IMG/VR virus record: IMGVR_UViG_646206259_000005
From: a virus
Lineage: Duplodnaviria; Heunggongvirae; Uroviricota; Caudoviricetes
DNA: 41,081 bases
Strand: one strand, 5' to 3'
Shown: piece by piece, positions 1-41,081 of the stretch
How the letters are laid out: each line of letters opens with the position of its first letter
How positions within the stretch are numbered: position 1 is the stretch's first letter
Made by a program: the position numbers and the translations under genes
The notes under the pieces: generated by a model
What the model was told of the DNA's origin: nothing
The model's database searches: none
The model's input: the letters and a program-made list of their open reading frames with translations, nothing else

Positions 1-1158
1 ATGCTCACCGTTAAGCAGATTGAAGCAGCAAAGCCGAAAGAAAAACCATACCGCCTACTCGATGGTAATGGCCTGTACCTTTATGTCCCTGTATCAGGGA
101 AAAAGGTATGGCAGCTTCGCTACAAGATTGACGGTAAGGAGAAAATCCTGACCGTCGGAAAATATCCACTTATGACTTTGCAGGAGGCAAGAGATAAAGC
201 ATGGACCGCGAGGAAAGACATCTCGGTTGGCATCGATCCGGTAAAAGCGAAAAAGGCTTCGTCTAACAACAATTCCTTTAGTGCGATTTACAAGGAATGG
301 TACGAGCACAAGAAGCAAGTCTGGTCAGTAGGCTATGCAACTGAACTTGCAAAAATGTTTGATGACGACATTTTACCTATCATCGGCGGCCTTGAAATTC
401 AGGATATTGAGCCGATGCAACTGCTGGAAGTAATCCGCAGATTTGAAGATCGCGGTGCAATGGAGCGAGCCAACAAAGCCCGCAGAAGATGCGGCGAGGT
501 TTTCCGTTACGCTATTGTCACTGGTAGGGCTAAATATAACCCGGCACCTGACCTTGCTGACGCCATGAAGGGATACCGCAAGAAGAACTTCCCGTTTCTT
601 CCTGCAGACCAGATCCCTGCATTCAACAAAGCACTGGCAACATTTTCAGGAAGTATCGTATCGCTCATTGCGACCAAAGTTTTACGCTACACAGCCCTAA
701 GAACGAAAGAGCTTCGTTCCATGCTATGGAAGAACGTCGATTTTGAAAACAGGATTATCACCATCGACGCCAGTGTGATGAAGGGACGCAAAATTCATGT
801 GGTCCCGATGTCAGACCAGGTGGTTGAACTTCTCACTACGCTAAGCTCCATCACCAAACCAGTATCAGAGTTTGTTTTTGCCGGGCGCAACGATAAGAAG
901 AAGCCAATCTGCGAGAACGCGGTTCTACTTGTGATCAAACAAATCGGCTATGAGGGTCTAGAAAGCGGTCACGGATTCAGGCATGAATTCAGCACGATTA
1001 TGAACGAGCACGAATGGCCTGCTGACGCTATTGAAGTGCAACTGGCACATGCCAACGGCGGATCTGTGCGCGGTATTTACAACCATGCTCAGTATCTCGA
1101 TAAGCGCAGAGAAATGATGCAGTGGTGGGCGGATTGGCTTGATGAGAAGGTAGAGTGA
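1..1158 (+). CDS. int: Tyrosine integrase, P4/IntS family
   Basis: 385 aa; C-terminal HGFRHEF...HANGGSVRGIYNHAQY consistent with tyrosine recombinase R-H-R-Y catalytic region; same length as E. coli CPS-53 IntS as I recall. Confidence 0.9.
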   Translation: MLTVKQIEAAKPKEKPYRLLDGNGLYLYVPVSGKKVWQLRYKIDGKEKILTVGKYPLMTLQEARDKAWTARKDISVGIDPVKAKKASSNNNSFSAIYKEWYEHKKQVWSVGYATELAKMFDDDILPIIGGLEIQDIEPMQLLEVIRRFEDRGAMERANKARRRCGEVFRYAIVTGRAKYNPAPDLADAMKGYRKKNFPFLPADQIPAFNKALATFSGSIVSLIATKVLRYTALRTKELRSMLWKNVDFENRIITIDASVMKGRKIHVVPMSDQVVELLTTLSSITKPVSEFVFAGRNDKKKPICENAVLLVIKQIGYEGLESGHGFRHEFSTIMNEHEWPADAIEVQLAHANGGSVRGIYNHAQYLDKRREMMQWWADWLDEKVE

Positions 1159-1310
1159 TCCGCCTTAACAACTATCGAAGAGCACAAAGCCTTGTGTGTC
1201 TCATAGGCTATGAAACAATCATTTTACATGGTTACTTCACTACTTCCGCACAATATGATATCGTTCACAATCTAAAAACATTAATAATTTATCCATTACC
1301 GCGGTTAATG

Positions 1311-1336
1311 CCCGTCGCTTCCAACGGGCTTTTTTG
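1311..1336 (+). terminator. Rho-independent terminator downstream of int
   Basis: Hairpin CCCGT..ACGGG followed by TTTTTTG directly read in sequence. Confidence 0.5.
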
Positions 1337-1397
1337 TAAATTATATTTTTATTACCTTATATTAATATTGGTAATATGTCTGCATGATGTTTTATAT

Positions 1398-2195
1398 TTA
1401 TTGCGTGAGCTTCGCATGATAGCTGGAGCATCTCTTGTCATCACTAATTAGCTCCGCTTTATCCGTTCTTGCCCATATTATATTTCTTTTTATTATTTTT
1501 GCTGGATTACCGGCTGCTGCACACATAGATGGCACATCTTTAGTTACAATACTCCCATACCCAATGACAGATCCGCTTCCAACAGATACCCCTTTCATTA
1601 TAGAGACATTTCTCCCTACCCATACGTAACTAGATATAATGATATCTTTTGCCCAATTAATCCTTTTTTTGCTATGAATATCAAATATAGGATGCCCATC
1701 TGATGCACGCAAAATAACATCTCTTGCTATCATGCAGTCATGGCCAATTGTAACATTGCACTTATCAGTGACGACTTCAAAACCTGCACCTATTGTCGTT
1801 CTTCTACCGATAATAACTTTTGAACCTTTTGTTGCGACAATATCACCTTTAATCTTACTGTTTTTATGTATTCTTACGTAATTATTATCACCCCTAAATA
1901 TTACGGTAAGCCATCGACACTCAACATCATCTTCTATAATAAGTTTGTTATTGTTTCCATTGAACTGAACTTTATTCTCTTTGCTATTTACAAGATCTCC
2001 ACATACAAAAATATTACCTGATCCATTATCATCAACGGAAAACGAGTCTTGAGTCTTGAGTCTTGAGTCTTGAGTCTTGAGTCTTGAGTCTTGAGTCTTG
2101 AGTCTTGAGTCTTGAGTCTTGAGTCTTGAGTCTTGAGTCTTGAGTCTTGAGTCTTGAGTCTTGAGTCTTGAGTCTTGAGTCTTGAGTCTTGACAT
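1398..2195 (-). CDS. neuO: Hexapeptide-repeat O-acetyltransferase with N-terminal RLKTQDS heptad repeats (NeuO-like polysialic acid O-acetyltransferase)
   Basis: Translation MS(RLKTQDS)x7 then left-handed beta-helix acyltransferase-like body (IGxxxxIG-type repeats); AT-rich moron next to tailspike; architecture of CUS-3 neuO from established literature. Confidence 0.8.
   Translation of the reverse strand: MSRLKTQDSRLKTQDSRLKTQDSRLKTQDSRLKTQDSRLKTQDSRLKTQDSFSVDDNGSGNIFVCGDLVNSKENKVQFNGNNNKLIIEDDVECRWLTVIFRGDNNYVRIHKNSKIKGDIVATKGSKVIIGRRTTIGAGFEVVTDKCNVTIGHDCMIARDVILRASDGHPIFDIHSKKRINWAKDIIISSYVWVGRNVSIMKGVSVGSGSVIGYGSIVTKDVPSMCAAAGNPAKIIKRNIIWARTDKAELISDDKRCSSYHAKLTQ
2044..2190 (-). repeat. 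21 perfect tandem copies of heptanucleotide AAGACTC (coding strand) inside the 5' end of the O-acetyltransferase gene
   Basis: Counted directly: gagtctt x21 on + strand from 2044 to 2190, start codon complement at 2193-2195; 147 nt = 49 codons, in frame. Confidence 0.95.
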
Positions 2196-2348
2196 ATTAG
2201 TATCCTACGTTATTTTACCACTAGTTACTTTTCTTGTCATTAAAAAGCATTTAAATTTTTATATTTAATTTCGTTGACGTCAATGTTTTTTGCCAATGTA
2301 CTTACTTCTTTATGTGAGCAGTTCATATTTTTGACGCCAACGAAACAT

Positions 2349-5297
2349 TTAGTGCTTCCCTTCTATTAAGTCTAACCTAGCTTTTATTCTTTCTATTTCT
2401 CTGCGCTGCCATGCCGCCTCGATATAGAATAAGAGATCAGGTCTGACCCCCCATCTAGATCCTGCTGGCGTTATTTCAACGCGCTCAATGATGTCTTCCA
2501 TTACCATCACTGGATTATCATCCTCATCAACAATGATGCTCCCGTCATTATCAGTCAGCGGCATTTCCCTTTGGCCAGTAATGACGTCATCATATACTGC
2601 GGGATAATCGTCATAGCAAAGAAACGCATAGCGGCATGTTGTGCTTTCTTCTTCCATGAGTCCGTGAGAAATAAGAACATCACGAAGTTGCTGCGCGATT
2701 ACACCATGATGTATCCTCGCCCCTTCTTCCCCCTTTATAGCGACAGCGTTCAGCCATTTATAAGCGATATACCTGACGTCACCCCAGGCATCCAGCAATG
2801 CTTCGTCAGGAGAGACCGGCTCTGTCTTTAATGTTCCGTCACTGGTAACCACAGGATTGGAGCCAAGATAAACTGTCGAGAACCTGTTTCCCGGACCACC
2901 AAGAGCATTTACATTATCAAGATAAGGTTTAACATCTCCGTTCTCAAAAAGATGTTCGAGTGCGTTATATACCGCGCGACGTGGAGTACTGCTTCCGGAA
3001 CCATGCAACGTTATCATTGCACCATCTGCTGAAGACGTTGTTTCACCGCCGCTAACGATTAATCTCTGAGCGGTAACATCATCAGACGGTACTTTCTTCG
3101 CAATAATGGCGTAATTACCCTCAAGTTTGACTTCCGCGCGAACTTGTCCTGATGTACCTGCATGGACAGTCAGTGACTGGACGGCAACATCATCTGTGAA
3201 ATCAACGGGTACAGGAACCGTCCTCACGCCTGACGTCGACATAAAAGTAGGAAGCGTTCTGTTAGGAGTGGCTCCGTAGACAAAATCCCTTGAAACAAAT
3301 TCTTCCTGTTTAATTTTCACCCTGAAACAATACAAATCAGCCGGGTGACCATCGTGAACATAAGGATATTTTCTGTTGTTATCCCCTATGCTCCATGGGT
3401 TTAGAAAGTCTTCCCCACCGAAAATGTAGTACAGCCAGTTGTCTTTGATACAAACTGAACCAACACCAACCGCAGAGTTAACTATTCCGCCCTGATAAAT
3501 CTGATCAGTAACATTAACCCACTCTACATTATCCAGACTCCACTCATTGACGTTAACTCTGGTCATAAATGTTCTTGGATAGTTTCCTGCATAACGGTTA
3601 TCAGGTTCTCCTCCTTCCCACTCACCAAATGCGCGCTCACTGCCAAAAATAATCAGCTCATCGCCAACTTTGGCAAAAGGAAGGTTTGAGTGATGAACAT
3701 TATTTGGGAAGCGAAGAGAATTCCATGATGTACCTAAATCAGAGCTTCTGTGCAATGAACTACCGGGTTGAGTACTTAATGTCCCCCTGGTCGTCAGATA
3801 CAGAATGCCATCATAATATTTTACACATGGCTCAGATGCATTCGCCTCATATTCTGCAGGTATGCGTCTGCGAACAAAGCTACCAGGAGAACCGAAAGCA
3901 TCAGAGAAATAGAGTATCCCAAGCTCGCGTGGACCAATATCACCATTATGGTAGCCAACAGCAAAACTGTTATCGCTAATCGTCGCAAAACTGTGAATCT
4001 CAGTAACAGGAGTGCTTCCGTCAACAAAAGAAGGAATAGTTCCAAGACTGGTTTTTCTCCATGGTGACGAGTGAAATGATGTACCAAAACTCCAGTATCT
4101 ACCCTCGTTATTCTGATCCACATCCTGGGTATTTTGCGTCGTAACTGTAAAAGTATTTTTATCAATAACAGTAGTCACCGTCATATTCCCGGTAACACCT
4201 GTAACACCAGAGTTTGAGAAGTTGACAAAATCACCAGCAAATAATCCGTGATCAGTAATGCGAATATAAGCGACTTGCTGATTTGCTGCTTTCGTTATAC
4301 CACCATAAGCGCGAAGGCTGCGACTCATTGGGCGATCCCACAACTCTGCAACCTGCAGTTTATTTCCGCTCACGGTCCGCGTCTCAATTACAGCAAAAAG
4401 GCGATTTCTGACAACCCCCATACTCATGCAGTGATAGTTAACTGTGGGATAGTTTTCATGTAAATCTGTAAGCCATTCCGGCGTTGTCCAGGTCCTCCCG
4501 TCATCTCCTGAGCGAACCCATGCAACATGGAGGTTATTTACACCATGGCGGTCTCCAGCCATAAAAGGCGCATAGATGACATTGTCATATACAAACGTTT
4601 TATCCTGCGTCCAGGCGTTGTACCACGGTGTATCTGTAATTTTAAATAACTCTCCCTGGATAAAATCTTCAGAAGCATAAAAAAGAGGCTGACCCGGTAT
4701 TCTCTCAAATAAAAAACGAGCATTTTTAAATCGACTGACATCTGGAAGAGTTGATACTTTAAAAGTAAGCCCTCGCCCATCTATCTTTTCACCACCTGTT
4801 GCAACAGAAAGTAATTCTGATAGAGCTGATGTATCATCATGAACACCATCACCAATAGCCCCCCAACCTCTTACATCATAACTGTCTCTCCATCTTGCTA
4901 TCTGAAGTTTTGGGTATTTATTCGCTCCATCTGGGTCTTCTAATTGCTGCCGTAACTGATCAGGATCATACTTCAGCACATTCGGAAAATAGAACTGCTG
5001 CACACCATATGCATCATAAACAGCCATAGAATGGCCCTGTACAGTAACGAATTTGGCAATCTGTCCGTTATATACCGGATATCCAGCAGCGTTAATGATG
5101 ATTGGTTGCGAAACAGGAACGTGAGAACCGTCTTCATTCTCCACATAAACCTGAATCTGGTTTTCAGGATTTACTGGGTCAGTGTCAATTTTACCGATAT
5201 AAATCTTTCCATTAGCTACGGCTTTAAAAGAACGAGCCATAGTGAAGAGTTGCGAAGGCATGCTTACCACAACATTGGCATTTATTGAATCTGTCAT
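2349..5297 (-). CDS. Tailspike: P22 gp9-like head-binding domain + sialidase/endosialidase-type catalytic domain + C-terminal intramolecular chaperone domain
   Basis: N-terminus [12 protein letters not shown]...[22 protein letters not shown] closely matches P22 tailspike N-terminus; Asp-box motifs SGDDGRTW and SSDLGTSW; C-terminal region typical of self-cleaving chaperone domains of endosialidases. Confidence 0.85.
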
Positions 5298-5355
5298 TTA
5301 ATTTGCTCCAGATACAAGGAATCACCGAAGCATGGCTACGATGAATTTTGGGCAT

Positions 5356-5379
5356 AAAAAAACCCAGCCGAAGCTGGGT
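5356..5379 (-). terminator. Rho-independent terminator between ant and tailspike
   Basis: Hairpin ACCCAGC-cgaa-GCTGGGT with 7-nt A run on + strand (U run on minus-strand transcript). Confidence 0.6.
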
Positions 5380-5397
5380 TGTCGCGTTGGTTATCTG

Positions 5398-6327
5398 TCA
5401 GTAGTTATGTACTGAAGGAGGTAATTCTTTATTCTTAAGTCTCATCCATGCGGAAAGATTCGTTGGTCCGTCTGGCTCATTGATATCAACATCTCGTGTG
5501 TGGTTTATTAAAACGTCTCTTGCCATTCCGATAACATACGAGAACTCATGGCCATAGTCGTAGCATCTGCCGGAATAGTTCGATTGAATTTGTTTTAGCG
5601 CCGGATACAGTTCGCGGAATAATGCCTGTGCGCGGTTGGCATAATCCCATAACCATACAAGGCTGTTTGCTTCTTTTGCAGAAAGCTCGTTTGCTTTCTT
5701 CTCTTGTTTGCCGATTAACTCGCCTTCAAGCGGAACGCGAGCTGCAAGTGACAGAGCTTCGGTAAACTGCTCATCGCTGATTTCTTTGTATGAACATCCA
5801 AAATGGGATTTCAGTGACGACCACATGGTGATCATCGCCTTAGCCTGTTTTTCCTTTGGCAGAGACTGACCGCGACTCATGACGAGTTGTTTAATGGCTT
5901 CCTGCTGTTCAGTGGTGATTTTACCCGGCAACGCCTTTTTAGCTTTGCGTGGGTTAACTACATGGCCTTTAGTCCAGTATTCGTAGAGCACATCGTCACA
6001 CTCTTCCTGATACTGGATTACCTTGTCGCGGATTTCAGGGCGGACTTTGTTAGGGCTAATGGTTTGCAGCCAACCTGCAAGTTTGCGAAGTGCCAAACAA
6101 ATAATCTCACGGCGCTGTTCATCACTAGGAAGCTGCATTGTGATTTTCACAATGGAGGTTTTAAACCGCTGCTTCATTTTCGTAAACTGTGAAGCCCAAT
6201 CCATACCCATGCCTTCAACGATAGGTTTCATTGGGGTATACGGTTCGCCGTTGTGATTGACAACATAAAGCTCTGCGCCGTGGAATGGTACATTGATAGT
6301 AGATACTGCTGTTGCTATACTTTTCAT
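5398..6327 (-). CDS. ant: Antirepressor Ant (immI region)
   Basis: 309 aa, position immediately downstream of arc and divergent from mnt as in P22 immI; N-terminal AntA/BRO-like character. Confidence 0.75.
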   Translation of the reverse strand: MKSIATAVSTINVPFHGAELYVVNHNGEPYTPMKPIVEGMGMDWASQFTKMKQRFKTSIVKITMQLPSDEQRREIICLALRKLAGWLQTISPNKVRPEIRDKVIQYQEECDDVLYEYWTKGHVVNPRKAKKALPGKITTEQQEAIKQLVMSRGQSLPKEKQAKAMITMWSSLKSHFGCSYKEISDEQFTEALSLAARVPLEGELIGKQEKKANELSAKEANSLVWLWDYANRAQALFRELYPALKQIQSNYSGRCYDYGHEFSYVIGMARDVLINHTRDVDINEPDGPTNLSAWMRLKNKELPPSVHNY

Positions 6328-6560
6328 GTCGTTAATTCCTATGCGTGGTTTTACGATACCGAAGCCCTGACTGTTCCCGCAGTTGGGGCTTCACTGTTTT
6401 GATTTCTTTGCCGCATCAAGCATCACTTCTGAAAACGTGCGCTTGCCACTGAATACTCTTTCTCTTCTCAATTTTTCGTTCGTGCCAAATGATTCGCCAT
6501 GAACAAAATTTGGTCTTAAAATGGTAATCGCAATCTCTTTGACTACTGCATCCAAGCGAA

Positions 6561-6713
6561 TCACACCGTTACCCCCTCTCTCTTCAGGCTGTCTATCAGG
6601 CGCTTGATAACCTCTGAGTTAAACGACCTGCACTCTTCCTTTGCCCTGCTACCGATAGCATCCTTTAACGACTGCGGCATCCTTACCAAAATCTTACTTA
6701 TTTCTTTCTCCAT
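6561..6713 (-). CDS. arc: Arc-like ribbon-helix-helix repressor (start at internal Met MEKEI with GGAGGG RBS)
   Basis: Motif RSFNSEVIKRL resembles P22 Arc RSVNSEIYQRV; sits between ant and divergent mnt. Confidence 0.7.
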   Translation of the reverse strand: MEKEISKILVRMPQSLKDAIGSRAKEECRSFNSEVIKRLIDSLKREGVTV

Positions 6714-6827
6714 GTTACCCTCCACACAAACAACTCTTTTCGAATACAAAAGATAGCAAAGTGAGTATATCTAGTCAAAATTTTTTTGCATACACTTTGA
6801 TATCAAATTGAATACCAAAGGTGTGAT
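6714..6827. promoter_or_regulatory. Divergent immI promoter/operator region between arc and mnt
   Basis: 114-bp AT-rich intergenic region between divergent RHH repressor genes; by analogy with P22 Pant/Pmnt. Confidence 0.5.
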
Positions 6828-7076
6828 ATGGCAAAGGGTGTGTCAATTTCTCCAACTACGGTAAGAATCCCTGAATCTTTACGCGAGGCTCTTGCTGTCA
6901 GAGCATCAAAAAATGGTCGCTCTGTTAACTCCGAGATCGTCATGATTTTGCAAGCCGCGATTGATGAAGATAGGTCGCCAAAGTCAGTTGAGTCATTTGC
7001 TCAGCAAGAAGCTGACAAATTCAAAGAGGCGCTGCTTGAGACGCTAAAGACCATGTATGGTAAGGATGAAAAATAA
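6828..7076 (+). CDS. mnt: Mnt-like ribbon-helix-helix repressor
   Basis: 82 aa; motif NGRSVNSEIVMILQAAI resembles P22 Mnt NGRSMNSELLQIVQDAL; divergent from arc-ant. Confidence 0.8.
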   Translation: MAKGVSISPTTVRIPESLREALAVRASKNGRSVNSEIVMILQAAIDEDRSPKSVESFAQQEADKFKEALLETLKTMYGKDEK

Positions 7077-7612
7077 TGCTGCACACAATTCATTTCTTAT
7101 GCCCCGTTAACACTGCCACTGTTGGGCAACTTCAGAACCACTGTCTCACCGCATTATCTCAAGGCGCAACTGAATTAAATATCCATATATCAAGTCAGGG
7201 AGGGGAAACTGCCGCTGGCTTTACTGCGTATAACTTTCTTAAGTCACTCCCTGTTACCGTTAGAACTCACAACATAAGCAATGTTGAATCCATAGCTAAT
7301 ATCGTTTTCCTGGCTGGCTCAGAACGTTTCGCAAACCCATTATCAAGATTCCTGTTACATCCTCTATTATGGGGCTTTGCCTCCCCAGCCGCCGACCATG
7401 CCAGATTGAGAGAGTACGGGAAATGCCTCGATAACGATCTTGATCGCTTCGTTGAGACGTTCAATATCGACATCGGAACCCATATTAGGTGGGCATCCCT
7501 GATAGCAGACTCGACCATTTTGGATGCTAACAAGGCTCTTGAGCATGGCATAATTAATTCCATAAAAACTGCAAGGCTGGCATCCAATCAGGCAAACTGG
7601 TGGGTTGTTTGA
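7076..7612 (+). CDS. ClpP-family (S14-like) serine peptidase homolog, translationally coupled to mnt
   Basis: By-eye alignment to E. coli ClpP: ISSQGGETAAG...VESIANIVFLAG...FANPLSRFLLHPL parallels INSPGGVITAG...AASMGAFLLTAG...LPNSRVMIHQPL with candidate Ser/His conserved; start ATG overlaps mnt stop (TAATG). Confidence 0.6.
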   Translation: MLHTIHFLCPVNTATVGQLQNHCLTALSQGATELNIHISSQGGETAAGFTAYNFLKSLPVTVRTHNISNVESIANIVFLAGSERFANPLSRFLLHPLLWGFASPAADHARLREYGKCLDNDLDRFVETFNIDIGTHIRWASLIADSTILDANKALEHGIINSIKTARLASNQANWWVV

Positions 7613-7637
7613 TGGGTAAATCATGATTACTCCTTAT

Positions 7638-7664
7638 AAAAAACCCACCTGACGGTGGGTTTTA
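7638..7664. terminator. Bidirectional rho-independent terminator between convergent genes
   Basis: Hairpin ACCCACC-tgac-GGTGGGT flanked by A6 upstream and T4 downstream. Confidence 0.55.
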
Positions 7665-8087
7665 TTAGTGCTTGTATAGCTTGAACTCCCTGTCGAGCCA
7701 TAAGACATAAAAAGTGGCTCCTATCTTATAACCAACCATAGGTGCCTTAGAGCAAAATCTGAACGCAATGAAATCCACATCTTGAGTAACATGCTTAGGA
7801 ATCGGAGCCTTTATCGCGTTTCTGGCAATTTTTTCCGTCCCAAGCCCGTGTTTATCAGATTTTCGTATCTCATCCCATGACATCTGACTTAACCTGAACA
7901 GCCTATCTGCAAATGCTGCCTTTTCATGCTTTTGGCAGCAATCTAGGCAATACCCCTTTTGTAGGTATCTAAGAGAAAATACAGGCGGACTTTTGTCTAC
8001 ATCATGAGATTCGTGATGGATAGAGAGGCCAACAGTAGCAGAGCTCTCTTTATCCCTCTGTTTTATTCTTCCCTTAACTCTAGACAT
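7665..8087 (-). CDS. Hypothetical 140-aa protein, downstream partner of Panacea-domain gene (candidate toxin/effector)
   Basis: ORF 5 bp downstream of the DUF4065 gene on same strand; contains CLDCC cysteine cluster; no family confidently recognised. Confidence 0.5.
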   Translation of the reverse strand: MSRVKGRIKQRDKESSATVGLSIHHESHDVDKSPPVFSLRYLQKGYCLDCCQKHEKAAFADRLFRLSQMSWDEIRKSDKHGLGTEKIARNAIKAPIPKHVTQDVDFIAFRFCSKAPMVGYKIGATFYVLWLDREFKLYKH

Positions 8088-8092
8088 ACACG

Positions 8093-8542
8093 TCAGTTAA
8101 TTAACGTTTTGAAAAAACCTTTCATAGAATCAAGTGTGATTTCTTGGCTAACCGCACCCTCAATGTAAGCATCTTTCCATGGCTGCTCTTCGTGAGTCAT
8201 ATTGCGCAGTTTCCAGGCAGAAAACTGACCATAAACTTTATACACCTCATCCAGCAATTCAATTTCATCTTCACTGAATTTTTTAGCGTCAAAGTTTTCT
8301 GGCGCAGGTAAAGCTCCGTTACCACAGTCCCTATATTTACGATACAATTCAGGAACTACTGGCCCATGCATCCAGGCTTCAATTTTCTCATTAAATAGCG
8401 GCTTACCCAGAAGAACCAGAGAAAACCCTTGGGCATAATACGTCAACTTCTGAATTTTTAGGTTAGAGATAATGTCGCCACTTTCTTCATCGCAATGCGC
8501 CAAGAAGTAGTCGGCGACATCAAAACAAGTGAGCATAAACAT
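8093..8542 (-). CDS. Panacea (DUF4065, GepA/SocA-like) domain protein
   Basis: N-terminal pattern DVADYFL...GDIISNLKIQKLTYYAQGFSLVLLGKPLFNEKIEAWMHGPVVPELYRKYRDCG matches my recollection of the DUF4065 phage-associated protein family. Confidence 0.65.
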   Translation of the reverse strand: MFMLTCFDVADYFLAHCDEESGDIISNLKIQKLTYYAQGFSLVLLGKPLFNEKIEAWMHGPVVPELYRKYRDCGNGALPAPENFDAKKFSEDEIELLDEVYKVYGQFSAWKLRNMTHEEQPWKDAYIEGAVSQEITLDSMKGFFKTLIN

Positions 8543-8910
8543 ACCTCCATCTTGATAGCCGCAGCTATGTATACAACTGTGTCAAGTTGCATTTAATACC
8601 ATAACAAAGCTGTCATCAATCCTTCAGAGGCTAACTTACAACCACTTTCTCGACACGTTTAAATCATTACGTTTCACATTTACTGCATTTTCGCCGAAGT
8701 TACCTATAAGGTAATGTCACATTTCCTGCAAGTTTCATGCAATGTTGAAAAGTGAGCTATTCACTTTTCTATGACACCAAACACCAAAAATAGCACTTTT
8801 TGCTAAATCATTCGTCCAGGTTGTGGATGGTTTGTCGTTGACACGTTTTCACACACCACTCCACCAATAAAGTATCATCTGGTATCCTGAGCAAAACTAA
8901 GGAGGTTGGT

Positions 8911-9300
8911 GTGAGGCAATTTCTTGCTGCTATGTTCTTATTCATATCTTTTGGGGCTACAGCAGAGTGCTGGGTAGTTGGAGATATGCGCGGAATAAGC
9001 TATTCAGAACGAAATAATTTCCAACCAGAAGAAGATGGTTTTAGTGGAACATTCATCATTAAGACAAGCGGTGAAGATGCCAGCATCACATATTCTGGGG
9101 CAGATGCGGGCGGCATGGCTTACAAAGCATTGTCTAAAAACTCCATCATAGGAATCGGCGCAAATGGCGAAACTCAACGCGTTATCGACTCATGGGTAAT
9201 ACATCCTACTGGAACAGTTTTAATGTCAAAAACCATTTCCGGTTATGGAAATATGGATTCAACCAAAGCTTTTGTTGGAAAAGTAAAAAGAAAATGTTAA
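8911..9300 (+). CDS. Secreted/periplasmic hypothetical protein (signal peptide), GTG start
   Basis: N-terminus MRQFLAAMFLFISFGATA-EC typical Sec signal peptide; RBS AAGGAGG 6 nt upstream of GTG. Confidence 0.6.
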   Translation: MRQFLAAMFLFISFGATAECWVVGDMRGISYSERNNFQPEEDGFSGTFIIKTSGEDASITYSGADAGGMAYKALSKNSIIGIGANGETQRVIDSWVIHPTGTVLMSKTISGYGNMDSTKAFVGKVKRKC

Positions 9301-9324
9301 CGATTGAATCCAATTACCCATACG

Positions 9325-11154
9325 TTACTGCTGTGTTGCCTCAGTAGCAAACAGCGGTCTGATGGCATTCGCAGCATTATTCAGCGCTCTTTCATAAGCT
9401 GGCGTTCCAGCTTTAGTGTTTGCCAGACGTAAGAGCGCATTCCTTGTTGCTTTGGACTCATACAGGCGCATCATTGTACCGAAACCAGATTCAAGCGCCA
9501 GTGTTGCCCCAAGAGTCGCAGTTGCGCCAATCGTCCTTATCCTGTTGGCTTGCGATTGCCCTGTCTGAGTTACAACATTTGCGATGTCTGACCTTGCTGT
9601 TTGCTGTAGAACTTCATGAAGAGCATCAAGCTCTTTCATGTGTCTCCCACTGAATATCGTGTTATATATCTGACCGTCAGATTGCGACTTCAACTTATTT
9701 AACTCGGTAAGAAATTTTGTTGGCGAGTCTCCTGCCTTTTCTGCAATCTTGCTAATATAAGCAGCACGCATAGCGTTCTTTCCATCTTCACTAAGAGCAG
9801 GCCATATCCTCTTAATATCTGATGGTTTTCTGCTGAATACAACGCTGTTTATTAGCTCTGGAGTAAACTCTTTTTTAGCTTTGTTGAGATTGTTCGCAAT
9901 CCTTTTATTGAGAACCTTATTGAAGACGTTGGAGTAGTCAGAGTTTGCTTTGACGTATCTGGCAGCCTCTCCAGCCCCCAAATACCGTGCTGCGTTATTC
10001 CTCAAATCTGAACCCATTGCCCTCTCCACGGCATCAGTTGCGGCTTTCGCGCTATTAGGAAAAACCATGGCATCTCCCTGAATACTTTCCCTTAATGCTG
10101 ACCGCAACTCTCTCAATAGTCCAAAATCTACATCTGGTTTAGCAAGCTCTTCTCGCAAATCGGATAGCCCGCGAATCAAATCCTTATTTGCCACTTTCCC
10201 AAGCCTGTTAGCCCTGGTAAGCACGTTGTCGATAACCTTAATGGATTTTGATGTGTCAACAGGTGTATCTCCCATTTTAGTTGTAATGTCTTCAATAACG
10301 CTTCCAGCTGAATCCTTCCTTGACTTCAGAGAACCATACAGATCGTCAACAACAACTGATGGGCTATATTCACCATATTTCTCAAGCTGTTTTTTAACTA
10401 GCTGACTTCTTTTTGCATATTGCTCCGCACGCTTTGAACCTGTCCCGAGCAAAGCCCCCTCGGCATCCTGAGTAAGGCCGCGAGTGAAAGCATTTTTCGG
10501 CGGGATAACATCAGATGTCATTGGTGTCACGCCCATCGATTCTGATGTGGCAATTTTCTTCGCCACTTCTGGCGCAATATCACCTTTTATAGCCGTTATT
10601 CCACGCCCTATTCCCTTTGCTGCTGCGGAAAGAACCCCCTGAGCGGCAAGGTTAACTCCGGCATTTTTTGCTGCATTTTGTGCGAAATCGCCTTTCTGAT
10701 TTGCGGCCTCTGCCAGTGATCCAATAGCCATGCTTCCTGCCGTTCCAACTCCTGGAACTAAATACCCGCCAATTGTTTCTCCAGTTTGCGCATAAGGGTC
10801 TGTCGGTCGATCGACTGGACGATAGACATCATCCAATACTTTTGGACCACCAAGCCCCTGACTGATTGCATTAATCAGACTTGCGCCACCCTGCAATACG
10901 TCAAATGGTATGTTTACCAGACCACGACCAGCCTGTTCTGCAATTTGCCCTGCACTTTGACCACCTGTGAGCCAATCGCCAGCTTGTTGCATCAATGATG
11001 GTTCTTCCCGTGTTGGTGCATTATTGGCCTGATTAACTGTTTGTTGCTGAACAGCCTGACCAGCAAAATACTCATCAATGGCGGCCCCAATATCTTCGGT
11101 GCTCGTACCATCAGGAAAGGTAAATGTCTTACCGTTTGCAGTTACTTTCATCAT
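9325..11154 (-). CDS. Ejection (injection) protein, P22 gp16-like
   Basis: 609 aa, same length and position as P22 gp16 at end of the ejection-protein block. Confidence 0.8.
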
Positions 11155-12566
11155 TCCACCGTAAATTGAATGCCTGATTTTGAGGTATATGATCCAACCT
11201 GATTCCGTGGTTCTCCTGAAGGTGTCGAATCTTGTGCTGGCGCTGCGTCAGTATTCATTGACATATACCGCTTAACGGCACTCCCCAGTGATTCACCTTT
11301 TTTAACATCCAACCCCAATATCTGACCGCCATTACGCGATTGTCCAGGGTTGCCATTCGCGCTCATCCACTCGGCTTTAAACTCATTAAACTGCGCGTTT
11401 CGTCGCTCAAGGTTTGCCATTGCATCAAGCCATCTTGCGACCGTCTCAGGGTTATCCATGTCAGTTGGCGCACCCTGTCGAACGATCTCAACGTCTTTAT
11501 CCGTTGCTGGGCCGGGAGGTAGGAATTTAAGAACCTGACTGTTAACAAGGGCATTTTGGCGGATGCGCAAATCACGCAATGTCGTATCGCTTCCGGTAAG
11601 TTTTGCGAACATGTTCTGTGCGTTACCGAACAAACCTGTCGTTGGTTTTTCTGCTCTGAACTGTTGAGCAAGCGCACTCATAGAATTGGCTGAGTTTGAT
11701 GATGCTGTGGCATTGTTTACAGCCGTCTCGATGCCTTTTTCCATGTTTACTGACAGCTTAGGTGCTTCACTAATCAACTGCTGAGCCTTTTCCTGCGCTT
11801 GCTGCATCTTAAACCCGAACTCTTGCTGATCCAGAGCCAAGCGTTGTGCTGCGATATTGTGCCCAGTCATTGCTGACTGATAGGAAAGGTTTTGCCCTCT
11901 CGCCTGAAGTGCTTCTCCAGCCTGATTGCTGCGGATTGTCTCTGCCAGTTTGCCTCGGTCAATTTCACGACCAGCCATCTTGTCCTGAACAGCAAACGCC
12001 TTTTCTGGTCCAAGCGCACCGAGAGACATAGTAGTCAGCATGTGTGATAGCTGCTCTGGATTCTGGATACCTGTCTGAATCATCCAGTCAGCATTCGCCC
12101 CCACGCGATTTAACCTGTCCTTGTTGTCAGTAATGAATTTACTGTAGGCTTCCGGTCCCTGGGAAAGAGCGACGTTAGCCCTCATGGCTAAATCGCCCAT
12201 ATCGTTGCGTTGCTGCTCATTAAGACCGGAAAACGCCTGTTGTGCCTGTGCAACAAACGCTGGATTTTCCTGGGCAAACTTAAATAGTCCAGATGGATCA
12301 CCAGAAGCCCATGCATCAGCGTGAACCTTATTGAACGCACTAATAGCTTTCTGTTGCTGTTCCTGATTGTAAATATCAGCAACTCCAGCCAGACCACGTA
12401 ACGCGGTCAGACCAATGTTATTTGCACCTGAGCGAGCCAGTTCATTGTTTTCGCGGATCAGACCAAGCGTTGCGTTAATGTCGCTTGCCTTTGGCGCATT
12501 CTCATTTTGCGTACCGATGCCAGCCAGAAAACCACCAGAATTAATACCCTGTTGCCACGTAGCCAT
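11151..12566 (-). CDS. Ejection protein, P22 gp20-like
   Basis: 471 aa; position between gp7 and gp16 equivalents. Confidence 0.8.
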
Positions 12567-12575
12567 GATTACCCC

Positions 12576-13265
12576 TTAAAACAACGAGCCAAGCAGACCA
12601 AGACCGCCGCCGATCGCAGCCCCCCACGGAGTTGATGAACCAATTAATTTCGCAAGTCCAGCCCCAGCAATGGCACCAGACGCACCTCCGCCAATAGCAG
12701 ATTGCATTGCTGATGGTCTGTTGGCGTTTGCCGCTGCAAGAGCCGCGCTTTGCTGTGAAATCTGGCTCATGTTGTTGGCATATGTTTGCCCAGCATTTGC
12801 CTGCCCCTGAAGCGCGCCAAGACCAATATTTGCCAGATTCTGGTAGTTGTTCATTTGTCCAGATAGCCATTGCTGACCAAGCGTTGGTGCGATTGTTGCT
12901 AACTGATTACTGGTTGAGGTGGAACCCAATCCACCTGTTGCTTCCGCTGCCGCCAGACTCTGATAGCGAGCCTGACCTGCAAGGTCTTTATACTGCTGAG
13001 AGTTGTAATACTGGTTAAGTGCCTGACCTTGCCCCTCCAGAGACGATAAGTTCTCGAGGCTGCCGACATACTTCTCAGCCAGAGGAGTAAACGGCTTCAG
13101 GTTATTCATGATGGTGTTGAACTGCTGATTTTGCAGGTCTGCGGCATACTTCTGAGCTTCTGCGGCATACTTTGCACTTTTATCGGAGCCACCTTTCCCG
13201 CCTTTTTCAGGGCAATAAGGTTCCTCGCCGCGCAGTTTTCTGCCCAGCTTAAATGCATATAACAT
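12576..13265 (-). CDS. Ejection protein, P22 gp7-like
   Basis: 229 aa; Gly/Ala/Gln-rich; position after gp14 equivalent. Confidence 0.75.
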   Translation of the reverse strand: MLYAFKLGRKLRGEEPYCPEKGGKGGSDKSAKYAAEAQKYAADLQNQQFNTIMNNLKPFTPLAEKYVGSLENLSSLEGQGQALNQYYNSQQYKDLAGQARYQSLAAAEATGGLGSTSTSNQLATIAPTLGQQWLSGQMNNYQNLANIGLGALQGQANAGQTYANNMSQISQQSAALAAANANRPSAMQSAIGGGASGAIAGAGLAKLIGSSTPWGAAIGGGLGLLGSLF

Positions 13266-13267
13266 GG

Positions 13268-13723
13268 CTATCTCCCGTGATTCAGGAAGTCGATTAGTTC
13301 TTCGCGTGTGGCGCTGTAAAACGTCACGTCATCCACGCCTTTGAAGTATTTCTTGATGGTTCCTACACGCTTAAGGCCAACCATTGCGCAGTACATCTGC
13401 CCGTGGCGGAATTTGCGTGCAGCGAACGATGTGACGCACTGAACGGTGGTGTTAGTCAGAATGTATCGCCAGAACGCCAGCCCGATTTCCTTGCTGAAGC
13501 CGCGAATCTCTGGCAGGTACATGGCGTGGCAATCAAAGGTTAGCGGCTGAATCTCCTGATAGTAAACAATTCCGCCGAACTGCCCGTGCACGTTCACCTC
13601 AAAGTAACGGCATTCAGGTTTGTAGTCGTATCCATCACCGTTGTTGCTCCCGGCGATAATGTCATGGTGATTTCCTACGGCTTCTATCAGGTCGATGTTT
13701 CGCGTTGGTTTGAATGTAATCAT
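13268..13723 (-). CDS. Head assembly protein, P22 gp14-like
   Basis: 151 aa; position between tail needle and gp7. Confidence 0.7.
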   Translation of the reverse strand: MITFKPTRNIDLIEAVGNHHDIIAGSNNGDGYDYKPECRYFEVNVHGQFGGIVYYQEIQPLTFDCHAMYLPEIRGFSKEIGLAFWRYILTNTTVQCVTSFAARKFRHGQMYCAMVGLKRVGTIKKYFKGVDDVTFYSATREELIDFLNHGR

Positions 13724-14424
13724 CAGTCAATCAGCCCATGTAATCTAAGTGCCGTTTCAATCGCCAGAATACGCTGCCGCGCCTGCTGCAAACCTGTAGC
13801 GAGAGCCGCGACTTCGGATTGTGTGTACGTAGTGCCGACCGTGTATGACTGGTTAGCGTTGAATGAGCCAAGAAGAGGTGTACCTGTGGCTGCAGTCCAT
13901 CCGGTATTTCTTGCTCCAACAACCTGAATTCCATCAACTGAATATGATGTTTTTACATCCAGCGGTGACGCAAGAGACTGCGATTCGGTTACGGTTTTCG
14001 ATACGTAATCACTCTTAATGCCAGAGACATCGTTTTCTACGTCATCCAGTCTTTGGTCAACAGTGACCAGATGCGCCTGAATATCGATAACCTCATCCAG
14101 CAAGTAATCAACATCGCTACGCAGTACGACTATCTTCCCTTCGGCAGTTGTTAACCTGACCTCAAGTAGATTTATCGCTTTTGTGTTTGCGGTGATTCTT
14201 GCGTCGTGATCAGCCAGTTCGACATCCTGTTCATCGTTTTTTACCTGGGCATCGTAAGCGCCCTGACCAGCCTGATTTGCCTTCCCGGCAATTGCGCCGA
14301 CATCAGCCCCCTGATTAATGACATACAGCAGGTAAGACTGGCTGAATATATTGCGTGGAAGGATTGATGTATCGAGTCGTGTAGCCTGAATTGTTACCGG
14401 CTCATTGAGATTCGAATCAGCCAT
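13723..14424 (-). CDS. Tail needle protein, P22 gp26-like
   Basis: 233 aa; strong match to remembered P22 gp26 ([18 protein letters not shown]..., C-terminal [29 protein letters not shown]). Confidence 0.9.
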
Positions 14425-15842
14425 TACTCAATCCTTATCTGGCAACCAGACAGAGTGACAGGTGACTTCGTGATAACGCGCAATTTGAAGCCGACATTTT
14501 TCCTGATGCGCCCTACTCGCTTCCACAAAACACGTTTGTCGTAAACGAACGGTTCATTCTGCTCAATCATCTGCTCACGCCCGTAATTGATGCCGTCAGT
14601 GGTTGCAGAGAGAAAAAGGCGGTCAGCATACTGCGCAACGCCAGTTGACGACTCAACCTCAAGGTCGAAAACTCTGGCGTTATCCGCTTTGAACAACGGA
14701 GTAAACAGCAGGTGTTCCTGTTGCCTGTCGTACTGGCTGCTGATATCGAACTGCAATTTCCCTGTCATCGATTCAAGCTTATCGCCGCACGTAATTTGGT
14801 TGCCTTCGTAAATGAAGTCGATAGCGCGGTACACATCGTCATACAGGCCTGTTTTCAGTACACACCATTGCGGACCATTGGCGCTTGAAGATGCGTCGTA
14901 CACGAGGACGTGGCGCGGCAGGTGAATAATCAGCAACTCATGAGCATCAAACCGCAACGATTCCATCACGCCATCAGCCAGTTCATCAGCAGTGTAGGAG
15001 CGGAGGATTTTCTCAATGCTCGCGCTGGCTATTGGTGATACCTGACCGGAGCCGATGATGTATACAGAAGGCGCGCCTGTTGCCGGATTGCTGATGAACG
15101 CATACGAATCAGCAAACGGCGTTTTGCAGTAAGTCCCGGCAATACCTTTCTGCACCATCAGCGATGGCTGTGCGACATACAAAGCGGCACCAACAGTGGT
15201 TGCACCAGTCATGGAGAAATATTCAATCGTTGATGAACCAAAGCAGACAATGAAGTCTCGCCATGTTCCGATGCCGATAATGCCGTCAGGCTGCGATTCT
15301 GCGCGATATTGTGCGCTGTATCGGTCAGGGTGCGATTCGTCTTCAGGGTCAGTAATAAACCATGAATCCGTGCCGTCTTTTGACCACGCATAACGCCCAC
15401 GTAAGCGTGTAATGTCGCGGACTGAACCTAACTCATACTGCGTAAATCCGCTGTCTGCAGGCCAGTTTGAGACGGTTTTAACCGTGCCATCATAGCGATA
15501 CTCAACCAGTTGACCATTAACGCCTACAGCCTGAGATGTTCGACCATGCGCCATTGATACACGACCACTTCCGGCAACATCACCGACTTCACTTTCTCCT
15601 TTGTACAGCTTGCCGCCACACACGCGATAAACAGCATTCTGCGCCATGTTGTACTCAACTCCGCGCGATACACCGTTTACATCAGAGCGTTTGGCAATGC
15701 CCGGGAATGAGCGAAGATATCCGCTGCTGTTAAGGATTTCTTTGGGTGTAGCCAACATATTCACTGGCAGATAGTCGATATAGTCGGCGTTTCTAAAGTC
15801 TTTGCCGACACCTTTCATAAGCGGAAGTTGCTGAATCGGCAT
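14424..15842 (-). CDS. Tail accessory / head completion protein, P22 gp10-like
   Basis: 472 aa, same as P22 gp10; conserved position. Confidence 0.8.
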
Positions 15843-15851
15843 TTATTCACC

Positions 15852-16313
15852 TCACGTACTCGGATCATCTTTCTCGATGTAAAACCGATTCCACGTAAAC
15901 GCGCTTTTGTTACCACTACCGCGAGGCATGTCATTTCGCCGCTCAAGTGGTGGTATTTTGGTTAAAGCGATACAGATTGTCTGATATGCACTGTCAGCAG
16001 CGGTAAGGAGAGCGTCTGACGGCTGAATGACGTTATCCATGCACACTTGCACAGCGAGTTTCAAAGCGACGCCATCATTTGCCCATGCAGGGATACCTGA
16101 ATCATCGTCAGGTAACGGCATGATGCCGTTTTCTGTATCAGCAAACTGATATCCAAGCTCGATACCTTTAGCCTGCCATGCTGCCATCATGTCTTCGAGG
16201 TCATTAATGGCATCTTCAATTGCCTGAGGGTCAGCATCTGTCAACGTGGCATTGGAATACAGCCCGGCTTTTCGTAAAGCCTTTAGAACGAGATCACCCT
16301 TCGTTTTCGCCAT
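15852..16313 (-). CDS. Tail accessory factor, P22 gp4-like
   Basis: 153 aa, position between coat and gp10. Confidence 0.7.
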   Translation of the reverse strand: MAKTKGDLVLKALRKAGLYSNATLTDADPQAIEDAINDLEDMMAAWQAKGIELGYQFADTENGIMPLPDDDSGIPAWANDGVALKLAVQVCMDNVIQPSDALLTAADSAYQTICIALTKIPPLERRNDMPRGSGNKSAFTWNRFYIEKDDPST

Positions 16314-16482
16314 CTTCTTCCGCCTTAGCCACTTTTTGCTTCGTTGCGGTTTCTTCAGGAGTTTTTACCCAACCTTTTTTCAGGTGAGATTTAACTTCTT
16401 CGTCATCAACAATGACGTAATCGACAGCAAACTGACCACAGGTGATCATGTTGCCAGGCTTATAGAGCATTGTTCGTGCCAT
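16294..16482 (-). CDS. Small hypothetical protein between coat and gp4 (start at internal Met MARTM with GGGAGAAG RBS)
   Basis: ORF with strong RBS; position conserved in P22-like phages. Confidence 0.45.
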   Translation of the reverse strand: MARTMLYKPGNMITCGQFAVDYVIVDDEEVKSHLKKGWVKTPEETATKQKVAKAEEDGENEG

Positions 16483-16523
16483 TGTCTTCTCCCAATAAAA
16501 ATGGGGCCGAAGCCCCACCAAAA

Positions 16524-17777
16524 TTACTGCCCGGCAATAACGATGCCCGTATATTCAGGAACAAGTACAGAGCAACCGTACAGAGTGGTGAAACGAGCAG
16601 TGGTTACGCCTTTGATGTGGTCGAAGGCATAAGACATGATCAGCGTAGCGCCCTGCTCGGTGGTTGCTGTCATTACCTGTGGACCCTGACCTGTCGGGAA
16701 TGCCAGTTTGCCGTACATCAGCTCAACAGAACCATCAGCCCAGAAGAGGTTAGCAGGTGCTGCGTTCTTGTTGAGAATGGTGATTGCTGCTGATTCTGCC
16801 GGTTTGGCATCGACGTTTGCATATGGACGACTCGCAACATCAGTATTTTCAACAGGGAGAATCTTTGGAGAAATTGTTACGGTAGTTCCGCTAACAGCCA
16901 GAACACGGAATACCTGCGGTTGACCGGTGGTATCTTTTGTGATCTGGTGTACGGAATTCACACCGGCAATGGTGAACGCATCACCAACCTGCAAGCCAGA
17001 TGCAGATACCGTAATAGTCCCCTGTCGGTTATCAACTGGCATACCATTTGAATCTTTCGCTTCAACCTTGTGTTCAGGTTGGCCTGATACTGTCAAGGAT
17101 TCAGTGCTTCCTTTCGGTAATCGACCAGAAATATCGGTCTTGTAGCTATCGAAGGACGCAACCGGAGGGATTTGCGCTTTTTCGTATGCTGTCAGGGTTG
17201 CGCCCTGAGCATAGGCACGGTGACCAAGCTCGCCAGCAAGGTCTTTGTAGTTGAAGGGGTTCCAGAAAGAGCGACGGTTGATACCCTGAGGTACACCAAT
17301 CGCCGTCATGGTGGCATCAATACCTGCCGCACAGTTCCACAAATCACGGCCCTGTGTACCTGCGGTTGAGTCAGCCATCGTGATCACGTTAGTAGCACGC
17401 TGCGTGACCATGGAAATCAGGTCAGAGTCAATCTGTGCAGCAAGGCGCATACCTGCGGCGCGACCAGCTTCAGTTTTATGTTCCGGATCACGCATTTCAC
17501 GCGCATCCAGAGTGTACAGAATGTTTTTCGGCTCCTTGAACACTGAAGGAACAAGGCGCTGAACCAGTGCTGTTGGCGTTTTGCTGCTGAGGTCGAGGCC
17601 TTCCTCAATATTCATGTGGTAATGCTGCGGACGATACAGAACATCACCTGCTCGCTGCATTGCTGTATCACCGGGACGGAATTTTTTAGCGTTACGGGAA
17701 ACTACGCAGGCGGCCTCAAAGCCTTCAACGTAGTTTTCGAACATGATTTCAAGGTCTTTTGCTAATTGGTTAGCCAT
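16524..17777 (-). CDS. Major coat protein (P22 gp5-like)
   Basis: 417 aa directly downstream of scaffold gene; partial similarity to P22 coat. Confidence 0.85.
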   Translation of the reverse strand: MANQLAKDLEIMFENYVEGFEAACVVSRNAKKFRPGDTAMQRAGDVLYRPQHYHMNIEEGLDLSSKTPTALVQRLVPSVFKEPKNILYTLDAREMRDPEHKTEAGRAAGMRLAAQIDSDLISMVTQRATNVITMADSTAGTQGRDLWNCAAGIDATMTAIGVPQGINRRSFWNPFNYKDLAGELGHRAYAQGATLTAYEKAQIPPVASFDSYKTDISGRLPKGSTESLTVSGQPEHKVEAKDSNGMPVDNRQGTITVSASGLQVGDAFTIAGVNSVHQITKDTTGQPQVFRVLAVSGTTVTISPKILPVENTDVASRPYANVDAKPAESAAITILNKNAAPANLFWADGSVELMYGKLAFPTGQGPQVMTATTEQGATLIMSYAFDHIKGVTTARFTTLYGCSVLVPEYTGIVIAGQ

Positions 17778-17795
17778 GCTTAATGCTCCAATAGG

Positions 17796-18689
17796 TTATT
17801 TTTTTGCCTTTTTAGCGGCGAAATACGGCGTCCAGTCACCAGTTTCCAGCGCCTTGGCTTTCAATTTGTCGAGGTTGTTGATTACTGCGCCGTTGCTCCC
17901 CTTAACCGTCGGGGTTGTGGCTGCCGTGGTTTTTGCTTTTGGCATGATTCTGGCCTTCGATTCGATACGTTCCAGCAGACGACCAATTGCTACGGGGTTG
18001 GTAGCTTCTGCCAGTTGCTTGCGCAGTTCAGCGTTGCGACCAAGCGCCAGAACAACGATTTCCGGCTTCTCTGACTCAAACAGGATCGCGTTTTGTGTCT
18101 CGATGGGGATTTCCTCGAGTACGGCCTGCTCAGCTTCCTGATAGCCAGGAACTTTGAGAGCCTTAACACGTTGCTGATATTTGGATAATCGCTCTTGATA
18201 GGCAGCCTGAAGCTCCTGCTCCTTCTGCTTGCGAGCCATCTCCTGTTGCTGGTACTTGCCATTATCCTCTGCCCACTTAGCCATGCGTTGCTGGTAGATT
18301 TCTTCATCGAAACCGATGTCCTCATCATCCAGTTTTGGCATTCGCGGTGGTTGAGTGATTACCGGCTGCTGCTCGACGGGTTTCTGAGACTGACGCATCA
18401 GCTCTTTCAGCTCGCGGTCTTTCTCTTTAATCGTCTTGCGCAGGTGTTTTACCAGTCCATGCTCAGCGCCATCTTCGCTGGTTGGCGAATCCAGCTTTTC
18501 GTCACCAAAGTAGAATTCCTGTTCTGATTCGTCGTCATCAGTTTCAGTAGCCTCCTCTGCATCATTGCCTGAGGACTCACTGCCATCTTCTGTTTCGACT
18601 TTTTCAGCCAGTTCGACATCATCAGGAATCTGCTCTGACGCGTCGGTTTCGATTTCAACTTCTGGTGTGTTTTCTGCCATCTGGTCCAT
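17796..18689 (-). CDS. Scaffolding protein (P22 gp8-like)
   Basis: 297 aa, highly charged helical protein between portal and coat; basic C-terminus. Confidence 0.85.
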   Translation of the reverse strand: MDQMAENTPEVEIETDASEQIPDDVELAEKVETEDGSESSGNDAEEATETDDDESEQEFYFGDEKLDSPTSEDGAEHGLVKHLRKTIKEKDRELKELMRQSQKPVEQQPVITQPPRMPKLDDEDIGFDEEIYQQRMAKWAEDNGKYQQQEMARKQKEQELQAAYQERLSKYQQRVKALKVPGYQEAEQAVLEEIPIETQNAILFESEKPEIVVLALGRNAELRKQLAEATNPVAIGRLLERIESKARIMPKAKTTAATTPTVKGSNGAVINNLDKLKAKALETGDWTPYFAAKKAKK

Positions 18690-18779
18690 TTGTTACCCCT
18701 GTTTACTCGATGTTCAGCCCATCGGAAGGCAATAGGGTGCCAGGCCTCATAAAGACAGCCATTGCACGTTATGGGTTAA

Positions 18780-20978
18780 TTACTGCTGTGGTTGTTGCTG
18801 AGTTGATTTTTGCAGGATGCTGCTGATGTCCATGCGCTGCGCATGGCCCTGTGCCTGACTTTTCAGGACAAGCTCTGCATCAGCACGGGCATTGTCTCCT
18901 TGCTGTTGCTGGAACTGTCCGAGCAGTTTCAGAGCCTCGCGGATATCAGATTTCTGCTGGCTATCGGCAGATGCGAGGATTTTCACAACATTTGCCGCTG
19001 CAACCTGAGCATCAGTCTGTGCCTGGAATGCTTTAACCTGAATGGCTGCCTGCTCGTTCTGCGCTTTCTGCAATTCAGCCTGACCAGCAAGAAGCTGACC
19101 TTGCGCAGCAACCATAGCCGGATCTGGCTGACTGGCCTGTTGTTGTTTCGCCTGCTCAACCATCTGCTGTTCTTCTGGCGTTCTCGGCTTGATAACTCCA
19201 GACAGAAGCAACTGATTGCGGTTGTATTCTTTAAGGTCGTCCATCCCTTCGCCGTCCATATTGTCGAGGATCATCGACGATACAAGGTCGTGTTTCGGCG
19301 TTCCGGGCGGGATAAGTGCCAGCATGGAAAGTAACGACTTAACCGTTGCGTCACGGCGAGTAGCGAACGACTGACCGACATCGACAGTCACTTCATAGTT
19401 ACCCTGCGAAAGGTCGTTAAGCGCGATAACCTGCCCTGTCTGACGGTCAACCACTTCACCAGTCATCAGCGCCACGTCATCGCTGCCATCCTCATTAACG
19501 ATGCGCATTGGCGTATCGCTGCCATAGACTTCACGAGCCATAGAAAGCCACACGACGCCAGCACGGCGCATGGATTTAGCCATGTTGTCCATGTAGATAT
19601 AGGACTGCGTGTCCATCCGGTTAAAGATGCTATCAACGGTATCGGTAGCGACGTTGCTCGGCATGTTCTCAAGCTGCGACGCACCTGTAATTTGCTGAAT
19701 AGCCGTTCCGGTGTACTGCAATAGCCCGGCAAGAGCTGGCGGCATTTGTGTCGGAGGTGTCCAGCCAGCAACCTGAGCTTCTGAAATGACTGTTCCGTTT
19801 TTGTCCTTCTTGCTGGTCATAGGAAGAACTGCAGGTCTTTTCTTATTCCTCTCTGCCCAGTGATTCATTAATGGGCCGGGAATGAAATCAACATCCACGA
19901 TAGGAATGCCATCACCGCCAGCCTGAGTGGCGTTATCTGCAATCATGGAAACCATCAGGTTCTCAAGACGCTGTGCATCCATCGCTTTTGCTGCGTGGCC
20001 TTCGATTCGCTCCTGATTATCAACAAATGAGCGACGCCCATATACCGGGATGAGTGGAATATGTTCGCCCGGAATACGCTTCGGTTCTTCCAGCCATTCA
20101 GCGCCAGACAGAAGGCCGCAATAAACGCGGCGTTTCTTCACCGTTCGCTCACCAATCAGTTCGAATGCGCCATCGGTTAGCTCGTCGACAATATCTTTGA
20201 TTTGATCTTCATCATAGATTGCCGTTTCTCCGCTAACAGGGTTGCGCCACGCCGTGAGCTTCACCTTCTCTATGCGGACTTCGTAGTAACGTCCAACATA
20301 GATGGCATCTGGCGTTGACCAGTCATATTGAGTGCCAGTGTCATCACGAGAAAGGCTTGCCGCGATGGAATCAGGGTATTCAGCCTCGAACGCTTTAGGC
20401 GTCATGGAGAACATTTCCATAGCCCACATAGCATCAGAGCGGTCATATTGCTTGCTGTCCTGATCAAAGAAGACGCATGTCGCTGGGTCGTAAACAGGAA
20501 GAAGGCTGATGCGGCGCTGCTCGTTACTCGGATCCATTTCATCTTCGTAATCGGCACACATGCGGAAACAACCGAATCCACCCGTTACGGCATCATCAAA
20601 TGCGTTATCACACGCTTCGCCACCGGATGTTTCCTGATAGTCAGCGCGGAATTTGCCGTTCATTTTTTCGGCTAAAGCTTCCGATGCCTTGTCATCCTTC
20701 GGCCTGAATTTAACGCTGATGCGATTCTGTCGATACTCGCCAATGATGCGATCACATTCACGGGAAATCTTATTCAGTTCAAAACGCGGATAATGCTCAA
20801 ACCTGCCTTCATCAAATGAGTAACCAGCGTTTGTGCTGCCTTCCCACTGTGCGCCGGACACCCGGACGAAACGCTGAGCCTCAATAATCTGCTCACGCAT
20901 ATCCTGCGTTGCTGACCAGGCATTATCAAAGTTGCACAGCACCTTGCGATGCCAGTCAGTCATCTTTTTTTCTGCCAT
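18780..20978 (-). CDS. Portal protein (P22 gp1-like)
   Basis: 732 aa downstream of terminase large subunit; acidic/Gln-rich C-terminal barrel region. Confidence 0.85.
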   Translation of the reverse strand: MAEKKMTDWHRKVLCNFDNAWSATQDMREQIIEAQRFVRVSGAQWEGSTNAGYSFDEGRFEHYPRFELNKISRECDRIIGEYRQNRISVKFRPKDDKASEALAEKMNGKFRADYQETSGGEACDNAFDDAVTGGFGCFRMCADYEDEMDPSNEQRRISLLPVYDPATCVFFDQDSKQYDRSDAMWAMEMFSMTPKAFEAEYPDSIAASLSRDDTGTQYDWSTPDAIYVGRYYEVRIEKVKLTAWRNPVSGETAIYDEDQIKDIVDELTDGAFELIGERTVKKRRVYCGLLSGAEWLEEPKRIPGEHIPLIPVYGRRSFVDNQERIEGHAAKAMDAQRLENLMVSMIADNATQAGGDGIPIVDVDFIPGPLMNHWAERNKKRPAVLPMTSKKDKNGTVISEAQVAGWTPPTQMPPALAGLLQYTGTAIQQITGASQLENMPSNVATDTVDSIFNRMDTQSYIYMDNMAKSMRRAGVVWLSMAREVYGSDTPMRIVNEDGSDDVALMTGEVVDRQTGQVIALNDLSQGNYEVTVDVGQSFATRRDATVKSLLSMLALIPPGTPKHDLVSSMILDNMDGEGMDDLKEYNRNQLLLSGVIKPRTPEEQQMVEQAKQQQASQPDPAMVAAQGQLLAGQAELQKAQNEQAAIQVKAFQAQTDAQVAAANVVKILASADSQQKSDIREALKLLGQFQQQQGDNARADAELVLKSQAQGHAQRMDISSILQKSTQQQPQQ

Positions 20979-20979
20979 A

Positions 20980-22395
20980 TCAACCTACACCACAAGGAAT
21001 TGAGTAACTGGAATAGTCGGGTTGCGCAGCCGACTCCGGGCAATGCATACACATCATCAGCGCATCAGCCAGGTTAGGAGATGGAATACCGAGCTTCTGC
21101 TTCATTTCGACCTTAGTCATTAGCTCCAGCTTCCCGTTGTTATTGAATTTGCGCTGAATCTGCGTCAATTCTGCAAACAGCTTCTCCAGCATCTTCTCGC
21201 CTATCGCTTCTTTGTCGAAGCTCAGCATGTCGTCGGGGTCTGCATACTCACCGTAGACAACCGCCCGATATGTCAGATACAGCCTGTCAGCCAGCGCGTA
21301 ATAGAATTGTGCTCGCTTATTGCGGAACACATCGCCAATAGTGCGAACGTTGTCACCCTGTACGACTTCATCAGCCCATGCTCCGGCTTGATACGGTGCA
21401 TCTTCATCGAATGGCGATTCGCTGCCCTTGAACATCGTGGCGGTGATTTTCTTGCCGGAAAACGCTTCCGTTGTCTGTCTGCGTAGCCCGGCACCAACAC
21501 CATCACCATCCCACAGGTAATGGTCAGCGCCGTCTTCAATCGCCAGCGAAGTAGCCCAGTCAGCACCCTCGTTGATGTCCATCAGCAGACCTTCGGCAAT
21601 GCGCTTAACTACCGAACCGTGACGCGATGCATAACCTTTAGCATCTGGCCCTGTATCTGATGGGTCATGCGCAGAGACAACAGCGCCTTTCGCTTTCCAT
21701 CCGAGTTTCTTGTGCGCATCGGTTGCGGCTTCAAGCCATTCACGTTTGATAATTGCCATATCACTTGCGCTCACTGGCTCACCAAGCCAGATGTGACGAT
21801 ACAGTGTCGGATTTCTGCGTTTACACTCTTCCATCTCCAGACGGAGAACTTCAGGAAAGTGCGGGTTGTCGGTGTAGTTCACCGTCAACAGGCAAATATC
21901 ATCAGGAGGATTTACGACGAATCGCTGATAGGTATCGTCGAGTATGTTCTTCGGGTTAAAGCTCACCCATATTTCAGAGAACGGCTTACGGATGGTTGGT
22001 ATCAGGATATCCCATGATTCCTTCGTTACCGCTTCCGCTTCTTCCACCCAGCAGATATCAATACCTTCGAGCGATTTAATCTTCGTCGGGTTGTTTTTGA
22101 TGCCGTAGAACATGAATTCAGCATTCGTTCCGAGATGACGAATCATTGAACGCTGAATTTCAAACTCAGCCGAATATCCTTCACGCTCGATGGTGTCTTC
22201 AAGCAGCCGGATTACCGAATCGCTGATACTGTTTTGCAGTTCACGAGCGCAAAGAATACGCACTGGCTGACGACGCGCCGCTTCAACAAGCAGCCTCGCA
22301 ATTGCCCATGATTTACCGCTACCTCGACCGCCTTTGGCGACTTTGTAGCGATGCGCCTCAATGAACGGTTCAAAGATAGGATTAATCGAGGTCAT
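20980..22395 (-). CDS. Terminase large subunit (P22 gp2-like)
   Basis: 471 aa; N-terminal Walker A-like KGGRGSGKS; position. Confidence 0.85.
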   Translation of the reverse strand: MTSINPIFEPFIEAHRYKVAKGGRGSGKSWAIARLLVEAARRQPVRILCARELQNSISDSVIRLLEDTIEREGYSAEFEIQRSMIRHLGTNAEFMFYGIKNNPTKIKSLEGIDICWVEEAEAVTKESWDILIPTIRKPFSEIWVSFNPKNILDDTYQRFVVNPPDDICLLTVNYTDNPHFPEVLRLEMEECKRRNPTLYRHIWLGEPVSASDMAIIKREWLEAATDAHKKLGWKAKGAVVSAHDPSDTGPDAKGYASRHGSVVKRIAEGLLMDINEGADWATSLAIEDGADHYLWDGDGVGAGLRRQTTEAFSGKKITATMFKGSESPFDEDAPYQAGAWADEVVQGDNVRTIGDVFRNKRAQFYYALADRLYLTYRAVVYGEYADPDDMLSFDKEAIGEKMLEKLFAELTQIQRKFNNNGKLELMTKVEMKQKLGIPSPNLADALMMCMHCPESAAQPDYSSYSIPCGVG

Positions 22396-22832
22396 TTTCC
22401 GAACAGAGTGCTCATCGGTGATGTTTCAATCTGAATTGCGCCGCCGTCTTTGCCTGTTAGCTCGTGATCAACCTTGTCGCGCCATTTATCCTTCTGTCGG
22501 TTCTTAAGCCAGAAGATGGCGGCAGTTGTATCAGGCGGGTAATACTTCTCAAGCGGAGTTTCGACAATTCTGTTTTCAATAACACGAATATCGATGTCTG
22601 GAGCCACGAAGCCCATAGCGCGTTGATAAAGACGGTCACTAACTTCTGCATCAGCGACGGCCTTACCCTTTTTTATGGACTCCGAAAACTCAGGATAATC
22701 AAGCTTCCACTTGTTAATAGTTGACTCACTGACTTCGAAGAAATCAGCAAGCTCTGCATCGGTGTAGCCCAGCAAGCACAGTTTGCGTGCCTGTTCGGCA
22801 TACGCCTCTTGATACTTTGTTGGGCGCGCCAT
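22392..22832 (-). CDS. Terminase small subunit (P22 gp3-like)
   Basis: 146 aa; HTH-like N-terminus; overlaps TerL start. Confidence 0.75.
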   Translation of the reverse strand: MARPTKYQEAYAEQARKLCLLGYTDAELADFFEVSESTINKWKLDYPEFSESIKKGKAVADAEVSDRLYQRAMGFVAPDIDIRVIENRIVETPLEKYYPPDTTAAIFWLKNRQKDKWRDKVDHELTGKDGGAIQIETSPMSTLFGK

Positions 22833-22834
22833 GT

Positions 22835-23077
22835 TTATGCTCCGGTGGTGAACAGGTATAACGCTTCCTTCGATTTACGCACCGCTTCGATAGTGCGGGT
22901 AGTGATATCTGAATTAGCGCCGCCTGACTGGAAGTGAATTTTGAATAGCTCAAGCTTCAACTCGTCAGTGCCGATGAATTGAAATGCTTCTTCTGCGGCT
23001 GCGTTCTGGTTCATGACCAGCTTGTAAATCTCTAACTGGAATTTCTGTTCTTCAGTCATGGGAATAATCTCTGCCAT
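22835..23077 (-). CDS. Hypothetical small protein upstream of terminase
   Basis: 80-aa ORF abutting terS. Confidence 0.4.
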   Translation of the reverse strand: MAEIIPMTEEQKFQLEIYKLVMNQNAAAEEAFQFIGTDELKLELFKIHFQSGGANSDITTRTIEAVRKSKEALYLFTTGA

Positions 23078-23377
23078 TGTTGGCTCCGTTTATCCGTTAA
23101 AAGGGATATCAGTTAAGTTATCCCGTGTAGGGTATAAGCCATTGTCGAGACCACTCATTGAATGGTCTCTGCAATAACCGATGTCTTTCCATCAGTCCGC
23201 CACCACAAAGAATCTTTTTTGCCATAAGGCAGGAGGTTCATCTTTCAGTGGCTGCCAGTGTTATTTCCCCACTTACTGGCTTGGGTTGTTTCGCTGTACT
23301 GCCGTTAATTAGTGACCAGAAATTAACTCCGGTTTCATTATCAAGCCCACCCGTAGATAGGCTTTGTAATGACATCT

Positions 23378-23902
23378 TCAATTAATCAGCAGTTCAGGCT
23401 GTGTCACCTGCAAGATGTATTCATGCTCGACAGCCAGGACACGCTTCTCTTTCTTCCGTTCGTTCATTAACCGACTGCCGATCGTACCTTTCAGCTTTGA
23501 GCGTGTTTCTTTGATGGCGTAGCGGTGCTGCATTTCTTCGCCAATTGCCATGCGGCGGCTCAGTTGCTCTGCCATCCAGTTGAATGCTGCGATATAGCTC
23601 TCCTTGATTGCCGCAGCAGCTTTCCCGGTGAACCCCATCACAACCATGATCCAGCCATCTTTCGTCAGGCTGTACATCGGGCGAACCTTGCCCTGCTCAT
23701 CGATATAATCAGCCGACGCAAAATTGCGTTGGCTAAACTCACGCGAGCAATCAGCCTTAACCTGCTCGATTTTCCTGAGAACATCACCGTGTCGCTTGCC
23801 GAAGTACTTGGCAATTTTTCTGGATGTGGTAACGACCTCTCCGTTTTTGGCTTGCACCATTTCTCGGAAGTCGAAGGCTGGAATAACTGAATGATTATTC
23901 AT
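23378..23902 (-). CDS. rha: Rha-family phage regulatory protein (start at internal Met MNNHS)
   Basis: Sequence AFDFREMVQAKNGEVVTTSRKIAKYFGKRHGDVLRKIE typical of Rha family; position between lysis and terminase as in P22. Confidence 0.7.
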   Translation of the reverse strand: MNNHSVIPAFDFREMVQAKNGEVVTTSRKIAKYFGKRHGDVLRKIEQVKADCSREFSQRNFASADYIDEQGKVRPMYSLTKDGWIMVVMGFTGKAAAAIKESYIAAFNWMAEQLSRRMAIGEEMQHRYAIKETRSKLKGTIGSRLMNERKKEKRVLAVEHEYILQVTQPELLIN

Positions 23903-24244
23903 AGCGTCTTTACCTTTTAGAAAGTGAGCCTGTCTCACAGAAAAGCCGCCCGAGAGAGGTCGCCACCTATAACGGCATTTCTCAGGCTCGCTTACTGAAA
24001 GGCTCTCGTTAATATGCGCGTGAGATGCGCTGTGAAATTCAGATATAAAAAGCCCCGCGAATGCGAGGCTAAATCCTGGTATTTGTAATGAACTGGCTCT
24101 TATCTCAACGCAGCCCCTTACTGCGCGCAAGATGCTCAATATCAAGCATCAGCAATGAGATGTTTAATCTGGATTCACTCCAGAAGTGATCATCACCCTG
24201 TCTACAGAGCCAGATGTGAAGGATGATGAGTAAAATTATCGCTA

Positions 24245-24712
24245 TCATCGAAGGCATTGCGTCCTGATGTATTCCTGAAGCGTTCTCAGTGCTGTTTGGT
24301 CGCGGATAATTCCGTCCCGGACACCGAGAACGTTTCGTCCAGCAACTGGAGAGAGTTCGACGGTGGCATCATTGCCCATGCCGGAGGCGCCGGAGGTTTC
24401 GGCTGAGGATGGCACAGGGCATTTTCCTTTGACGAGCACCCTGCCACCATTATCAAGCTTGCGCCGAAGAGCATCATTTTCAGCTTTCGCATCAGCTAAC
24501 TCCTTCGTGTATTTAGCATCGAGTGCATCAGCAGCACGCTGGCGTCGCTGCATGTCAGTAATGGTGGCGGCCGCCTGCTTCAGCTCACTGACTTTTTTAT
24601 CACGCTGTTCTTTGTAGGCGATGGCGTTATCACGGTAATGATTAACAGCCCATGACAGGCAGACGATGATGCAGATAACCAGAGCAGAGATAATCGCGGT
24701 GACTCTGCTCAT
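24245..24712 (-). CDS. Rz: Rz i-spanin
   Basis: 155 aa, N-terminal TM then coiled coil; overlaps endolysin stop. Confidence 0.85.
24286..24492 (-). CDS. Rz1: Rz1 o-spanin lipoprotein, embedded in Rz in alternate frame
   Basis: Lipobox MVAGC and proline-rich [16 protein letters not shown] resembling lambda Rz1. Confidence 0.75.
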
Positions 24713-25185
24713 ACCTCAATCTCTCTGACCGTTCCGCCAGCCTCTTTGAATTTTGCAATCAGGCTGTCAGCCTTATGCTCGAACTGACCATAACCAGCCC
24801 CCGGCAGTGAAGCCCAGATGTTGCTGCAACGGTCGATAGCCTGACGGATATCACCGCGATCAATCATCGGCAAAGCGCCACGTTCCTTAATCTGCTGCAG
24901 CGCAACAGCGTCCTGGCTTTTGGGAGAGAAGTCTTTCAGGCCAAGCTGCTTACGATAGGCATCCCACCAACGGGAAAGAAGCTGGTAACGTCCGGCTGCT
25001 GTTGATTTGAGTTTGGGGTTTAGCGTGACAAGTTTGCGAGGGTGATCGGAGTAATCAGTGAATAGCTCTCCGCCTACAATGACGTCATAACCGTGATTTC
25101 TGGTTTTCTGCCGTCCGTTATCTGTTCCTTCTGACCACGCCAGCATATCGAGGAACGCCTTACGTTGATTATTGATTTCCACCAT
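24709..25185 (-). CDS. R: Endolysin, lambda R-type lytic transglycosylase
   Basis: 158 aa, near identical to remembered lambda R ([24 protein letters not shown]...). Confidence 0.9.
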
Positions 25186-25492
25186 CTTCTACTCCGGCTT
25201 TTTTAGCAGCGAAGCGTTTGATAAGCGAACCAATCGAGTCAGTACCGATGTAGCCGATGAACACGCTCGTTATATAAGCGAGATTGCTACTTAGTCCGGC
25301 GAAGTCGAGAAGGTCACGAATGAACCAGGCGATAATGGCGCACATCGTTGCGTCGATTACTGTTTTTGTAAACGCACCGCCATTATATCTGCCGCGAAGG
25401 TACGCCATTGCAAACGCAAGGATTGCCCCGATGCCTTGTTCCTTTGCCGCGAGAATGGCGGCTAACAGGTCATGTTTTTCTGGCATCTTCAT
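25169..25492 (-). CDS. S: Holin, lambda S-type with dual-start MKM motif
   Basis: 107 aa near identical to remembered lambda S ([25 protein letters not shown]...). Confidence 0.9.
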
Positions 25493-25734
25493 GTCTTACC
25501 CCCAATAAGGGGATTTGCTCTATTTAATTAGGAATAAGGTCTATTACTGATAGAACAAATCCAGGCTACTGTGTTTAGTAATCAGATTTGTTCGTGACCG
25601 ATATGCACGGGCAAAACGGCAGGAGGTTGTTAGCGCAGCCTCTTGCCACCCGCTTTCACGAAGGTCATGTGTAGAAGGCCGCAGCGTAACTATCACTGAT
25701 GAGTTCAGGATAGCCAGTGGCTACGGCTCAGTTA

Positions 25735-25810
25735 TGGTGCTGGTTAACGGACTTGAACCGCTACCCATTCGCTTACAAGGCGACCGCTCTACCATTGGAG
25801 CTAAACCAGC
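25735..25810 (-). tRNA. tRNA-Thr (anticodon UGU)
   Basis: Hand-folded cloverleaf from reverse complement GCTGGTTTAGCTCCAATGGTAGAGC...CTTGTAA...GGTTCAAGTCC...AACCAGCACCA; 76 nt, acceptor stem perfectly paired, encoded CCA. Confidence 0.6.
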
Positions 25811-25815
25811 ATATT

Positions 25816-25890
25816 TGGCGGGACAGCGTGGACTCGAACCACGATAAGAAGGTTAACAGCCTTCCGTAATGACCTTTATACGACTGACCC
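25816..25890 (-). tRNA. tRNA-Asn-like (anticodon GUU), with one acceptor-stem and one D-stem mismatch
   Basis: Hand-folded: anticodon loop CTGTTAA and T-arm CGTGG-TTCGAGT-CCACG as in E. coli tRNA-Asn; 75 nt with encoded CCA; T4-T69 mismatch. Confidence 0.5.
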
Positions 25891-25952
25891 AAATAAAAAA
25901 TCCCGAAACCGTTGTGCAGGCTCTAACTATTACCTGCGAACTGTTTCGGGAT
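25891..25952 (-). terminator. tR'-like late terminator (long hairpin plus U run) between pR' and the tRNAs
   Basis: Minus strand AATCCCGAAAC...GTTTCGGGATTTTTTATTT; resembles lambda tR'. Confidence 0.6.
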
Positions 25953-26093
25953 TGCATTTTGCAGACCTCTCAGCCTGCGATGGTTGGAGTTCCAGACGAT
26001 ACGTCGAAGTGACCAACTAGGCGGAATCGGTAGTAAGCGCCGCCTCTTTTCATCTCACTACCACAACGAGCGAATTAACCCATCGTTGGGTCA

Positions 26094-26122
26094 AATTTAC
26101 CCAACTTTATTCAAAAAGTCAA
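26094..26122 (-). promoter_or_regulatory. Late promoter pR' (-35 TTGACT, 17-bp spacer, -10 TAAATT) downstream of Q
   Basis: Read directly on minus strand: TTGACTTTTTGAATAAAGTTGGGTAAATT; matches lambda pR' as I recall. Confidence 0.65.
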
Positions 26123-26164
26123 TATTATGCCGTTAATATGTTGCCATCCGTGGCAATCATGCTG

Positions 26165-26788
26165 TTAACGTGTGACCGCATTCAAAATGTTGTCTGCGAT
26201 TGACTCTTCTTTGTGGCATTGCACCACCAGAGCGTCATACAGCGGCTTAACAGTGCGTGACCAGGTGGGTTGAGTAAGGTTTGGGATTAGCATCGTTACA
26301 GCGCGATATGCGGCGCTTGCTGGCATTCTTGAATAGCCGACACCTTTGCATCTTCCGCACTCTTTCTCAACAACTCTCCCCCACTGCTCTGTTTTGGCTA
26401 TATCAACCGCACGGCCTGTACCGTGGCAATCTCTGCATCTTGCGCCCGGCGTCGCGGCACTACGGCAATAATCCGCATAAGCGAATGTTGCGAGCACTTG
26501 CAGTACCTTTGCCTTAGTATTTCCTTCAAGCTTTGCAACGCCACGGTATTTCCCCGATACCTTGTGTGCAAATTGCATCAGATAGTTGATAGCCTTTTGT
26601 TTGTCGTTCTGGCTGAGTTCGTGCTTACCACAGAATGCAGCCATTCCGAATCCGGCTTGTGATTGCGCCATCCCCATAGCAGCCATCACATCAGTACCGG
26701 AAAGAGAGTCAGAAGCCGTAGCCCGTGGTGAGTCGCTCATCATCGGGCTTTTTGGCGAATGAAATTTAGCTGCGCTTTCGAGTCTCAT
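26165..26788 (-). CDS. Q: Late antiterminator Q (lambda-type)
   Basis: 207 aa, near identical to remembered lambda Q (MRLES.AKFHSPKSPMMSDSPRATASDSLSGTDVMAAMGMAQ...). Confidence 0.9.
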   Translation of the reverse strand: MRLESAAKFHSPKSPMMSDSPRATASDSLSGTDVMAAMGMAQSQAGFGMAAFCGKHELSQNDKQKAINYLMQFAHKVSGKYRGVAKLEGNTKAKVLQVLATFAYADYCRSAATPGARCRDCHGTGRAVDIAKTEQWGRVVEKECGRCKGVGYSRMPASAAYRAVTMLIPNLTQPTWSRTVKPLYDALVVQCHKEESIADNILNAVTR

Positions 26789-26973
26789 GGCCTTCCCCTT
26801 TTGCCCTGTTTGACCATCAGGACGCCGTTAACTATTACGTGACGCTCGCCTTTGCTGTCTCGGTTGTACTTGAGCACTGTTCCTCTTGCGCAGGAAAGCA
26901 TCCTTGCCACTTCGGTCTGATTGCCTCGTGTCTGGATAAGAAGCTCTGGTATCGTTTGAATTGTGGCGTTCAT
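26785..26973 (-). CDS. ninH: NinH-like protein
   Basis: Motif YGNQTEVARMLSCARGTVLKY resembling lambda NinH. Confidence 0.65.
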   Translation of the reverse strand: MNATIQTIPELLIQTRGNQTEVARMLSCARGTVLKYNRDSKGERHVIVNGVLMVKQGKRGRP

Positions 26974-27332
26974 GCGTTCTCCAGTTCGGTGATTTTTATT
27001 CCAAGCCTTCCGCCTGGTACTTTCACGCCACGAATTACGCGAATGTCATCGAATTGCTCGTCGTCTTCCGCAAATCCGGCGTGGATAAGGGAGTCGAGTA
27101 AACCTTTCAGGATGTTGTCGAGGTCGCGACGGCGGGAGTCCGGAACGTCTACGATGACTTTGATGCGGAGTCGTGATTTGGTGAAAATGTCTAACTTAAG
27201 TTGGCGGATGATTTGCTGAACGTCTTTTCGGTATTTCTGGCCTTTATCGCTGATGTAGTATTGGCTTCCCCGTCTTCGCCAGTAGGTATTCACCGACGGC
27301 GGGTATGGAAGCACAAACTGATATTCGTTCAT
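26970..27332 (-). CDS. rusA: RusA-family Holliday junction resolvase
   Basis: 120 aa; motifs PPSVNTYW and DSRRRDLDNILKGLLDSLIHAGF...GGRLGIKITE match RusA. Confidence 0.85.
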   Translation of the reverse strand: MNEYQFVLPYPPSVNTYWRRRGSQYYISDKGQKYRKDVQQIIRQLKLDIFTKSRLRIKVIVDVPDSRRRDLDNILKGLLDSLIHAGFAEDDEQFDDIRVIRGVKVPGGRLGIKITELENA

Positions 27333-27517
27333 GGCTTAATCTTCCCCTCCCTCAGCAGTATCGCCTGCGTCCTGATCACGCCTTCGAGGTGGTAAAGTCT
27401 GGCGTCTTTGTTGTCGAGAATCCGGGTGCGTCGGTCGATCTCCGCGTGGCAGTCACTACAAGCCCATGCGCCGATCAGGTCGTCAGGCTTCATTCCAGTT
27501 CCGCAAATTCCAGCCAT
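27329..27517 (-). CDS. Hypothetical Cys-rich small protein (nin region)
   Basis: 62-aa ORF with CGTG...CSDCH cysteine/histidine cluster. Confidence 0.4.
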   Translation of the reverse strand: MAGICGTGMKPDDLIGAWACSDCHAEIDRRTRILDNKDARLYHLEGVIRTQAILLREGKIKP

Positions 27518-27618
27518 CCGGTAATGTGCCAGAACTGTAGTTTCAGGATTGCCATTGCATATGCCGTAAATACGTACCTAGCATTCTCTGCCGCGTGCTT
27601 CTTTGCGTAGGTTAGCCA

Positions 27619-27888
27619 TTATGGTTCGCTCCAGTAATTCTCAATTGCAGCAGCCATTCTCTGCATCCACTCAGCCAGCTTTAACGCGGCTTCTCTTTCA
27701 GAACCACATTTAGGGAAATCCTTCATTTCCATGCTGGCCTTATATGTTCTGAATGCCAGGTTTCCGGTAATAACCAACTCCTGATCAAGCACCGAGCGTT
27801 TATTCCGGTGTTGAACGTAATAGACAGATTCAGTCCGCATTTCTTCTCTGTCTTTTTTGAAGGAAATAAGCTCAGAGAAATCACTCAT
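27619..27888 (-). CDS. Hypothetical protein (nin region)
   Basis: 89-aa ORF; start ATG overlaps upstream NinF-like stop. Confidence 0.4.
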   Translation of the reverse strand: MSDFSELISFKKDREEMRTESVYYVQHRNKRSVLDQELVITGNLAFRTYKASMEMKDFPKCGSEREAALKLAEWMQRMAAAIENYWSEP

Positions 27889-28051
27889 CGTCTTCTTCCT
27901 CGTACATTGAGCTATTCGGATCGCTCATCAGTTCTGCGCAGCAGTGCTCACACATGTGAACTTCCAGCACATGCAGCTTCTGACCGCAGTTAGCGCACGT
28001 TAAAGCCCGCTCGACGCTTTCTTGTTCGTAACTTCGATTTGGGTCAATCAC
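27881..28051 (-). CDS. ninF: NinF-like zinc-finger protein (GTG start), not in ORF track because under 60 aa
   Basis: My translation [56 protein letters not shown] resembles lambda NinF. Confidence 0.55.
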
Positions 28052-28230
28052 CTTGTTTTCCTCGCACGTTCTCTAAGCCACCGGATATCCCACAGGTGAG
28101 CTGTGTAATTGAAGGTTTTTACGTCAGATTCTTTTGGGATTGGCTTACGTTTATTTCTGGAGCGTTTCGTTGGAAGGTATTTGCAGTTTTCGCAGATGAT
28201 GTCGGTGATGCTTCGTCGCTGTCGTCTCAT
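28048..28230 (-). CDS. ninE: NinE-like protein (start at internal Met MRRQRR with GGAGG RBS)
   Basis: [23 protein letters not shown]... resembles lambda NinE. Confidence 0.65.
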
Positions 28231-28637
28231 TCGTACCTCCTGTCGGTAAATCTGACACCCTGACCAATAGCCCATGCTGTCGTGTACTCAATCAGACTTG
28301 CCATACGCTTCACACTCATCTGCGCGCTACTTTCGCGAATGTTGACGTATTCGCCTTCAAGCCCGGGCAAAACATCAGCTTCCTGTTTTGTTGCCACTGC
28401 ATGACCGCTGATCAACAAAACCTTCCATTGTTCTGGTTTTAGCCATTTATCGCACCATTGAACCTGACGAGCGATATCCGCCAGCATCGCGTGAAATTTT
28501 GCGTTCTGGTCAAGGTTGCGCTTGTAGTCAGTAATGCGGATGGTGACTGGCTTGTCTTTATCGAGTGGTGTTGCGAGGATGGCGTTGATTGCGGCTTGCT
28601 GTTGTTGCTTAGTTCGGAGGAATATTGTTTGCTTCAT
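28227..28637 (-). CDS. ninB: NinB/Orf-family recombination mediator
   Basis: 136 aa; similarity to lambda NinB as recalled; conserved nin position. Confidence 0.75.
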
Positions 28638-28965
28638 CGAAATTCTTCTCTTTAATTCCAGCGGCTCTGATAGCTTTCATTACTGCAATTACCGTTTTGT
28701 CACGCCCATCCTCATAACCCATCGCATAAGCACCTTCTTCACCATCTTTCCAAAAGTCGTCATTCGATTCTGGCCAGTCGATATCCAGTTCAATAGCTGC
28801 TCGCGATGCCTGCCATAAAGTCCACCACTCATTTAAGGAGTGACGAATATCCATGCTTGAAAATGCGAAGTACCTATCACCATTTCTTGCCTCGGTTATC
28901 ATCTCGAATGGTAATCTCAATTTTTTGGCAACGTATTCCTCAAACTTCTTTCTTGATTCGTCCAT
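28609..28965 (-). CDS. Hypothetical protein (nin region)
   Basis: 118-aa ORF upstream of ninB. Confidence 0.4.
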   Translation of the reverse strand: MDESRKKFEEYVAKKLRLPFEMITEARNGDRYFAFSSMDIRHSLNEWWTLWQASRAAIELDIDWPESNDDFWKDGEEGAYAMGYEDGRDKTVIAVMKAIRAAGIKEKNFDEANNIPPN

Positions 28966-28982
28966 CGGTACTTACCCTCAGT

Positions 28983-29189
28983 TCAACTCACAAAACGCCA
29001 CGCCACTTTTGCAACGACAACAGGCATAACACCGATAATCACCCACAGGAAAATGCTACCGAAAAGCACACCCACCAGGTCTTTACCTTCGCCTACCAAC
29101 CGGACAAAACTTCCGACAACCACAATGAACGTCGACACCATCCACATAGCACCGAGAATCCTCAATGCAGAGAAAATTAACTCAGCCAC
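28983..29189 (-). CDS. Small two-TM hydrophobic protein
   Basis: 68 aa, two hydrophobic segments; preceded by an overlapping 25-codon hydrophobic ORF at about 29187-29264. Confidence 0.4.
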   Translation of the reverse strand: MAELIFSALRILGAMWMVSTFIVVVGSFVRLVGEGKDLVGVLFGSIFLWVIIGVMPVVVAKVAWRFVS

Positions 29190-29265
29190 GATTTACTCTC
29201 CCCCAAATAAAAAGGCCTGCGATTACCAGCAGGCCTGTTACAAGCTCACTGATGTAGATGGTCAT

Positions 29266-31146
29266 TTAATACTCCGTCACGTTTTCCTGTCGCCACGCCT
29301 CGTCATATTCCGATTTCGGCATATTGGCGATGTAGCTATATGGCGATCCTGATTCAAGTTGCAGGAACTGGTGCGATTGCTCGTCAAGGAACAACGGGAC
29401 ACCACCTTCCCAACCTTCGCCGTTACGTTGTTTTTCAAGCATCAAAACAGATGCCGGAGATGCCAGTAGCTGTTCGTCCTTCTCTGACATCTTTTCACCA
29501 CTCTGAACTCTCTGTAACGCTCTCTCGCGAGCCTTGTTACGCCAGATGATGAAAAGGTTGTCTGTCAGGTCTGTTATCGCTCCAGAGCCTTTTACGTCCA
29601 TTTTCCCGGTTGGTTTTTCTTCGCTGTCTCCTTTTCGCGAGTGAGTAACGAGAATGACGTGGGAGTTTGTTTTGTTTTTGAAGTCGCAAATCGAGTCAAC
29701 AAACGCCTTCTGCCCGTTATAGTCATCGTCGCCTATGCCACATTTCATCAGGCTGTCGATGATGAATAACTGGATCCCGTATCGGCGGCGAGCGTAGTCG
29801 AATATTTCGATCAGCCTGTCGGCTTTCGCCGTTCCGGTCAGGCCAAACACCCAAAGTCTTTCGTCATAAAATTTAAATGCAGAGTCAATTTCCAGCACTG
29901 GCGGCATCTTGCAGCACGTCGCCTGACGGGTAAGTCGCTTAAGGAGAATGCCTGGCTTCAGCTCAAGTGACGCGATGCACGTCTTCACACCCTGACGCAT
30001 TGCCTCAAGTGCCATATGCCCGACAACCTCCGTTTTTCCGTGACCGTTCACACCATTGACCAGCGTCAACTCTGCCTCACGGAACTGGAATTTATCTGCC
30101 AGAGATTCCCACGGTGGATTAAACAGATACTGCTGCTTGCCGTAGAAAGCGTTGATAGTGTCCTGGTAAAACTCTCGCGCGCTGTAGAGTTCTTCAGGAT
30201 CGAAGTAGGATGCCGTGCCGATGTACTGCCAGATTTCATCCTCGGTAACACCGTTCATCAGGCATTCGTTGATGTCTTTGTACGGCAGAGTAACAAGACG
30301 GCAACGATGTTCACCGAGTCGGCTTGCGATTTCCCTTGCGGCTTCACGACCAACATCATCAACGTCCATCGAGATGAATATTTCCTCAAACCTGTCGAGG
30401 TTGTGATACTCAAACTCAATCCACTGCTGTTTAGCGCCTTTCCCGCCACCAAACGGCACGGATAACGCCGAGATGCCATATTGCGCATAGCTCATACAAT
30501 CAATTTCGCCTTCGCAAAGTACAACCGCCCTCACGCCAGCGTCCAGAGCCTGCCATCCAAACAGACAAGGTTCGCAATCACCTTCTGCCATAATGACTTT
30601 CTTCCCGTCCGGTCGCTCAGTGCTGATTCGCTTGACCTGCAACAACTCACCATCGCGTTTGTACGGAAGCACCAGTGCATCAAGTTCTCGTTCTCCATTC
30701 CACACCTTGCCGCTGACAACCTCGTAGCGCTTTACGACTTCTGGCGATATGCCACGCGATTGCAGGTACTCAAGATGGGATTCTGTTCTGGTAACGTAGC
30801 GGGCGATTTTCTTGCGGTCAGGTCTGGAGAATTTCTTCTCACGTTTGGCATCGAAATGGTGATCGTCATCCTTGATTCCGAGAAAGGCTTTCGCTTCCTG
30901 CATAGCCTGATGCAGGTTAATTCCACGACATGCCATCCACAAATCAAGCATGTCACCGCCGTCTCCCTCAGCGAAATCAGCCCATTTTTTCTTGCCGCTA
31001 AGGTTGACCTTAAGGCTGTTTCCCTTGTCACCGTTGACGTTACCGGCAACCCACTCATGCCCCTCTTTCTTGCCGTTTGGCAACAGGTGCGGAGCCACCC
31101 TGTCAACCTGCGCCCAAAGCAGGTCACTGAGTTCACTTGGCGTCAT
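29266..31146 (-). CDS. Replicative primase-helicase (N-terminal primase-like region, C-terminal DnaB/RecA-fold helicase)
   Basis: 626 aa; Walker A-like GVNGHGKT and helicase-like C-terminal half; downstream of O-like initiator. Confidence 0.75.
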   Translation of the reverse strand: MTPSELSDLLWAQVDRVAPHLLPNGKKEGHEWVAGNVNGDKGNSLKVNLSGKKKWADFAEGDGGDMLDLWMACRGINLHQAMQEAKAFLGIKDDDHHFDAKREKKFSRPDRKKIARYVTRTESHLEYLQSRGISPEVVKRYEVVSGKVWNGERELDALVLPYKRDGELLQVKRISTERPDGKKVIMAEGDCEPCLFGWQALDAGVRAVVLCEGEIDCMSYAQYGISALSVPFGGGKGAKQQWIEFEYHNLDRFEEIFISMDVDDVGREAAREIASRLGEHRCRLVTLPYKDINECLMNGVTEDEIWQYIGTASYFDPEELYSAREFYQDTINAFYGKQQYLFNPPWESLADKFQFREAELTLVNGVNGHGKTEVVGHMALEAMRQGVKTCIASLELKPGILLKRLTRQATCCKMPPVLEIDSAFKFYDERLWVFGLTGTAKADRLIEIFDYARRRYGIQLFIIDSLMKCGIGDDDYNGQKAFVDSICDFKNKTNSHVILVTHSRKGDSEEKPTGKMDVKGSGAITDLTDNLFIIWRNKARERALQRVQSGEKMSEKDEQLLASPASVLMLEKQRNGEGWEGGVPLFLDEQSHQFLQLESGSPYSYIANMPKSEYDEAWRQENVTEY

Positions 31147-31253
31147 GATTCCCTCAGATTGAGATTTTTAAACCAGAAATCGACAAACGAAATACTTAAC
31201 CAGCCGTGGTTATAACCAGCGACCAGTAGCGATTTGATTTTTGATTTCATGGT

Positions 31254-32114
31254 TCACCTGTCGAAAAACACGTAGCCAGTTTTCGATACGGTGATTGCGG
31301 ATGATGGTTTGGATTGTGGTTGAATAGTTTCTGGCTTCTCGTCGTTCCAGCGCTGACCGTTCAGGTAGCTCGATGGTAACAACCTGTCGAATCCGAACTG
31401 CTTACCATTCCTGCATGCGATGTCTTCTGCCAGCATCGTGGCAAACTCGCTTGCCGTACCCCTGGTAGTTTTACGCCATTCCCTGAACTGTGTTCTGAAT
31501 GCCGAAGCTGCGTTTTTCTTCCCGGCCTTCCGCATGCCTGCACACCAGAATATTTCCTCGAATGCCTTGTCGGTTTCTTCGTGACGGTCAGGTGATTTTT
31601 CACACTCCGTCCGAACACTTTCGGACATAGTGTTTTTATTATTTCTTTTTTCTTTTGTAATAGTTTCTTTTGTGTGTCCCTGTTTTGGTGACAGCGCTGT
31701 CACCGTTTTGGTGACACTTTTTGTCACCAATGCAGTGACATTATCACCAGAGTAGTGACACCCTTCGATTTGCCATTCCTCGATGTTCTTGTTAGGCCCG
31801 ATTTGCTGGCCTTCGCGAAGGATAACCTTCATCGCGATAAGCTCATTCTTGGCCTTGTTTACCTTCTGTCTTGGCAGCCTGGTAATTTGAGCTAACTGAC
31901 TATCAGAGATGCGATCCATCTTTTTACCGTAGCCGTATGTTTTACGGCATATGGCGTGGGCAACCTTGCTCTGATTTTTCGTTAAATCTGCGCCGATAAG
32001 CTCTTCATACAGGGCATTTGCAAGACGGGTATAACCATCTTCAACTTCTGCCACACGACGCTCCACAGGCCGTTGTGAAGGCCTTAAATGTGTTACGGTT
32101 GCAAGATTACTCAT
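31254..32114 (-). CDS. Replication initiator, lambda O-like N-terminal domain
   Basis: 286 aa; iteron array lies inside its coding sequence, as for lambda O. Confidence 0.7.
31633..31765. repeat. Replication origin: AT-rich tract plus GGTGACA/TGTCACC iterons inside the initiator gene
   Basis: 31687-31704 perfect palindrome GGTGACAGCGCTGTCACC followed by further GTGACA/TGTCACC repeats; AT-rich run 31633-31672. Confidence 0.65.
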
Positions 32115-32253
32115 GACCTTTCTCCTTCTGCATCAGCTTCACTTTTTCCAACTCAGCCCGGAATCGACCAGGCTGCTTGAAGCTGGACAGGAAGCGATCA
32201 CGTAGTATGTGTTTGTGAATTTTGTCCTGGTAAGGACTGAGTTGTTTTGTCAT
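32107..32253 (-). CDS. Small hypothetical ORF between cII and the initiator gene
   Basis: 48-codon ORF read by hand; stop overlaps initiator start. Confidence 0.3.
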
Positions 32254-32288
32254 AATGACTCCTGTGGATTGATCCAGTCTTTCTACAA

Positions 32289-32570
32289 TCAGGCCTCGAA
32301 GAATTCGCCGTTCTTCGGGGCTTTTTCTTTTGTCAGGTAATCGGCAAGCCGCTTAGTCAATTCAGCCATTTCATCGTCTTCGATTCCGTATTCCAGAACA
32401 GCCAGCATCATGCTTACCTGCGAGAAGAAACCATTCTTCCATCGGCTTACCTGGTATTCAGGAACCCCCATCGCGCGAGCGAATGTCTTCTGCCCCATCA
32501 GTGCCAGTTTGTTCAGCAAGGCCGACTCGATGCGAGCCGCTTTCTTGCTTTTAGTTGCAATAGTACCCAT
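32289..32570 (-). CDS. cII: CII-like transcriptional activator
   Basis: [15 protein letters not shown]...QVSRWK...MLAVLEYG closely resembles lambda CII. Confidence 0.85.
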
Positions 32571-32686
32571 AGATAATTTCCTTAATGATTAGATAGAGTT
32601 GGCTTCGCAAAGAAACGCAAAACCATAGAGATTTGTTTCTGGTAATGCCCTTTTTCAGGGCGGTGATGTGTAAGAGCGTTAATAAC

Positions 32687-32917
32687 TTAAGCGGCCATTA
32701 ATTCAGGCCAGATGCTTTCCCAATCAACCGGATGAAGGTCTTTGCGAGTCACTTCACCATTGCTGAACTTCTCAATCAGAACACAAAGTGCTGCGCCCAA
32801 TTCATGATTACGGCTAAGTGCTTTCCTCAAATAGCCGATAGAAGTTCCGCACTTGGTGGCAAATTCTCTCTGCTCTTCCAGTGAAAGGGAGTTCAGATAC
32901 AAGCGGAGTTCTTCCAT
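32687..32917 (-). CDS. Cro-like HTH regulator (first gene of the rightward early operon)
   Basis: 76-aa ORF divergent from cI with GGAGA RBS; HTH-like GTSIGYLRKALS. Confidence 0.55.
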   Translation of the reverse strand: MEELRLYLNSLSLEEQREFATKCGTSIGYLRKALSRNHELGAALCVLIEKFSNGEVTRKDLHPVDWESIWPELMAA

Positions 32918-32952
32918 TTGCTATCTCCTTCCCGTTGTTGAATAAGATGAGT

Positions 32953-33006
32953 TTACCTGTAGGTAAAAAGCAAATCAATACCCATAGGTTATTTACCGGC
33001 AGGTAA
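32953..33006. promoter_or_regulatory. OR operators: two TTACC-N4-GGTAA palindromes between cro-like gene and cI
   Basis: TTACCTGTAGGTAA (32953-32966) and TTACCGGCAGGTAA (32993-33006) read directly. Confidence 0.65.
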
Positions 33007-33025
33007 TCAAAGATAGAATTAAATC

Positions 33026-33712
33026 ATGGATAAATACGAACAAAGACGACTAAGGCTGATAGAGATAAGAGACCGATTCTGTAATGGAAAGGCCTCAGAG
33101 TTGGCTCGTCGAATAGAAAGGGAACCATCATACGTTTCCAGAATGCTGTATCCGGAAGGAAAAAGCGGAAAAAAACGCATTGCTGACGATATGATGGAAC
33201 TAATTGAAAAATCTTTTAATCTCCCACGCGGATGGATGGACATGCTTGCAGATGGTAAAGCTGGAGCTACAGACCATCTTGAGTTTGCGGGTAACGTTCG
33301 TGCGGGTTTTGTTCCGGTAATTGGTGAAGCCGTTTTGGGAGTTGATGGCTCAGTGGATATGATTGAATTCAGATCCGGTTGGTTAAGCATCTACAGCGGC
33401 GATAAAGATGCTTACGGTCTGAAGGTTAAGGGTGACAGCATGTGGCCAAGGATTCAGTCAGGAGAATATGTTGTTATTGAACCAAATACGCCAGTACATC
33501 CAGGTGATGAAGTCTTTGTAAGGACCAAAGACGGTCACAACATGATAAAGATCATGAACAAAACAAGAGACGGTGATTATCAGTTTAGTAGCATAAACAG
33601 TGATCACCGCCCAATCACTCTTCCTGTTGAAGAAGTTGATAAAATGCATTTTGTTTCAGCTATTGTGAAACACACCAGGTACGTAGACCAGGACGATCTG
33701 CCAAAAGTTTGA
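33026..33712 (+). CDS. cI: CI-type prophage repressor (HTH + LexA/S24 autocleavage domain)
   Basis: 228 aa; C-terminal GDSMWPRIQSGEYVVIEP...K S24-like motif; divergent from cro-like gene. Confidence 0.85.
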   Translation: MDKYEQRRLRLIEIRDRFCNGKASELARRIEREPSYVSRMLYPEGKSGKKRIADDMMELIEKSFNLPRGWMDMLADGKAGATDHLEFAGNVRAGFVPVIGEAVLGVDGSVDMIEFRSGWLSIYSGDKDAYGLKVKGDSMWPRIQSGEYVVIEPNTPVHPGDEVFVRTKDGHNMIKIMNKTRDGDYQFSSINSDHRPITLPVEEVDKMHFVSAIVKHTRYVDQDDLPKV

Positions 33713-34023
33713 GGATAAAGCAGCAAGTGTTTATACCCGGCATAGTAGTCGCTGTTGTAATCATCTGCTTCATATGGGCAAAGTTATCTCCTGTAAGCTC
33801 TAAGCATACAGCTGAACTCATGAAGAAGAAGCATCTTATACATGAGGCAGAATCGATAATTAAAAAGTTCAAAGGCATGTCATACGACGACATGTCATCA
33901 GAGCAGATTGCTATGTATAAATGCGCCATTGAGCGTCTTGACTACTTAAACGGACTCAAACCCAAACACACCCCAGTAGAATCAAAATTGCCGCAATGGC
34001 CAAGCAATCCAAATAGCTTCTGA
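33709..34023 (+). CDS. Small membrane protein translationally coupled to cI (lysogen-expressed cargo)
   Basis: 104 aa, N-terminal TM helix IPGIVVAVVIICFIWA; start overlaps cI stop; followed by terminator. Confidence 0.5.
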   Translation: MRIKQQVFIPGIVVAVVIICFIWAKLSPVSSKHTAELMKKKHLIHEAESIIKKFKGMSYDDMSSEQIAMYKCAIERLDYLNGLKPKHTPVESKLPQWPSNPNSF

Positions 34024-34034
34024 CATCTCCTTTC

Positions 34035-34056
34035 AGCCCGCAAAGCGGGCTTTTTT
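34035..34056 (+). terminator. Rho-independent terminator ending the cI operon
   Basis: AGCCCG-caaa-GCGGGC then TTTTTT. Confidence 0.65.
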
Positions 34057-34076
34057 ATATCAATCCAAAAAATTAA

Positions 34077-34158
34077 TTACCTGAAAATTCAAGCAGGTAA
34101 ACTCTTACATCAATTTTATTTACCTACAGGTATAGACAGCTGTTTTACCTGTAGGTAT
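34077..34158. promoter_or_regulatory. OL/PL operator-promoter region
   Basis: TTACCTACAGGTAT (34119-34132) and TTACCTGTAGGTAT (34145-34158) share the OR half-site consensus. Confidence 0.55.
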
Positions 34159-34201
34159 ATTTTAGGCCATCAGCAGGACGCACTGACCACCATGAAGGTG
34201 A

Positions 34202-34232
34202 CGCTCTTAAAAATTAAGCCCTGAAGAAGGGT
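34202..34232 (+). promoter_or_regulatory. nutL site (boxA CGCTCTTA, boxB GCCCTGAAGAAGGGT)
   Basis: Near identical to remembered lambda nutL, with one boxB stem change (C to T). Confidence 0.7.
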
Positions 34233-34430
34233 AGCATTCAAAGCAGAAGGCTTTGGGATTGGATGAATGAGCAGGCTGATGCTCGACCAATGTATAAACA
34301 GCGCTCATGGCAAGCAGTAACCAATCTGCGCCTCAAGACAGCGTCACTGGTAGTGCGGGCGCTCTAACCAGTAAGCCGGGGTTCAGCGCCGGCCATCCAA
34401 TCACCAAAGCTAACTGACAAGAGAATCCAG

Positions 34431-34727
34431 ATGGATGCACAAACACGCCGCCGCGAACGTCGCGCAGAGAAACAGGCTCAATGGAAAGCAGCAAATCCCC
34501 TGTTGGTTGGGGTAAGCGCAAAACCAGTTAACCGCCCTATTCTCTCGCTGAATCGCAAACCAAAATCACGAGTAGAAAGCGCACTGAATCCGATAGACCT
34601 TACAGTGCTGGCTGAATACCACGAACAGATTGAAAGCAACCTGCAACGTATTGAGCGCAAGAATCAGCGCACATGGTACAGCAAGCCNNNNNNNNNNNNN
34701 NNNNNNNACGTAGTGAAATGGGTGTGA
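34431..34727 (+). CDS. N: Antiterminator N (lambda-type), 3' end interrupted by assembly gap
   Basis: MDAQTRRRERRAEKQAQWKAANPLLVGVSAKPVNRPILSLNRKPKSRVESALNPIDLTVLAEYH... essentially lambda N; run of N bases inside ORF. Confidence 0.85.
   Translation: MDAQTRRRERRAEKQAQWKAANPLLVGVSAKPVNRPILSLNRKPKSRVESALNPIDLTVLAEYHEQIESNLQRIERKNQRTWYSKXXXXXXXXVVKWV
34688..34707. other. Assembly gap (20 N)
   Basis: Literal run of n in the sequence. Confidence 1.
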
Positions 34728-34855
34728 CTTGTGTTGGTCGCCAGAAAATGAAATTAGGCAGCAAACCACTTATTTGAGGTGATATATGGAAGAAGAATTT
34801 GAAGAGTTCGAAGAGCATCCTCAGGATGTGATGGAACAATACCAGGACTATCCGT

Positions 34856-35056
34856 ATGACTACGACTATTGATAAAAATCAATGGTGTGGACAATTCAAG
34901 CGATGCAATGGATGCAAGCTGCAATCGGAATGCATGGTTAAGCCTGAAGAAATGTTTCCTGTAATGGAGGATGGGAAATATGTCGATAAATGGGCAATAC
35001 GAACGACGGCAATGATTGCCAGAGAACTTAGTAAACAGAATAACAAGGCTGCCTGA
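34856..35056 (+). CDS. ral: Restriction alleviation protein Ral
   Basis: 66 aa MTTTIDKNQWCGQFKRCNGCKLQSECMVKPEEMF... matches remembered lambda Ral. Confidence 0.85.
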   Translation: MTTTIDKNQWCGQFKRCNGCKLQSECMVKPEEMFPVMEDGKYVDKWAIRTTAMIARELSKQNNKAA

Positions 35057-35114
35057 TGGTGGCCTTTATTTTTGTCCGTAAATAATTTCATGCTTATTAC
35101 AATCAAGGTGATAT

Positions 35115-35537
35115 ATGGAAGAACAAGCAAACAAGATTCTCGTAGAACTTCTGCAAAAAGCCAGTAATGGAATAGACGCGGCTGTTTCATTTAGCCAGGC
35201 ACAGATTCCTGATGTTGTTCGTCAGTTGCTAACATGGAGTTTTGTCCATAGCGCACTTTTCCAAGTGGCTGGGTTGTTGCTTTTAATTGCAGCAATGAAA
35301 CTTCCTAGTTTTGCAAGAACGGCAAGAAATAATGGCGAGAGATGGACGTCTTTAGATGGATGTCCAAACGATAGATATTTTATATCTTCGTTTTATTACG
35401 ATATATGCACTGTATTTGCTCCTATATTTGGCTCAATTATTGGCGTTTTAATTATTGCCTTCAATTTCGAATGGTTGAAGATTTGGCTTGCACCTAAGTT
35501 ATTCCTAATTGAATATGCAGCATCATTGGTTAAGTAA
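35115..35537 (+). CDS. sieB: SieB-like superinfection exclusion membrane protein
   Basis: 140 aa with two hydrophobic segments; position after ral in the PL operon as for lambda sieB. Confidence 0.55.
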   Translation: MEEQANKILVELLQKASNGIDAAVSFSQAQIPDVVRQLLTWSFVHSALFQVAGLLLLIAAMKLPSFARTARNNGERWTSLDGCPNDRYFISSFYYDICTVFAPIFGSIIGVLIIAFNFEWLKIWLAPKLFLIEYAASLVK

Positions 35538-35541
35538 TTTC

Positions 35542-35567
35542 AGGCCGCATAGTCGGCCTTTATTTTT
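35542..35567 (+). terminator. Rho-independent terminator after sieB-like gene
   Basis: AGGCCG-catagt-CGGCCT then TTATTTTT. Confidence 0.6.
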
Positions 35568-35686
35568 GGCATAAACAACAGAATAAACACTGCACTGTGT
35601 ATTCATTCCAACGAGTGAATACACGGAGCAATGTCGCTCGTAACTAAACAGGAGCCGACTTGTTCTGATTGTTGGAAATCTTCTTT

Positions 35687-35714
35687 GCCCTCCAGTGTGA
35701 GGGCAATTTTTTTT
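35687..35714 (+). terminator. Second rho-independent terminator just upstream of next gene RBS
   Basis: GCCCTC-cagtgt-GAGGGC then AATTTTTTTT. Confidence 0.6.
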
Positions 35715-35726
35715 GATGGAGGATAT

Positions 35727-36681
35727 ATGAGTGAAGTAACAGATTTAGTTGTTATTGAAAAAGCAAATGCAATGACTGTATTTTAGTCTGCCGACCAGAT
35801 TGAAGAAATTCTCCAAAAGGTTGAACGTGAAGTTATGTCATTTGTGCCTGATATCACAACGGCAAAGGGCAGAAAGGAGATCGCTTCTCTGGCGTATAAA
35901 GTTGCGCAGACGAAAACATATCTCGATGGTCTTGGCAAAGACCTTGTTGCTGAACTGAAGGAAATTCCAAAGCTAATTGATGCCAACCGCAAGACAGTGC
36001 GCGATCGCCTTGATGAACTGAAAGCCAAGGCGCGCCAGCCTCTTACTGATTATGAGGAAGAACAGGCGCGGATTAAAGCCGAAGAAGAAGCTAAGGCAGC
36101 AGCTGAAGCTCTCGCAAAGCAAATTGAGTCTGACCATGAAATAGCGATTTTGATGGATCGCGAATTTGACCGCCAAAGAGAAGAGGCAAGACTCAAAGCG
36201 AGAGCATGAAGAACGATTAAAAAGAGAAGCTGAAGAGAAAGCCAGAGCAGAAGCCGAAGCAAAGGCAAAAGCCGAAATTGAAGCAGCAGCAAGGCGAGAA
36301 GCAGAAGCTAAGGCCGCAGCGGAACGTGCAGAGCGTGAACGCATTGAAGCCGAGCAACGAGCACAGCGCGAAGCAAAAGAGGCAGCAGAACGAGCTGAAA
36401 GAGAAAAGCAGGCAGCAATTGAAGCAGAACGCAGAAAAGCACAGGAGGAGGCTGAACGAATCCGTCGCGAGGCTGAAGCAAAAGAGCAAGCCAGAATAGC
36501 AGAAGAAAAAAGAATCAAGGACGAAGAAGAGCGTAGAGCAAAGGATAAAGCTCACCGGAAAGAAGTAAATAACAAAATACTTGCTGACCTTATCAAGGTT
36601 GGCGCATCAGAAGATGTTGCTAAAAATATCATAACAGCCATCGTAAAAGGCGAAGTATTCGCAACAAAAATAACCTACTAA
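35727..36681 (+). pseudogene. Disrupted coiled-coil (Glu/Ala/Lys/Arg-rich) early gene: in-frame TAG at 35784-35786 and a frameshift near 36166-36209
   Basis: ATG at 35727 with GGAGG RBS; same frame continues into ORF 35835..36209 after an amber codon; ORF 36166..36681 continues the same repetitive protein in another frame. Confidence 0.5.
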
Positions 36682-37230
36682 TAAAACCAACATAAGGAAC
36701 CACCCATGATTTACGCAATCGCGGGAGGCGCTCGCATGGGTGCCTTCCAACTAAATGAATCTTTACTTGAACGAATCACCCGTAAATTACGTGACGGATG
36801 GAAAAGAGTTGAGGTCTTATTATGCGCAATGAAATAGCCATCAATCACCAGATGCTTCGTGCTGCACAGAACAAAGCAGTAATAGCCAGATTTATTGGTG
36901 ATTCCAAAATGTGGCTTGAAGCAAATAAAGCGATGAAATCAGCTATCAACCTTCCGTGGTATCGCAGGAAATGAGTTTTACAGATAACTGGTCAGACGAA
37001 GAATTCATTCGTCAGATTAAAGAATTAATCGGTAACGAAGGAGATATTCATGTCACTTGCAACCACAGTGAAGGAGAGCAAGTTACAGAGACGCATGTAC
37101 ACGCAGAAAGCTCTCTGGTATCGCCATAATGGTGACCGCGAAGGAATGCGGGTATGCCTTAATTTGTCCCGAGTCGAAGTATTAAATCAGCGTTATTTCC
37201 TTGGGCCGTGTCCATTCTGAGAGCAATCAT

Positions 37231-37836
37231 ATGAGCAAAGAATTTTACGCAAGACTGGCAGCTATTCAGGAGAATCTGAACGCGCCAAAGAATCAGTACA
37301 ACTCATTCGGCAAATATAAATACAGAAGCTGCGAAGATATTCTTGAAGGCGTTAAGCCGTTACTGAACGGTCTGTTTTTATCAATCAGCGATGAAGTTGT
37401 GTTGATTGGTGATCGGTATTACGTGAAAGCCACGGCAACTATTACCGATGGCGAAAACAGTCATACGGCAACCGCTCTTGCACGAGAGGAAGAAAGCAAG
37501 AAAGGAATGGATTCTGCACAAGTTACGGGAGCTACAAGCTCTTATGCACGCAAGTATTGCCTCAATGGTTTGTTCGGCATTGATGATGCGAAAGATGCAG
37601 ATACAGACGAGCATAAACATCAGCAGAACGCAGCAGCAAAGCAATCAAAACCATCACTTACACCTGAACAGGTTCTAAAAGCATTCACTGACGCAGCAAT
37701 GCAGAAAAACACCGTAGAAGAGCTTAAACAGGCGTTCGCCAAAGCGTGGAAGATGCTCGAAGGGACGCCGGAGCAGCACAAAGCGCAGGACGTTTACAAC
37801 ATCAGACGAGACGAATTAGAAGGGGCAACTGCTTAA
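37231..37836 (+). CDS. erf: Erf single-strand annealing recombinase (start at MSKEFYARL)
   Basis: Near identical N-terminal 150 aa to remembered P22 Erf. Confidence 0.85.
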   Translation: MSKEFYARLAAIQENLNAPKNQYNSFGKYKYRSCEDILEGVKPLLNGLFLSISDEVVLIGDRYYVKATATITDGENSHTATALAREEESKKGMDSAQVTGATSSYARKYCLNGLFGIDDAKDADTDEHKHQQNAAAKQSKPSLTPEQVLKAFTDAAMQKNTVEELKQAFAKAWKMLEGTPEQHKAQDVYNIRRDELEGATA

Positions 37837-38219
37837 TGGCACATTCGATTACAGTAAGACTAAACAAACCCGCAAGAGAGTTTCAGGGCGGGGAAAATAT
37901 CGGATTCAACATCCGTGCTGGCGTTCAGTATTACGATCGCCAGACAAAAAAGAAAGAATGGACAAACTACAGCGCCGTTGTATTTGCCAAGCCGGGAGCG
38001 CAAGCGGATTACTATCGTAGCGTTCTGGTTGAAGGAGGCATTGTAGAAATTACCGGAGAAAACATCAGGGTTGATGTTTATCAGGGGCAAAATGGTCAAT
38101 CAATCACTCTTGAATTACTGAATGCAAAGATTGGATTTGCAACTTCAGGAAACAGCCAACAGCAGCAAAGTAGCAATCATCAAAATAATCCTGAATACGA
38201 CGATTCCATCCCATTCTGA
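37836..38219 (+). CDS. Hypothetical protein downstream of erf (possible ssDNA-binding/accessory recombination protein)
   Basis: ATG overlaps erf stop (TAATG); Gln-rich acidic C-terminal tail ending DDSIPF reminiscent of SSB tails. Confidence 0.4.
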   Translation: MAHSITVRLNKPAREFQGGENIGFNIRAGVQYYDRQTKKKEWTNYSAVVFAKPGAQADYYRSVLVEGGIVEITGENIRVDVYQGQNGQSITLELLNAKIGFATSGNSQQQQSSNHQNNPEYDDSIPF

Positions 38220-38242
38220 TTTAGAAAAATAAGGATTTAATT

Positions 38243-38539
38243 ATGCCAGCGCCTTTGTATGGTGCGGATGACCCGCGCCGCTGTTCCGGCAATTCCGTAT
38301 CGGAGGTGCTGGATAAATTCAGAAAAAACTACGATCGAATAATGTCTCTACCGCAGGAAACGAAAGAGGAAAAGGAATTTCGCCACTGTATATGGCTTGC
38401 AGAGAAAGAAGAACGCGAGCGAATTTACCAGACATCAATCCGACCATTCCGCAAAGCCACATATACCCACTTCCCTGAATATATCGACCCGCGCCTGCGT
38501 AATTACCGCTCACGCTATGGCGCTATCAGTAATGACTGA
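38243..38539 (+). CDS. Hypothetical early protein
   Basis: 98-aa ORF in PL operon. Confidence 0.4.
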   Translation: MPAPLYGADDPRRCSGNSVSEVLDKFRKNYDRIMSLPQETKEEKEFRHCIWLAEKEERERIYQTSIRPFRKATYTHFPEYIDPRLRNYRSRYGAISND

Positions 38540-38633
38540 GGAATTTACCATGAGAGGACTTGCTTAAGAGAAAGAGTTTCGGTTCTGTTAATGACAACAA
38601 ATATCTGAATGCGATGTGGCGGAGTGGGAAGAA

Positions 38634-39152
38634 ATGAAACAAATGTCACTAATTGAGATGGATGGTTTTCTGAAAGGTAAATGCATCCCAAGTGATTTAA
38701 AGGTTAACGAAACAAACGCTGAATACCTTGTCCGTAAGTTCGGCGAACTTGAATCAAAACTGGAAACGGCGTTGCGGGAGTGTAGTTCTGCTGGAATCAC
38801 GATTGATAACCTTGAGGCTAAATGCGCGAAGATGGCTGCTGAAAATACCTCACTTAAGCAATCTGAGAAGGAATTTAATGACTTTTGTCGTGAGGAGTTT
38901 AGCGAATGGGAAGATGATGTTACTGAAACCCCAGCCACCGATGCTTTTCTGGCTGAAGTGCGGGCGCAGGGGGTGGATGCTGCTATAGAAGCTGCAAAAA
39001 ATCTGGTGGCCCAAGAATATGAGTATAAGGATTTCAAAGCGGCGCAGAGTGATTGCTGTATGCACCCTGGTTCAGACCTGGTAGGGAAGGTTGAAATGAC
39101 TGAGTGGTTAGTTGACTTTGCTGCCCAGCTTCGCAAAGGAGGCAACCAGTGA
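38634..39152 (+). CDS. Hypothetical early protein (ATG start chosen at MKQMS)
   Basis: ORF track ORF 38616..39152; internal ATG more plausible. Confidence 0.4.
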   Translation: MKQMSLIEMDGFLKGKCIPSDLKVNETNAEYLVRKFGELESKLETALRECSSAGITIDNLEAKCAKMAAENTSLKQSEKEFNDFCREEFSEWEDDVTETPATDAFLAEVRAQGVDAAIEAAKNLVAQEYEYKDFKAAQSDCCMHPGSDLVGKVEMTEWLVDFAAQLRKGGNQ

Positions 39153-39448
39153 CTGTATGTCTTATTGATAAACGTCGACGTGGGCAACAAATACCATCTG
39201 TTGAAATGCCGAATCACACATGGTTTTGCGTACTTGATATCGATGGTATGGATACGTTGGTTGACACTCGTCATTACTGCGATACCGCAACAGCTACTCC
39301 GGCGAAAGCAAAGAAAATGGCTGCTCTGATAGAAAACTGGACTCCACCTGATGGTTGGTGCAATGGGAATGATCGAGATTGGCACGAAAAAATGAAGGGC
39401 TATATCTGCGATTTTTTACGTAAATGCAACGGCTTCAGGGGGATGTGA
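39149..39448 (+). CDS. Hypothetical early protein
   Basis: 99-aa ORF overlapping neighbours by 4 nt. Confidence 0.4.
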   Translation: MTVCLIDKRRRGQQIPSVEMPNHTWFCVLDIDGMDTLVDTRHYCDTATATPAKAKKMAALIENWTPPDGWCNGNDRDWHEKMKGYICDFLRKCNGFRGM

Positions 39449-39449
39449 T

Positions 39450-40022
39450 ATGACCAAAATTAACTATCAGGCACTGCGTGAGGCGGCAGAACGTGCAATT
39501 CCGGCAATGGAACGCCTGTTAATGTTGCCAGTTGATGATGATTTGTTAAGTGAACAGGAACTTAAGGATTACGGTGTGGATATTGATGCGCTCAACGCCT
39601 TCAAATTTCTGACCGGACCAGAAACCGTGCTGGCGCTGCTGGATGAACGGGAAAGAAACCAGCAATACATCAAACGCCGCGACCAGGAGAACGAGGAAAT
39701 TGCGCTAACGGTAGGGAAGCTGCGCGTTGAGCTGGAAGCTGCAGAGAAGCGCATTGCAGAACTGGAAGCCGAACCTGTAAGCCAAACTTACAAGTTGAAC
39801 GAGCTGTCGGGCAACTATCCGGTAACTCCGGATGGTTGGATAAGCTGTAGTGAGCGAATGCCCGCTCAAGATGATTGGATTTTAATTTATTCAAAGCACG
39901 GCGAGTATATGGCAGGACAGGTACAAGGGGAATACGTGGAGTTGAGCGACGGCACTTTATCGTGGTTAGGGAACGCCTTGTACTGGATGCCTCTACCGGA
40001 ACCGCCGCAGGAGGTTAATTGA
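39450..40022 (+). CDS. Ea22-like protein with DUF551-like C-terminus
   Basis: C-terminal WISCSERMP...ILIYSKHGEY...LYWMPLPEPP resembles DUF551. Confidence 0.5.
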   Translation: MTKINYQALREAAERAIPAMERLLMLPVDDDLLSEQELKDYGVDIDALNAFKFLTGPETVLALLDERERNQQYIKRRDQENEEIALTVGKLRVELEAAEKRIAELEAEPVSQTYKLNELSGNYPVTPDGWISCSERMPAQDDWILIYSKHGEYMAGQVQGEYVELSDGTLSWLGNALYWMPLPEPPQEVN

Positions 40023-40306
40023 TGGTCTCCTTCGCGAAATATACGATTATTGACTGGATAGCATTCATTCAGGTTTTGCTCATCTGGTTTTATATGGCTT
40101 ACAGGAGTGGACAGTGGATTGTCAGTGTAGCCTGTAGCAATGGATGGCGTTGGTGGAACCGGAAGAATAAAAAAGCGCTGGCCTTGGATTCGTTTTACGA
40201 AGCATTCAATCTTAACAGCCTTAAGCCTGGTTCTGTCGTTGTAGTCACCACTCAAAGCGGCATGACGATACAAATTCACAAGCCAAAGGAGGAAGGTCGT
40301 GGCTAA
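40019..40306 (+). CDS. Hypothetical small membrane protein
   Basis: 95 aa with hydrophobic N-terminal half. Confidence 0.4.
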   Translation: MMVSFAKYTIIDWIAFIQVLLIWFYMAYRSGQWIVSVACSNGWRWWNRKNKKALALDSFYEAFNLNSLKPGSVVVVTTQSGMTIQIHKPKEEGRG

Positions 40307-40583
40307 CCTGCAACTTGCCGTCAAAGGTGAATACTTCGATGCCATGATTCGCGGAGAGAAAACGGAAGAGTATCGCCTGTGTAATGACTACTGGAATAAG
40401 CGAATTATGTTCCGCGAGTATGACCGCCTGATTATCACGAAGGGATATCCGAAGCGCGACGATTCCAGCCGCAGAATTGATGTTCCGTATGGTGGATATG
40501 AAATCAAGACAATCACACATCCGCACTTCGGCGATAAACCGGTAAAGGTGTTCGCTATAAAGGTGAATATCGACAATGAATGA
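40299..40583 (+). CDS. ASCH/DUF3850-like small protein
   Basis: KGEYFDAMIRGEKTEEYR motif resembling ASCH-like domains. Confidence 0.4.
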   Translation: MANLQLAVKGEYFDAMIRGEKTEEYRLCNDYWNKRIMFREYDRLIITKGYPKRDDSSRRIDVPYGGYEIKTITHPHFGDKPVKVFAIKVNIDNE

Positions 40584-40655
40584 TAATCCTCGCACTCGCG
40601 GGGATTTCTTTTATCTGAACTCGCTACGGCGGGTTTTGTTTTATGGAGATGATAA

Positions 40656-40823
40656 ATGCACTTCCGAGTCACAGGTGAATGGAATGGAGAGCCATTCAAC
40701 AGAGTTATCGAAGCAGAGAACATCAACGACTGCTATGACCACTGGATGCTGTGGGCGCAGATAGCACATGCAGACGTAACTAATATTCGAATTGAAGAAC
40801 TGAAAGAACACCAAGCCGCCTGA
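40656..40823 (+). CDS. Small hypothetical protein (55 aa), not in ORF track
   Basis: Hand-translated MHFRVTGEWNGEPFNRVIEAENINDCYDHWMLWAQIAHADVTNIRIEELKEHQAA with GGAGA RBS; overlaps alternative-frame ORF 40576..40764. Confidence 0.35.
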   Translation: MHFRVTGEWNGEPFNRVIEAENINDCYDHWMLWAQIAHADVTNIRIEELKEHQAA

Positions 40824-40838
40824 TGGCGGTTTTTTATT
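40815..40838 (+). terminator. Rho-independent terminator upstream of xis-like gene
   Basis: GCCGCC-tgat-GGCGGT then TTTTTTATT. Confidence 0.5.
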
Positions 40839-40845
40839 GCCTGAT

Positions 40846-40861
40846 TTGCAGGTTCGATTCC
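40846..40861 (+). other. 16-nt tRNA T-arm-like motif TTGCAGGTTCGATTCC (matches argW T-arm as I recall it); candidate att core or att remnant
   Basis: Direct read; comparison to argW is from memory and unverified; flanks do not complete a tRNA. Confidence 0.3.
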
Positions 40862-40880
40862 CTATTCGGAGATAGCACTC

Positions 40881-41081
40881 ATGCAACACGAACTACAACC
40901 TGATTCACTGGTTGATTTGAAATTCATCATGGCCGATACTGGCTTCGGTAAAACCTTCATCTATGACCGGATTAAGTCCGGCGACCTGCCAAAAGCCAAA
41001 GTTATCCACGGGCGAGCAAGATGGTTATATCGTGACCATTGTGAATTCAAAAATAAGCTCTTAAGCCGCGCCAATGGGTAA
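40881..41081 (+). CDS. xis: AlpA/Xis-family excisionase-like DNA-binding protein
   Basis: 66 aa; TG...IYDRIKSGDLPKA...GRARWLYRD pattern like AlpA/Vis excisionases; last gene of leftward early operon. Confidence 0.7.
   Translation: MQHELQPDSLVDLKFIMADTGFGKTFIYDRIKSGDLPKAKVIHGRARWLYRDHCEFKNKLLSRANG

Follow-up and report, generated by a model that had tools for sequence, protein, structure and literature searches.

The 21-copy heptanucleotide tract of a prophage-borne neuO gene: reading frame, variation among isolates and prophage context

Since codons 2-51 of a capsule-modifying enzyme gene in the 41,081-nt stretch of viral DNA analysed here (the window) consist of a perfect tandem repeat, and since the 7-nt unit of this repeat is not a multiple of 3, the question arises whether the tract is a slipped-strand phase switch of the kind known from neuO of prophage CUS-3, and what a count of 21 copies means for the state of the gene. 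From our point of view, the locus is almost certainly the neuO contingency locus of a CUS-3-like, P22-type E. coli K1 prophage, present here with 21 copies and in frame, and we found no evidence that contradicts this explanation. The neuO phase switch itself is real and already known in detail, its mechanism having been established since 2005, with support from structure, enzymology and population genomics. As such, an in-frame neuO with seven heptads is useful for strain annotation and adds nothing on mechanism. The switch matters because phase-variable O-acetylation of the K1 capsule alters antigenicity and also how susceptible the bacteria are to K1 phages, to neutrophils and to serum (PMC13001214; PMC9659370; PMC8653822), and the K1 strains concerned are agents of neonatal meningitis and of urinary tract infection.

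The repeat tract and the enzyme that carries it

The tract lies at positions 2044-2190 and reads, in an exact string test, as 21 copies of GAGTCTT on the plus strand and hence as 21 copies of AAGACTC on the minus strand, with zero mismatches. In TRF, the array spans 2044-2192 and amounts to 21.3 copies; all positions match (100%), and its score is 298, compared to 44 for the next-best array in the 41-kb window. The fractional 0.3 copy stems from the TC after the start codon, so that the periodicity extends to 2192. Outside the tract, GAGTCTT does not occur on the plus strand of the window and AAGACTC occurs there once. A chance origin of 21 perfect copies of a 7-mer cannot be entertained. The coordinates, the copy number and the count of seven encoded heptads that an earlier note on this DNA had given for an O-acetyltransferase gene are exact by string test, TRF and ORF translation. 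The same note had placed the tract straight after the start codon, which holds only as a location at the 5' end of the ORF: the ATG occupies 2193-2195 on the minus strand and is followed by TC and only then by the first unit (ATG-TC-AAGACTC). This is the arrangement described for the poly-psi array, i.e., tandem 5'-AAGACTC-3' units that start 2 nt after the start codon (PMC3046976).

The gene is the ORF at 1398-2195 on the minus strand, which encodes 265 aa and translates as MS, seven copies of RLKTQDS and a continuation that begins with FSVDDNG. The earlier note had expected an acyltransferase downstream of the tract, and the ORF list, Pfam and PDB matches agree in this and go further, in that the encoded protein is identifiable by its sequence as NeuO, the polysialic acid O-acetyltransferase. 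It matches the Pfam family Hexapep (PF00132) with 40.9 bits (gathering cutoff 27; E = 1.3e-10) and PDB entry 3JQY ("Polysialic acid O-acetyltransferase"), which is NeuO with four heptads, with E = 1.6e-160 and a single I/V difference over 242 aligned residues. The catalytic residues are present as His168 and Trp192, which correspond to His147 and Trp171 in the NeuO+12 numbering (PMC3046976). Among the NCBIfam models, the protein shows weak sub-threshold matches to many sugar O-acetyltransferases and reaches the cutoff of no equivalog, the best being galactoside O-acetyltransferase with 76 bits compared to the 347 bits needed. As, in addition, only six clusters of relatives are found at E <= 1e-40 among 5.8 billion proteins, NeuO forms a small family of its own.

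The next closest solved structure is OatWY (PDB 2WLC and related entries; E = 5.7e-31), the sialate O-acetyltransferase of Neisseria meningitidis W-135/Y, which has been described as the closest structural homolog of NeuO (PMC3046976). Both are left-handed beta-helix O-acetyltransferases acting on polysialic acid; however, OatWY is far more distant in sequence and is encoded on the chromosome, and its solved chain lacks an N-terminal heptad tract. [quoted passage not shown]

Prophage context and relatives of the locus

The whole window represents a P22-like (Lederbergvirus) prophage that is closest to phiv205-1, which comes from an APEC strain, and to CUS-3. Its relation to CUS-3 is mosaic, with two 25-kb halves covered to 75% and 64% at 97-98% identity. 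Within the prophage, neuO is a cargo gene between two phage genes, in an arrangement that is collinear with the CUS-3 record CP000711. Its left neighbor, at 1-1158 on the plus strand, encodes an IntS-type tyrosine recombinase (Pfam Phage_integrase, Arm-DNA-bind_3 and Phage_int_M), whose counterpart is annotated int or intS in CUS-3 and in RefSeq genomes. The upstream neighbor, at 2349-5297 on the minus strand like neuO itself, encodes an endosialidase tailspike of 982 aa with the Pfam domains End_beta_propel (E = 1.6e-233), End_tail_spike, End_beta_barrel, End_N_terminal, P22 Head_binding and Peptidase_S74, and its counterpart in CUS-3 is annotated siaK1. This tailspike recognizes and cleaves the same polysialic acid that NeuO acetylates.

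The extent of the cargo can be read from the endosialidase phage vB_EcoP-720R6, which is otherwise collinear and in which window positions 1075-1370 and 2235-2700 are contiguous in a blastn comparison. Exactly 1371-2234 is thus absent from this phage, which delimits neuO, its ribosome binding site and its promoter region on the minus strand as a cargo cassette of 864 bp with a GC content of 0.35-0.37. That the gene is AT-rich relative to the phage backbone had been remarked before and holds also in detail: its GC content is 0.359 without the tract, and that of 1159-2348 is 0.353, compared to 0.468 for the window, 0.478 for the integrase gene and 0.440 for the tailspike gene. Two different junctions that lack neuO were also seen.

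Within the cassette, an AGGA resembling a Shine-Dalgarno sequence, by consensus resemblance only, is located at 2203-2206 on the minus strand, 7 nt 5' of the ATG (TAACGTAGGATACTAAT-ATG). A consensus scan further returned a putative sigma-70-like promoter at 2212-2240 on the minus strand, composed of ATGACA, a 17-nt spacer and TAAAAT with an extended -10 TG (10/12 matches). Since such matches are no more frequent in the region than in shuffled sequences (7 versus 4.7 +/- 2.0), the best match at 2240-2212 is no evidence of function and has to be regarded as putative only. Rfam and tRNA scans near the neuO locus returned nothing relevant to it.

The window starts at the start codon of the integrase gene, and attL and the tRNA lie outside of it. 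In AREA_R504, the same integrase gene is located just downstream of a tRNA-Arg. For CUS-3-type prophages, pgl-bioA is an alternative integration site. Usually, the CUS-3 prophage integrates at argW, beside dsdC (PMC9659370).

How close the relation to CUS-3 of E. coli K1 RS218 is at the locus itself becomes clear from a megablast search with 1160-2400, which returned CUS-3 (CP000711) as well as further CUS-3 neuO entries that come from K1 isolates. The DNA of the two loci is 98.5% identical over 1241 nt, most of the difference being a 14-nt gap that corresponds to 19 versus 21 copies, and the annotation of CP000711 reads [quoted passage not shown]. Both have the heptamer, its position 2 nt after the ATG, the enzyme and the frame rule in common, as well as the neighboring genes (int and the siaK1 endosialidase tailspike) and the P22-like backbone. 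They differ in phase, as the RS218 record with 19 units is OFF whereas the window copy with 21 is ON, and in two residues, with codon 2 being TCA (Ser) and residue 62 Ile in the window compared to TTA (Leu) and Val in CUS-3. Unit, position, enzyme, neighbors, frame rule and polymorphism between isolates, and thereby all sequence-testable features that define the CUS-3 neuO poly-psi locus (Deszo et al., 2005, as cited in PMC3046976 and PMC13001214), are found at this locus. The neuO of the UPEC ST95 strain MS7163, which we liken to the window copy by its published description and not by sequence, also is a phase-ON allele with 21 repeats (PMC13001214).

The nearest NeuO-like group outside E. 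coli consists of acyltransferases of 223 aa named for Atlantibacter hermannii (WP_313439072.1 and others; cluster P0002), which are 85-86% identical over the whole catalytic core. On two contigs, the gene lies directly downstream of an endosialidase-type tailspike gene on the same strand, as neuO does; however, umuDC follows downstream, where E. coli neuO has the integrase gene. The N-terminus is MAQ[E/D]VDKSF in place of the MS(RLKTQDS)n of E. coli, the upstream regions are unrelated, and in these relatives we found neither the heptanucleotide tract nor any other tandem repeat. Nor did other 5' repeats appear among the 85%, 60% or more distant relatives of NeuO. Since relatives of 85-86% identity thus sit beside an endosialidase without a tract, the tract seems, as far as these sequences go, to have been added within one lineage to an endosialidase-acetyltransferase module that is older. 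A derivation of the heptamer from the tract-less N-terminus was considered and proved too weak, as the aligned ATAAATC matches AAGACTC at 4/7 positions.

Reading-frame logic and variation among isolates

A 7-nt unit does not make up a whole number of codons, and the acetyltransferase therefore stays in frame only if the number of units is a multiple of 3. This rule, including the in-frame position of 21, had been part of the earlier interpretation and is borne out by an in silico series, in which the tract was replaced with n = 0-45 units and translated: a full-length acetyltransferase results only if n mod 3 = 0. For all other copy numbers translation ends 4 or 19 codons beyond the tract. With n = 3k+1 it reaches a TGA at 2032-2034 (minus strand) and the OFF product ends in ...RLVFR, and with n = 3k+2 it reaches a TAA at 1988-1990 (minus strand) and the OFF product ends in ...RFPLMIMDQVIFLYVEIL, both positions being given by the series and a coordinate calculation. 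The tract itself does not stop translation in any phase. As 7 and 3 have no common factor, the three minus-strand frames of the repeat all encode circular permutations of the same RLKTQDS heptad and are free of stops, in contrast to the plus strand, which has a TGA in every frame. Out-of-frame alleles are hence predicted to be translated through the whole basic poly-psi peptide plus a tail of 4 or 19 residues, which gives OFF products of 56 to >120 aa at common tract lengths. It would be quite surprising if OFF alleles were not simply null and their free peptide bound polysialic acid or acted otherwise; in that case, the switch would be a toggle between two products rather than between on and nothing.

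A comparison of repeat numbers among isolates had been suggested as a check on the switch. We found the neuO locus in 183 of 5426 complete E. coli genomes, chromosomal in every case, and sampled the 60 best matches as well as 60 evenly spaced ones of the 183, which yielded 91 distinct full-length loci. In 87 of these, the difference in span to the window is a whole multiple of 7 nt, and the span-derived copy numbers of these 87 loci run from 5 to 60 with 37 distinct values. As the flanks are about 98-100% identical across the compared loci while the length of the tract differs, the mutation rate of the tract is far above that of the adjacent sequence. Multiples of 3 make up 30 of the 87 (34.5%), which is indistinguishable from one third (p = 0.82), so that about two thirds are out of frame; in the evenly spaced sample alone, the in-frame share is 27.7%. 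With an ON fraction of about one third, the assemblies do not point to selection for ON or for OFF, and selection on phase state, which was considered, is therefore unsupported. This agrees with the 34.4% ON reported in PMC13001214, where 64 complete genomes carried 3-53 repeats and 65.6% were OFF.

Direct counts in fetched loci agree with the span-derived numbers. They range from 5 copies in AREA_486 to 60 in PE144, with 14 in 729_xx_1_3_yolk, 18 in both phiv205-1 and CE10, 19 in CUS-3 RS218, 21 in FDAARGOS_1300 (with the Leu2 allele) and 29 in AREA_504, whose sibling strain AREA_R504 is one unit apart with a reconstructed count of 30. Perfect tracts, with copy numbers of 8-32, were found on ten of the 11 IMG/VR viral contigs whose core is 100% identical; the tract of the remaining contig (L023) comprises 15 units and is interrupted. 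On the protein level, complete cluster members, which represent ON alleles, have lengths of 216 + 7k, e.g., 223, 265, 307 and 314 aa. The four of the 91 spans that are not multiples of 7 belong to interrupted or corrupted tracts or to a diverged allele; among public assemblies, corrupted tracts are found in 729_270514_x_12 (17 units, three degenerate units and 12 units) and in UM146 (10 units, AACCTT and 9 units). An interrupted allele of the L023 type contains a 42-nt super-repeat, and a tract with an inserted IS3 element was also seen.

Published work describes neuO tracts of 2-93 copies that change by strand slippage, mostly by one unit, with full-length translation only at multiples of three (PMC3046976). 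A switch from 38 to 39 copies was seen in 2/30 colonies after four passages (PMC8653822), and fragment analysis of a 21-copy culture of MS7163 gave 93% with 21, 1.9% with 20 and 5.35% with 22 repeats, the phase-ON allele being accompanied by confirmed O-acetylated sialic acids (PMC13001214). The attribution of the tract to slipped-strand switching as in CUS-3 neuO is thus confirmed by the literature, even for a 21-copy allele (PMC13001214), and CP000711 annotates the same tract.

Mechanism, alternative readings and annotation

Translational phase variation by slipped strands is also the mode of the Neisseria and Haemophilus contingency loci, with, e.g., tetranucleotide tracts in lic and lgtC and pentanucleotide tracts in opa. 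As in these loci, the repeat of neuO is intragenic and near the 5' end, has a unit that is not a multiple of 3 and switches a surface-modifying function reversibly and stochastically. Unlike them, neuO has a 7-nt unit, is borne by a prophage (a "mobile contingency locus") and has in-frame repeats that also tune activity. During replication, the two strands of the tract can re-anneal out of register within the repeat, and this pairing adds or removes whole 7-nt units. Counts that are not a multiple of 3 let translation terminate 4 or 19 codons past the tract, while 21 copies put the gene in frame, so that it encodes NeuO with seven RLKTQDS heptads, which in the ON state O-acetylates the K1 capsule. 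As the efficiency rises with heptad number according to published data, the tract is both an on/off switch and a dimmer; this grading of enzyme activity is an aspect of the literature that is absent from the earlier note. For the slippage rate, the enzyme activity, the acetylation of the capsule and the phage, neutrophil and serum phenotypes we draw on publications, and we infer that this particular copy likewise switches and is expressed in its host.

A hairpin or other structure as the driver of slippage was rejected, since the single-stranded tract has no stable fold and its MFE of -1.4 kcal/mol is weaker than that of 200/200 shuffled sequences (z = +4.9). With the tract being essentially unstructured, plain out-of-register re-annealing is enough for slippage.

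Two readings would deny that the tract is a translational switch, and we consider both hardly credible. In one of them, the repeat is merely a stable coding repeat, i.e., a heptad domain selected on the protein level. This would fit with the rise of activity with heptad number (PMC3046976) and with the fact that the same heptad results from all three frames; however, the units are identical on the nucleotide level, synonymous positions included, which indicates ongoing slippage and not protein-level selection. Moreover, 37 copy numbers in 87 genomes, about 65% of them out of frame, between flanks of 98-100% identity already refute this reading with population data, and switching has been seen experimentally (PMC13001214; PMC8653822). 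In the other, the tract acts on transcription, by setting the spacing of a promoter or by forming a terminator, for which one could point to a perfect TTGACA at 2189-2194 on the plus strand, made by the junction of the last unit and the start codon, and to the speculation that DsdC binding inside the gene influences the neuO locus (PMC9659370). The TTGACA, however, points away from neuO, the tract lies downstream of the ATG within the ORF and has no stable single-strand structure, and the frame rule accounts for the published ON/OFF phenotypes. The neuO contingency locus, switched on the level of translation, hence remains our preferred explanation.

Two further readings accept the neuO locus and concern its state. 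That neuO is "currently ON", as the earlier note had put it, is correct for the reading frame, but not as a statement on expression: the ON call is genotypic and concerns the frame of one consensus sequence. It is unlikely, but conceivable, that the gene is ON by genotype and functionally silent in a host that lacks the K1 polysialic acid capsule or DsdC-driven transcription. neuO transcription depends on the host regulator DsdC, which is needed for maximal expression and without which expression is more than sevenfold lower (PMC9659370), and the polysialic acid that NeuO needs has to be 14 or more residues long (PMC3046976). Within the 41-kb window, which comprises the prophage only, neither the kps/neu capsule cluster nor dsdC is present. 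Against a silent gene speak the endosialidase tailspike of CUS-3 and the tight link of this prophage to K1 strains (PMC3046976; PMC13001214), and the usual integration at argW next to dsdC (PMC9659370). We regard it as rather improbable that the count of 21, and with it the ON state, is an assembly artefact or the consensus of a mixed population whose dominant allele is perhaps out of frame. Short-read assembly is difficult across a repeat of about 150 bp, as the corrupted tracts in 729_270514_x_12 and UM146 illustrate, and this allele (Ser2, Ile62) is absent at 100% identity and 21 copies among the 5426 complete E. coli genomes, so that the count of 21 derives from this one assembly; another 265-aa protein with 21 copies (P0011) differs from that of the window at S2L and I62V. 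However, the tract is perfect and uninterrupted, 21 is in the middle of the natural range of copy numbers, and the majority of 93% in the 21-copy culture (PMC13001214) indicates that a consensus usually mirrors the majority allele. We therefore take the window copy as neuO with 21 copies in frame.

In this context, it should be added that NeuO protects against lytic K1 phage (PMC9659370). Automatic pipelines label neuO merely as "acyltransferase" or "general stress protein" and, for OFF alleles, call a C-terminal fragment of 111 aa. Generic labels and fragment calls of this kind make the phase state invisible in standard annotation.

Relatives of NeuO without the heptamer tract

Natural NeuO relatives of 223 aa that lack the tract and share 85-86% identity are encoded at L015:1477-2148, L033:1477-2148 and L035:2533-3204, three loci for which the source gives the name Atlantibacter hermannii and in which these genes are the counterpart of window 1398-2042. 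The proteins start with MAQ[E/D]VDKSF, no tandem repeat was found near the 5' end of the gene in any of the three loci, and the upstream region has no kinship to the one that precedes neuO in E. coli. In L033 and L035, an endosialidase-type tailspike gene is followed directly by the NeuO relative and then by umuDC, and the tailspike is 61% identical to that of the window across the C-terminal 400 aa. The comparison points to the heptamer tract as a probable derived addition that is specific to E. coli.

Interrupted tracts and unit counts within one clone

The neuO allele of IMGVR_UViG_2537562173_000011 carries an interrupted tract of 15 units (L023:1395-1499), in which a block of three AAGACTC, one AAGCCTC, one AAGACTC and one AAGTCTC unit occurs twice and is followed by three further AAGACTC units. 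The perfect run is at most 3 units long, a 42-nt super-repeat is present, and the product alternates between RLKTQDS and SLKTQVS heptads. As the variant units recur exactly, sequencing error is less likely here. Slippage of the super-repeat would keep the frame, and the allele may act as a 'dimmer without an off switch'. For two further interruptions, namely those of UM146 (10 units, the 6-nt unit AACCTT and 9 units) and HH97 (8 units, TAGTCTT and 15 units, in a neuO allele only ~94% identical to that of the window), both readings can be envisaged: they are either real and stabilising, or sequencing errors.

Two 729 isolates have been described as a single, vertically transmitted clone. The RefSeq records hold 14 units for 729_xx_1_3_yolk (NZ_CP160116.1), and 17 units, 3 degenerate units and 12 units for 729_270514_x_12 (NZ_CP160121.1). 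In a preprint, the differing neuO annotation of the 729 strains was put down to an annotation error on 'identical DNA' (10.1101/2024.11.22.624809); contrary to this, the tract differs between the deposited records, which may reflect real phase variation or assembly noise within the repeat.

Absence and disruption of neuO

CUS-3-like elements without neuO show two distinct junctions. GPEC172 lacks exactly window 1442-2231, the segment bounded on either side by a 9-bp direct repeat, TCTTGTCAT (window 1433-1441 and 2232-2240), and of the neuO ORF it retains the final 44 nt; because of both features, this junction has the appearance of a secondary deletion. In phage vB_EcoP-720R6, which adjoins bioA, window 1371-2234, the entire neuO cassette, is missing.

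In E. coli AREA_R504 (NZ_CP123315.1), an IS3-family element with the ends TGAACCGCCCCGGG... and a 3-bp target duplication (TCT) lies inside the heptamer tract (L008:2385-3907). The contingency gene is thereby knocked out permanently. Removal of the element reconstructs a tract of 30 units, one unit apart from the uninterrupted 29 of the sibling strain AREA_504. In FDAARGOS_1300 (NZ_CP069996.1), the sole other 21-copy genome among those examined, the endosialidase tailspike that immediately precedes neuO has been truncated by an IS3-family transposase (1490-1841 of locus L005), in line with remarks in the literature on CUS-3-like prophages that decay but keep neuO.

Annotation of neuO and other features of the window

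From out-of-frame alleles, the NCBI pipeline derives an 'acyltransferase' of 111 aa (WP_011478229.1), with the internal Met155 as its first residue (539-874 or equivalent in L004, L006, L008 and L009, corresponding to window 1398-1733). ON alleles are named just 'acyltransferase', and the label in phiv205-1 is 'general stress protein'. Standard annotation hides both the phase state and the identity of neuO.

On the strand opposite to neuO, the last repeat unit and the neuO start codon together form a perfect TTGACA, with TATTTT 16 nt after it (window 2189-2216, +); this is probably a chance match. A degenerate period-6, AGAAGC-like array (window 36225-36308, +) codes for a low-complexity Glu/Ala/Lys-rich stretch; with only 63% matches the repeat is imperfect, and a role as a switch is not obvious. 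A 'TolA' protein is annotated somewhere in the matching regions of related phages. Two adjacent, phage-borne tRNA genes, tRNA-Thr(TGT) and tRNA-Asn(GTT) (window 25735-25890, -), lie in the region that separates the lysis genes from the late regulator. The sar antisense RNA, an antirepressor regulator of the P22 immI region, is found at window 6329-6395 (+; Rfam RF00262, 76.6 bits), which fits a P22-like backbone.

Follow-up and report, generated by a model that had tools for sequence, protein, structure and literature searches.

It has been shown that N-terminal adaptors have been exchanged among the tailspikes of the phages CUS-3, P22, Sf6, HK620 and K1F (PMC5380687, citing Stummeyer et al. 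2006). In endoNF, the endosialidase of phage K1F, the catalytic residues are H350, R549, E581, R596 and R647, and K410 has been reported to be indispensable in vitro, although a deep mutational scan carried out in the phage found that it could be dispensed with (PMC12632334). For the C-terminal part of the K1F endosialidase, which contains the Ser/Lys dyad S911/K916, G956 and N912 have been reported to be essential; in MYRF, where an Asp occupies the position equivalent to N912, mutation to alanine markedly reduced processing (PMC3742443). The auto-processing domain of MYRF has its prototype in this C-terminal chaperone, and endosialidases are useful reagents for the removal of polysialic acid, all of which is already established from K1F and CUS-3. 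The CUS-3 prophage also carries neuO as a cargo gene, whose repeat array phase-varies by strand slippage (PMC3046976; PMC13001214) and whose full-length translation (ON) requires a repeat count divisible by three (PMC13001214). O-acetylation of the capsule has been reported to impair its degradation by neuraminidases and to protect against K1 phages, and the CUS-3/neuO pair has been placed only in K1 (alpha-2,8 polysialic acid) E. coli (PMC3046976; PMC13001214). A study from 2026 found that O-acetylation shields K1 E. coli from a lytic K1 phage, which was read as superinfection exclusion (PMC13001214). The chimeric architecture and the module exchange (PMC5380687), the cleavage of the chaperone (PMC3742443), the structure of NeuO (PMC3046976), the ecology of O-acetylation (PMC13001214) and the pairing of capsule degradation with capsule modification are all already published.

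The window, that is, the whole stretch of 41,081 nucleotides that was analysed, contains a tailspike gene which, judged by its sequence, is the known endosialidase tailspike of CUS-3, a prophage of E. coli K1, and nothing new. In a six-frame ORF listing of the window, the gene appeared as a single ATG-to-stop frame of 982 aa on the minus strand, with exactly the coordinates that the earlier note had reported (Table 1); on the opposite strand inside this frame, no listed ORF exceeded 97 aa, and nothing spoke for these short ones. Megablast against phage records matched the gene to siaK1 of CP000711.1, annotated as 'endosialidase tailspike protein', with 98.8% nucleotide identity over 100% of the gene. 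The two proteins show 12 amino acid differences including a 1-aa indel, with Ser4 of the window protein being an extra residue near the N-terminus relative to CUS-3, and with R268 in the first Asp-box where CUS-3 has K. The GenBank note on siaK1 in the CUS-3 record lists endo-alpha-sialidase activity with the evidence code IDA (PMID 16689790). Among 5426 complete E. coli genomes, 181 had at least 80% of the tailspike gene covered. In the best 10 of these 181 the gene was 100% identical, and 9 of these 10 best-ranked records have Homo sapiens annotated as their source. The window adds one more copy of a prophage that is common in ExPEC, and the value of the analysis lies only in the correct annotation, namely a prophage of the CUS-3 type from extraintestinal pathogenic E. 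coli with a K1 capsule, its neuO being switched ON.

Table 1. Positions of the annotated features in the window, with residue ranges of the tailspike protein and the basis of each assignment.
Feature	Position	Strand	Basis
Prophage integrase	1..1158	+	Pfam Phage_integrase
neuO, polysialic acid O-acetyltransferase, full-length phase-ON frame, 265 aa	1398..2195	-	PDB 3jqy; Pfam Hexapep
Poly-psi variable-number repeat, AAGACTC x21 = 7 RLKTQDS heptads	2044..2192	-	Tandem Repeats Finder and regex
Tailspike gene, CUS-3 siaK1 allele, 982 aa + stop	2349..5297	-	ORF listing and siaK1 identity
C-terminal intramolecular chaperone/autoprotease domain, aa 819-982	2352..2843	-	PF13884; PDB 3gw6
Stalk (End_tail_spike, triple beta-helix region), aa 664-818	2844..3308	-	PF12219 E 7.6e-78; aligns to the end of mature endoNF
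Catalytic six-bladed beta-propeller (End_beta_propel), aa 214-663	3309..4658	-	PF12217 E 1.6e-233, 774.7 bits
Asp-box 2, SSDLGTSW, aa 518-525	3723..3746	-	Motif match, translation
Beta-barrel inserted in propeller (End_beta_barrel), aa 325-407	4077..4325	-	PF12195 E 2.9e-46; 67.5% identity to endoNF
Asp-box 1, SGDDGRTW, aa 263-270	4488..4511	-	Motif match, translation
Endosialidase N-terminal extension (End_N_terminal), aa 147-213	4659..4859	-	PF12218 E 8.9e-37; 61% identity to endoNF
Linker, head-binding module to endosialidase module, aa 115-146	4860..4955	-	No Pfam domain
P22-type head-binding (tail-hub docking) domain, aa 4-114	4956..5288	-	Pfam PF09008 E 1e-64; coordinates translation-checked
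Strong terminator-like hairpin (stem of 8 bp with 5 G-C pairs, then T7 run)	5361..5380	-	Between ant and the tailspike start codon
P22-type antirepressor Ant, immI region upstream of tailspike as in P22	5398..6327	-	Pfam P22_AR_N, P22_AR_C; CUS-3 annotation
Arc-like repressor	6561..6749	-	
Arc-like repressor	6828..7076	+	
ClpP-like protease	7076..7612	+	
140-aa ORF directly downstream of the Panacea-domain antitoxin gene	7665..8087	-	
SocA/Panacea-domain antitoxin	8093..8542	-	
129-aa ORF	8911..9300	+	

As shown in Table 1, the tailspike is built of a head-binding module, a linker and an endosialidase module, and its six Pfam domains all scored far above the curated cut-offs. The assignment of the N-terminus to the head-binding domain of P22 gp9, already made in the earlier note, was borne out both by the Pfam match and by PDB searches, in which this region matched the P22 gp9 head-binding structure 1lkt (aa 7-110, E 1.9e-44) and the Sf6 tailspike 7sg7 (aa 1-119, E 4.9e-63); N-terminal domains of the P22 and Sf6 tailspikes (1lkt, 2vnl, 8tvr, 7sg7) together matched aa 1-128. 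The bounds of the linker were taken from the same searches, since the P22/Sf6 homology stops at about aa 119-128 and the homology to endoNF begins at aa 146. From there to aa 818 the protein matched the crystal structures 1v0e and 3gvl of endoNF with E = 0, with 65.5% identity to the endoNF construct over aa 147-818 and, from aa 146 to aa 980, about 65% identity to solved structures. The closest structural relatives of the body found in the PDB search are all endo-N-acetylneuraminidases. On these comparisons, the body is assigned to the phage endosialidases (endo-N-acetylneuraminidases) of the endoNF type. In endoNF, the counterpart of the inserted beta-barrel binds polysialic acid.

Both Asp-box strings quoted in the earlier note were found in the translation. 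That they are chance matches was rejected, as none of 20,000 composition-preserving shuffles of the protein contained two or more matches to S.D.G..W and both lie inside the 774-bit propeller match. The former description of the body as sialidase-type with bacterial Asp-boxes could, however, be understood in two ways. For a canonical bacterial exosialidase of the BNR/GH33 type, which releases terminal sialic acid, speak the two Asp-boxes and the beta-propeller fold. Yet the Pfam model BNR_2 reached only 17.3 bits against a cut-off of 31.4 bits, compared with 774.7 bits for the propeller model of phage endosialidases, and a motif scan of the tailspike protein did not find [FY]RIP. Since BNR_2 remained below its threshold and the FRIP motif was absent, the exosialidase was ruled out, its probability being close to nil; the Asp-boxes are the sole sequence signature shared with this class, and the nearest structures listed above are all of endo-acting enzymes. 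What stands of the description is an endosialidase propeller with Asp-boxes, and what falls is its reading as a canonical BNR enzyme.

The five catalytic residues of endoNF, in the order given above, align with His251, Arg457, Glu489, Arg504 and Arg555 of the window protein and are all conserved. The position of K410 is occupied by Gly311 (4365..4367, minus strand), and this natural glycine fits the phage scan because K410 was dispensable there. Relative to endoNF, the protein also has an insertion of 7 aa, FVDGSTP, at aa 424-430 (4008..4028, minus strand), in a propeller loop just past the beta-barrel; it is common to CUS-3 and ZX5. These two features, the roughly 35% of residues that differ from endoNF and an O-acetyltransferase co-resident with the phage could speak for a specificity shifted with respect to endoNF, be it towards O-acetylated polysialic acid or, say, towards a different polymer of sialic acid. 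We regard such a shift as very unlikely: the CUS-3 protein, which is nearly the same, carries an annotation as endo-alpha-sialidase based on a direct assay, none of the catalytic residues has changed, and O-acetylation has been reported to impair neuraminidases and to protect from K1 phages, not to attract them (PMC3046976; PMC13001214). Like the 98.8%-identical CUS-3 gene, for which the activity was assayed according to its GenBank note, the window allele is predicted to encode an enzyme that hydrolyses internal alpha-2,8 linkages of polysialic acid.

Directly C-terminal to the stalk follows the domain for which a likeness to the intramolecular chaperones of endosialidases had been proposed, and the proposal holds. 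The Pfam family Peptidase_S74 'chaperone of endosialidase' covers aa 819-879 (E 1.6e-10, 41.5 bits versus a cut-off of 22), and aa 699-980 match the stalk-plus-chaperone structure 3gw6 of endoNF with E 8e-95 and 2e-73, the latter with conservation of the Ser/Lys dyad. The cleavage region reads ...SNPVVT818 followed by S819-D-G-T-L-K824 in the window protein, and the mature endoNF chain ends with ...SNPIVT. In the alignment to 3gw6, Ser819 stands opposite the Ala substituted for Ser911, Lys824 opposite K916 and Gly865 opposite G956. Where endoNF has Asn912, the window protein has Asp820, an aspartate that CUS-3 shares. From the work on K1F (PMC3742443), autoproteolytic release of the chaperone domain after trimerisation is predicted.

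The gene order of the window, int, neuO repeat region, siaK1, 'boundary sequence' and ant, is that of the CUS-3 record, and the first 25 kb are collinear with CUS-3-like phages (coverage of 86% for phiv205-1 and 75% for CUS-3). E. coli PA45B carries exactly the tailspike gene of the window, and there the integrase adjoins tRNA-Arg. The hairpin between ant and the tailspike gene falls within the stretch annotated as 'bsq1 boundary sequence' in CUS-3, and expression of the tailspike presumably needs readthrough from upstream of it. Apart from neuO and the tailspike gene, the window is a P22-like prophage, and a full P22-like virion module was identified with PHROGs at 9325..22395 (ejection proteins, tail needle, gp10-/gp4-type hub, coat, portal and terminase). 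Within it, at 13723..16313 on the minus strand, lie the tail-hub partners of the gp4, gp10 and gp26 types (head-tail adaptor Ad3, head closure Hc3, tail needle). One could suppose that the prophage is cryptic, that its tailspike is never assembled on virions and that selection in the lysogen acts on neuO alone, in line with the wide distribution and clonal inheritance of the element in ExPEC lineages (PMC13001214). However, the frame of 982 codons is intact with all catalytic and cleavage residues conserved, and the full set of P22-like virion genes is intact in the window. We consider such an idle remnant improbable, and it would concern the present use of the gene, not the identity of the protein.

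A cargo block (6561..9300) with the repressor, protease and antitoxin genes given in Table 1 separates the tailspike/ant region from the genes of the ejection proteins. At this position, the RS218 record of CUS-3 contains hkcB and hypothetical proteins, and the ClpP-like and Panacea genes are not annotated there. The Panacea-domain gene and the 140-aa ORF downstream of it possibly form a toxin-antitoxin pair.

On the other side of the tailspike gene, the earlier note had seen a capsule O-acetyltransferase and had concluded that the phage both degrades and modifies the same surface polymer of a host encapsulated with polysialic acid. The neighbour proved to be a hexapeptide-repeat acetyltransferase by Pfam, with 241 of 242 aa identical to the crystallised NeuO (3jqy, E 1.6e-160), and neuO is annotated at the same position in the CUS-3 record. 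Its array of AAGACTC was scored by Tandem Repeats Finder as 21.3 copies with 100% matches and counted by regex as 21 perfect repeats. As 21 is divisible by three, neuO of the window is in the ON phase. The CUS-3 record has 19 repeats and E. coli PA45B has 20, and in the latter the sole annotation of neuO is that of a truncated acyltransferase, which is consistent with the OFF phase. The stop codon of the tailspike and the start of neuO are separated by 153 AT-rich nucleotides (2196..2348, minus strand), in which a promoter-like site lies at 2240..2212 (ATGACA-17-TAAAAT, extended TG). This site could give neuO a promoter of its own, independent of late phage transcription. NeuO acts specifically on polysialic acid, the polymer that the endosialidase body is expected to cut; because tailspike mechanism and NeuO would meet on the same polymer, the degrade-and-modify reading and the polysialic acid host were both correct, the latter in agreement with the restriction of the CUS-3/neuO pair to K1 E. 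coli in the literature (PMC3046976; PMC13001214).

Taken together, we are highly confident that the gene encodes the homotrimeric, capsule-cutting tailspike of a temperate E. coli K1 phage that is P22-like and of the CUS-3 type, with neuO as its lysogenic-conversion partner. The domain identities, the conserved residues, the genomic context and the identity to CUS-3 were observed directly in the window, and nothing contradicting the endosialidase tailspike was found in this analysis. The trimeric spike would dock with its P22-type N-terminal domain on the P22-like tail hub, and the central endosialidase module would bind and cleave the alpha-2,8-polysialic acid K1 capsule, so that the virion could tunnel to the outer membrane. 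As an intramolecular chaperone, the C-terminal domain would drive trimerisation and stalk folding, and would then remove itself by autoproteolysis between Thr818 and Ser819, dependent on Ser819 and Lys824 (PMC3742443). In the lysogen, NeuO, as the conversion product of the ON phase, would O-acetylate the same polymer and probably lower the susceptibility to K1-specific phages, as published for K1. For the window allele we infer the activity, the cleavage and the exclusion effect from the literature on CUS-3 and K1F.

A part of the tailspike is shared with a phage of a different genus. The tail fibre QTH80017.1 of vB_EcoP_ZX5, a temperate Uetakevirus, has a nearly identical endosialidase body and chaperone from about aa 176 to 968, whereas its N-terminal stretch of about 190 aa is unrelated to that of the window protein. 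The cassette shows 99.5% nucleotide identity, with 810 of 847 aa identical over the whole alignment, and corresponds to 2381..4773 (minus strand; nt 525-2917 of the gene) in the window and to 3001..5393 on the ZX5 side in the numbering of locus L002. Near-identity to ZX5 starts at about aa 176, within the End_N_terminal domain. This pattern suggests that the endosialidase-plus-chaperone cassette was passed very recently between two podovirus genera. We further speculated, as a tentative and rather doubtful combination, that the phase-variable neuO switch gates not only foreign K1 phages but also the tailspike of the prophage itself, with cells in the ON phase shielded from CUS-3-type virions and those in the OFF phase permissive, so that the pair would form a self-regulating system of receptor masking and receptor destruction, and that, separately, the cassette moved very recently between Lederbergvirus and Uetakevirus.

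Among the described systems, the tailspikes of P22 (gp9), Sf6 (gp14) and HK620 share the homologous head-binding domain, and their genes likewise lie downstream of ant in a P22-like genome. Their bodies, in contrast, are right-handed beta-helix O-antigen endoglycosidases without a sialidase propeller and without a cleaved C-terminal chaperone. The endoNF of K1F (1v0e, 3gvl, 3gw6) shares with the window protein the propeller, the barrel, the stalk and the C-terminal chaperone, but its N-terminus is a T7-type adaptor where the window protein has the P22 head-binding domain (PMC5380687). SiaK1 of CUS-3 (CP000711.1, ABQ88383.1; Stummeyer et al. 2006, PMID 16689790) shares with the window protein both the order of the domains and the position in the prophage, int - neuO - siaK1 - ant.

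Follow-up and report, generated by a model that had tools for sequence, protein, structure and literature searches.

The window analysed here, by which we mean the whole stretch of 41,081 nt of a Caudoviricetes genome (IMG/VR record IMGVR_UViG_646206259_000005), is a P22-like E. coli prophage. Within its first 25 kb, 86% can be aligned to prophage phiv205-1, at 97.7% identity. An immI module in the window has ant and arc on the minus strand and, divergent from them, a mnt-type gene that is directly followed by a clpP-like gene. The features of the region are listed below.

5398-6327, minus strand: ant (antirepressor) of the immI module (Pfam P22_AR_N, E = 4.3e-45, and P22_AR_C, E = 9.4e-29; PHROG 245, anti-repressor Ant)
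6561-6749, minus strand: arc, Arc-type RHH repressor (Pfam Arc, E = 9.6e-12; annotated as Arc in phiv205-1)
6750-6778, minus strand: Pant-like sigma-70 promoter match, TTGACT-17-TATCTT, directed towards arc-ant (consensus scan)
6784-6819, no strand: 36-bp imperfect palindrome, core TTTGATATCAAA, candidate operator or Pmnt region (repeat search)
6828-7076, plus strand: mnt-type repressor gene, 82 aa, RHH domain and C-terminal helical tail (Pfam, PDB, divergent from arc-ant)
7062-7066, plus strand: Shine-Dalgarno AAGGA of the clpP-like gene, within the last mnt codons and 9 nt before the ATG (sequence reading)
7064-7663, plus strand: minimal mosaic cassette, made of the last mnt codons with the Shine-Dalgarno, the clpP-like gene and the terminator (binned pairwise identity)
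7076-7612, plus strand: clpP-like gene, 178-aa N-terminally truncated S14 peptidase subunit (ORF list, Pfam, AlphaFold2, alignment)
7289-7291, plus strand: TCC codon of Ser72, predicted nucleophile, equivalent to Ser97 of E. coli ClpP (alignment)
7358-7360, plus strand: CAT codon of His95, predicted general base, equivalent to His122 of E. coli ClpP (alignment)
7640-7663, no strand: intrinsic terminator hairpin acting in both directions, AACCCACC-TGAC-GGTGGGTT, preceded by an A-run and followed by a T-run (RNA folding)

The ORF list starts arc at a TTG (6749); the ATG at 6713 is likelier. A simple scan for promoters and terminators gave no more sites in the region than shuffled sequences did, so that position is the sole argument for the Pant-like match. 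The same scan missed the hairpin at 7640-7663, which was confirmed by folding instead. Just upstream of the mnt ribosome-binding site lies the palindrome, whose 18-nt arms are 78% complementary and separated by no gap. The product of the gene that follows was matched to Pfam Arc/RHH (E = 9.6e-11), more weakly to FitA-like RHH proteins (E = 2.1e-8), and had P22 Mnt as its best PDB match (1MNT, E = 2.3e-6, residues 12-73). Judged by its RHH domain with tail, its size of about 83 aa and its position divergent from arc-ant, this gene is of the Mnt type.

The earlier note on this DNA had claimed that the clpP-like start overlaps the mnt stop and that the gene is coupled to mnt. The overlap is indeed present, as base 7076 is common to the TAA of mnt (7074-7076) and the ATG of the clpP-like gene (7076-7078). 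Also, the resulting TAATG joint is kept in all of the approximately 45 close copies found in related prophage loci, where it stands behind at least six mnt alleles, one of them a genuine P22-type Mnt. With the Shine-Dalgarno inside mnt and a terminator directly after, the two genes form a unit that is presumably co-transcribed from Pmnt and translationally coupled. Coupling to mnt stands for this subclade and not for the family as a whole, the other members of which are solitary antisense morons. The hairpin (−18.5 kcal/mol, z −3.2, on the plus strand; −19.7 kcal/mol, z −4.6, on the minus strand) is predicted to terminate transcription from both sides, that of mnt-clpP and that of the convergent toxin-antitoxin genes. 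Nearby cargo consists of toxin-antitoxin systems, Panacea in the window and YafO in other loci. From the operon structure and what is known of P22 mnt we infer expression of the clpP-like gene in lysogens, which, with co-transcription from Pmnt, would therefore be at a low level.

In P22 the order is presumably mnt-orf59a-sieA with all three genes co-oriented. The clpP-like gene appears to occupy the slot that P22 uses for orf59a-sieA, between mnt and the ejection-protein gene 16. This slot is common to both phages, whereas SieA, which resides in the inner membrane, has no relation to ClpP; other genes occupy the slot in CUS-3. The mnt-orf59a-sieA region of P22 is contiguous, P22-like phages keep lysogen-expressed exclusion genes there, and the sieA product targets the ejection proteins gp16 and gp20 (PMC10883804).

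Homology, fold and active site of the ClpP-like protein

The protein belongs to the ClpP family (S14), as the earlier note had claimed by eye. Pfam CLP_protease (PF00574) was matched over residues 24-165 with E = 4.8e-12 and 46.6 bits, above the gathering threshold of 20.2, and BLASTP gave 27% identity to E. coli ClpP (E = 5e-11). Residues 3-175 matched PDB 9UXT with E = 2.8e-35, and dozens of canonical ClpPs followed at 1e-8 to 1e-5. An AlphaFold2 model of the monomer (pLDDT 90.8) has the ClpP alpha/beta fold with its handle helix, and a Foldseek search with this model returned 9UXT (TM 0.91, rmsd 2.0 Å) and E. coli ClpP (TM 0.74) with a probability of 1.00; 4RYF and 4U0G were also among the fold matches. 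On the NCBIfam ClpP equivalog models, the scores of 22-41 bits fall far under the cut-offs of 249-309 (22.1 vs 308.6 for TIGR00493 and 34 vs 249 for PRK00277).

For the catalytic site, the Ser of VESIA and the His of LLHPL that had been proposed as candidates do align with Ser97 and His122 of E. coli ClpP, and as Ser72 and His95 they are invariant in all 26 sequences of the family alignment. The same holds for S39, S40, G42 and G43, which make up an SSxGG oxyanion-loop motif. A full Ser-His-Asp triad was not found: Ser146 takes the position of Asp171, and at positions 145-146, which vary across the family alignment, there is no conserved acid. Nor is the Arg-Asp oligomerisation-sensor position of canonical ClpP kept (D145-S146 in the phage protein), and ring stacking could therefore be weakened.

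The alignment places Met1 of the phage protein close to residue 38-40 of the precursor of E. coli ClpP, with no counterpart to anything before it. The phage protein thus has no propeptide, gating axial loops or helix A, which together account for the first ~38 precursor residues. The pocket of E. coli ClpP that receives the IGF/IGL loops of ClpX and ClpA, which we take to consist of L48, F49, Y60, Y62, F82, I90, M92, F112, L114 and L189, reads T, A, N, H, S, H, I, F, N and K in the phage protein. Two of these ten positions (I67 and F85) stay hydrophobic and the hydrophobic pocket as such is lost. As both the axial loops and the docking pocket are missing, a stand-alone ATP-dependent Clp protease is unlikely. 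What the protein keeps of canonical E. coli ClpP is the fold, the two catalytic equivalents, the SxGG oxyanion motif and a handle that is neither shortened nor extended; what it lacks, apart from its N terminus and pocket, are Asp171 and Arg170. It is a shortened ClpP subunit that is apparently active.

The nearest characterised homologue is PpClpP1 of Pseudomonas plecoglossicida, which forms a tetradecamer with a pore of 42.7 Å and has weak peptidase activity that depends on Ser and His, the third residue being dispensable (PMC12900304). On its own, PpClpP1 is about 13-fold less active than canonical ClpP and improves only in the hybrid; it binds no ClpX, and its heterotetradecamer with canonical ClpP is more active (PMC12900304). 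The likeness of the phage protein to PpClpP1 is full-length (E = 2.8e-35, 38-40% identity, TM 0.91; 178 vs 183 aa) and extends to the missing N-terminal axial loops and helix, the missing ClpX-docking elements, and a catalytic Ser-His pair with no acid in the third position. This position is Ser146 (with Asp145 adjacent) in the phage protein and Pro151 in PpClpP1. Also, the phage gene is prophage-borne and joined to mnt, whereas the Pseudomonas homologues lie in a conserved chromosomal neighbourhood that is not of phage type. Given this setting and an identity of 38-40%, the biology of PpClpP1 may not transfer. The phage protein is a known kind of ClpP found in a new setting, a prophage, behind mnt. 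We further propose a likeness to P. aeruginosa ClpP2, Listeria ClpP1 and mycobacterial ClpP1P2, accessory paralogues that function solely in hetero-oligomers, as a second, atypical ClpP whose canonical partner ring would engage the unfoldase, except that those are host chromosomal paralogues and this one is phage-supplied and more severely truncated. For P. aeruginosa ClpP2, modulation of ClpXP via hetero-oligomers has been described (PMC13056064).

Exchange and spread of the cassette

Binned pairwise identity against nine loci showed the cassette to be 96-100% identical across loci with unrelated flanks, with sharp edges. In some loci the identity begins earlier, near 6995, and the match to PhiR12_1 spans 6995-7659. 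Since the edge lies at the very end of mnt, the cassette is swapped independently of the operator-recognition half of mnt. The entire ant-arc-mnt-clpP unit is also found within the lambdoid tail operon of PhiR12 phages. In the close clade, ant is consistently a few hundred bp upstream and the linkage to mnt is obligate. We found the gene in 128 of 5,426 complete E. coli genomes, every copy being at least 99% identical; the carriers (~2% of sequenced E. coli) include many ST95 or K1-type pathogens. Values of dN/dS of 0.08-0.11 point to strong purifying selection, the usable values coming from the 80%-identity pair and a few others only, as dS is saturated in most comparisons.

Homologues at 52-75% identity are single plus-strand genes among minus-strand phage genes in unrelated prophages, and none of them has mnt, arc or ant as a neighbour. 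They run antisense to late or early operons, at sites between lysis genes and terminase, between N and erf/ssb, or between tail fibre and lysis genes. On searching these non-mnt contexts for a conserved partner gene, no consistent one was seen and the neighbours were unrelated to each other; upstream of the E. coli 186-aa type lies the gene of a 182-aa protein of PHROG 5483 (unknown function). PADLOC 2.0 gave no family for the ClpP-like protein at E ≤ 0.1, and its application to the window neighbours and the homologous loci gave no known defence partner adjoining the homologues. The sole PADLOC matches, an NsnC-like toxin-antitoxin toxin and an RmrA/M78 protein, are in unrelated neighbours. 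A literature search on phage- or prophage-encoded ClpP, on mnt with ClpP and on the carrier phages returned nothing on a phage-borne member.

Possible roles in the lysogen

The reading that we prefer, and which we consider evenly poised between right and wrong, is that the gene encodes an accessory ClpP subunit of the PpClpP1 type, expressed in lysogens and carried as prophage cargo (a moron). The protein would form heptameric rings with a wide, ungated pore which, by analogy with PpClpP1, could not themselves recruit ClpX or ClpA. Such a ring would stack on a heptamer of host ClpP to give a hybrid tetradecamer, in which the host ring docks the unfoldase and both chambers cleave. As a result, ClpXP/ClpAP in the lysogen would degrade proteins at a different rate or to a different set of products. 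For the mixed complexes that the earlier note had imagined, PpClpP1 is a direct biochemical precedent (PMC12900304). By this analogy, the ClpP-like protein probably alters host protein degradation in lysogens. The prophage would most plausibly benefit either by interference with superinfecting phages or by a stabilised lysogeny, and the data do not choose between the two. The fuller version, in which a gate-less mobile ClpP ring spread by temperate phages of enterobacteria caps the host heptamer and reprograms ClpXP/ClpAP as a superinfection-exclusion or lysogeny-safeguard device, is tentative and we consider it rather doubtful. ClpXP and ClpAP control many E. coli regulators, including phage proteins such as lambda O, and a prophage-supplied ring could retune this proteolysis in the ~2% of sequenced E. 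coli that carry the gene. If the fuller version is true, the lineage of this ring would be largely phage-associated and would include the chromosomal ClpP1 found in some Pseudomonas species.

The missing gating loops and helix A could also be taken to mean a free-standing, gate-less homo-oligomeric peptidase that needs no Clp partner of the host and degrades unfolded polypeptides entering its wide pore, for instance the ejection proteins of a phage entering the cell, or regulators that are nascent or unstructured. This is unlikely, though it finds support in the measurable peptidase activity of the wide-pored PpClpP1 tetradecamer by itself (PMC12900304), and in P22 the same slot holds sieA, whose product acts on gp16/gp20 (PMC10883804). 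However, the weakness of PpClpP1 outside the hybrid argues against it, and toxicity would be expected of an active protease without a gate. Quite improbable is a safeguard of the immI switch, whereby the protein is made along with Mnt and clears leaky Ant or tunes Arc/Mnt, so as to stabilise lysogeny post-translationally. It would be in keeping with the obligate linkage to mnt and the nearness of ant in the close clade, and with the joint movement of ant-arc-mnt-clpP into the lambdoid tail operon, but not with the members at 52-75% identity that lack all three neighbours, nor with a cassette edge that parts the gene from the operator-recognition half of mnt. Moreover, if no unfoldase is present, a ClpP has no means of selecting substrates that are folded.

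It is very hard to credit that the two genes are a toxin-antitoxin-like pair, with a toxic protease neutralised or repressed by the RHH protein. A small RHH gene does overlap a downstream enzyme gene, its product has the weak FitA-like match and the adjoining cargo is of the toxin-antitoxin kind. Yet the RHH protein is identified as Mnt by its best match in the PDB, by its size and by a gene position divergent from arc-ant; many homologues lack an RHH partner; and the cassette is exchanged without the DNA-binding half of the RHH gene. We give as little credence to an ordinary ATP-dependent ClpP subunit that docks ClpX/ClpA without a partner ring. It is implied by the product name in RefSeq ('ATP-dependent Clp protease proteolytic subunit') and would suit a Pfam score above threshold, but the equivalog scores are far too low, the axial loops are absent, 8 of the 10 docking-pocket residues are non-hydrophobic and PpClpP1 binds no ClpX (PMC12900304).

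The last reading, a head maturation (prohead) protease, has next to no chance of being right and may be taken as already effectively refuted, in agreement with the earlier note, which saw no such role. It is suggested by PHROG 94 ('head maturation protease', E = 1.5e-21, the best phage-family match) and is the annotation given in phiv205-1 (GenBank MN340231). The PHROG 94 score exceeds the Pfam score of the protein; outgroup proteins score roughly equally on ClpP and head-maturation models. The NCBIfam head-maturation model NF045542, on the other hand, gave 49.6 bits where its cut-off is 120. Heads of the P22 type need no proteolysis to mature, and among the P22 coat, 297-aa scaffold and P22 portal genes of the window there is none for a protease. 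A Leclercia prophage carries a 75%-identical copy alongside a separate 284-aa ClpP-type prohead protease, which was matched only weakly (E = 0.003). With the NF045542/PHROG 94 proteases our protein shares an S14-type protease domain without ClpX-docking features, but its gene lies outside the head gene cluster, in immI and on the strand opposite to the late operon, and the protein has no C-terminal extension of the sort seen in ClpP-type prohead proteases. Exaptation of the family from a prohead protease is likewise unsupported, as the BLASTP value is 5e-11 to E. coli ClpP vs 0.003 to the prohead protease.

As cited in a review (PMC10052878), loss of phiv205-1 from an avian pathogenic strain led to less biofilm and adhesion; this is a phenotype of whole-prophage loss and nothing ties it to the clpP-like gene. 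Two database labels, 'head maturation protease' and the RefSeq product name, are corrected by the present analysis, and the recently solved PpClpP1 family gains a natural setting in which its function is genetically testable.

A mobile cassette attaches the clpP-like gene to the mnt 3′ end

The clpP-like gene and its neighbours are arranged in the window as follows.

5398-6327, − strand: ant, divergent from mnt
6561-6749, − strand: arc, divergent from mnt
6828-7076, + strand: mnt-type ORF preceding the clpP-like gene, 82 aa
7062-7066, + strand: Shine-Dalgarno AAGGA, read from the sequence, within the last codons of ORF 6828-7076
7076-7612, + strand: clpP-like gene, from the ORF list, product of 178 aa
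7640-7663, both strands: G+C-rich hairpin 28 nt past the clpP-like stop, A-run 5′ and T-run 3′

The ATG of the clpP-like gene (7076-7078) and the TAA of the mnt-type ORF (7074-7076) have base 7076 in common, as an earlier note had read them, and its reading of the operon structure is sound. The hairpin folds as RNA at −18.5 kcal/mol (z −3.2) on the + strand and −19.7 kcal/mol (z −4.6) on the − strand; together with the flanking runs, this suggests a terminator that works in both directions and also serves the convergent genes to its right. Judging by homology, the preceding gene was rightly called mnt: Pfam assigns its product an Arc/RHH domain (E=9.6e-11), the closest match of known structure is 1MNT, the Mnt repressor of P22 (E=2.3e-6, residues 12-73 aligned), and its 82 aa compare with 83 aa for P22 Mnt. 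Directly 5′ of the mnt ribosome-binding site lies a 36-bp imperfect palindrome (6784-6819, centre TTTGAT/ATCAAA), a possible operator overlapping Pmnt. Between arc and ant there is a 57-aa ORF (6391-6564, −), whose start overlaps the arc stop and whose counterpart in phage phiv205-1 is labelled hypothetical protein; its product received no family assignment.

From public collections 134 homologous loci were retrieved (54 genome contigs and 80 viral contigs). The one-base ATG/stop overlap with a Mnt-type ORF is present in all of the approximately 45 scorable copies at ≥80% identity. The N-terminal DNA-binding halves of Mnt at these loci are of at least 6 unrelated types, one being the genuine P22-type Mnt (MARDDPHFNFRMPMEVREKL...), and the C-terminal residues (...ETLKTMYGKDEK) are common to the linked loci. 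Binned DNA identity runs at 96-100% between a left edge at about 7000-7064, which varies with the locus, and a right edge at about 7634-7665, and falls to 20-50% on either side. Edges this sharp mean that what moves is the tail of mnt (its last codons, with the Shine-Dalgarno sequence), the clpP-like gene and the terminator, and the gene is physically joined to the mnt 3′ end in a mobile cassette. In the PhiR12 phages and about 10 IMG/VR prophages, the whole ant-arc-mnt-clpP block lies in a lambdoid tail operon between L and K, with ant and arc along the tail genes and mnt-clpP opposite, which shows that the immI module (ant-arc-mnt) and its ClpP-like passenger move between podovirus and siphovirus genomes. 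The block occupies 2606-4618 of the PhiR12_1 locus (L002, PV340549.1); further tail-operon loci are L068, L075, L077, L079, L081, L084, L085, L089, L092 and L095.

To the right of the cassette the cargo differs by locus, being a Panacea-type toxin-antitoxin pair in the window and YafO or others elsewhere. This hypervariable cargo follows immediately on the terminator (window 7613-7900 and the equivalent in L057-L103), the first ORF having 73, 85, 139-149, 232-236 or 322-330 aa, and a YafO-family toxin occupies the slot in several ST95 genomes (RefSeq). Different genes are found there in CUS-3, and in P22 the corresponding slot is filled by orf59a and sieA (contiguity from PMC10883804). The pair in the window (7665-8542, −) is convergent to mnt-clpP with the putative bidirectional terminator in common, and consists of a 149-aa SocA/Panacea-domain antitoxin (Pfam E=2.2e-24) and a 140-aa protein (PHROG 8366) with weak MAG6450 and PADLOC NsnC similarity. 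Between it and the gp16-position gene is a 129-aa ORF (8911-9300, +; PHROG 2651) with a GTG start and a hydrophobic, signal-peptide-like N-terminus.

The window is a P22-like prophage: it encodes a P22 coat and a P22 portal, gp7, a translocase of the gp20 type, a scaffold-sized ORF of 297 aa and, at the gp16 position, a protein of 609 aa. Over its first 25 kb it matches Lederbergvirus phiv205-1 at 97.7% identity (86% of the length aligned) and CUS-3 at 96.7% (75% aligned). The heptanucleotide GAGTCTT, in 21.3 perfect copies (2044-2192), stands within ORF 1398-2195 (−) at the start of a gene for a hexapeptide-repeat acetyltransferase, and corresponds to the phase-variable neuO poly-psi repeat in the CUS-3 annotation; the adjoining 982-aa ORF (2349-5297, −) has the position of the CUS-3 endosialidase tailspike.

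The ClpP-like protein and its closest characterised relative

The protein is an atypical ClpP homologue. The family identity claimed earlier holds: Pfam CLP_protease matches with E=4.8e-12 (46.6 bits, cut-off 20.2), BLASTP gives 27% identity to E. coli ClpP (E=5e-11; sequence identical to PDB 3MT6), and the AlphaFold2 model (pLDDT 90.8, pTM 0.87) superposes on E. coli ClpP with TM 0.74. In alignment with the latter, Ser72 (in VESIA) corresponds to the nucleophile Ser97 and His95 (in LLHPL) to His122, which bears out the two candidate catalytic residues proposed by eye; both are invariant across a 26-member family alignment (31-80% identity), as are S39, S40, G42 and G43 of the SSxGG oxyanion-loop motif. 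Of the catalytic triad, Ser and His are thus present and the third acid is absent: Ser146 stands at the E. coli Asp171 position, and the 26-member alignment has no conserved acid at 145 or 146, both being variable (D/N/Q/K/S/A/T and others). The alignment places Met1 close to residue 38-40 of the E. coli ClpP precursor; the protein therefore has no propeptide, no gating axial loops and no helix A. Among the ten residues that we take to form the ClpX/ClpA IGF-loop pocket of E. coli ClpP, 2 of 10 aligned positions are still hydrophobic, and all NCBIfam ClpP equivalog models score the protein far below cut-off. The dN/dS value is 0.08 against an 80%-identical copy (dN 0.13, dS 1.6) and 0.08-0.20 in the remaining comparisons without saturation, indicating strong purifying selection. 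The product is therefore a conserved protein under selection, with the ClpP fold and an intact Ser-His pair, and is devoid of gating loops and unfoldase-docking pocket.

By a wide margin the best PDB match (E=2.8e-35, residues 3-175) is 9UXT, the hybrid-forming truncated ClpP1 of Pseudomonas plecoglossicida (PpClpP1), on which the model superposes with TM 0.91 and rmsd 2.0 Å at 38% identity. PpClpP1 is shortened by more than 15 residues at the N-terminus, and its 'triad' is Ser-His-Pro, of which it needs Ser and His but not the third residue; it assembles into a homotetradecamer with an axial pore of 42.7 Å, has peptidase activity about 13-fold below its canonical paralogue and does not bind ClpX (PMC12900304). 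Together with canonical ClpP it gives a stable heterotetradecamer that binds ClpX via the canonical ring and degrades substrate faster (PMC12900304). All sequence-level features of this type are present in the window protein, which joins these recently described truncated ClpPs. Homologues in Pseudomonas (about 40% identity) are chromosomal rather than prophage-borne, with transporter and metabolic genes as conserved neighbours. What is new here is the genomic context, a prophage cassette that is mobile and attached to the immunity gene mnt.

Family, prevalence and distant homologues

A word-indexed search returned 68 clusters, nearly all of 178-202 aa, from Enterobacterales plus Chromobacterium, and in an exhaustive search of 1.84 billion representatives E≤1e-30 was reached by only 8 clusters and E≤1e-10 by 539; the family is a small distinct branch within a cloud of short ClpP-like proteins. 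The gene is present in 128 of 5,426 complete E. coli genomes (1-3 copies each, all at ≥99% nucleotide identity), with no plasmid copies among these 128. RefSeq labels it 'ATP-dependent Clp protease proteolytic subunit' and its neighbour 'Arc family DNA-binding protein'.

Copies at 52-75% identity are without an RHH neighbour, and at nearly every locus the homologue is a single + gene with − strand phage genes on either side: between the Rz/LysC lysis genes and terminase in Klebsiella, E. coli and Leclercia prophages, between N and the erf/ssb early-left genes in Proteus, and between tail-fibre and lysis genes in Chromobacterium. Such solitary opposite-strand placement is the classic layout expected of an independently expressed moron (prophage cargo gene). 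An E. coli homologue of 186 aa (about 53% identity; L137 2219-2767, L126-L133) has, 78 nt upstream on the same strand, a gene for a 182-aa protein (PHROG 5483) without Pfam or PADLOC match, and the two may represent another type of two-gene unit. In a Proteus prophage (L141 8421-10051), a Peptidase_M78 (RmrA-like in PADLOC) and DUF4411 pair separates the repressor gene from N, in the vicinity of the ClpP-like gene.

Expression and function in lysogens

Because of the overlap, the internal Shine-Dalgarno sequence and the single terminator, co-transcription of mnt and clpP with coupled translation is the simplest reading. In P22, Mnt is the lysogen-expressed repressor of Pant, and through co-transcription with mnt the ClpP-like protein should be present at low level in lysogens; such presence is also indicated by the other family members, since these are antisense and solitary. 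If it behaves like PpClpP1 and, as a looser parallel, ClpP2 of P. aeruginosa (PMC13056064), the protein would most likely act by forming rings that stack on the host ClpP heptamer, with ClpX or ClpA still driving the hybrid core via the host ring. The suggestions of the earlier note (mixed or rogue proteolytic complexes, or defence) seem reasonable with the published PpClpP1 biochemistry as precedent. The prophage could benefit by excluding other phages, by protecting lysogeny or through an effect on host fitness. No defence-system model matches the protein, no partner gene was found conserved among the homologous loci, and our literature search found nothing on a phage-borne family member.

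The main alternative to hybrid rings is a gate-less peptidase that works on its own and cleaves unfolded proteins. A role specific to immI, such as clearance of Ant, fits the mnt-linked clade but does not fit the remaining contexts. An ordinary ATP-dependent ClpP is contradicted by the lost axial loops and pocket and the low NCBIfam scores, and a toxin-antitoxin pair by the features tested. The product is not involved in head maturation, in agreement with the earlier expectation that no prohead protease is needed: the window has no protease gene between portal and coat, and the Leclercia prophage carries its homologue beside a separate 284-aa ClpP-type protease of its own between portal and capsid, with marginal similarity to the window protein (E=0.003). 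Only 6 of 50,697 phage records have the gene, mostly as 'hypothetical protein'. The copy in phiv205-1 is identical to that of the window (MN340231.1 10718-11254; L001 4577-5113), and its label 'head maturation protease' is almost certainly carried over in error from a Streptococcus phage match.

Follow-up and report, generated by a model that had tools for sequence, protein, structure and literature searches.

We describe a small gene, orf98, that directly follows the cI repressor gene of a P22-like prophage and encodes a 98-aa member of PHROG 10450, a family with no assigned function. The gene is read from a conserved GTG, its product is predicted to be anchored in the inner membrane, and its family splits into two paralogous clades, one placed after cI where lambda carries rexAB and the other at the position that sieA occupies in P22. 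On these grounds we tentatively propose that orf98 is a prophage-expressed inner-membrane protein of superinfection exclusion, a putative assignment that we regard as quite possible but short of probable.

A P22-like prophage with an mEp043-type immunity module

The window, by which we mean the whole 41,081-nucleotide stretch of DNA analysed (IMG/VR record IMGVR_UViG_646206259_000005), is a P22-like prophage with an immunity module of the mEp043 type. The window and phage mEp043 share 99.4% identity over the immunity region, whereas the rest of the window is unlike mEp043 and contains ejection genes 16 and 20 and a tailspike head-binding domain, all of the P22 type, along with homologues of ant and mnt. 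The stretch from 2349 to 12566 holds the tailspike with its P22 head-binding domain, ant, an arc/mnt pair, and genes 16 and 20. The mosaicism of modules is clear: this is a P22-like phage and not an mEp043-like siphovirus, and the mEp043 type is limited to the immunity region. Records of mEp043 itself annotate the ORF studied here as a "hypothetical protein", with two different starts.

Genes and signals of the immunity region run in the order cro (-), cI (+), the ORF (+), a terminator, the OL-PL operators, nutL, and N (+), while cro, cII, and the replication genes are oriented opposite to cI, from three OR operators. Because this order is that of lambda, the ORF occupies the rexAB-equivalent slot, which bears out the position assigned to it in a preliminary description of this DNA. 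The repressor gene (33026..33712, + strand) encodes a 228-aa cI-type protein of the mEp043 immunity type with an S24 peptidase C-terminal domain. Overlapping an operator at 32994-33005 is a PRM-like promoter, TTTACC-16-TAGAAT (32992..33019, +), which matches at 9 of 12 positions and whose function we infer. Since its -10 hexamer, TAGAAT at 33014-33019, stops 6 nt short of the cI ATG, the cI-orf98 mRNA should be leaderless, as in lambda. A cII-type site at 32545-32558 is consistent with a PRE-like promoter.

cI and orf98 lie on the same strand, separated by 14 nt that contain no terminator, and a strong terminator stands 3' of orf98. The preliminary description had also noted this strong terminator, and a canonical intrinsic one is indeed present just beyond the ORF (AGCCCGC-AAA-GCGGGCT + T6, 34035..34058, +), where it would end the cI-orf98 transcript. 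Its hairpin (34035-34051) has a 7-bp stem with 6 G-C pairs, a 3-nt loop, and a T6 run, folds with -12.6 kcal/mol, and is kept in the E. coli alleles. The shared strand, the lack of a terminator between the two genes, the PRM-like promoter, and the cII-type site together point to cotranscription in lysogens; from the sequence, transcription of orf98 with cI is the natural expectation for a lysogen.

Beyond the terminator lies an inverted repeat, TTACCTG-N10-CAGGTAA (34077..34100, +), whose arms are operator half-sites set 10 bp wider apart than in true operators. The repeat is kept, with a variable spacer, in all of the diverged immunity modules (L015 at 5320-5343, L016 at 2765-2788, L048, and L049). 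It is followed by a T-run only in those modules that have no separate GC-rich terminator (L015, L048, and L049), and by none in the window and L016. The repeat may be an operon terminator, an unusual third OL site, or both. Next come two OL operators of the form TACC-N4-GGTA (34121-34132 and 34146-34157) together with PL (TAGACA-17-TATATT), which is annotated in mEp043; these elements span 34121..34161 (+). At 34202..34232 (+) are sequences that we take, from what is known of lambda, to be nutL (boxA CGCTCTTAA, boxB GCCCTGAAGAAGGGT), upstream of N, whose product is recognisable in the ORF translations from 34431 onwards. A run of 20 N at 34688-34707 masks part of the N gene, so its frame is not readable through. 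Downstream of N lie the Ral antirestriction gene (34856-35056) and a gene for a 140-aa protein (35115-35537) with hydrophobic, probably membrane-spanning stretches, which matched nothing in Pfam or PADLOC and is found roughly at the sieB position of lambda and P22.

orf98 is a real protein-coding gene

The + strand reading frame ending at 34023, which the preliminary description had reported, is confirmed, and we conclude that it is a real protein-coding gene. A sceptical reader could see in it a spurious ORF within a noncoding spacer that runs from cI to the terminator, since it belongs to no Pfam family and has no CDS in those RefSeq genomes of E. coli that were listed or inspected (NZ_CP021288.1, NZ_AP027212.1, and NZ_CP026399.1 among them). 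The pattern of conservation effectively refutes this. The frame is the only one open in seven orthologues that reach down to 30-40% identity, and each of the other five frames is closed by 1-13 stops, mostly at least 3. Among 13 distinct alleles from E. coli and viral contigs there is no internal stop, and the differences concentrate at third codon positions, with a pN/pS of ~0.25 for orf98 against 0.12 for cI. An ORF of 97-98 aa has also been retained in five anciently diverged modules in which the synonymous sites of cI and cro are saturated. To this are added a conserved motif pattern and an AlphaFold model with a pLDDT of 77.7. We rejected a candidate antisense gene (33660-33929, - strand), because the orthologues do not keep that frame open. 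The 98-aa gene is annotated in GenBank and phage records, and 52 of 5,426 complete E. coli genomes (~1%) carry it.

A conserved GTG start just past cI

Where the gene begins matters for what it encodes. The preliminary description had it start inside the cI stop codon, at a TTG (33709..33711, +) that overlaps the TGA. That TTG is present and in frame, but it is probably not the start. Judged by sequence comparison, the start is the GTG at 33727, 14 nt past the cI stop, so that the gene extends over 33727..34023 (+). An [A/G]TG at this position is the start codon in 7 of 7 diverged cI-linked modules, and divergent E. coli alleles have ATG in place of the GTG. A Shine-Dalgarno sequence, GAGGA (33711..33715, +), lies 11 nt ahead of the GTG, overlapping the stop codon of cI, and recurs 8-9 nt upstream of the GTG in two of the diverged modules (L015 and L049); none was found upstream of the TTG. 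All homologues, and the PHROG profile as well, begin at residue 7 of the 104-aa ORF that the TTG would open.

The same modules speak to the translational coupling to cI that the preliminary description had proposed. An in-frame upstream TTG occurs in 3 of 7, whereas the other four lack it or have it in another frame; in L016 and L048 in-frame stops lie directly 5' of the ATG, and in L048 a gap of ~55 nt follows cI. Coupling is thus not a conserved property of these loci, although with a gap of 14 nt it is possible in the window.

We consider it very unlikely that the gene product is the 104-aa protein of the preliminary description, made from TTG 33709 by termination-reinitiation; the matter concerns the start codon and is compatible with any of the functions weighed below. 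Such a form, possibly made alongside the 98-aa one, would carry the extra residues MRIKQQ and so a positive N-terminus, which would give an N-in signal-anchor or signal-peptide topology with a periplasmic domain. The in-frame TTG is invariant in the E. coli alleles, L015 has a similar in-frame TTG with basic residues, one mEp043 record annotates the TTG start, and IWA-KL is, by our own reasoning from the sequence, a candidate signal-peptidase site. Against these stand the replacement of codon 7 by ATG in divergent alleles, the placement of the Shine-Dalgarno sequence, the common N-terminus of the homologues and the profile, and the four modules with the TTG absent or out of frame.

A small protein family of temperate enterobacterial phages

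According to the preliminary description the protein resembled nothing recognisable. This holds for Pfam, NCBIfam, PADLOC, PDB, and fold searches, but not for PHROG: residues 7-104 of the 104-aa ORF match positions 1-98 of the 98-position profile of PHROG 10450 with E = 1.4e-54. The same profile is matched by the remote homologues and by ORF14 of phage N7. Scans of the ORF against Pfam and NCBIfam gave nothing above noise (Pfam at E<=1), and the RexA, RexB, and SieB families of Pfam in particular gave no match at E<=1. PADLOC-DB v2, which covers BstA and other catalogued defence systems, returned 0 families at E<=1. A sequence-profile search of the PDB retrieved only designed helical proteins at E>=0.2, and Foldseek comparison of both AlphaFold models with BFVD and the PDB found no match under E = 0.8.

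A word-indexed single-sequence protein search reached only relatives of at least 93% identity, and it took an exhaustive HMMER search to recover the family. It is small and consists of proteins of ~100 aa that are 31-43% identical, seen only in enterobacterial temperate phages; a search of species-representative genomes found one genome with the cI-linked clade. In the literature we found no paper that mentions the gene and no experimental phenotype for any family member.

Two clades in two genomic slots

The family comprises two clades, each with an invariant genomic context. In the clade to which the window's gene belongs (clade 1), the gene directly follows this type of cI in 32 of 32 IMG/VR loci, with the same layout throughout. 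The linkage is equally complete in bacterial genomes, as all 52 complete E. coli genomes with this cro-cI module carry the gene, and clade 1 is also present on two metagenome contigs. In the five diverged clade 1 modules the small protein is 34-43% identical to that of the window, compared with 83-85% for cI, and dN is ~0.5-0.6 for the small protein compared with 0.09 for cI. The small protein thus changes about six times faster than the adjacent repressor while keeping its helical-hairpin core.

Clade 2 is found in P22-like phages, with the tailspike/immI region on one side and ejection gene 16 on the other; this is so in 24 of 24 IMG/VR loci, and the same context recurs in seven metagenome or genome contigs and in phage N7. 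Reading convergently with gene 16, its gene shares the direction of mnt. P22 has sieA at this locus and in this orientation, and we call the locus the sieA slot hereafter. A search of the clade 2 loci that was confined to type-A sieA found none. In some P22-like phages the clade 2 paralogue sits downstream of mnt, in the second immunity region, yet loci without this cI, and often with neither mnt nor ant close at hand, also carry clade 2. One phage has both genes: IMGVR_UViG_2563366933_000009, a 38-kb P22-like contig (its two loci being L020 and L071), encodes one paralogue after cI and the other beside gene 16, which suggests that the two have non-redundant specificities.

Scans for promoters and terminators around the clade 2 genes were uninformative. 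In phage N7 (L009), an 11-bp perfect inverted repeat (GCTGCATGATT...AATCATGCAGC, 13-nt loop) at 4942-4976 lies just upstream of the sieA-slot paralogue and could terminate the mnt operon or serve the paralogue as an operator. The window's own sieA slot, from mnt to gene 16 (7076-9300), holds different cargo. It begins with a homologue of ClpP-like serine proteases (7076-7612, +). Then come a Panacea-domain, SocA-like antitoxin (8093-8542, -) and its 140-aa partner (7665-8087, -), which weakly matches the PADLOC model NsnC; the two look like a toxin-antitoxin or defence pair. The slot ends with a 129-aa protein (8911-9300, +) that has an apparent signal peptide, matches no family, and is encoded convergently with gene 16.

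A predicted membrane-anchored helical hairpin

The preliminary description had predicted a single N-terminal transmembrane helix, and the 98-aa form agrees with it. Residues 1-17 are hydrophobic (mean Kyte-Doolittle 2.84), and AlphaFold models a helix there. The corresponding codons (33727..33777, +) are preceded by no charge and followed by a net-positive flank, a pattern shared by 15 of 16 aligned family sequences; the remaining one has an N-terminal extension that was probably miscalled. By the positive-inside rule this charge pattern predicts an N-out/C-in topology with ~80 residues in the cytoplasm. For the 104-aa form the opposite orientation is predicted, so the topology depends on the start that is chosen. 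Inner-membrane localisation is predicted for the family from its sequences and models.

Built from the family alignment, the AlphaFold model (mean pLDDT 77.7) consists of a helix from aa 5 to 47, a loop, a second helix from aa 58 to 76, and a tail. The tail is Pro-rich, with an invariant Trp-Pro near the C-terminus. Besides this Trp-Pro, the features common to the family are a transmembrane start and the conserved residues K34, I38, E40, A41, M56, C66, A67, and L71. In our own reading, the conserved residues fall on heptad stripes of both helices, at the interface of the hairpin, while most other positions vary. A conserved scaffold with a fast-changing surface would be expected of a protein that tracks phage targets.

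Two other architectures were considered. One transmembrane segment, two helices, a Pro-rich end, and a conserved Cys recall an i-spanin, a reading that we rejected, as the ORF listing has no embedded or adjacent lipoprotein ORF, the gene belongs to the immunity region and not to the lysis genes, and its product has no positive flank at the N-terminus. We thought cleavage of a signal peptide unlikely, the n-region being without K or R and the family without a conserved A-x-A site.

A putative role in superinfection exclusion

We propose, as a putative function, that orf98 excludes superinfecting phages at the inner membrane. The protein would be made in lysogens from a PRM/PRE transcript shared with cI. 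Its N-terminal helix would anchor it in the membrane and leave the ~80-residue helical-hairpin domain in the cytoplasm, from where it would disturb the apparatus by which incoming phages deliver their DNA. The most plausible target may be the ejection-protein conduit of P22-like phages, by analogy with SieA and HK97 gp15. Taken together, the wiring of the operon, the paralogue in the sieA slot, the gp15-like architecture, the fast-changing surface, the restriction to temperate enterobacterial phages, and the location in a cI-N hotspot make an anti-phage function the best reading, and within it exclusion of DNA entry at the inner membrane appears the most likely mechanism. The interval between cI and N is a documented hotspot of prophage defence genes, for example rexAB and bstA (PMC8585504). 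The preliminary description had regarded the position after cI as a slot for exclusion or defence genes, an idea that the paralogous clade in the sieA slot strengthens.

A broader and more speculative reading extends this to the whole family. PHROG 10450 may be a new family of single-protein superinfection exclusion, two paralogous clades of which have colonised both classical exclusion slots known from lambdoid and P22-like phages, that of rex behind cI and that of sieA beside the ejection genes. Different specificities would then explain the dual copies, and the proteins would target the ejection-protein or tape-measure conduit from the cytoplasmic side of the inner membrane.

Four known systems offer points of comparison. 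HK97 gp15 is a prophage-expressed exclusion protein that takes its place in the inner membrane and, leaving the receptor untouched, keeps the genome from entering (PMC3594210). Like this moron-encoded, YebO-like protein, orf98 is small, has a transmembrane helix that starts within its first few residues and has a positive flank, is helical in its C-terminal part, and is served by a terminator of its own; unlike it, orf98 has 98 and not 62 aa, a second helix, and a Trp-Pro tail, and lies in the immunity operon instead of the tail operon. Homology to gp15 or YebO was rejected, as hhalign gave a probability of 0.5% and aligned the transmembrane segments alone. P22 SieA is a prophage-expressed protein of the inner membrane with three transmembrane segments and a cytoplasmic motif, FxRYPxEAxxFNK (PMC10883804). 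Clade 2 of the orf98 family shares its locus and orientation, on the mnt side and convergent with gene 16, but SieA has 162-164 aa and belongs to PHROG 7745, whereas orf98 has 98 aa, a single transmembrane helix, and no such motif, and belongs to PHROG 10450. Here too homology was rejected (hhalign probability 0.3%).

With lambda RexA/RexB and with BstA, orf98 shares the slot between cI and N and a presumed expression from the repressor promoter. BstA is a single protein too, though much larger than orf98. RexAB consists of two proteins, one of which, RexB, is reportedly an ion channel, and BstA localises to sites of phage DNA replication (PMC8585504). orf98, in contrast to the pair of sensor RexA and membrane protein RexB, is a single 98-aa gene whose product has one transmembrane helix, no RexA/RexB Pfam domain, and no PADLOC match. 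In Pseudomonas phage Fc02, a small ORF on the repressor transcript of the lysogen, olg1 (7.9 kDa), mediates exclusion (PMC9936078). The predicted cotranscription of orf98 with its repressor resembles that arrangement, although Fc02 belongs to an unrelated phage group and olg1 lies upstream of the repressor, orf98 downstream.

Several observations count against exclusion. The protein has no similarity in sequence or fold to any known exclusion or defence protein, and its gene is left uncalled by RefSeq's annotation pipeline. The positional arguments are circumstantial; lysogen-expressed slots also house genes unrelated to phage defence. Fast evolution could reflect weak constraint alone, and a pN/pS of 0.25 gives no sign of positive selection. 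A domain predicted to be cytoplasmic is also less obviously suited to blocking entry than a periplasmic one.

Two other functions have to be weighed against exclusion. orf98 may have nothing to do with phage defence and instead serve lysogeny or host physiology, for example by modulating, from its membrane anchor, a host protease such as FtsH (and so the stability of CII or CIII), envelope stress, or prophage induction. Its absolute linkage to one repressor lineage over a long divergence is what one would expect of a core immunity component rather than of swappable cargo, the paralogue downstream of mnt in some P22-like phages again lies in an immunity region, and the domain is predicted to be cytoplasmic. 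But clade 2 does without this cI, and frequently has no mnt or ant close by, so the family is not repressor-specific; evolution much faster than that of cI and cro would be unusual for a core regulator; and one phage keeps two diverged copies. We regard such a role as unlikely. Abortive infection appears slightly less likely still. In that case the protein would lie silent in the membrane of the lysogen, oligomerise or be activated upon infection, and depolarise or permeabilise the membrane so that the cell dies before progeny are made, in the manner of RexB, SieB, or a holin-like protein. The slot is exactly that of the abortive systems rexAB and bstA, although the sieA slot of clade 2 favours entry exclusion over abortive infection. 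The single hydrophobic helix bears a G5xxxA9 motif, which is not conserved in the family, within a continuous model helix of aa 5-47, and a neighbouring gene is weakly holin-like in one P22-like locus. There is no partner gene to act as a sensor, no RexA/RexB/SieB match in Pfam at E<=1, and one transmembrane helix joined to a structured soluble domain is unlike RexB, the reported ion channel.

Implications

orf98 is a genuine gene that had been given the wrong start. It belongs to an uncharacterised family, occupies a familiar sort of place, and probably does a familiar sort of job. That ~1% of complete E. coli genomes carry a gene that is predicted to be expressed in lysogens and that RefSeq leaves uncalled in the records inspected exposes an annotation gap for small prophage proteins. 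The distribution of the family over two slots makes the exclusion hypothesis directly testable by simple plating assays.

If the hypothesis is confirmed, a compact single-gene exclusion family would join the short list of inner-membrane blockers of DNA entry, which includes SieA, HK97 gp15, and T4 Imm. To our knowledge, the mechanisms of these three are still poorly understood. Specificity could be mapped on natural variation within the family, which includes two paralogous clades, many alleles with a variable surface on a conserved scaffold, and one phage with both copies.

Follow-up and report, generated by a model that had tools for sequence, protein, structure and literature searches.

The stretch of DNA analysed here (the window; 41,081 nucleotides, IMG/VR record IMGVR_UViG_646206259_000005) is a CUS-3/phiv205-1-like, P22-like prophage in argW, cut exactly from the start codon of intS to the stop codon of torI (Table 1). 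At both ends its best counterparts are phages of the P22-like genus Lederbergvirus: a 1700-nt query from the int end was 100% identical to phiv205-1 and 99.9% identical to CUS-3, a 1282-nt query from the xis end was 99.2% identical to phiv205-1, and the window stands to CUS-3 as a mosaic relative. The integrase gene shares 96–100% nucleotide identity with int of CUS-3, phiv205-1, HK620 and Sf6, and its counterpart in UTI89 is annotated intS; it is the first prophage gene beside attL, with attL and argW upstream, beyond the window. The xis-like gene at the other end is torI of RefSeq E. coli genomes, the excisionase (recombination directionality factor, RDF) gene of the KplE1/CPS-53 cryptic prophage, which adjoins dsdC. 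Its translation is identical to TorI of K-12 and UTI89 and gives a weak Pfam match to HTH_17. The window therefore carries what defines a KplE1-type module, namely an IntS-type integrase with an arm-binding domain and a TorI RDF, encoded at opposite ends. Two further features of the prophage lie outside this module. ARAGORN found tRNA-Thr(TGT) and tRNA-Asn(GTT) in tandem at 25735–25890 (− strand), between the Q-like region and the lysis genes, and in Kapi1 two tRNAs likewise lie directly ahead of the lysis module (PMC8787464). The K1-capsule O-acetyltransferase gene neuO is located at 1398–2195 (− strand) and contains a heptanucleotide repeat (2044–2192) of 21.3 copies of AAGACTC/GAGTCTT, through which the frame is open, encoding (RLKTQDS)x7 within a product of 265 aa, so that the window copy is in the phase-ON state; the neuO repeat of CUS-3 has 19 copies and no CDS is annotated there.

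Table 1 Features of the integration module and of the torI leader in the window.
Feature	Position	Strand	Description or basis
intS-type tyrosine integrase gene, 385 aa	1..1158	+	ORF; Pfam Arm-DNA-bind_3, Phage_int_M, Phage_integrase
Intrinsic-terminator-like hairpin and T-run	40813..40839	+	Terminator scan; closes the upstream ea-region genes
TTGC-N5-TTGC, TTGCCTGATTTGC	40837..40849	+	HK620 annotation: cII-binding site of a 'phage integration' promoter
16-mer TTGCAGGTTCGATTCC	40846..40861	+	argW T-arm: T-stem 5' strand, T-loop, first two bases of the T-stem 3' strand
Conserved box core GGTTCGATTCC, consensus GGTTCGATTYC	40851..40861	+	TorI-type pentamer GTTCG at 40852–40856
Second pentamer-like ATTCG (40864–40868) abutting the Shine-Dalgarno GGAGAT (40868–40873)	40864..40873	+	Leader alignment
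torI (xis), 66-codon ORF, RDF of the KplE1-type module	40881..41081	+	ATG at 40881; the stop is the last base of the window

The first-pass annotation had described int as starting at base 1 and the xis-like gene as ending at the last base, and both were seen (int 1–1158; ORF end 41081). Since the two genes would abut perfectly in a circle, it had proposed either a circularly permuted phage genome or a prophage trimmed at gene boundaries, and had held that the window alone could not decide between the two. The second of these stands and the first does not, the matter being settled by the attP of HK620, which derives from virions, by the junctions of phiv205-1 and by the absence of the core from the window. 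In the circular HK620 record, which represents virion DNA, 249 bp separate the stop codon of hkaC (xis) from the start of int, with the 16-bp core annotated within them; the abutment of xis and int in the window is therefore an artefact of trimming, and ~249 bp of attP DNA are missing between torI and intS. The core of attP is CTGCAGGGGACACCAT(T), between torI and intS, as is already known for the KplE1/HK620/Sf6 module: an identical 16-nt core has been published for KplE1 (PMC2951348), and in Kapi1, Sf6, HK620 and KplE1 attP is situated between int and xis, which places the two genes at opposite ends of the prophage (PMC8787464). The core begins 73 nt after the torI stop, in phiv205-1, HK620, K-12 and the IMG/VR loci alike, and ~160–176 nt before the intS ATG. 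Because it lies between the two genes in the circular phage, it falls just outside both window ends in the prophage, and CTGCAGGGGACACCAT was absent from the window even when three mismatches were allowed.

The four att sequences agree with this placement. The empty yfdC-argW-dsdC locus (attB) reads ...GGTTCGATTC-CTGCAGGGGACACCATT-cttgtgtttatccc. In phiv205-1, where argW, attL and int lie on one side and xis, 73 nt, attR and dsdC on the other, attL reads argW...CTGCAGGGGACACCATT-TATCAGTTCGCTCC with 159 bp to the int ATG (UTI89 is alike), and attR reads torI stop, 73 nt, ...AGTAGATGT-CTGCAGGGGACACCATT-cttgtgtttatccc, with dsdC beyond. The attP of HK620 runs from the torI (hkaC) stop through 73 nt to CTGCAGGGGACACCAT and then TTATCAGTTCGCTCC... 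to int. These junctions also bear out argW as the integration target of this phage group, as had been stated at first pass. Across 80 IMG/VR loci that encode an identical TorI, the sequence after torI is constant through CTGCAGGGGACACCA and then passes into several differing bacterial or phage flanks, and in genomes with an empty site the match to the right junction begins at the 17-mer core and not before it. torI is the last prophage gene, and attR begins within its 3' end; excision in vitro requires no more of this side than a 135-bp attR beginning within the final 20 nt of torI (PMC3509656). We regard the location of the att site outside the window and the trimming of the window at gene boundaries, taken together, as nearly certain. 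The torI stop is the exact contig end in 29 of the 80 IMG/VR prophage contigs, as it is in the window, which means that, in this very common prophage family, predictions trimmed at gene boundaries systematically lose attR (and attL). In the attP region, beyond the window, the left arm is flanked on both sides by an inverted repeat, CCCCTGC...(18 nt)...GCAGGGG (positions 1760–1790 of locus L104, with equivalents in L092 and L108–L118). The tRNA acceptor strand of Edwardsiella reads AGGGAAC, and there the upstream copy of the inverted repeat becomes TCCCTGC; this compensatory change suggests that selection maintains either a hairpin or two paired protein sites.

The feature that drew attention to this end of the window is a 16-mer (Table 1) that occurs once in the whole window, even with three mismatches allowed. 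It had been described as identical to the T-arm of argW, and the match proved exact when argW was read both beside phiv205-1 and in an unoccupied argW locus: the gene reads GTCCTCTTAGTTAAATGGATATAACGAGCCCCTCCTAAGGGCTAA-TTGCAGGTTCGATTCC-TGCAGGGGACACCA, with GGGCTAA immediately 5' of the 16-mer. By simple arithmetic, one given 16-mer is expected ~2e-5 times in 2 x 41 kb and any 16-mer of a 75-nt tRNA ~1e-3 times, so that with at most ~1e-3 chance matches expected per window the identity to argW is not due to chance. The 16-mer lies, as described at first pass, near the xis start and right after a terminator, 19 nt before the ATG at 40881 and downstream of a hairpin (40813–40832) and T-run. This terminator element is also found in lambdoid phages with other int/xis modules, and it is here that homology to HK022, HK106 and JEP4 stops. 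The flanks do not complete a tRNA, in keeping with the earlier statement that no intact attR is present: the bases that follow the 16-mer are CTATTCGG and not TGCAGGGG, the sequence diverges from argW after base 16 and so holds no tRNA 3' fragment that would restore the gene, and ARAGORN placed no tRNA at the 16-mer, the tandem pair noted above being the only tRNAs in the window.

Implicit in the first-pass annotation was the idea that the 16-mer marks the att site or is a remnant of it. This idea finds no support, since the core lies elsewhere, ~295 bp away and with xis in between; the check that it had proposed, alignment to the argW locus and its junctions, places the core past torI and not at the 16-mer. 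The strongest form of the idea, that the 16-mer is itself the att core and that recombination with argW takes place inside TTGCAGGTTCGATTCC, has its only support in one database entry. The CUS-3 record (CP000711.1) labels the same 16 bases, in the same place as in the window, 'attL core' and 'attR core' (positions 1–16 and 40192–40207) and ends there, its last base corresponding to window position 40861, and the repeat is genuine in that the T-arm of argW stands at the other end of the prophage as a 16-bp direct repeat. The sequence of the 16-mer nevertheless differs from CTGCAGGGGACACCAT(T), and in every relative examined phage DNA (torI) continues past it, where a prophage boundary would be expected. 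Our check of CUS-3 was based on UTI89 and on other strains with 100% identical prophage ends. The UTI89 prophage is 100% identical to the final 12.2 kb of CUS-3, and in it torI follows 19 bp past the point at which the record ends and is itself followed by dsdC. Moreover, attL has no torI between argW and intS, the attP of HK620 links torI to intS via CTGCAGGGGACACCAT, the bacterial flank begins after the CTGCAGGGGACACCAT core and not after the 16-mer, and the published biochemistry uses the CTGCAGGGGACACCAT core (PMC2951348, PMC3509656). The argW-16mer-torI junction was found in 0 of 5426 E. coli genomes. We therefore find the 16-mer hardly tenable as the att core, and the same count led us to reject a deletion of the prophage by recombination between the argW T-arm and the box, for which that junction is the expected product. 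The 'att core' label of CUS-3 appears to be a mis-assignment, the record having seemingly been delimited by the T-arm/box repeat. Judged by these alignments, CP000711.1 probably lacks its excisionase gene torI and 290 bp of phage DNA, the real attR core lying 293 bp further on, and both the att annotation and the right end of this reference record are probably wrong. Since the 16-mer lies outside the 135-bp attR that is sufficient in vitro (PMC3509656), it is not needed for that excision reaction.

The 16-mer occurs in HK620, K-12 KplE1, phiv205-1 and CUS-3, and it is exact in 75 of the 80 loci with an identical TorI, with one mismatch in each of the other five (singleton variants), while neighbouring positions carry common polymorphisms in the same loci (ATTGCC/ATTACC in ~20%, CCC/CCA in ~10%). 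A further 37 IMG/VR loci, chosen by the N-terminal coding sequence of torI alone, had the exact box in 35 cases. For comparison over greater distances, TorI homologues were gathered at 60–86% identity, with loci taken from assemblies plus one genome per species, and nine leaders were aligned (E. coli, Enterobacter, an Atlantibacter-like contig, Serratia fonticola, Citrobacter, Pantoea sp. BAV, Edwardsiella, Pantoea stewartii and Hafnia). Throughout this alignment GGTTCGATT followed by YC is invariant and stands 5–6 nt before the Shine-Dalgarno GGAG (13 nt in Serratia). The resulting box, GGTTCGATTYC, is kept by TorI homologues of 70–85% identity in Enterobacter, the Atlantibacter-like contig, Serratia, Citrobacter, Pantoea, Edwardsiella and Hafnia, ~20–30 nt ahead of the torI start and just 5' of the Shine-Dalgarno; the 5' flank of the box, the spacer between box and Shine-Dalgarno and the sequence further upstream are not conserved in the nine leaders. 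At the second pentamer-like position, ATTCG is replaced by GTTCG, GTCCG or GTACG in other genera. One locus (L164, IMGVR_UViG_2847085930_000001, − strand) carries tandem boxes, CAGGTTCGATTCCCGT-CAGGTTCGATTCCC, 16 nt apart and ~60 nt upstream of torI.

Eleven nucleotides are thus invariant in at least six diverged enterobacterial lineages in which the flanks have diverged, which argues that the box is under selection, and on these alignments we consider this very probable. The box is missing, with TorI and the core present, from Cronobacter, Dryocola, Tatumella, Rouxiella, Arsenophonus, the Pantoea wallisii group and Proteus, and because these box-less lineages share the core and TorI, the box is dispensable for recombination. 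We accordingly describe it as a selected yet dispensable cis element of the torI-attP-intS module. The 16/16 identity to argW seen in E. coli resolves into the box of 11–13 nt plus TTG, three matches peculiar to the E. coli lineage. The new element in these observations is the short T-loop-like box conserved before torI, whereas the prophage, the integrase, TorI and the att site were already known; the box is unmentioned in the openly readable literature on the KplE1-type module, and a full-text search for GCAGGTTCGATTCC gave no paper. The possibility that the box tracks the T-stem of the host tRNA was rejected: hosts of the Edwardsiella type have GCAGG/CCTGC and their phages ACAGG...CCTGT, and the tRNA of Proteus has ACAGG/CCTGT while the Proteus phages are without the box. 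In Proteus hauseri and its relatives (L101–L103, L123) the same two genes are laid out differently, the TorI homologue overlapping a convergent IntS-type integrase gene with a tRNA-Arg(CCU) beyond int.

Four further accounts of the element were weighed, of which the first concerns a promoter. The 16-mer could lie within a cII-activated promoter like lambda P_I, with TTGC-N5-TTGC as the cII box (its second TTGC being the first 4 nt of the 16-mer) and the rest serving as spacer and -10. HK620 carries the annotation of a cII site and 'phage integration' promoter over this stretch, and HK106 and JEP4, which have lambda-type modules, show a genuine P_I box, TTGCGTGTAATTGC, at the same position after the same terminator; TTGC-N5-TTGC is also more frequent in the window than expected, with 9 occurrences against 3.3. 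The spacing, however, is N5, whereas the boxes in this phage's own cII region have N6, and a lambda-type arrangement of TTGC-N6-TTGC around a -35 element was not found at the 16-mer. The first TTGC reads TTAC in ~20% of close relatives, TTGCCTG is part of the terminator module upstream (Dryocola has it joined straight to the Shine-Dalgarno, with no box), and no TTGC repeat accompanies the box in Edwardsiella, Hafnia, Serratia and Pantoea. The conserved bases of the box are unlike -35 or -10 hexamers, and a scan of 40300–41081 for sigma-70-like promoters returned none, so that a cII-dependent promoter is very unlikely to explain the element. Canonical TTGC-N6-TTGC boxes are present in the cro/cII region at 32545–32558 (+ strand) and 32607–32620 (− strand), and these are likely the phage's real cII-dependent promoter sites.

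A second account takes the 16-mer for a non-functional relic of the tRNA, left when an ancestral attP was split by the insertion of torI or when excision went astray. Its appeal lies in the geometry, as argW has the 16-mer next to the core (with a 1-base overlap) and the phage keeps their order and orientation; in addition, conservation of the torI-attP-intS module begins on the left with the box, which has been lost in some lineages. A relic would be expected to decay, yet the 11 nt are invariant in at least six independent lineages in which nearby non-coding bases are saturated with change. Aberrant excision would leave tRNA DNA beside the core, with torI deleted, and not tRNA DNA upstream of torI. 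A tRNA 3' end split by the insertion of xis was discarded because a degenerate T-loop, TTCGATGT, directly abuts the left of the core in the attP of most other genera. In these genera the left arm of attP reads TTCGATGT-N-TGCAGGGG; its tRNA-like part is thus contiguous, and the box is therefore a second, separate copy. The occurrence of a degenerate T-loop in attP also suggests that the T-loop region is contacted in recombination, a point in favour of the protein operator considered below. Overall we judge the relic improbable.

Thirdly, the box might act at the RNA level, within the leader of the torI mRNA, where it would mimic a T-arm or pair with the Shine-Dalgarno and so control translation or processing. 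It is located inside the leader, 6 nt 5' of the Shine-Dalgarno, and UUCC-GGAG pairing is possible in all leaders. In Edwardsiella a perfect hairpin, GACAGG-TTCGATTC-CCTGTC, encloses the box, and Hafnia shows changes on both sides of the outer pair. This T-arm-like hairpin is imperfect in Hafnia, however, and absent in E. coli; the leaders of E. coli, Citrobacter and the Atlantibacter-like contig can form two T-stem pairs at most. The RNAalifold consensus of the leaders reached -0.8 kcal/mol with no compensatory pairs, and the long-range pairing predicted from an alignment of leader, torI and attR involves protein-constrained codons and showed no covariation. No Rfam family scored above its gathering threshold, the best match being STnc130 in antisense (24 bits against a threshold of 55). 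This match to a Salmonella sRNA family is full-length, spans window 40804–40931 (− strand) antisense to the torI leader and start, and derives mostly from the terminator hairpin, so that it is probably not meaningful. We consequently give a role of the box in the mRNA little weight.

The account that we favour on balance, with a modest degree of confidence, is that of a trimmed argW prophage in which the box would serve as an operator for the module's own proteins. The lack of covarying RNA structure in the leaders counts in support of a protein operator. Panis et al. defined five TorI sites in attL, I1–I5, by the pentamers GTTCG, GATCG and GTCCG, and showed that TorI represses transcription of intS via I4 and I5 (PMC2951348); they also argued that excision by this module is controlled chiefly through the RDF gene. 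The GTTCG of the box stands in an I4-like context, xGGTTCG (I4 being TGGTTCG), and could in this way offer a recognition site to TorI. We infer that ATTCG at 40864–40868 may be a second TorI-type pentamer. At the same time, the box is identical to the tRNA-side (B) arm beside the attB crossover, which IntS must recognise. In the proposed mechanism the box would be a DNA operator of the recombination proteins of the module, and TorI or IntS bound there would tune the expression of torI, whose product decides excision. In attL of phiv205-1 the TorI pentamers and the T-loop GTTCG of the tRNA lie on one strand (L004, 1059–1180); the argW T-loop GTTCG, 31 nt before I1, is possibly a sixth TorI-type site, on the bacterial side of the core.

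Several observations weigh against this account or restrict it. The box does contain a pentamer of the TorI type, yet the two strands of the window together hold 132 of these pentamers, and one by itself is weak evidence. The distance from the box to the second pentamer-like sequence is 12 nt, out of phase with the spacing of 10 or 20 nt between the I sites, the box is missing from several lineages that share the core and TorI, and the weak UUCC/GGAG anti-Shine-Dalgarno pairing is compatible with a role at the RNA level. Against TorI as the sole ligand, 11 nt are invariant in the box and the pentamer alone at TorI sites elsewhere; since 11 rather than 5 nt are held constant, binding of TorI by itself does not explain the pattern, and recognition by IntS, by IntS and TorI together, or an overlapping RNA constraint on the box are possible. 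Taken together, sequence comparison gives an operator function of the box, with TorI and/or IntS as its ligand, a chance that approaches even. A more elaborate version seems unlikely, if conceivable: the box would be a mimic of attB, a copy of the T-loop arm of the target tRNA kept before the excisionase gene, and IntS and/or TorI bound to it, perhaps looping the gene through a bridge to the arm sites just past torI, would set the level of the directionality factor. Were the mimicry real, the decision to excise would be coupled to occupancy by the recombination proteins, adding a previously undescribed autoregulatory layer to a widespread enterobacterial integration module. Were the box simply an operator, autoregulation of the RDF would be added to a model system for integrase/RDF control.

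Set against known systems, the window is closest to the module of KplE1 (CPS-53), HK620, Sf6 and CUS-3, with 96–100% nucleotide identity in the integrase and an identical TorI. The leader, including the 16-mer, is in K-12 KplE1 and HK620 as it is in the window, and the order torI-attP-intS is shared; the sole difference from the KplE1 module is the missing 249 bp with the core and arm sites. For CUS-3, the 'att core' label is unsupported and torI is omitted from the record. The putative TorI site in the box resembles the I sites in that its GTTCG is preceded by G, as in I4, and its strand sense is that of torI and intS. It differs in that I1–I5 form arrays phased at 10 or 20 nt, whereas the box is one site, or two sites 12 nt apart, and in that five bases are conserved at the I sites of the att arm as against eleven upstream of torI. 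The lambda P_I promoter, whose cII box (TTGC-N6-TTGC) lies within xis or ahead of it, occupies the same place after the same terminator and before the excisionase gene, but the region of the 16-mer departs from it in having N5, a polymorphic first repeat and no repeats in other box-bearing genera. The box is a short, strongly conserved cis element placed before torI, a gene proposed as the main control point of excision in this module.
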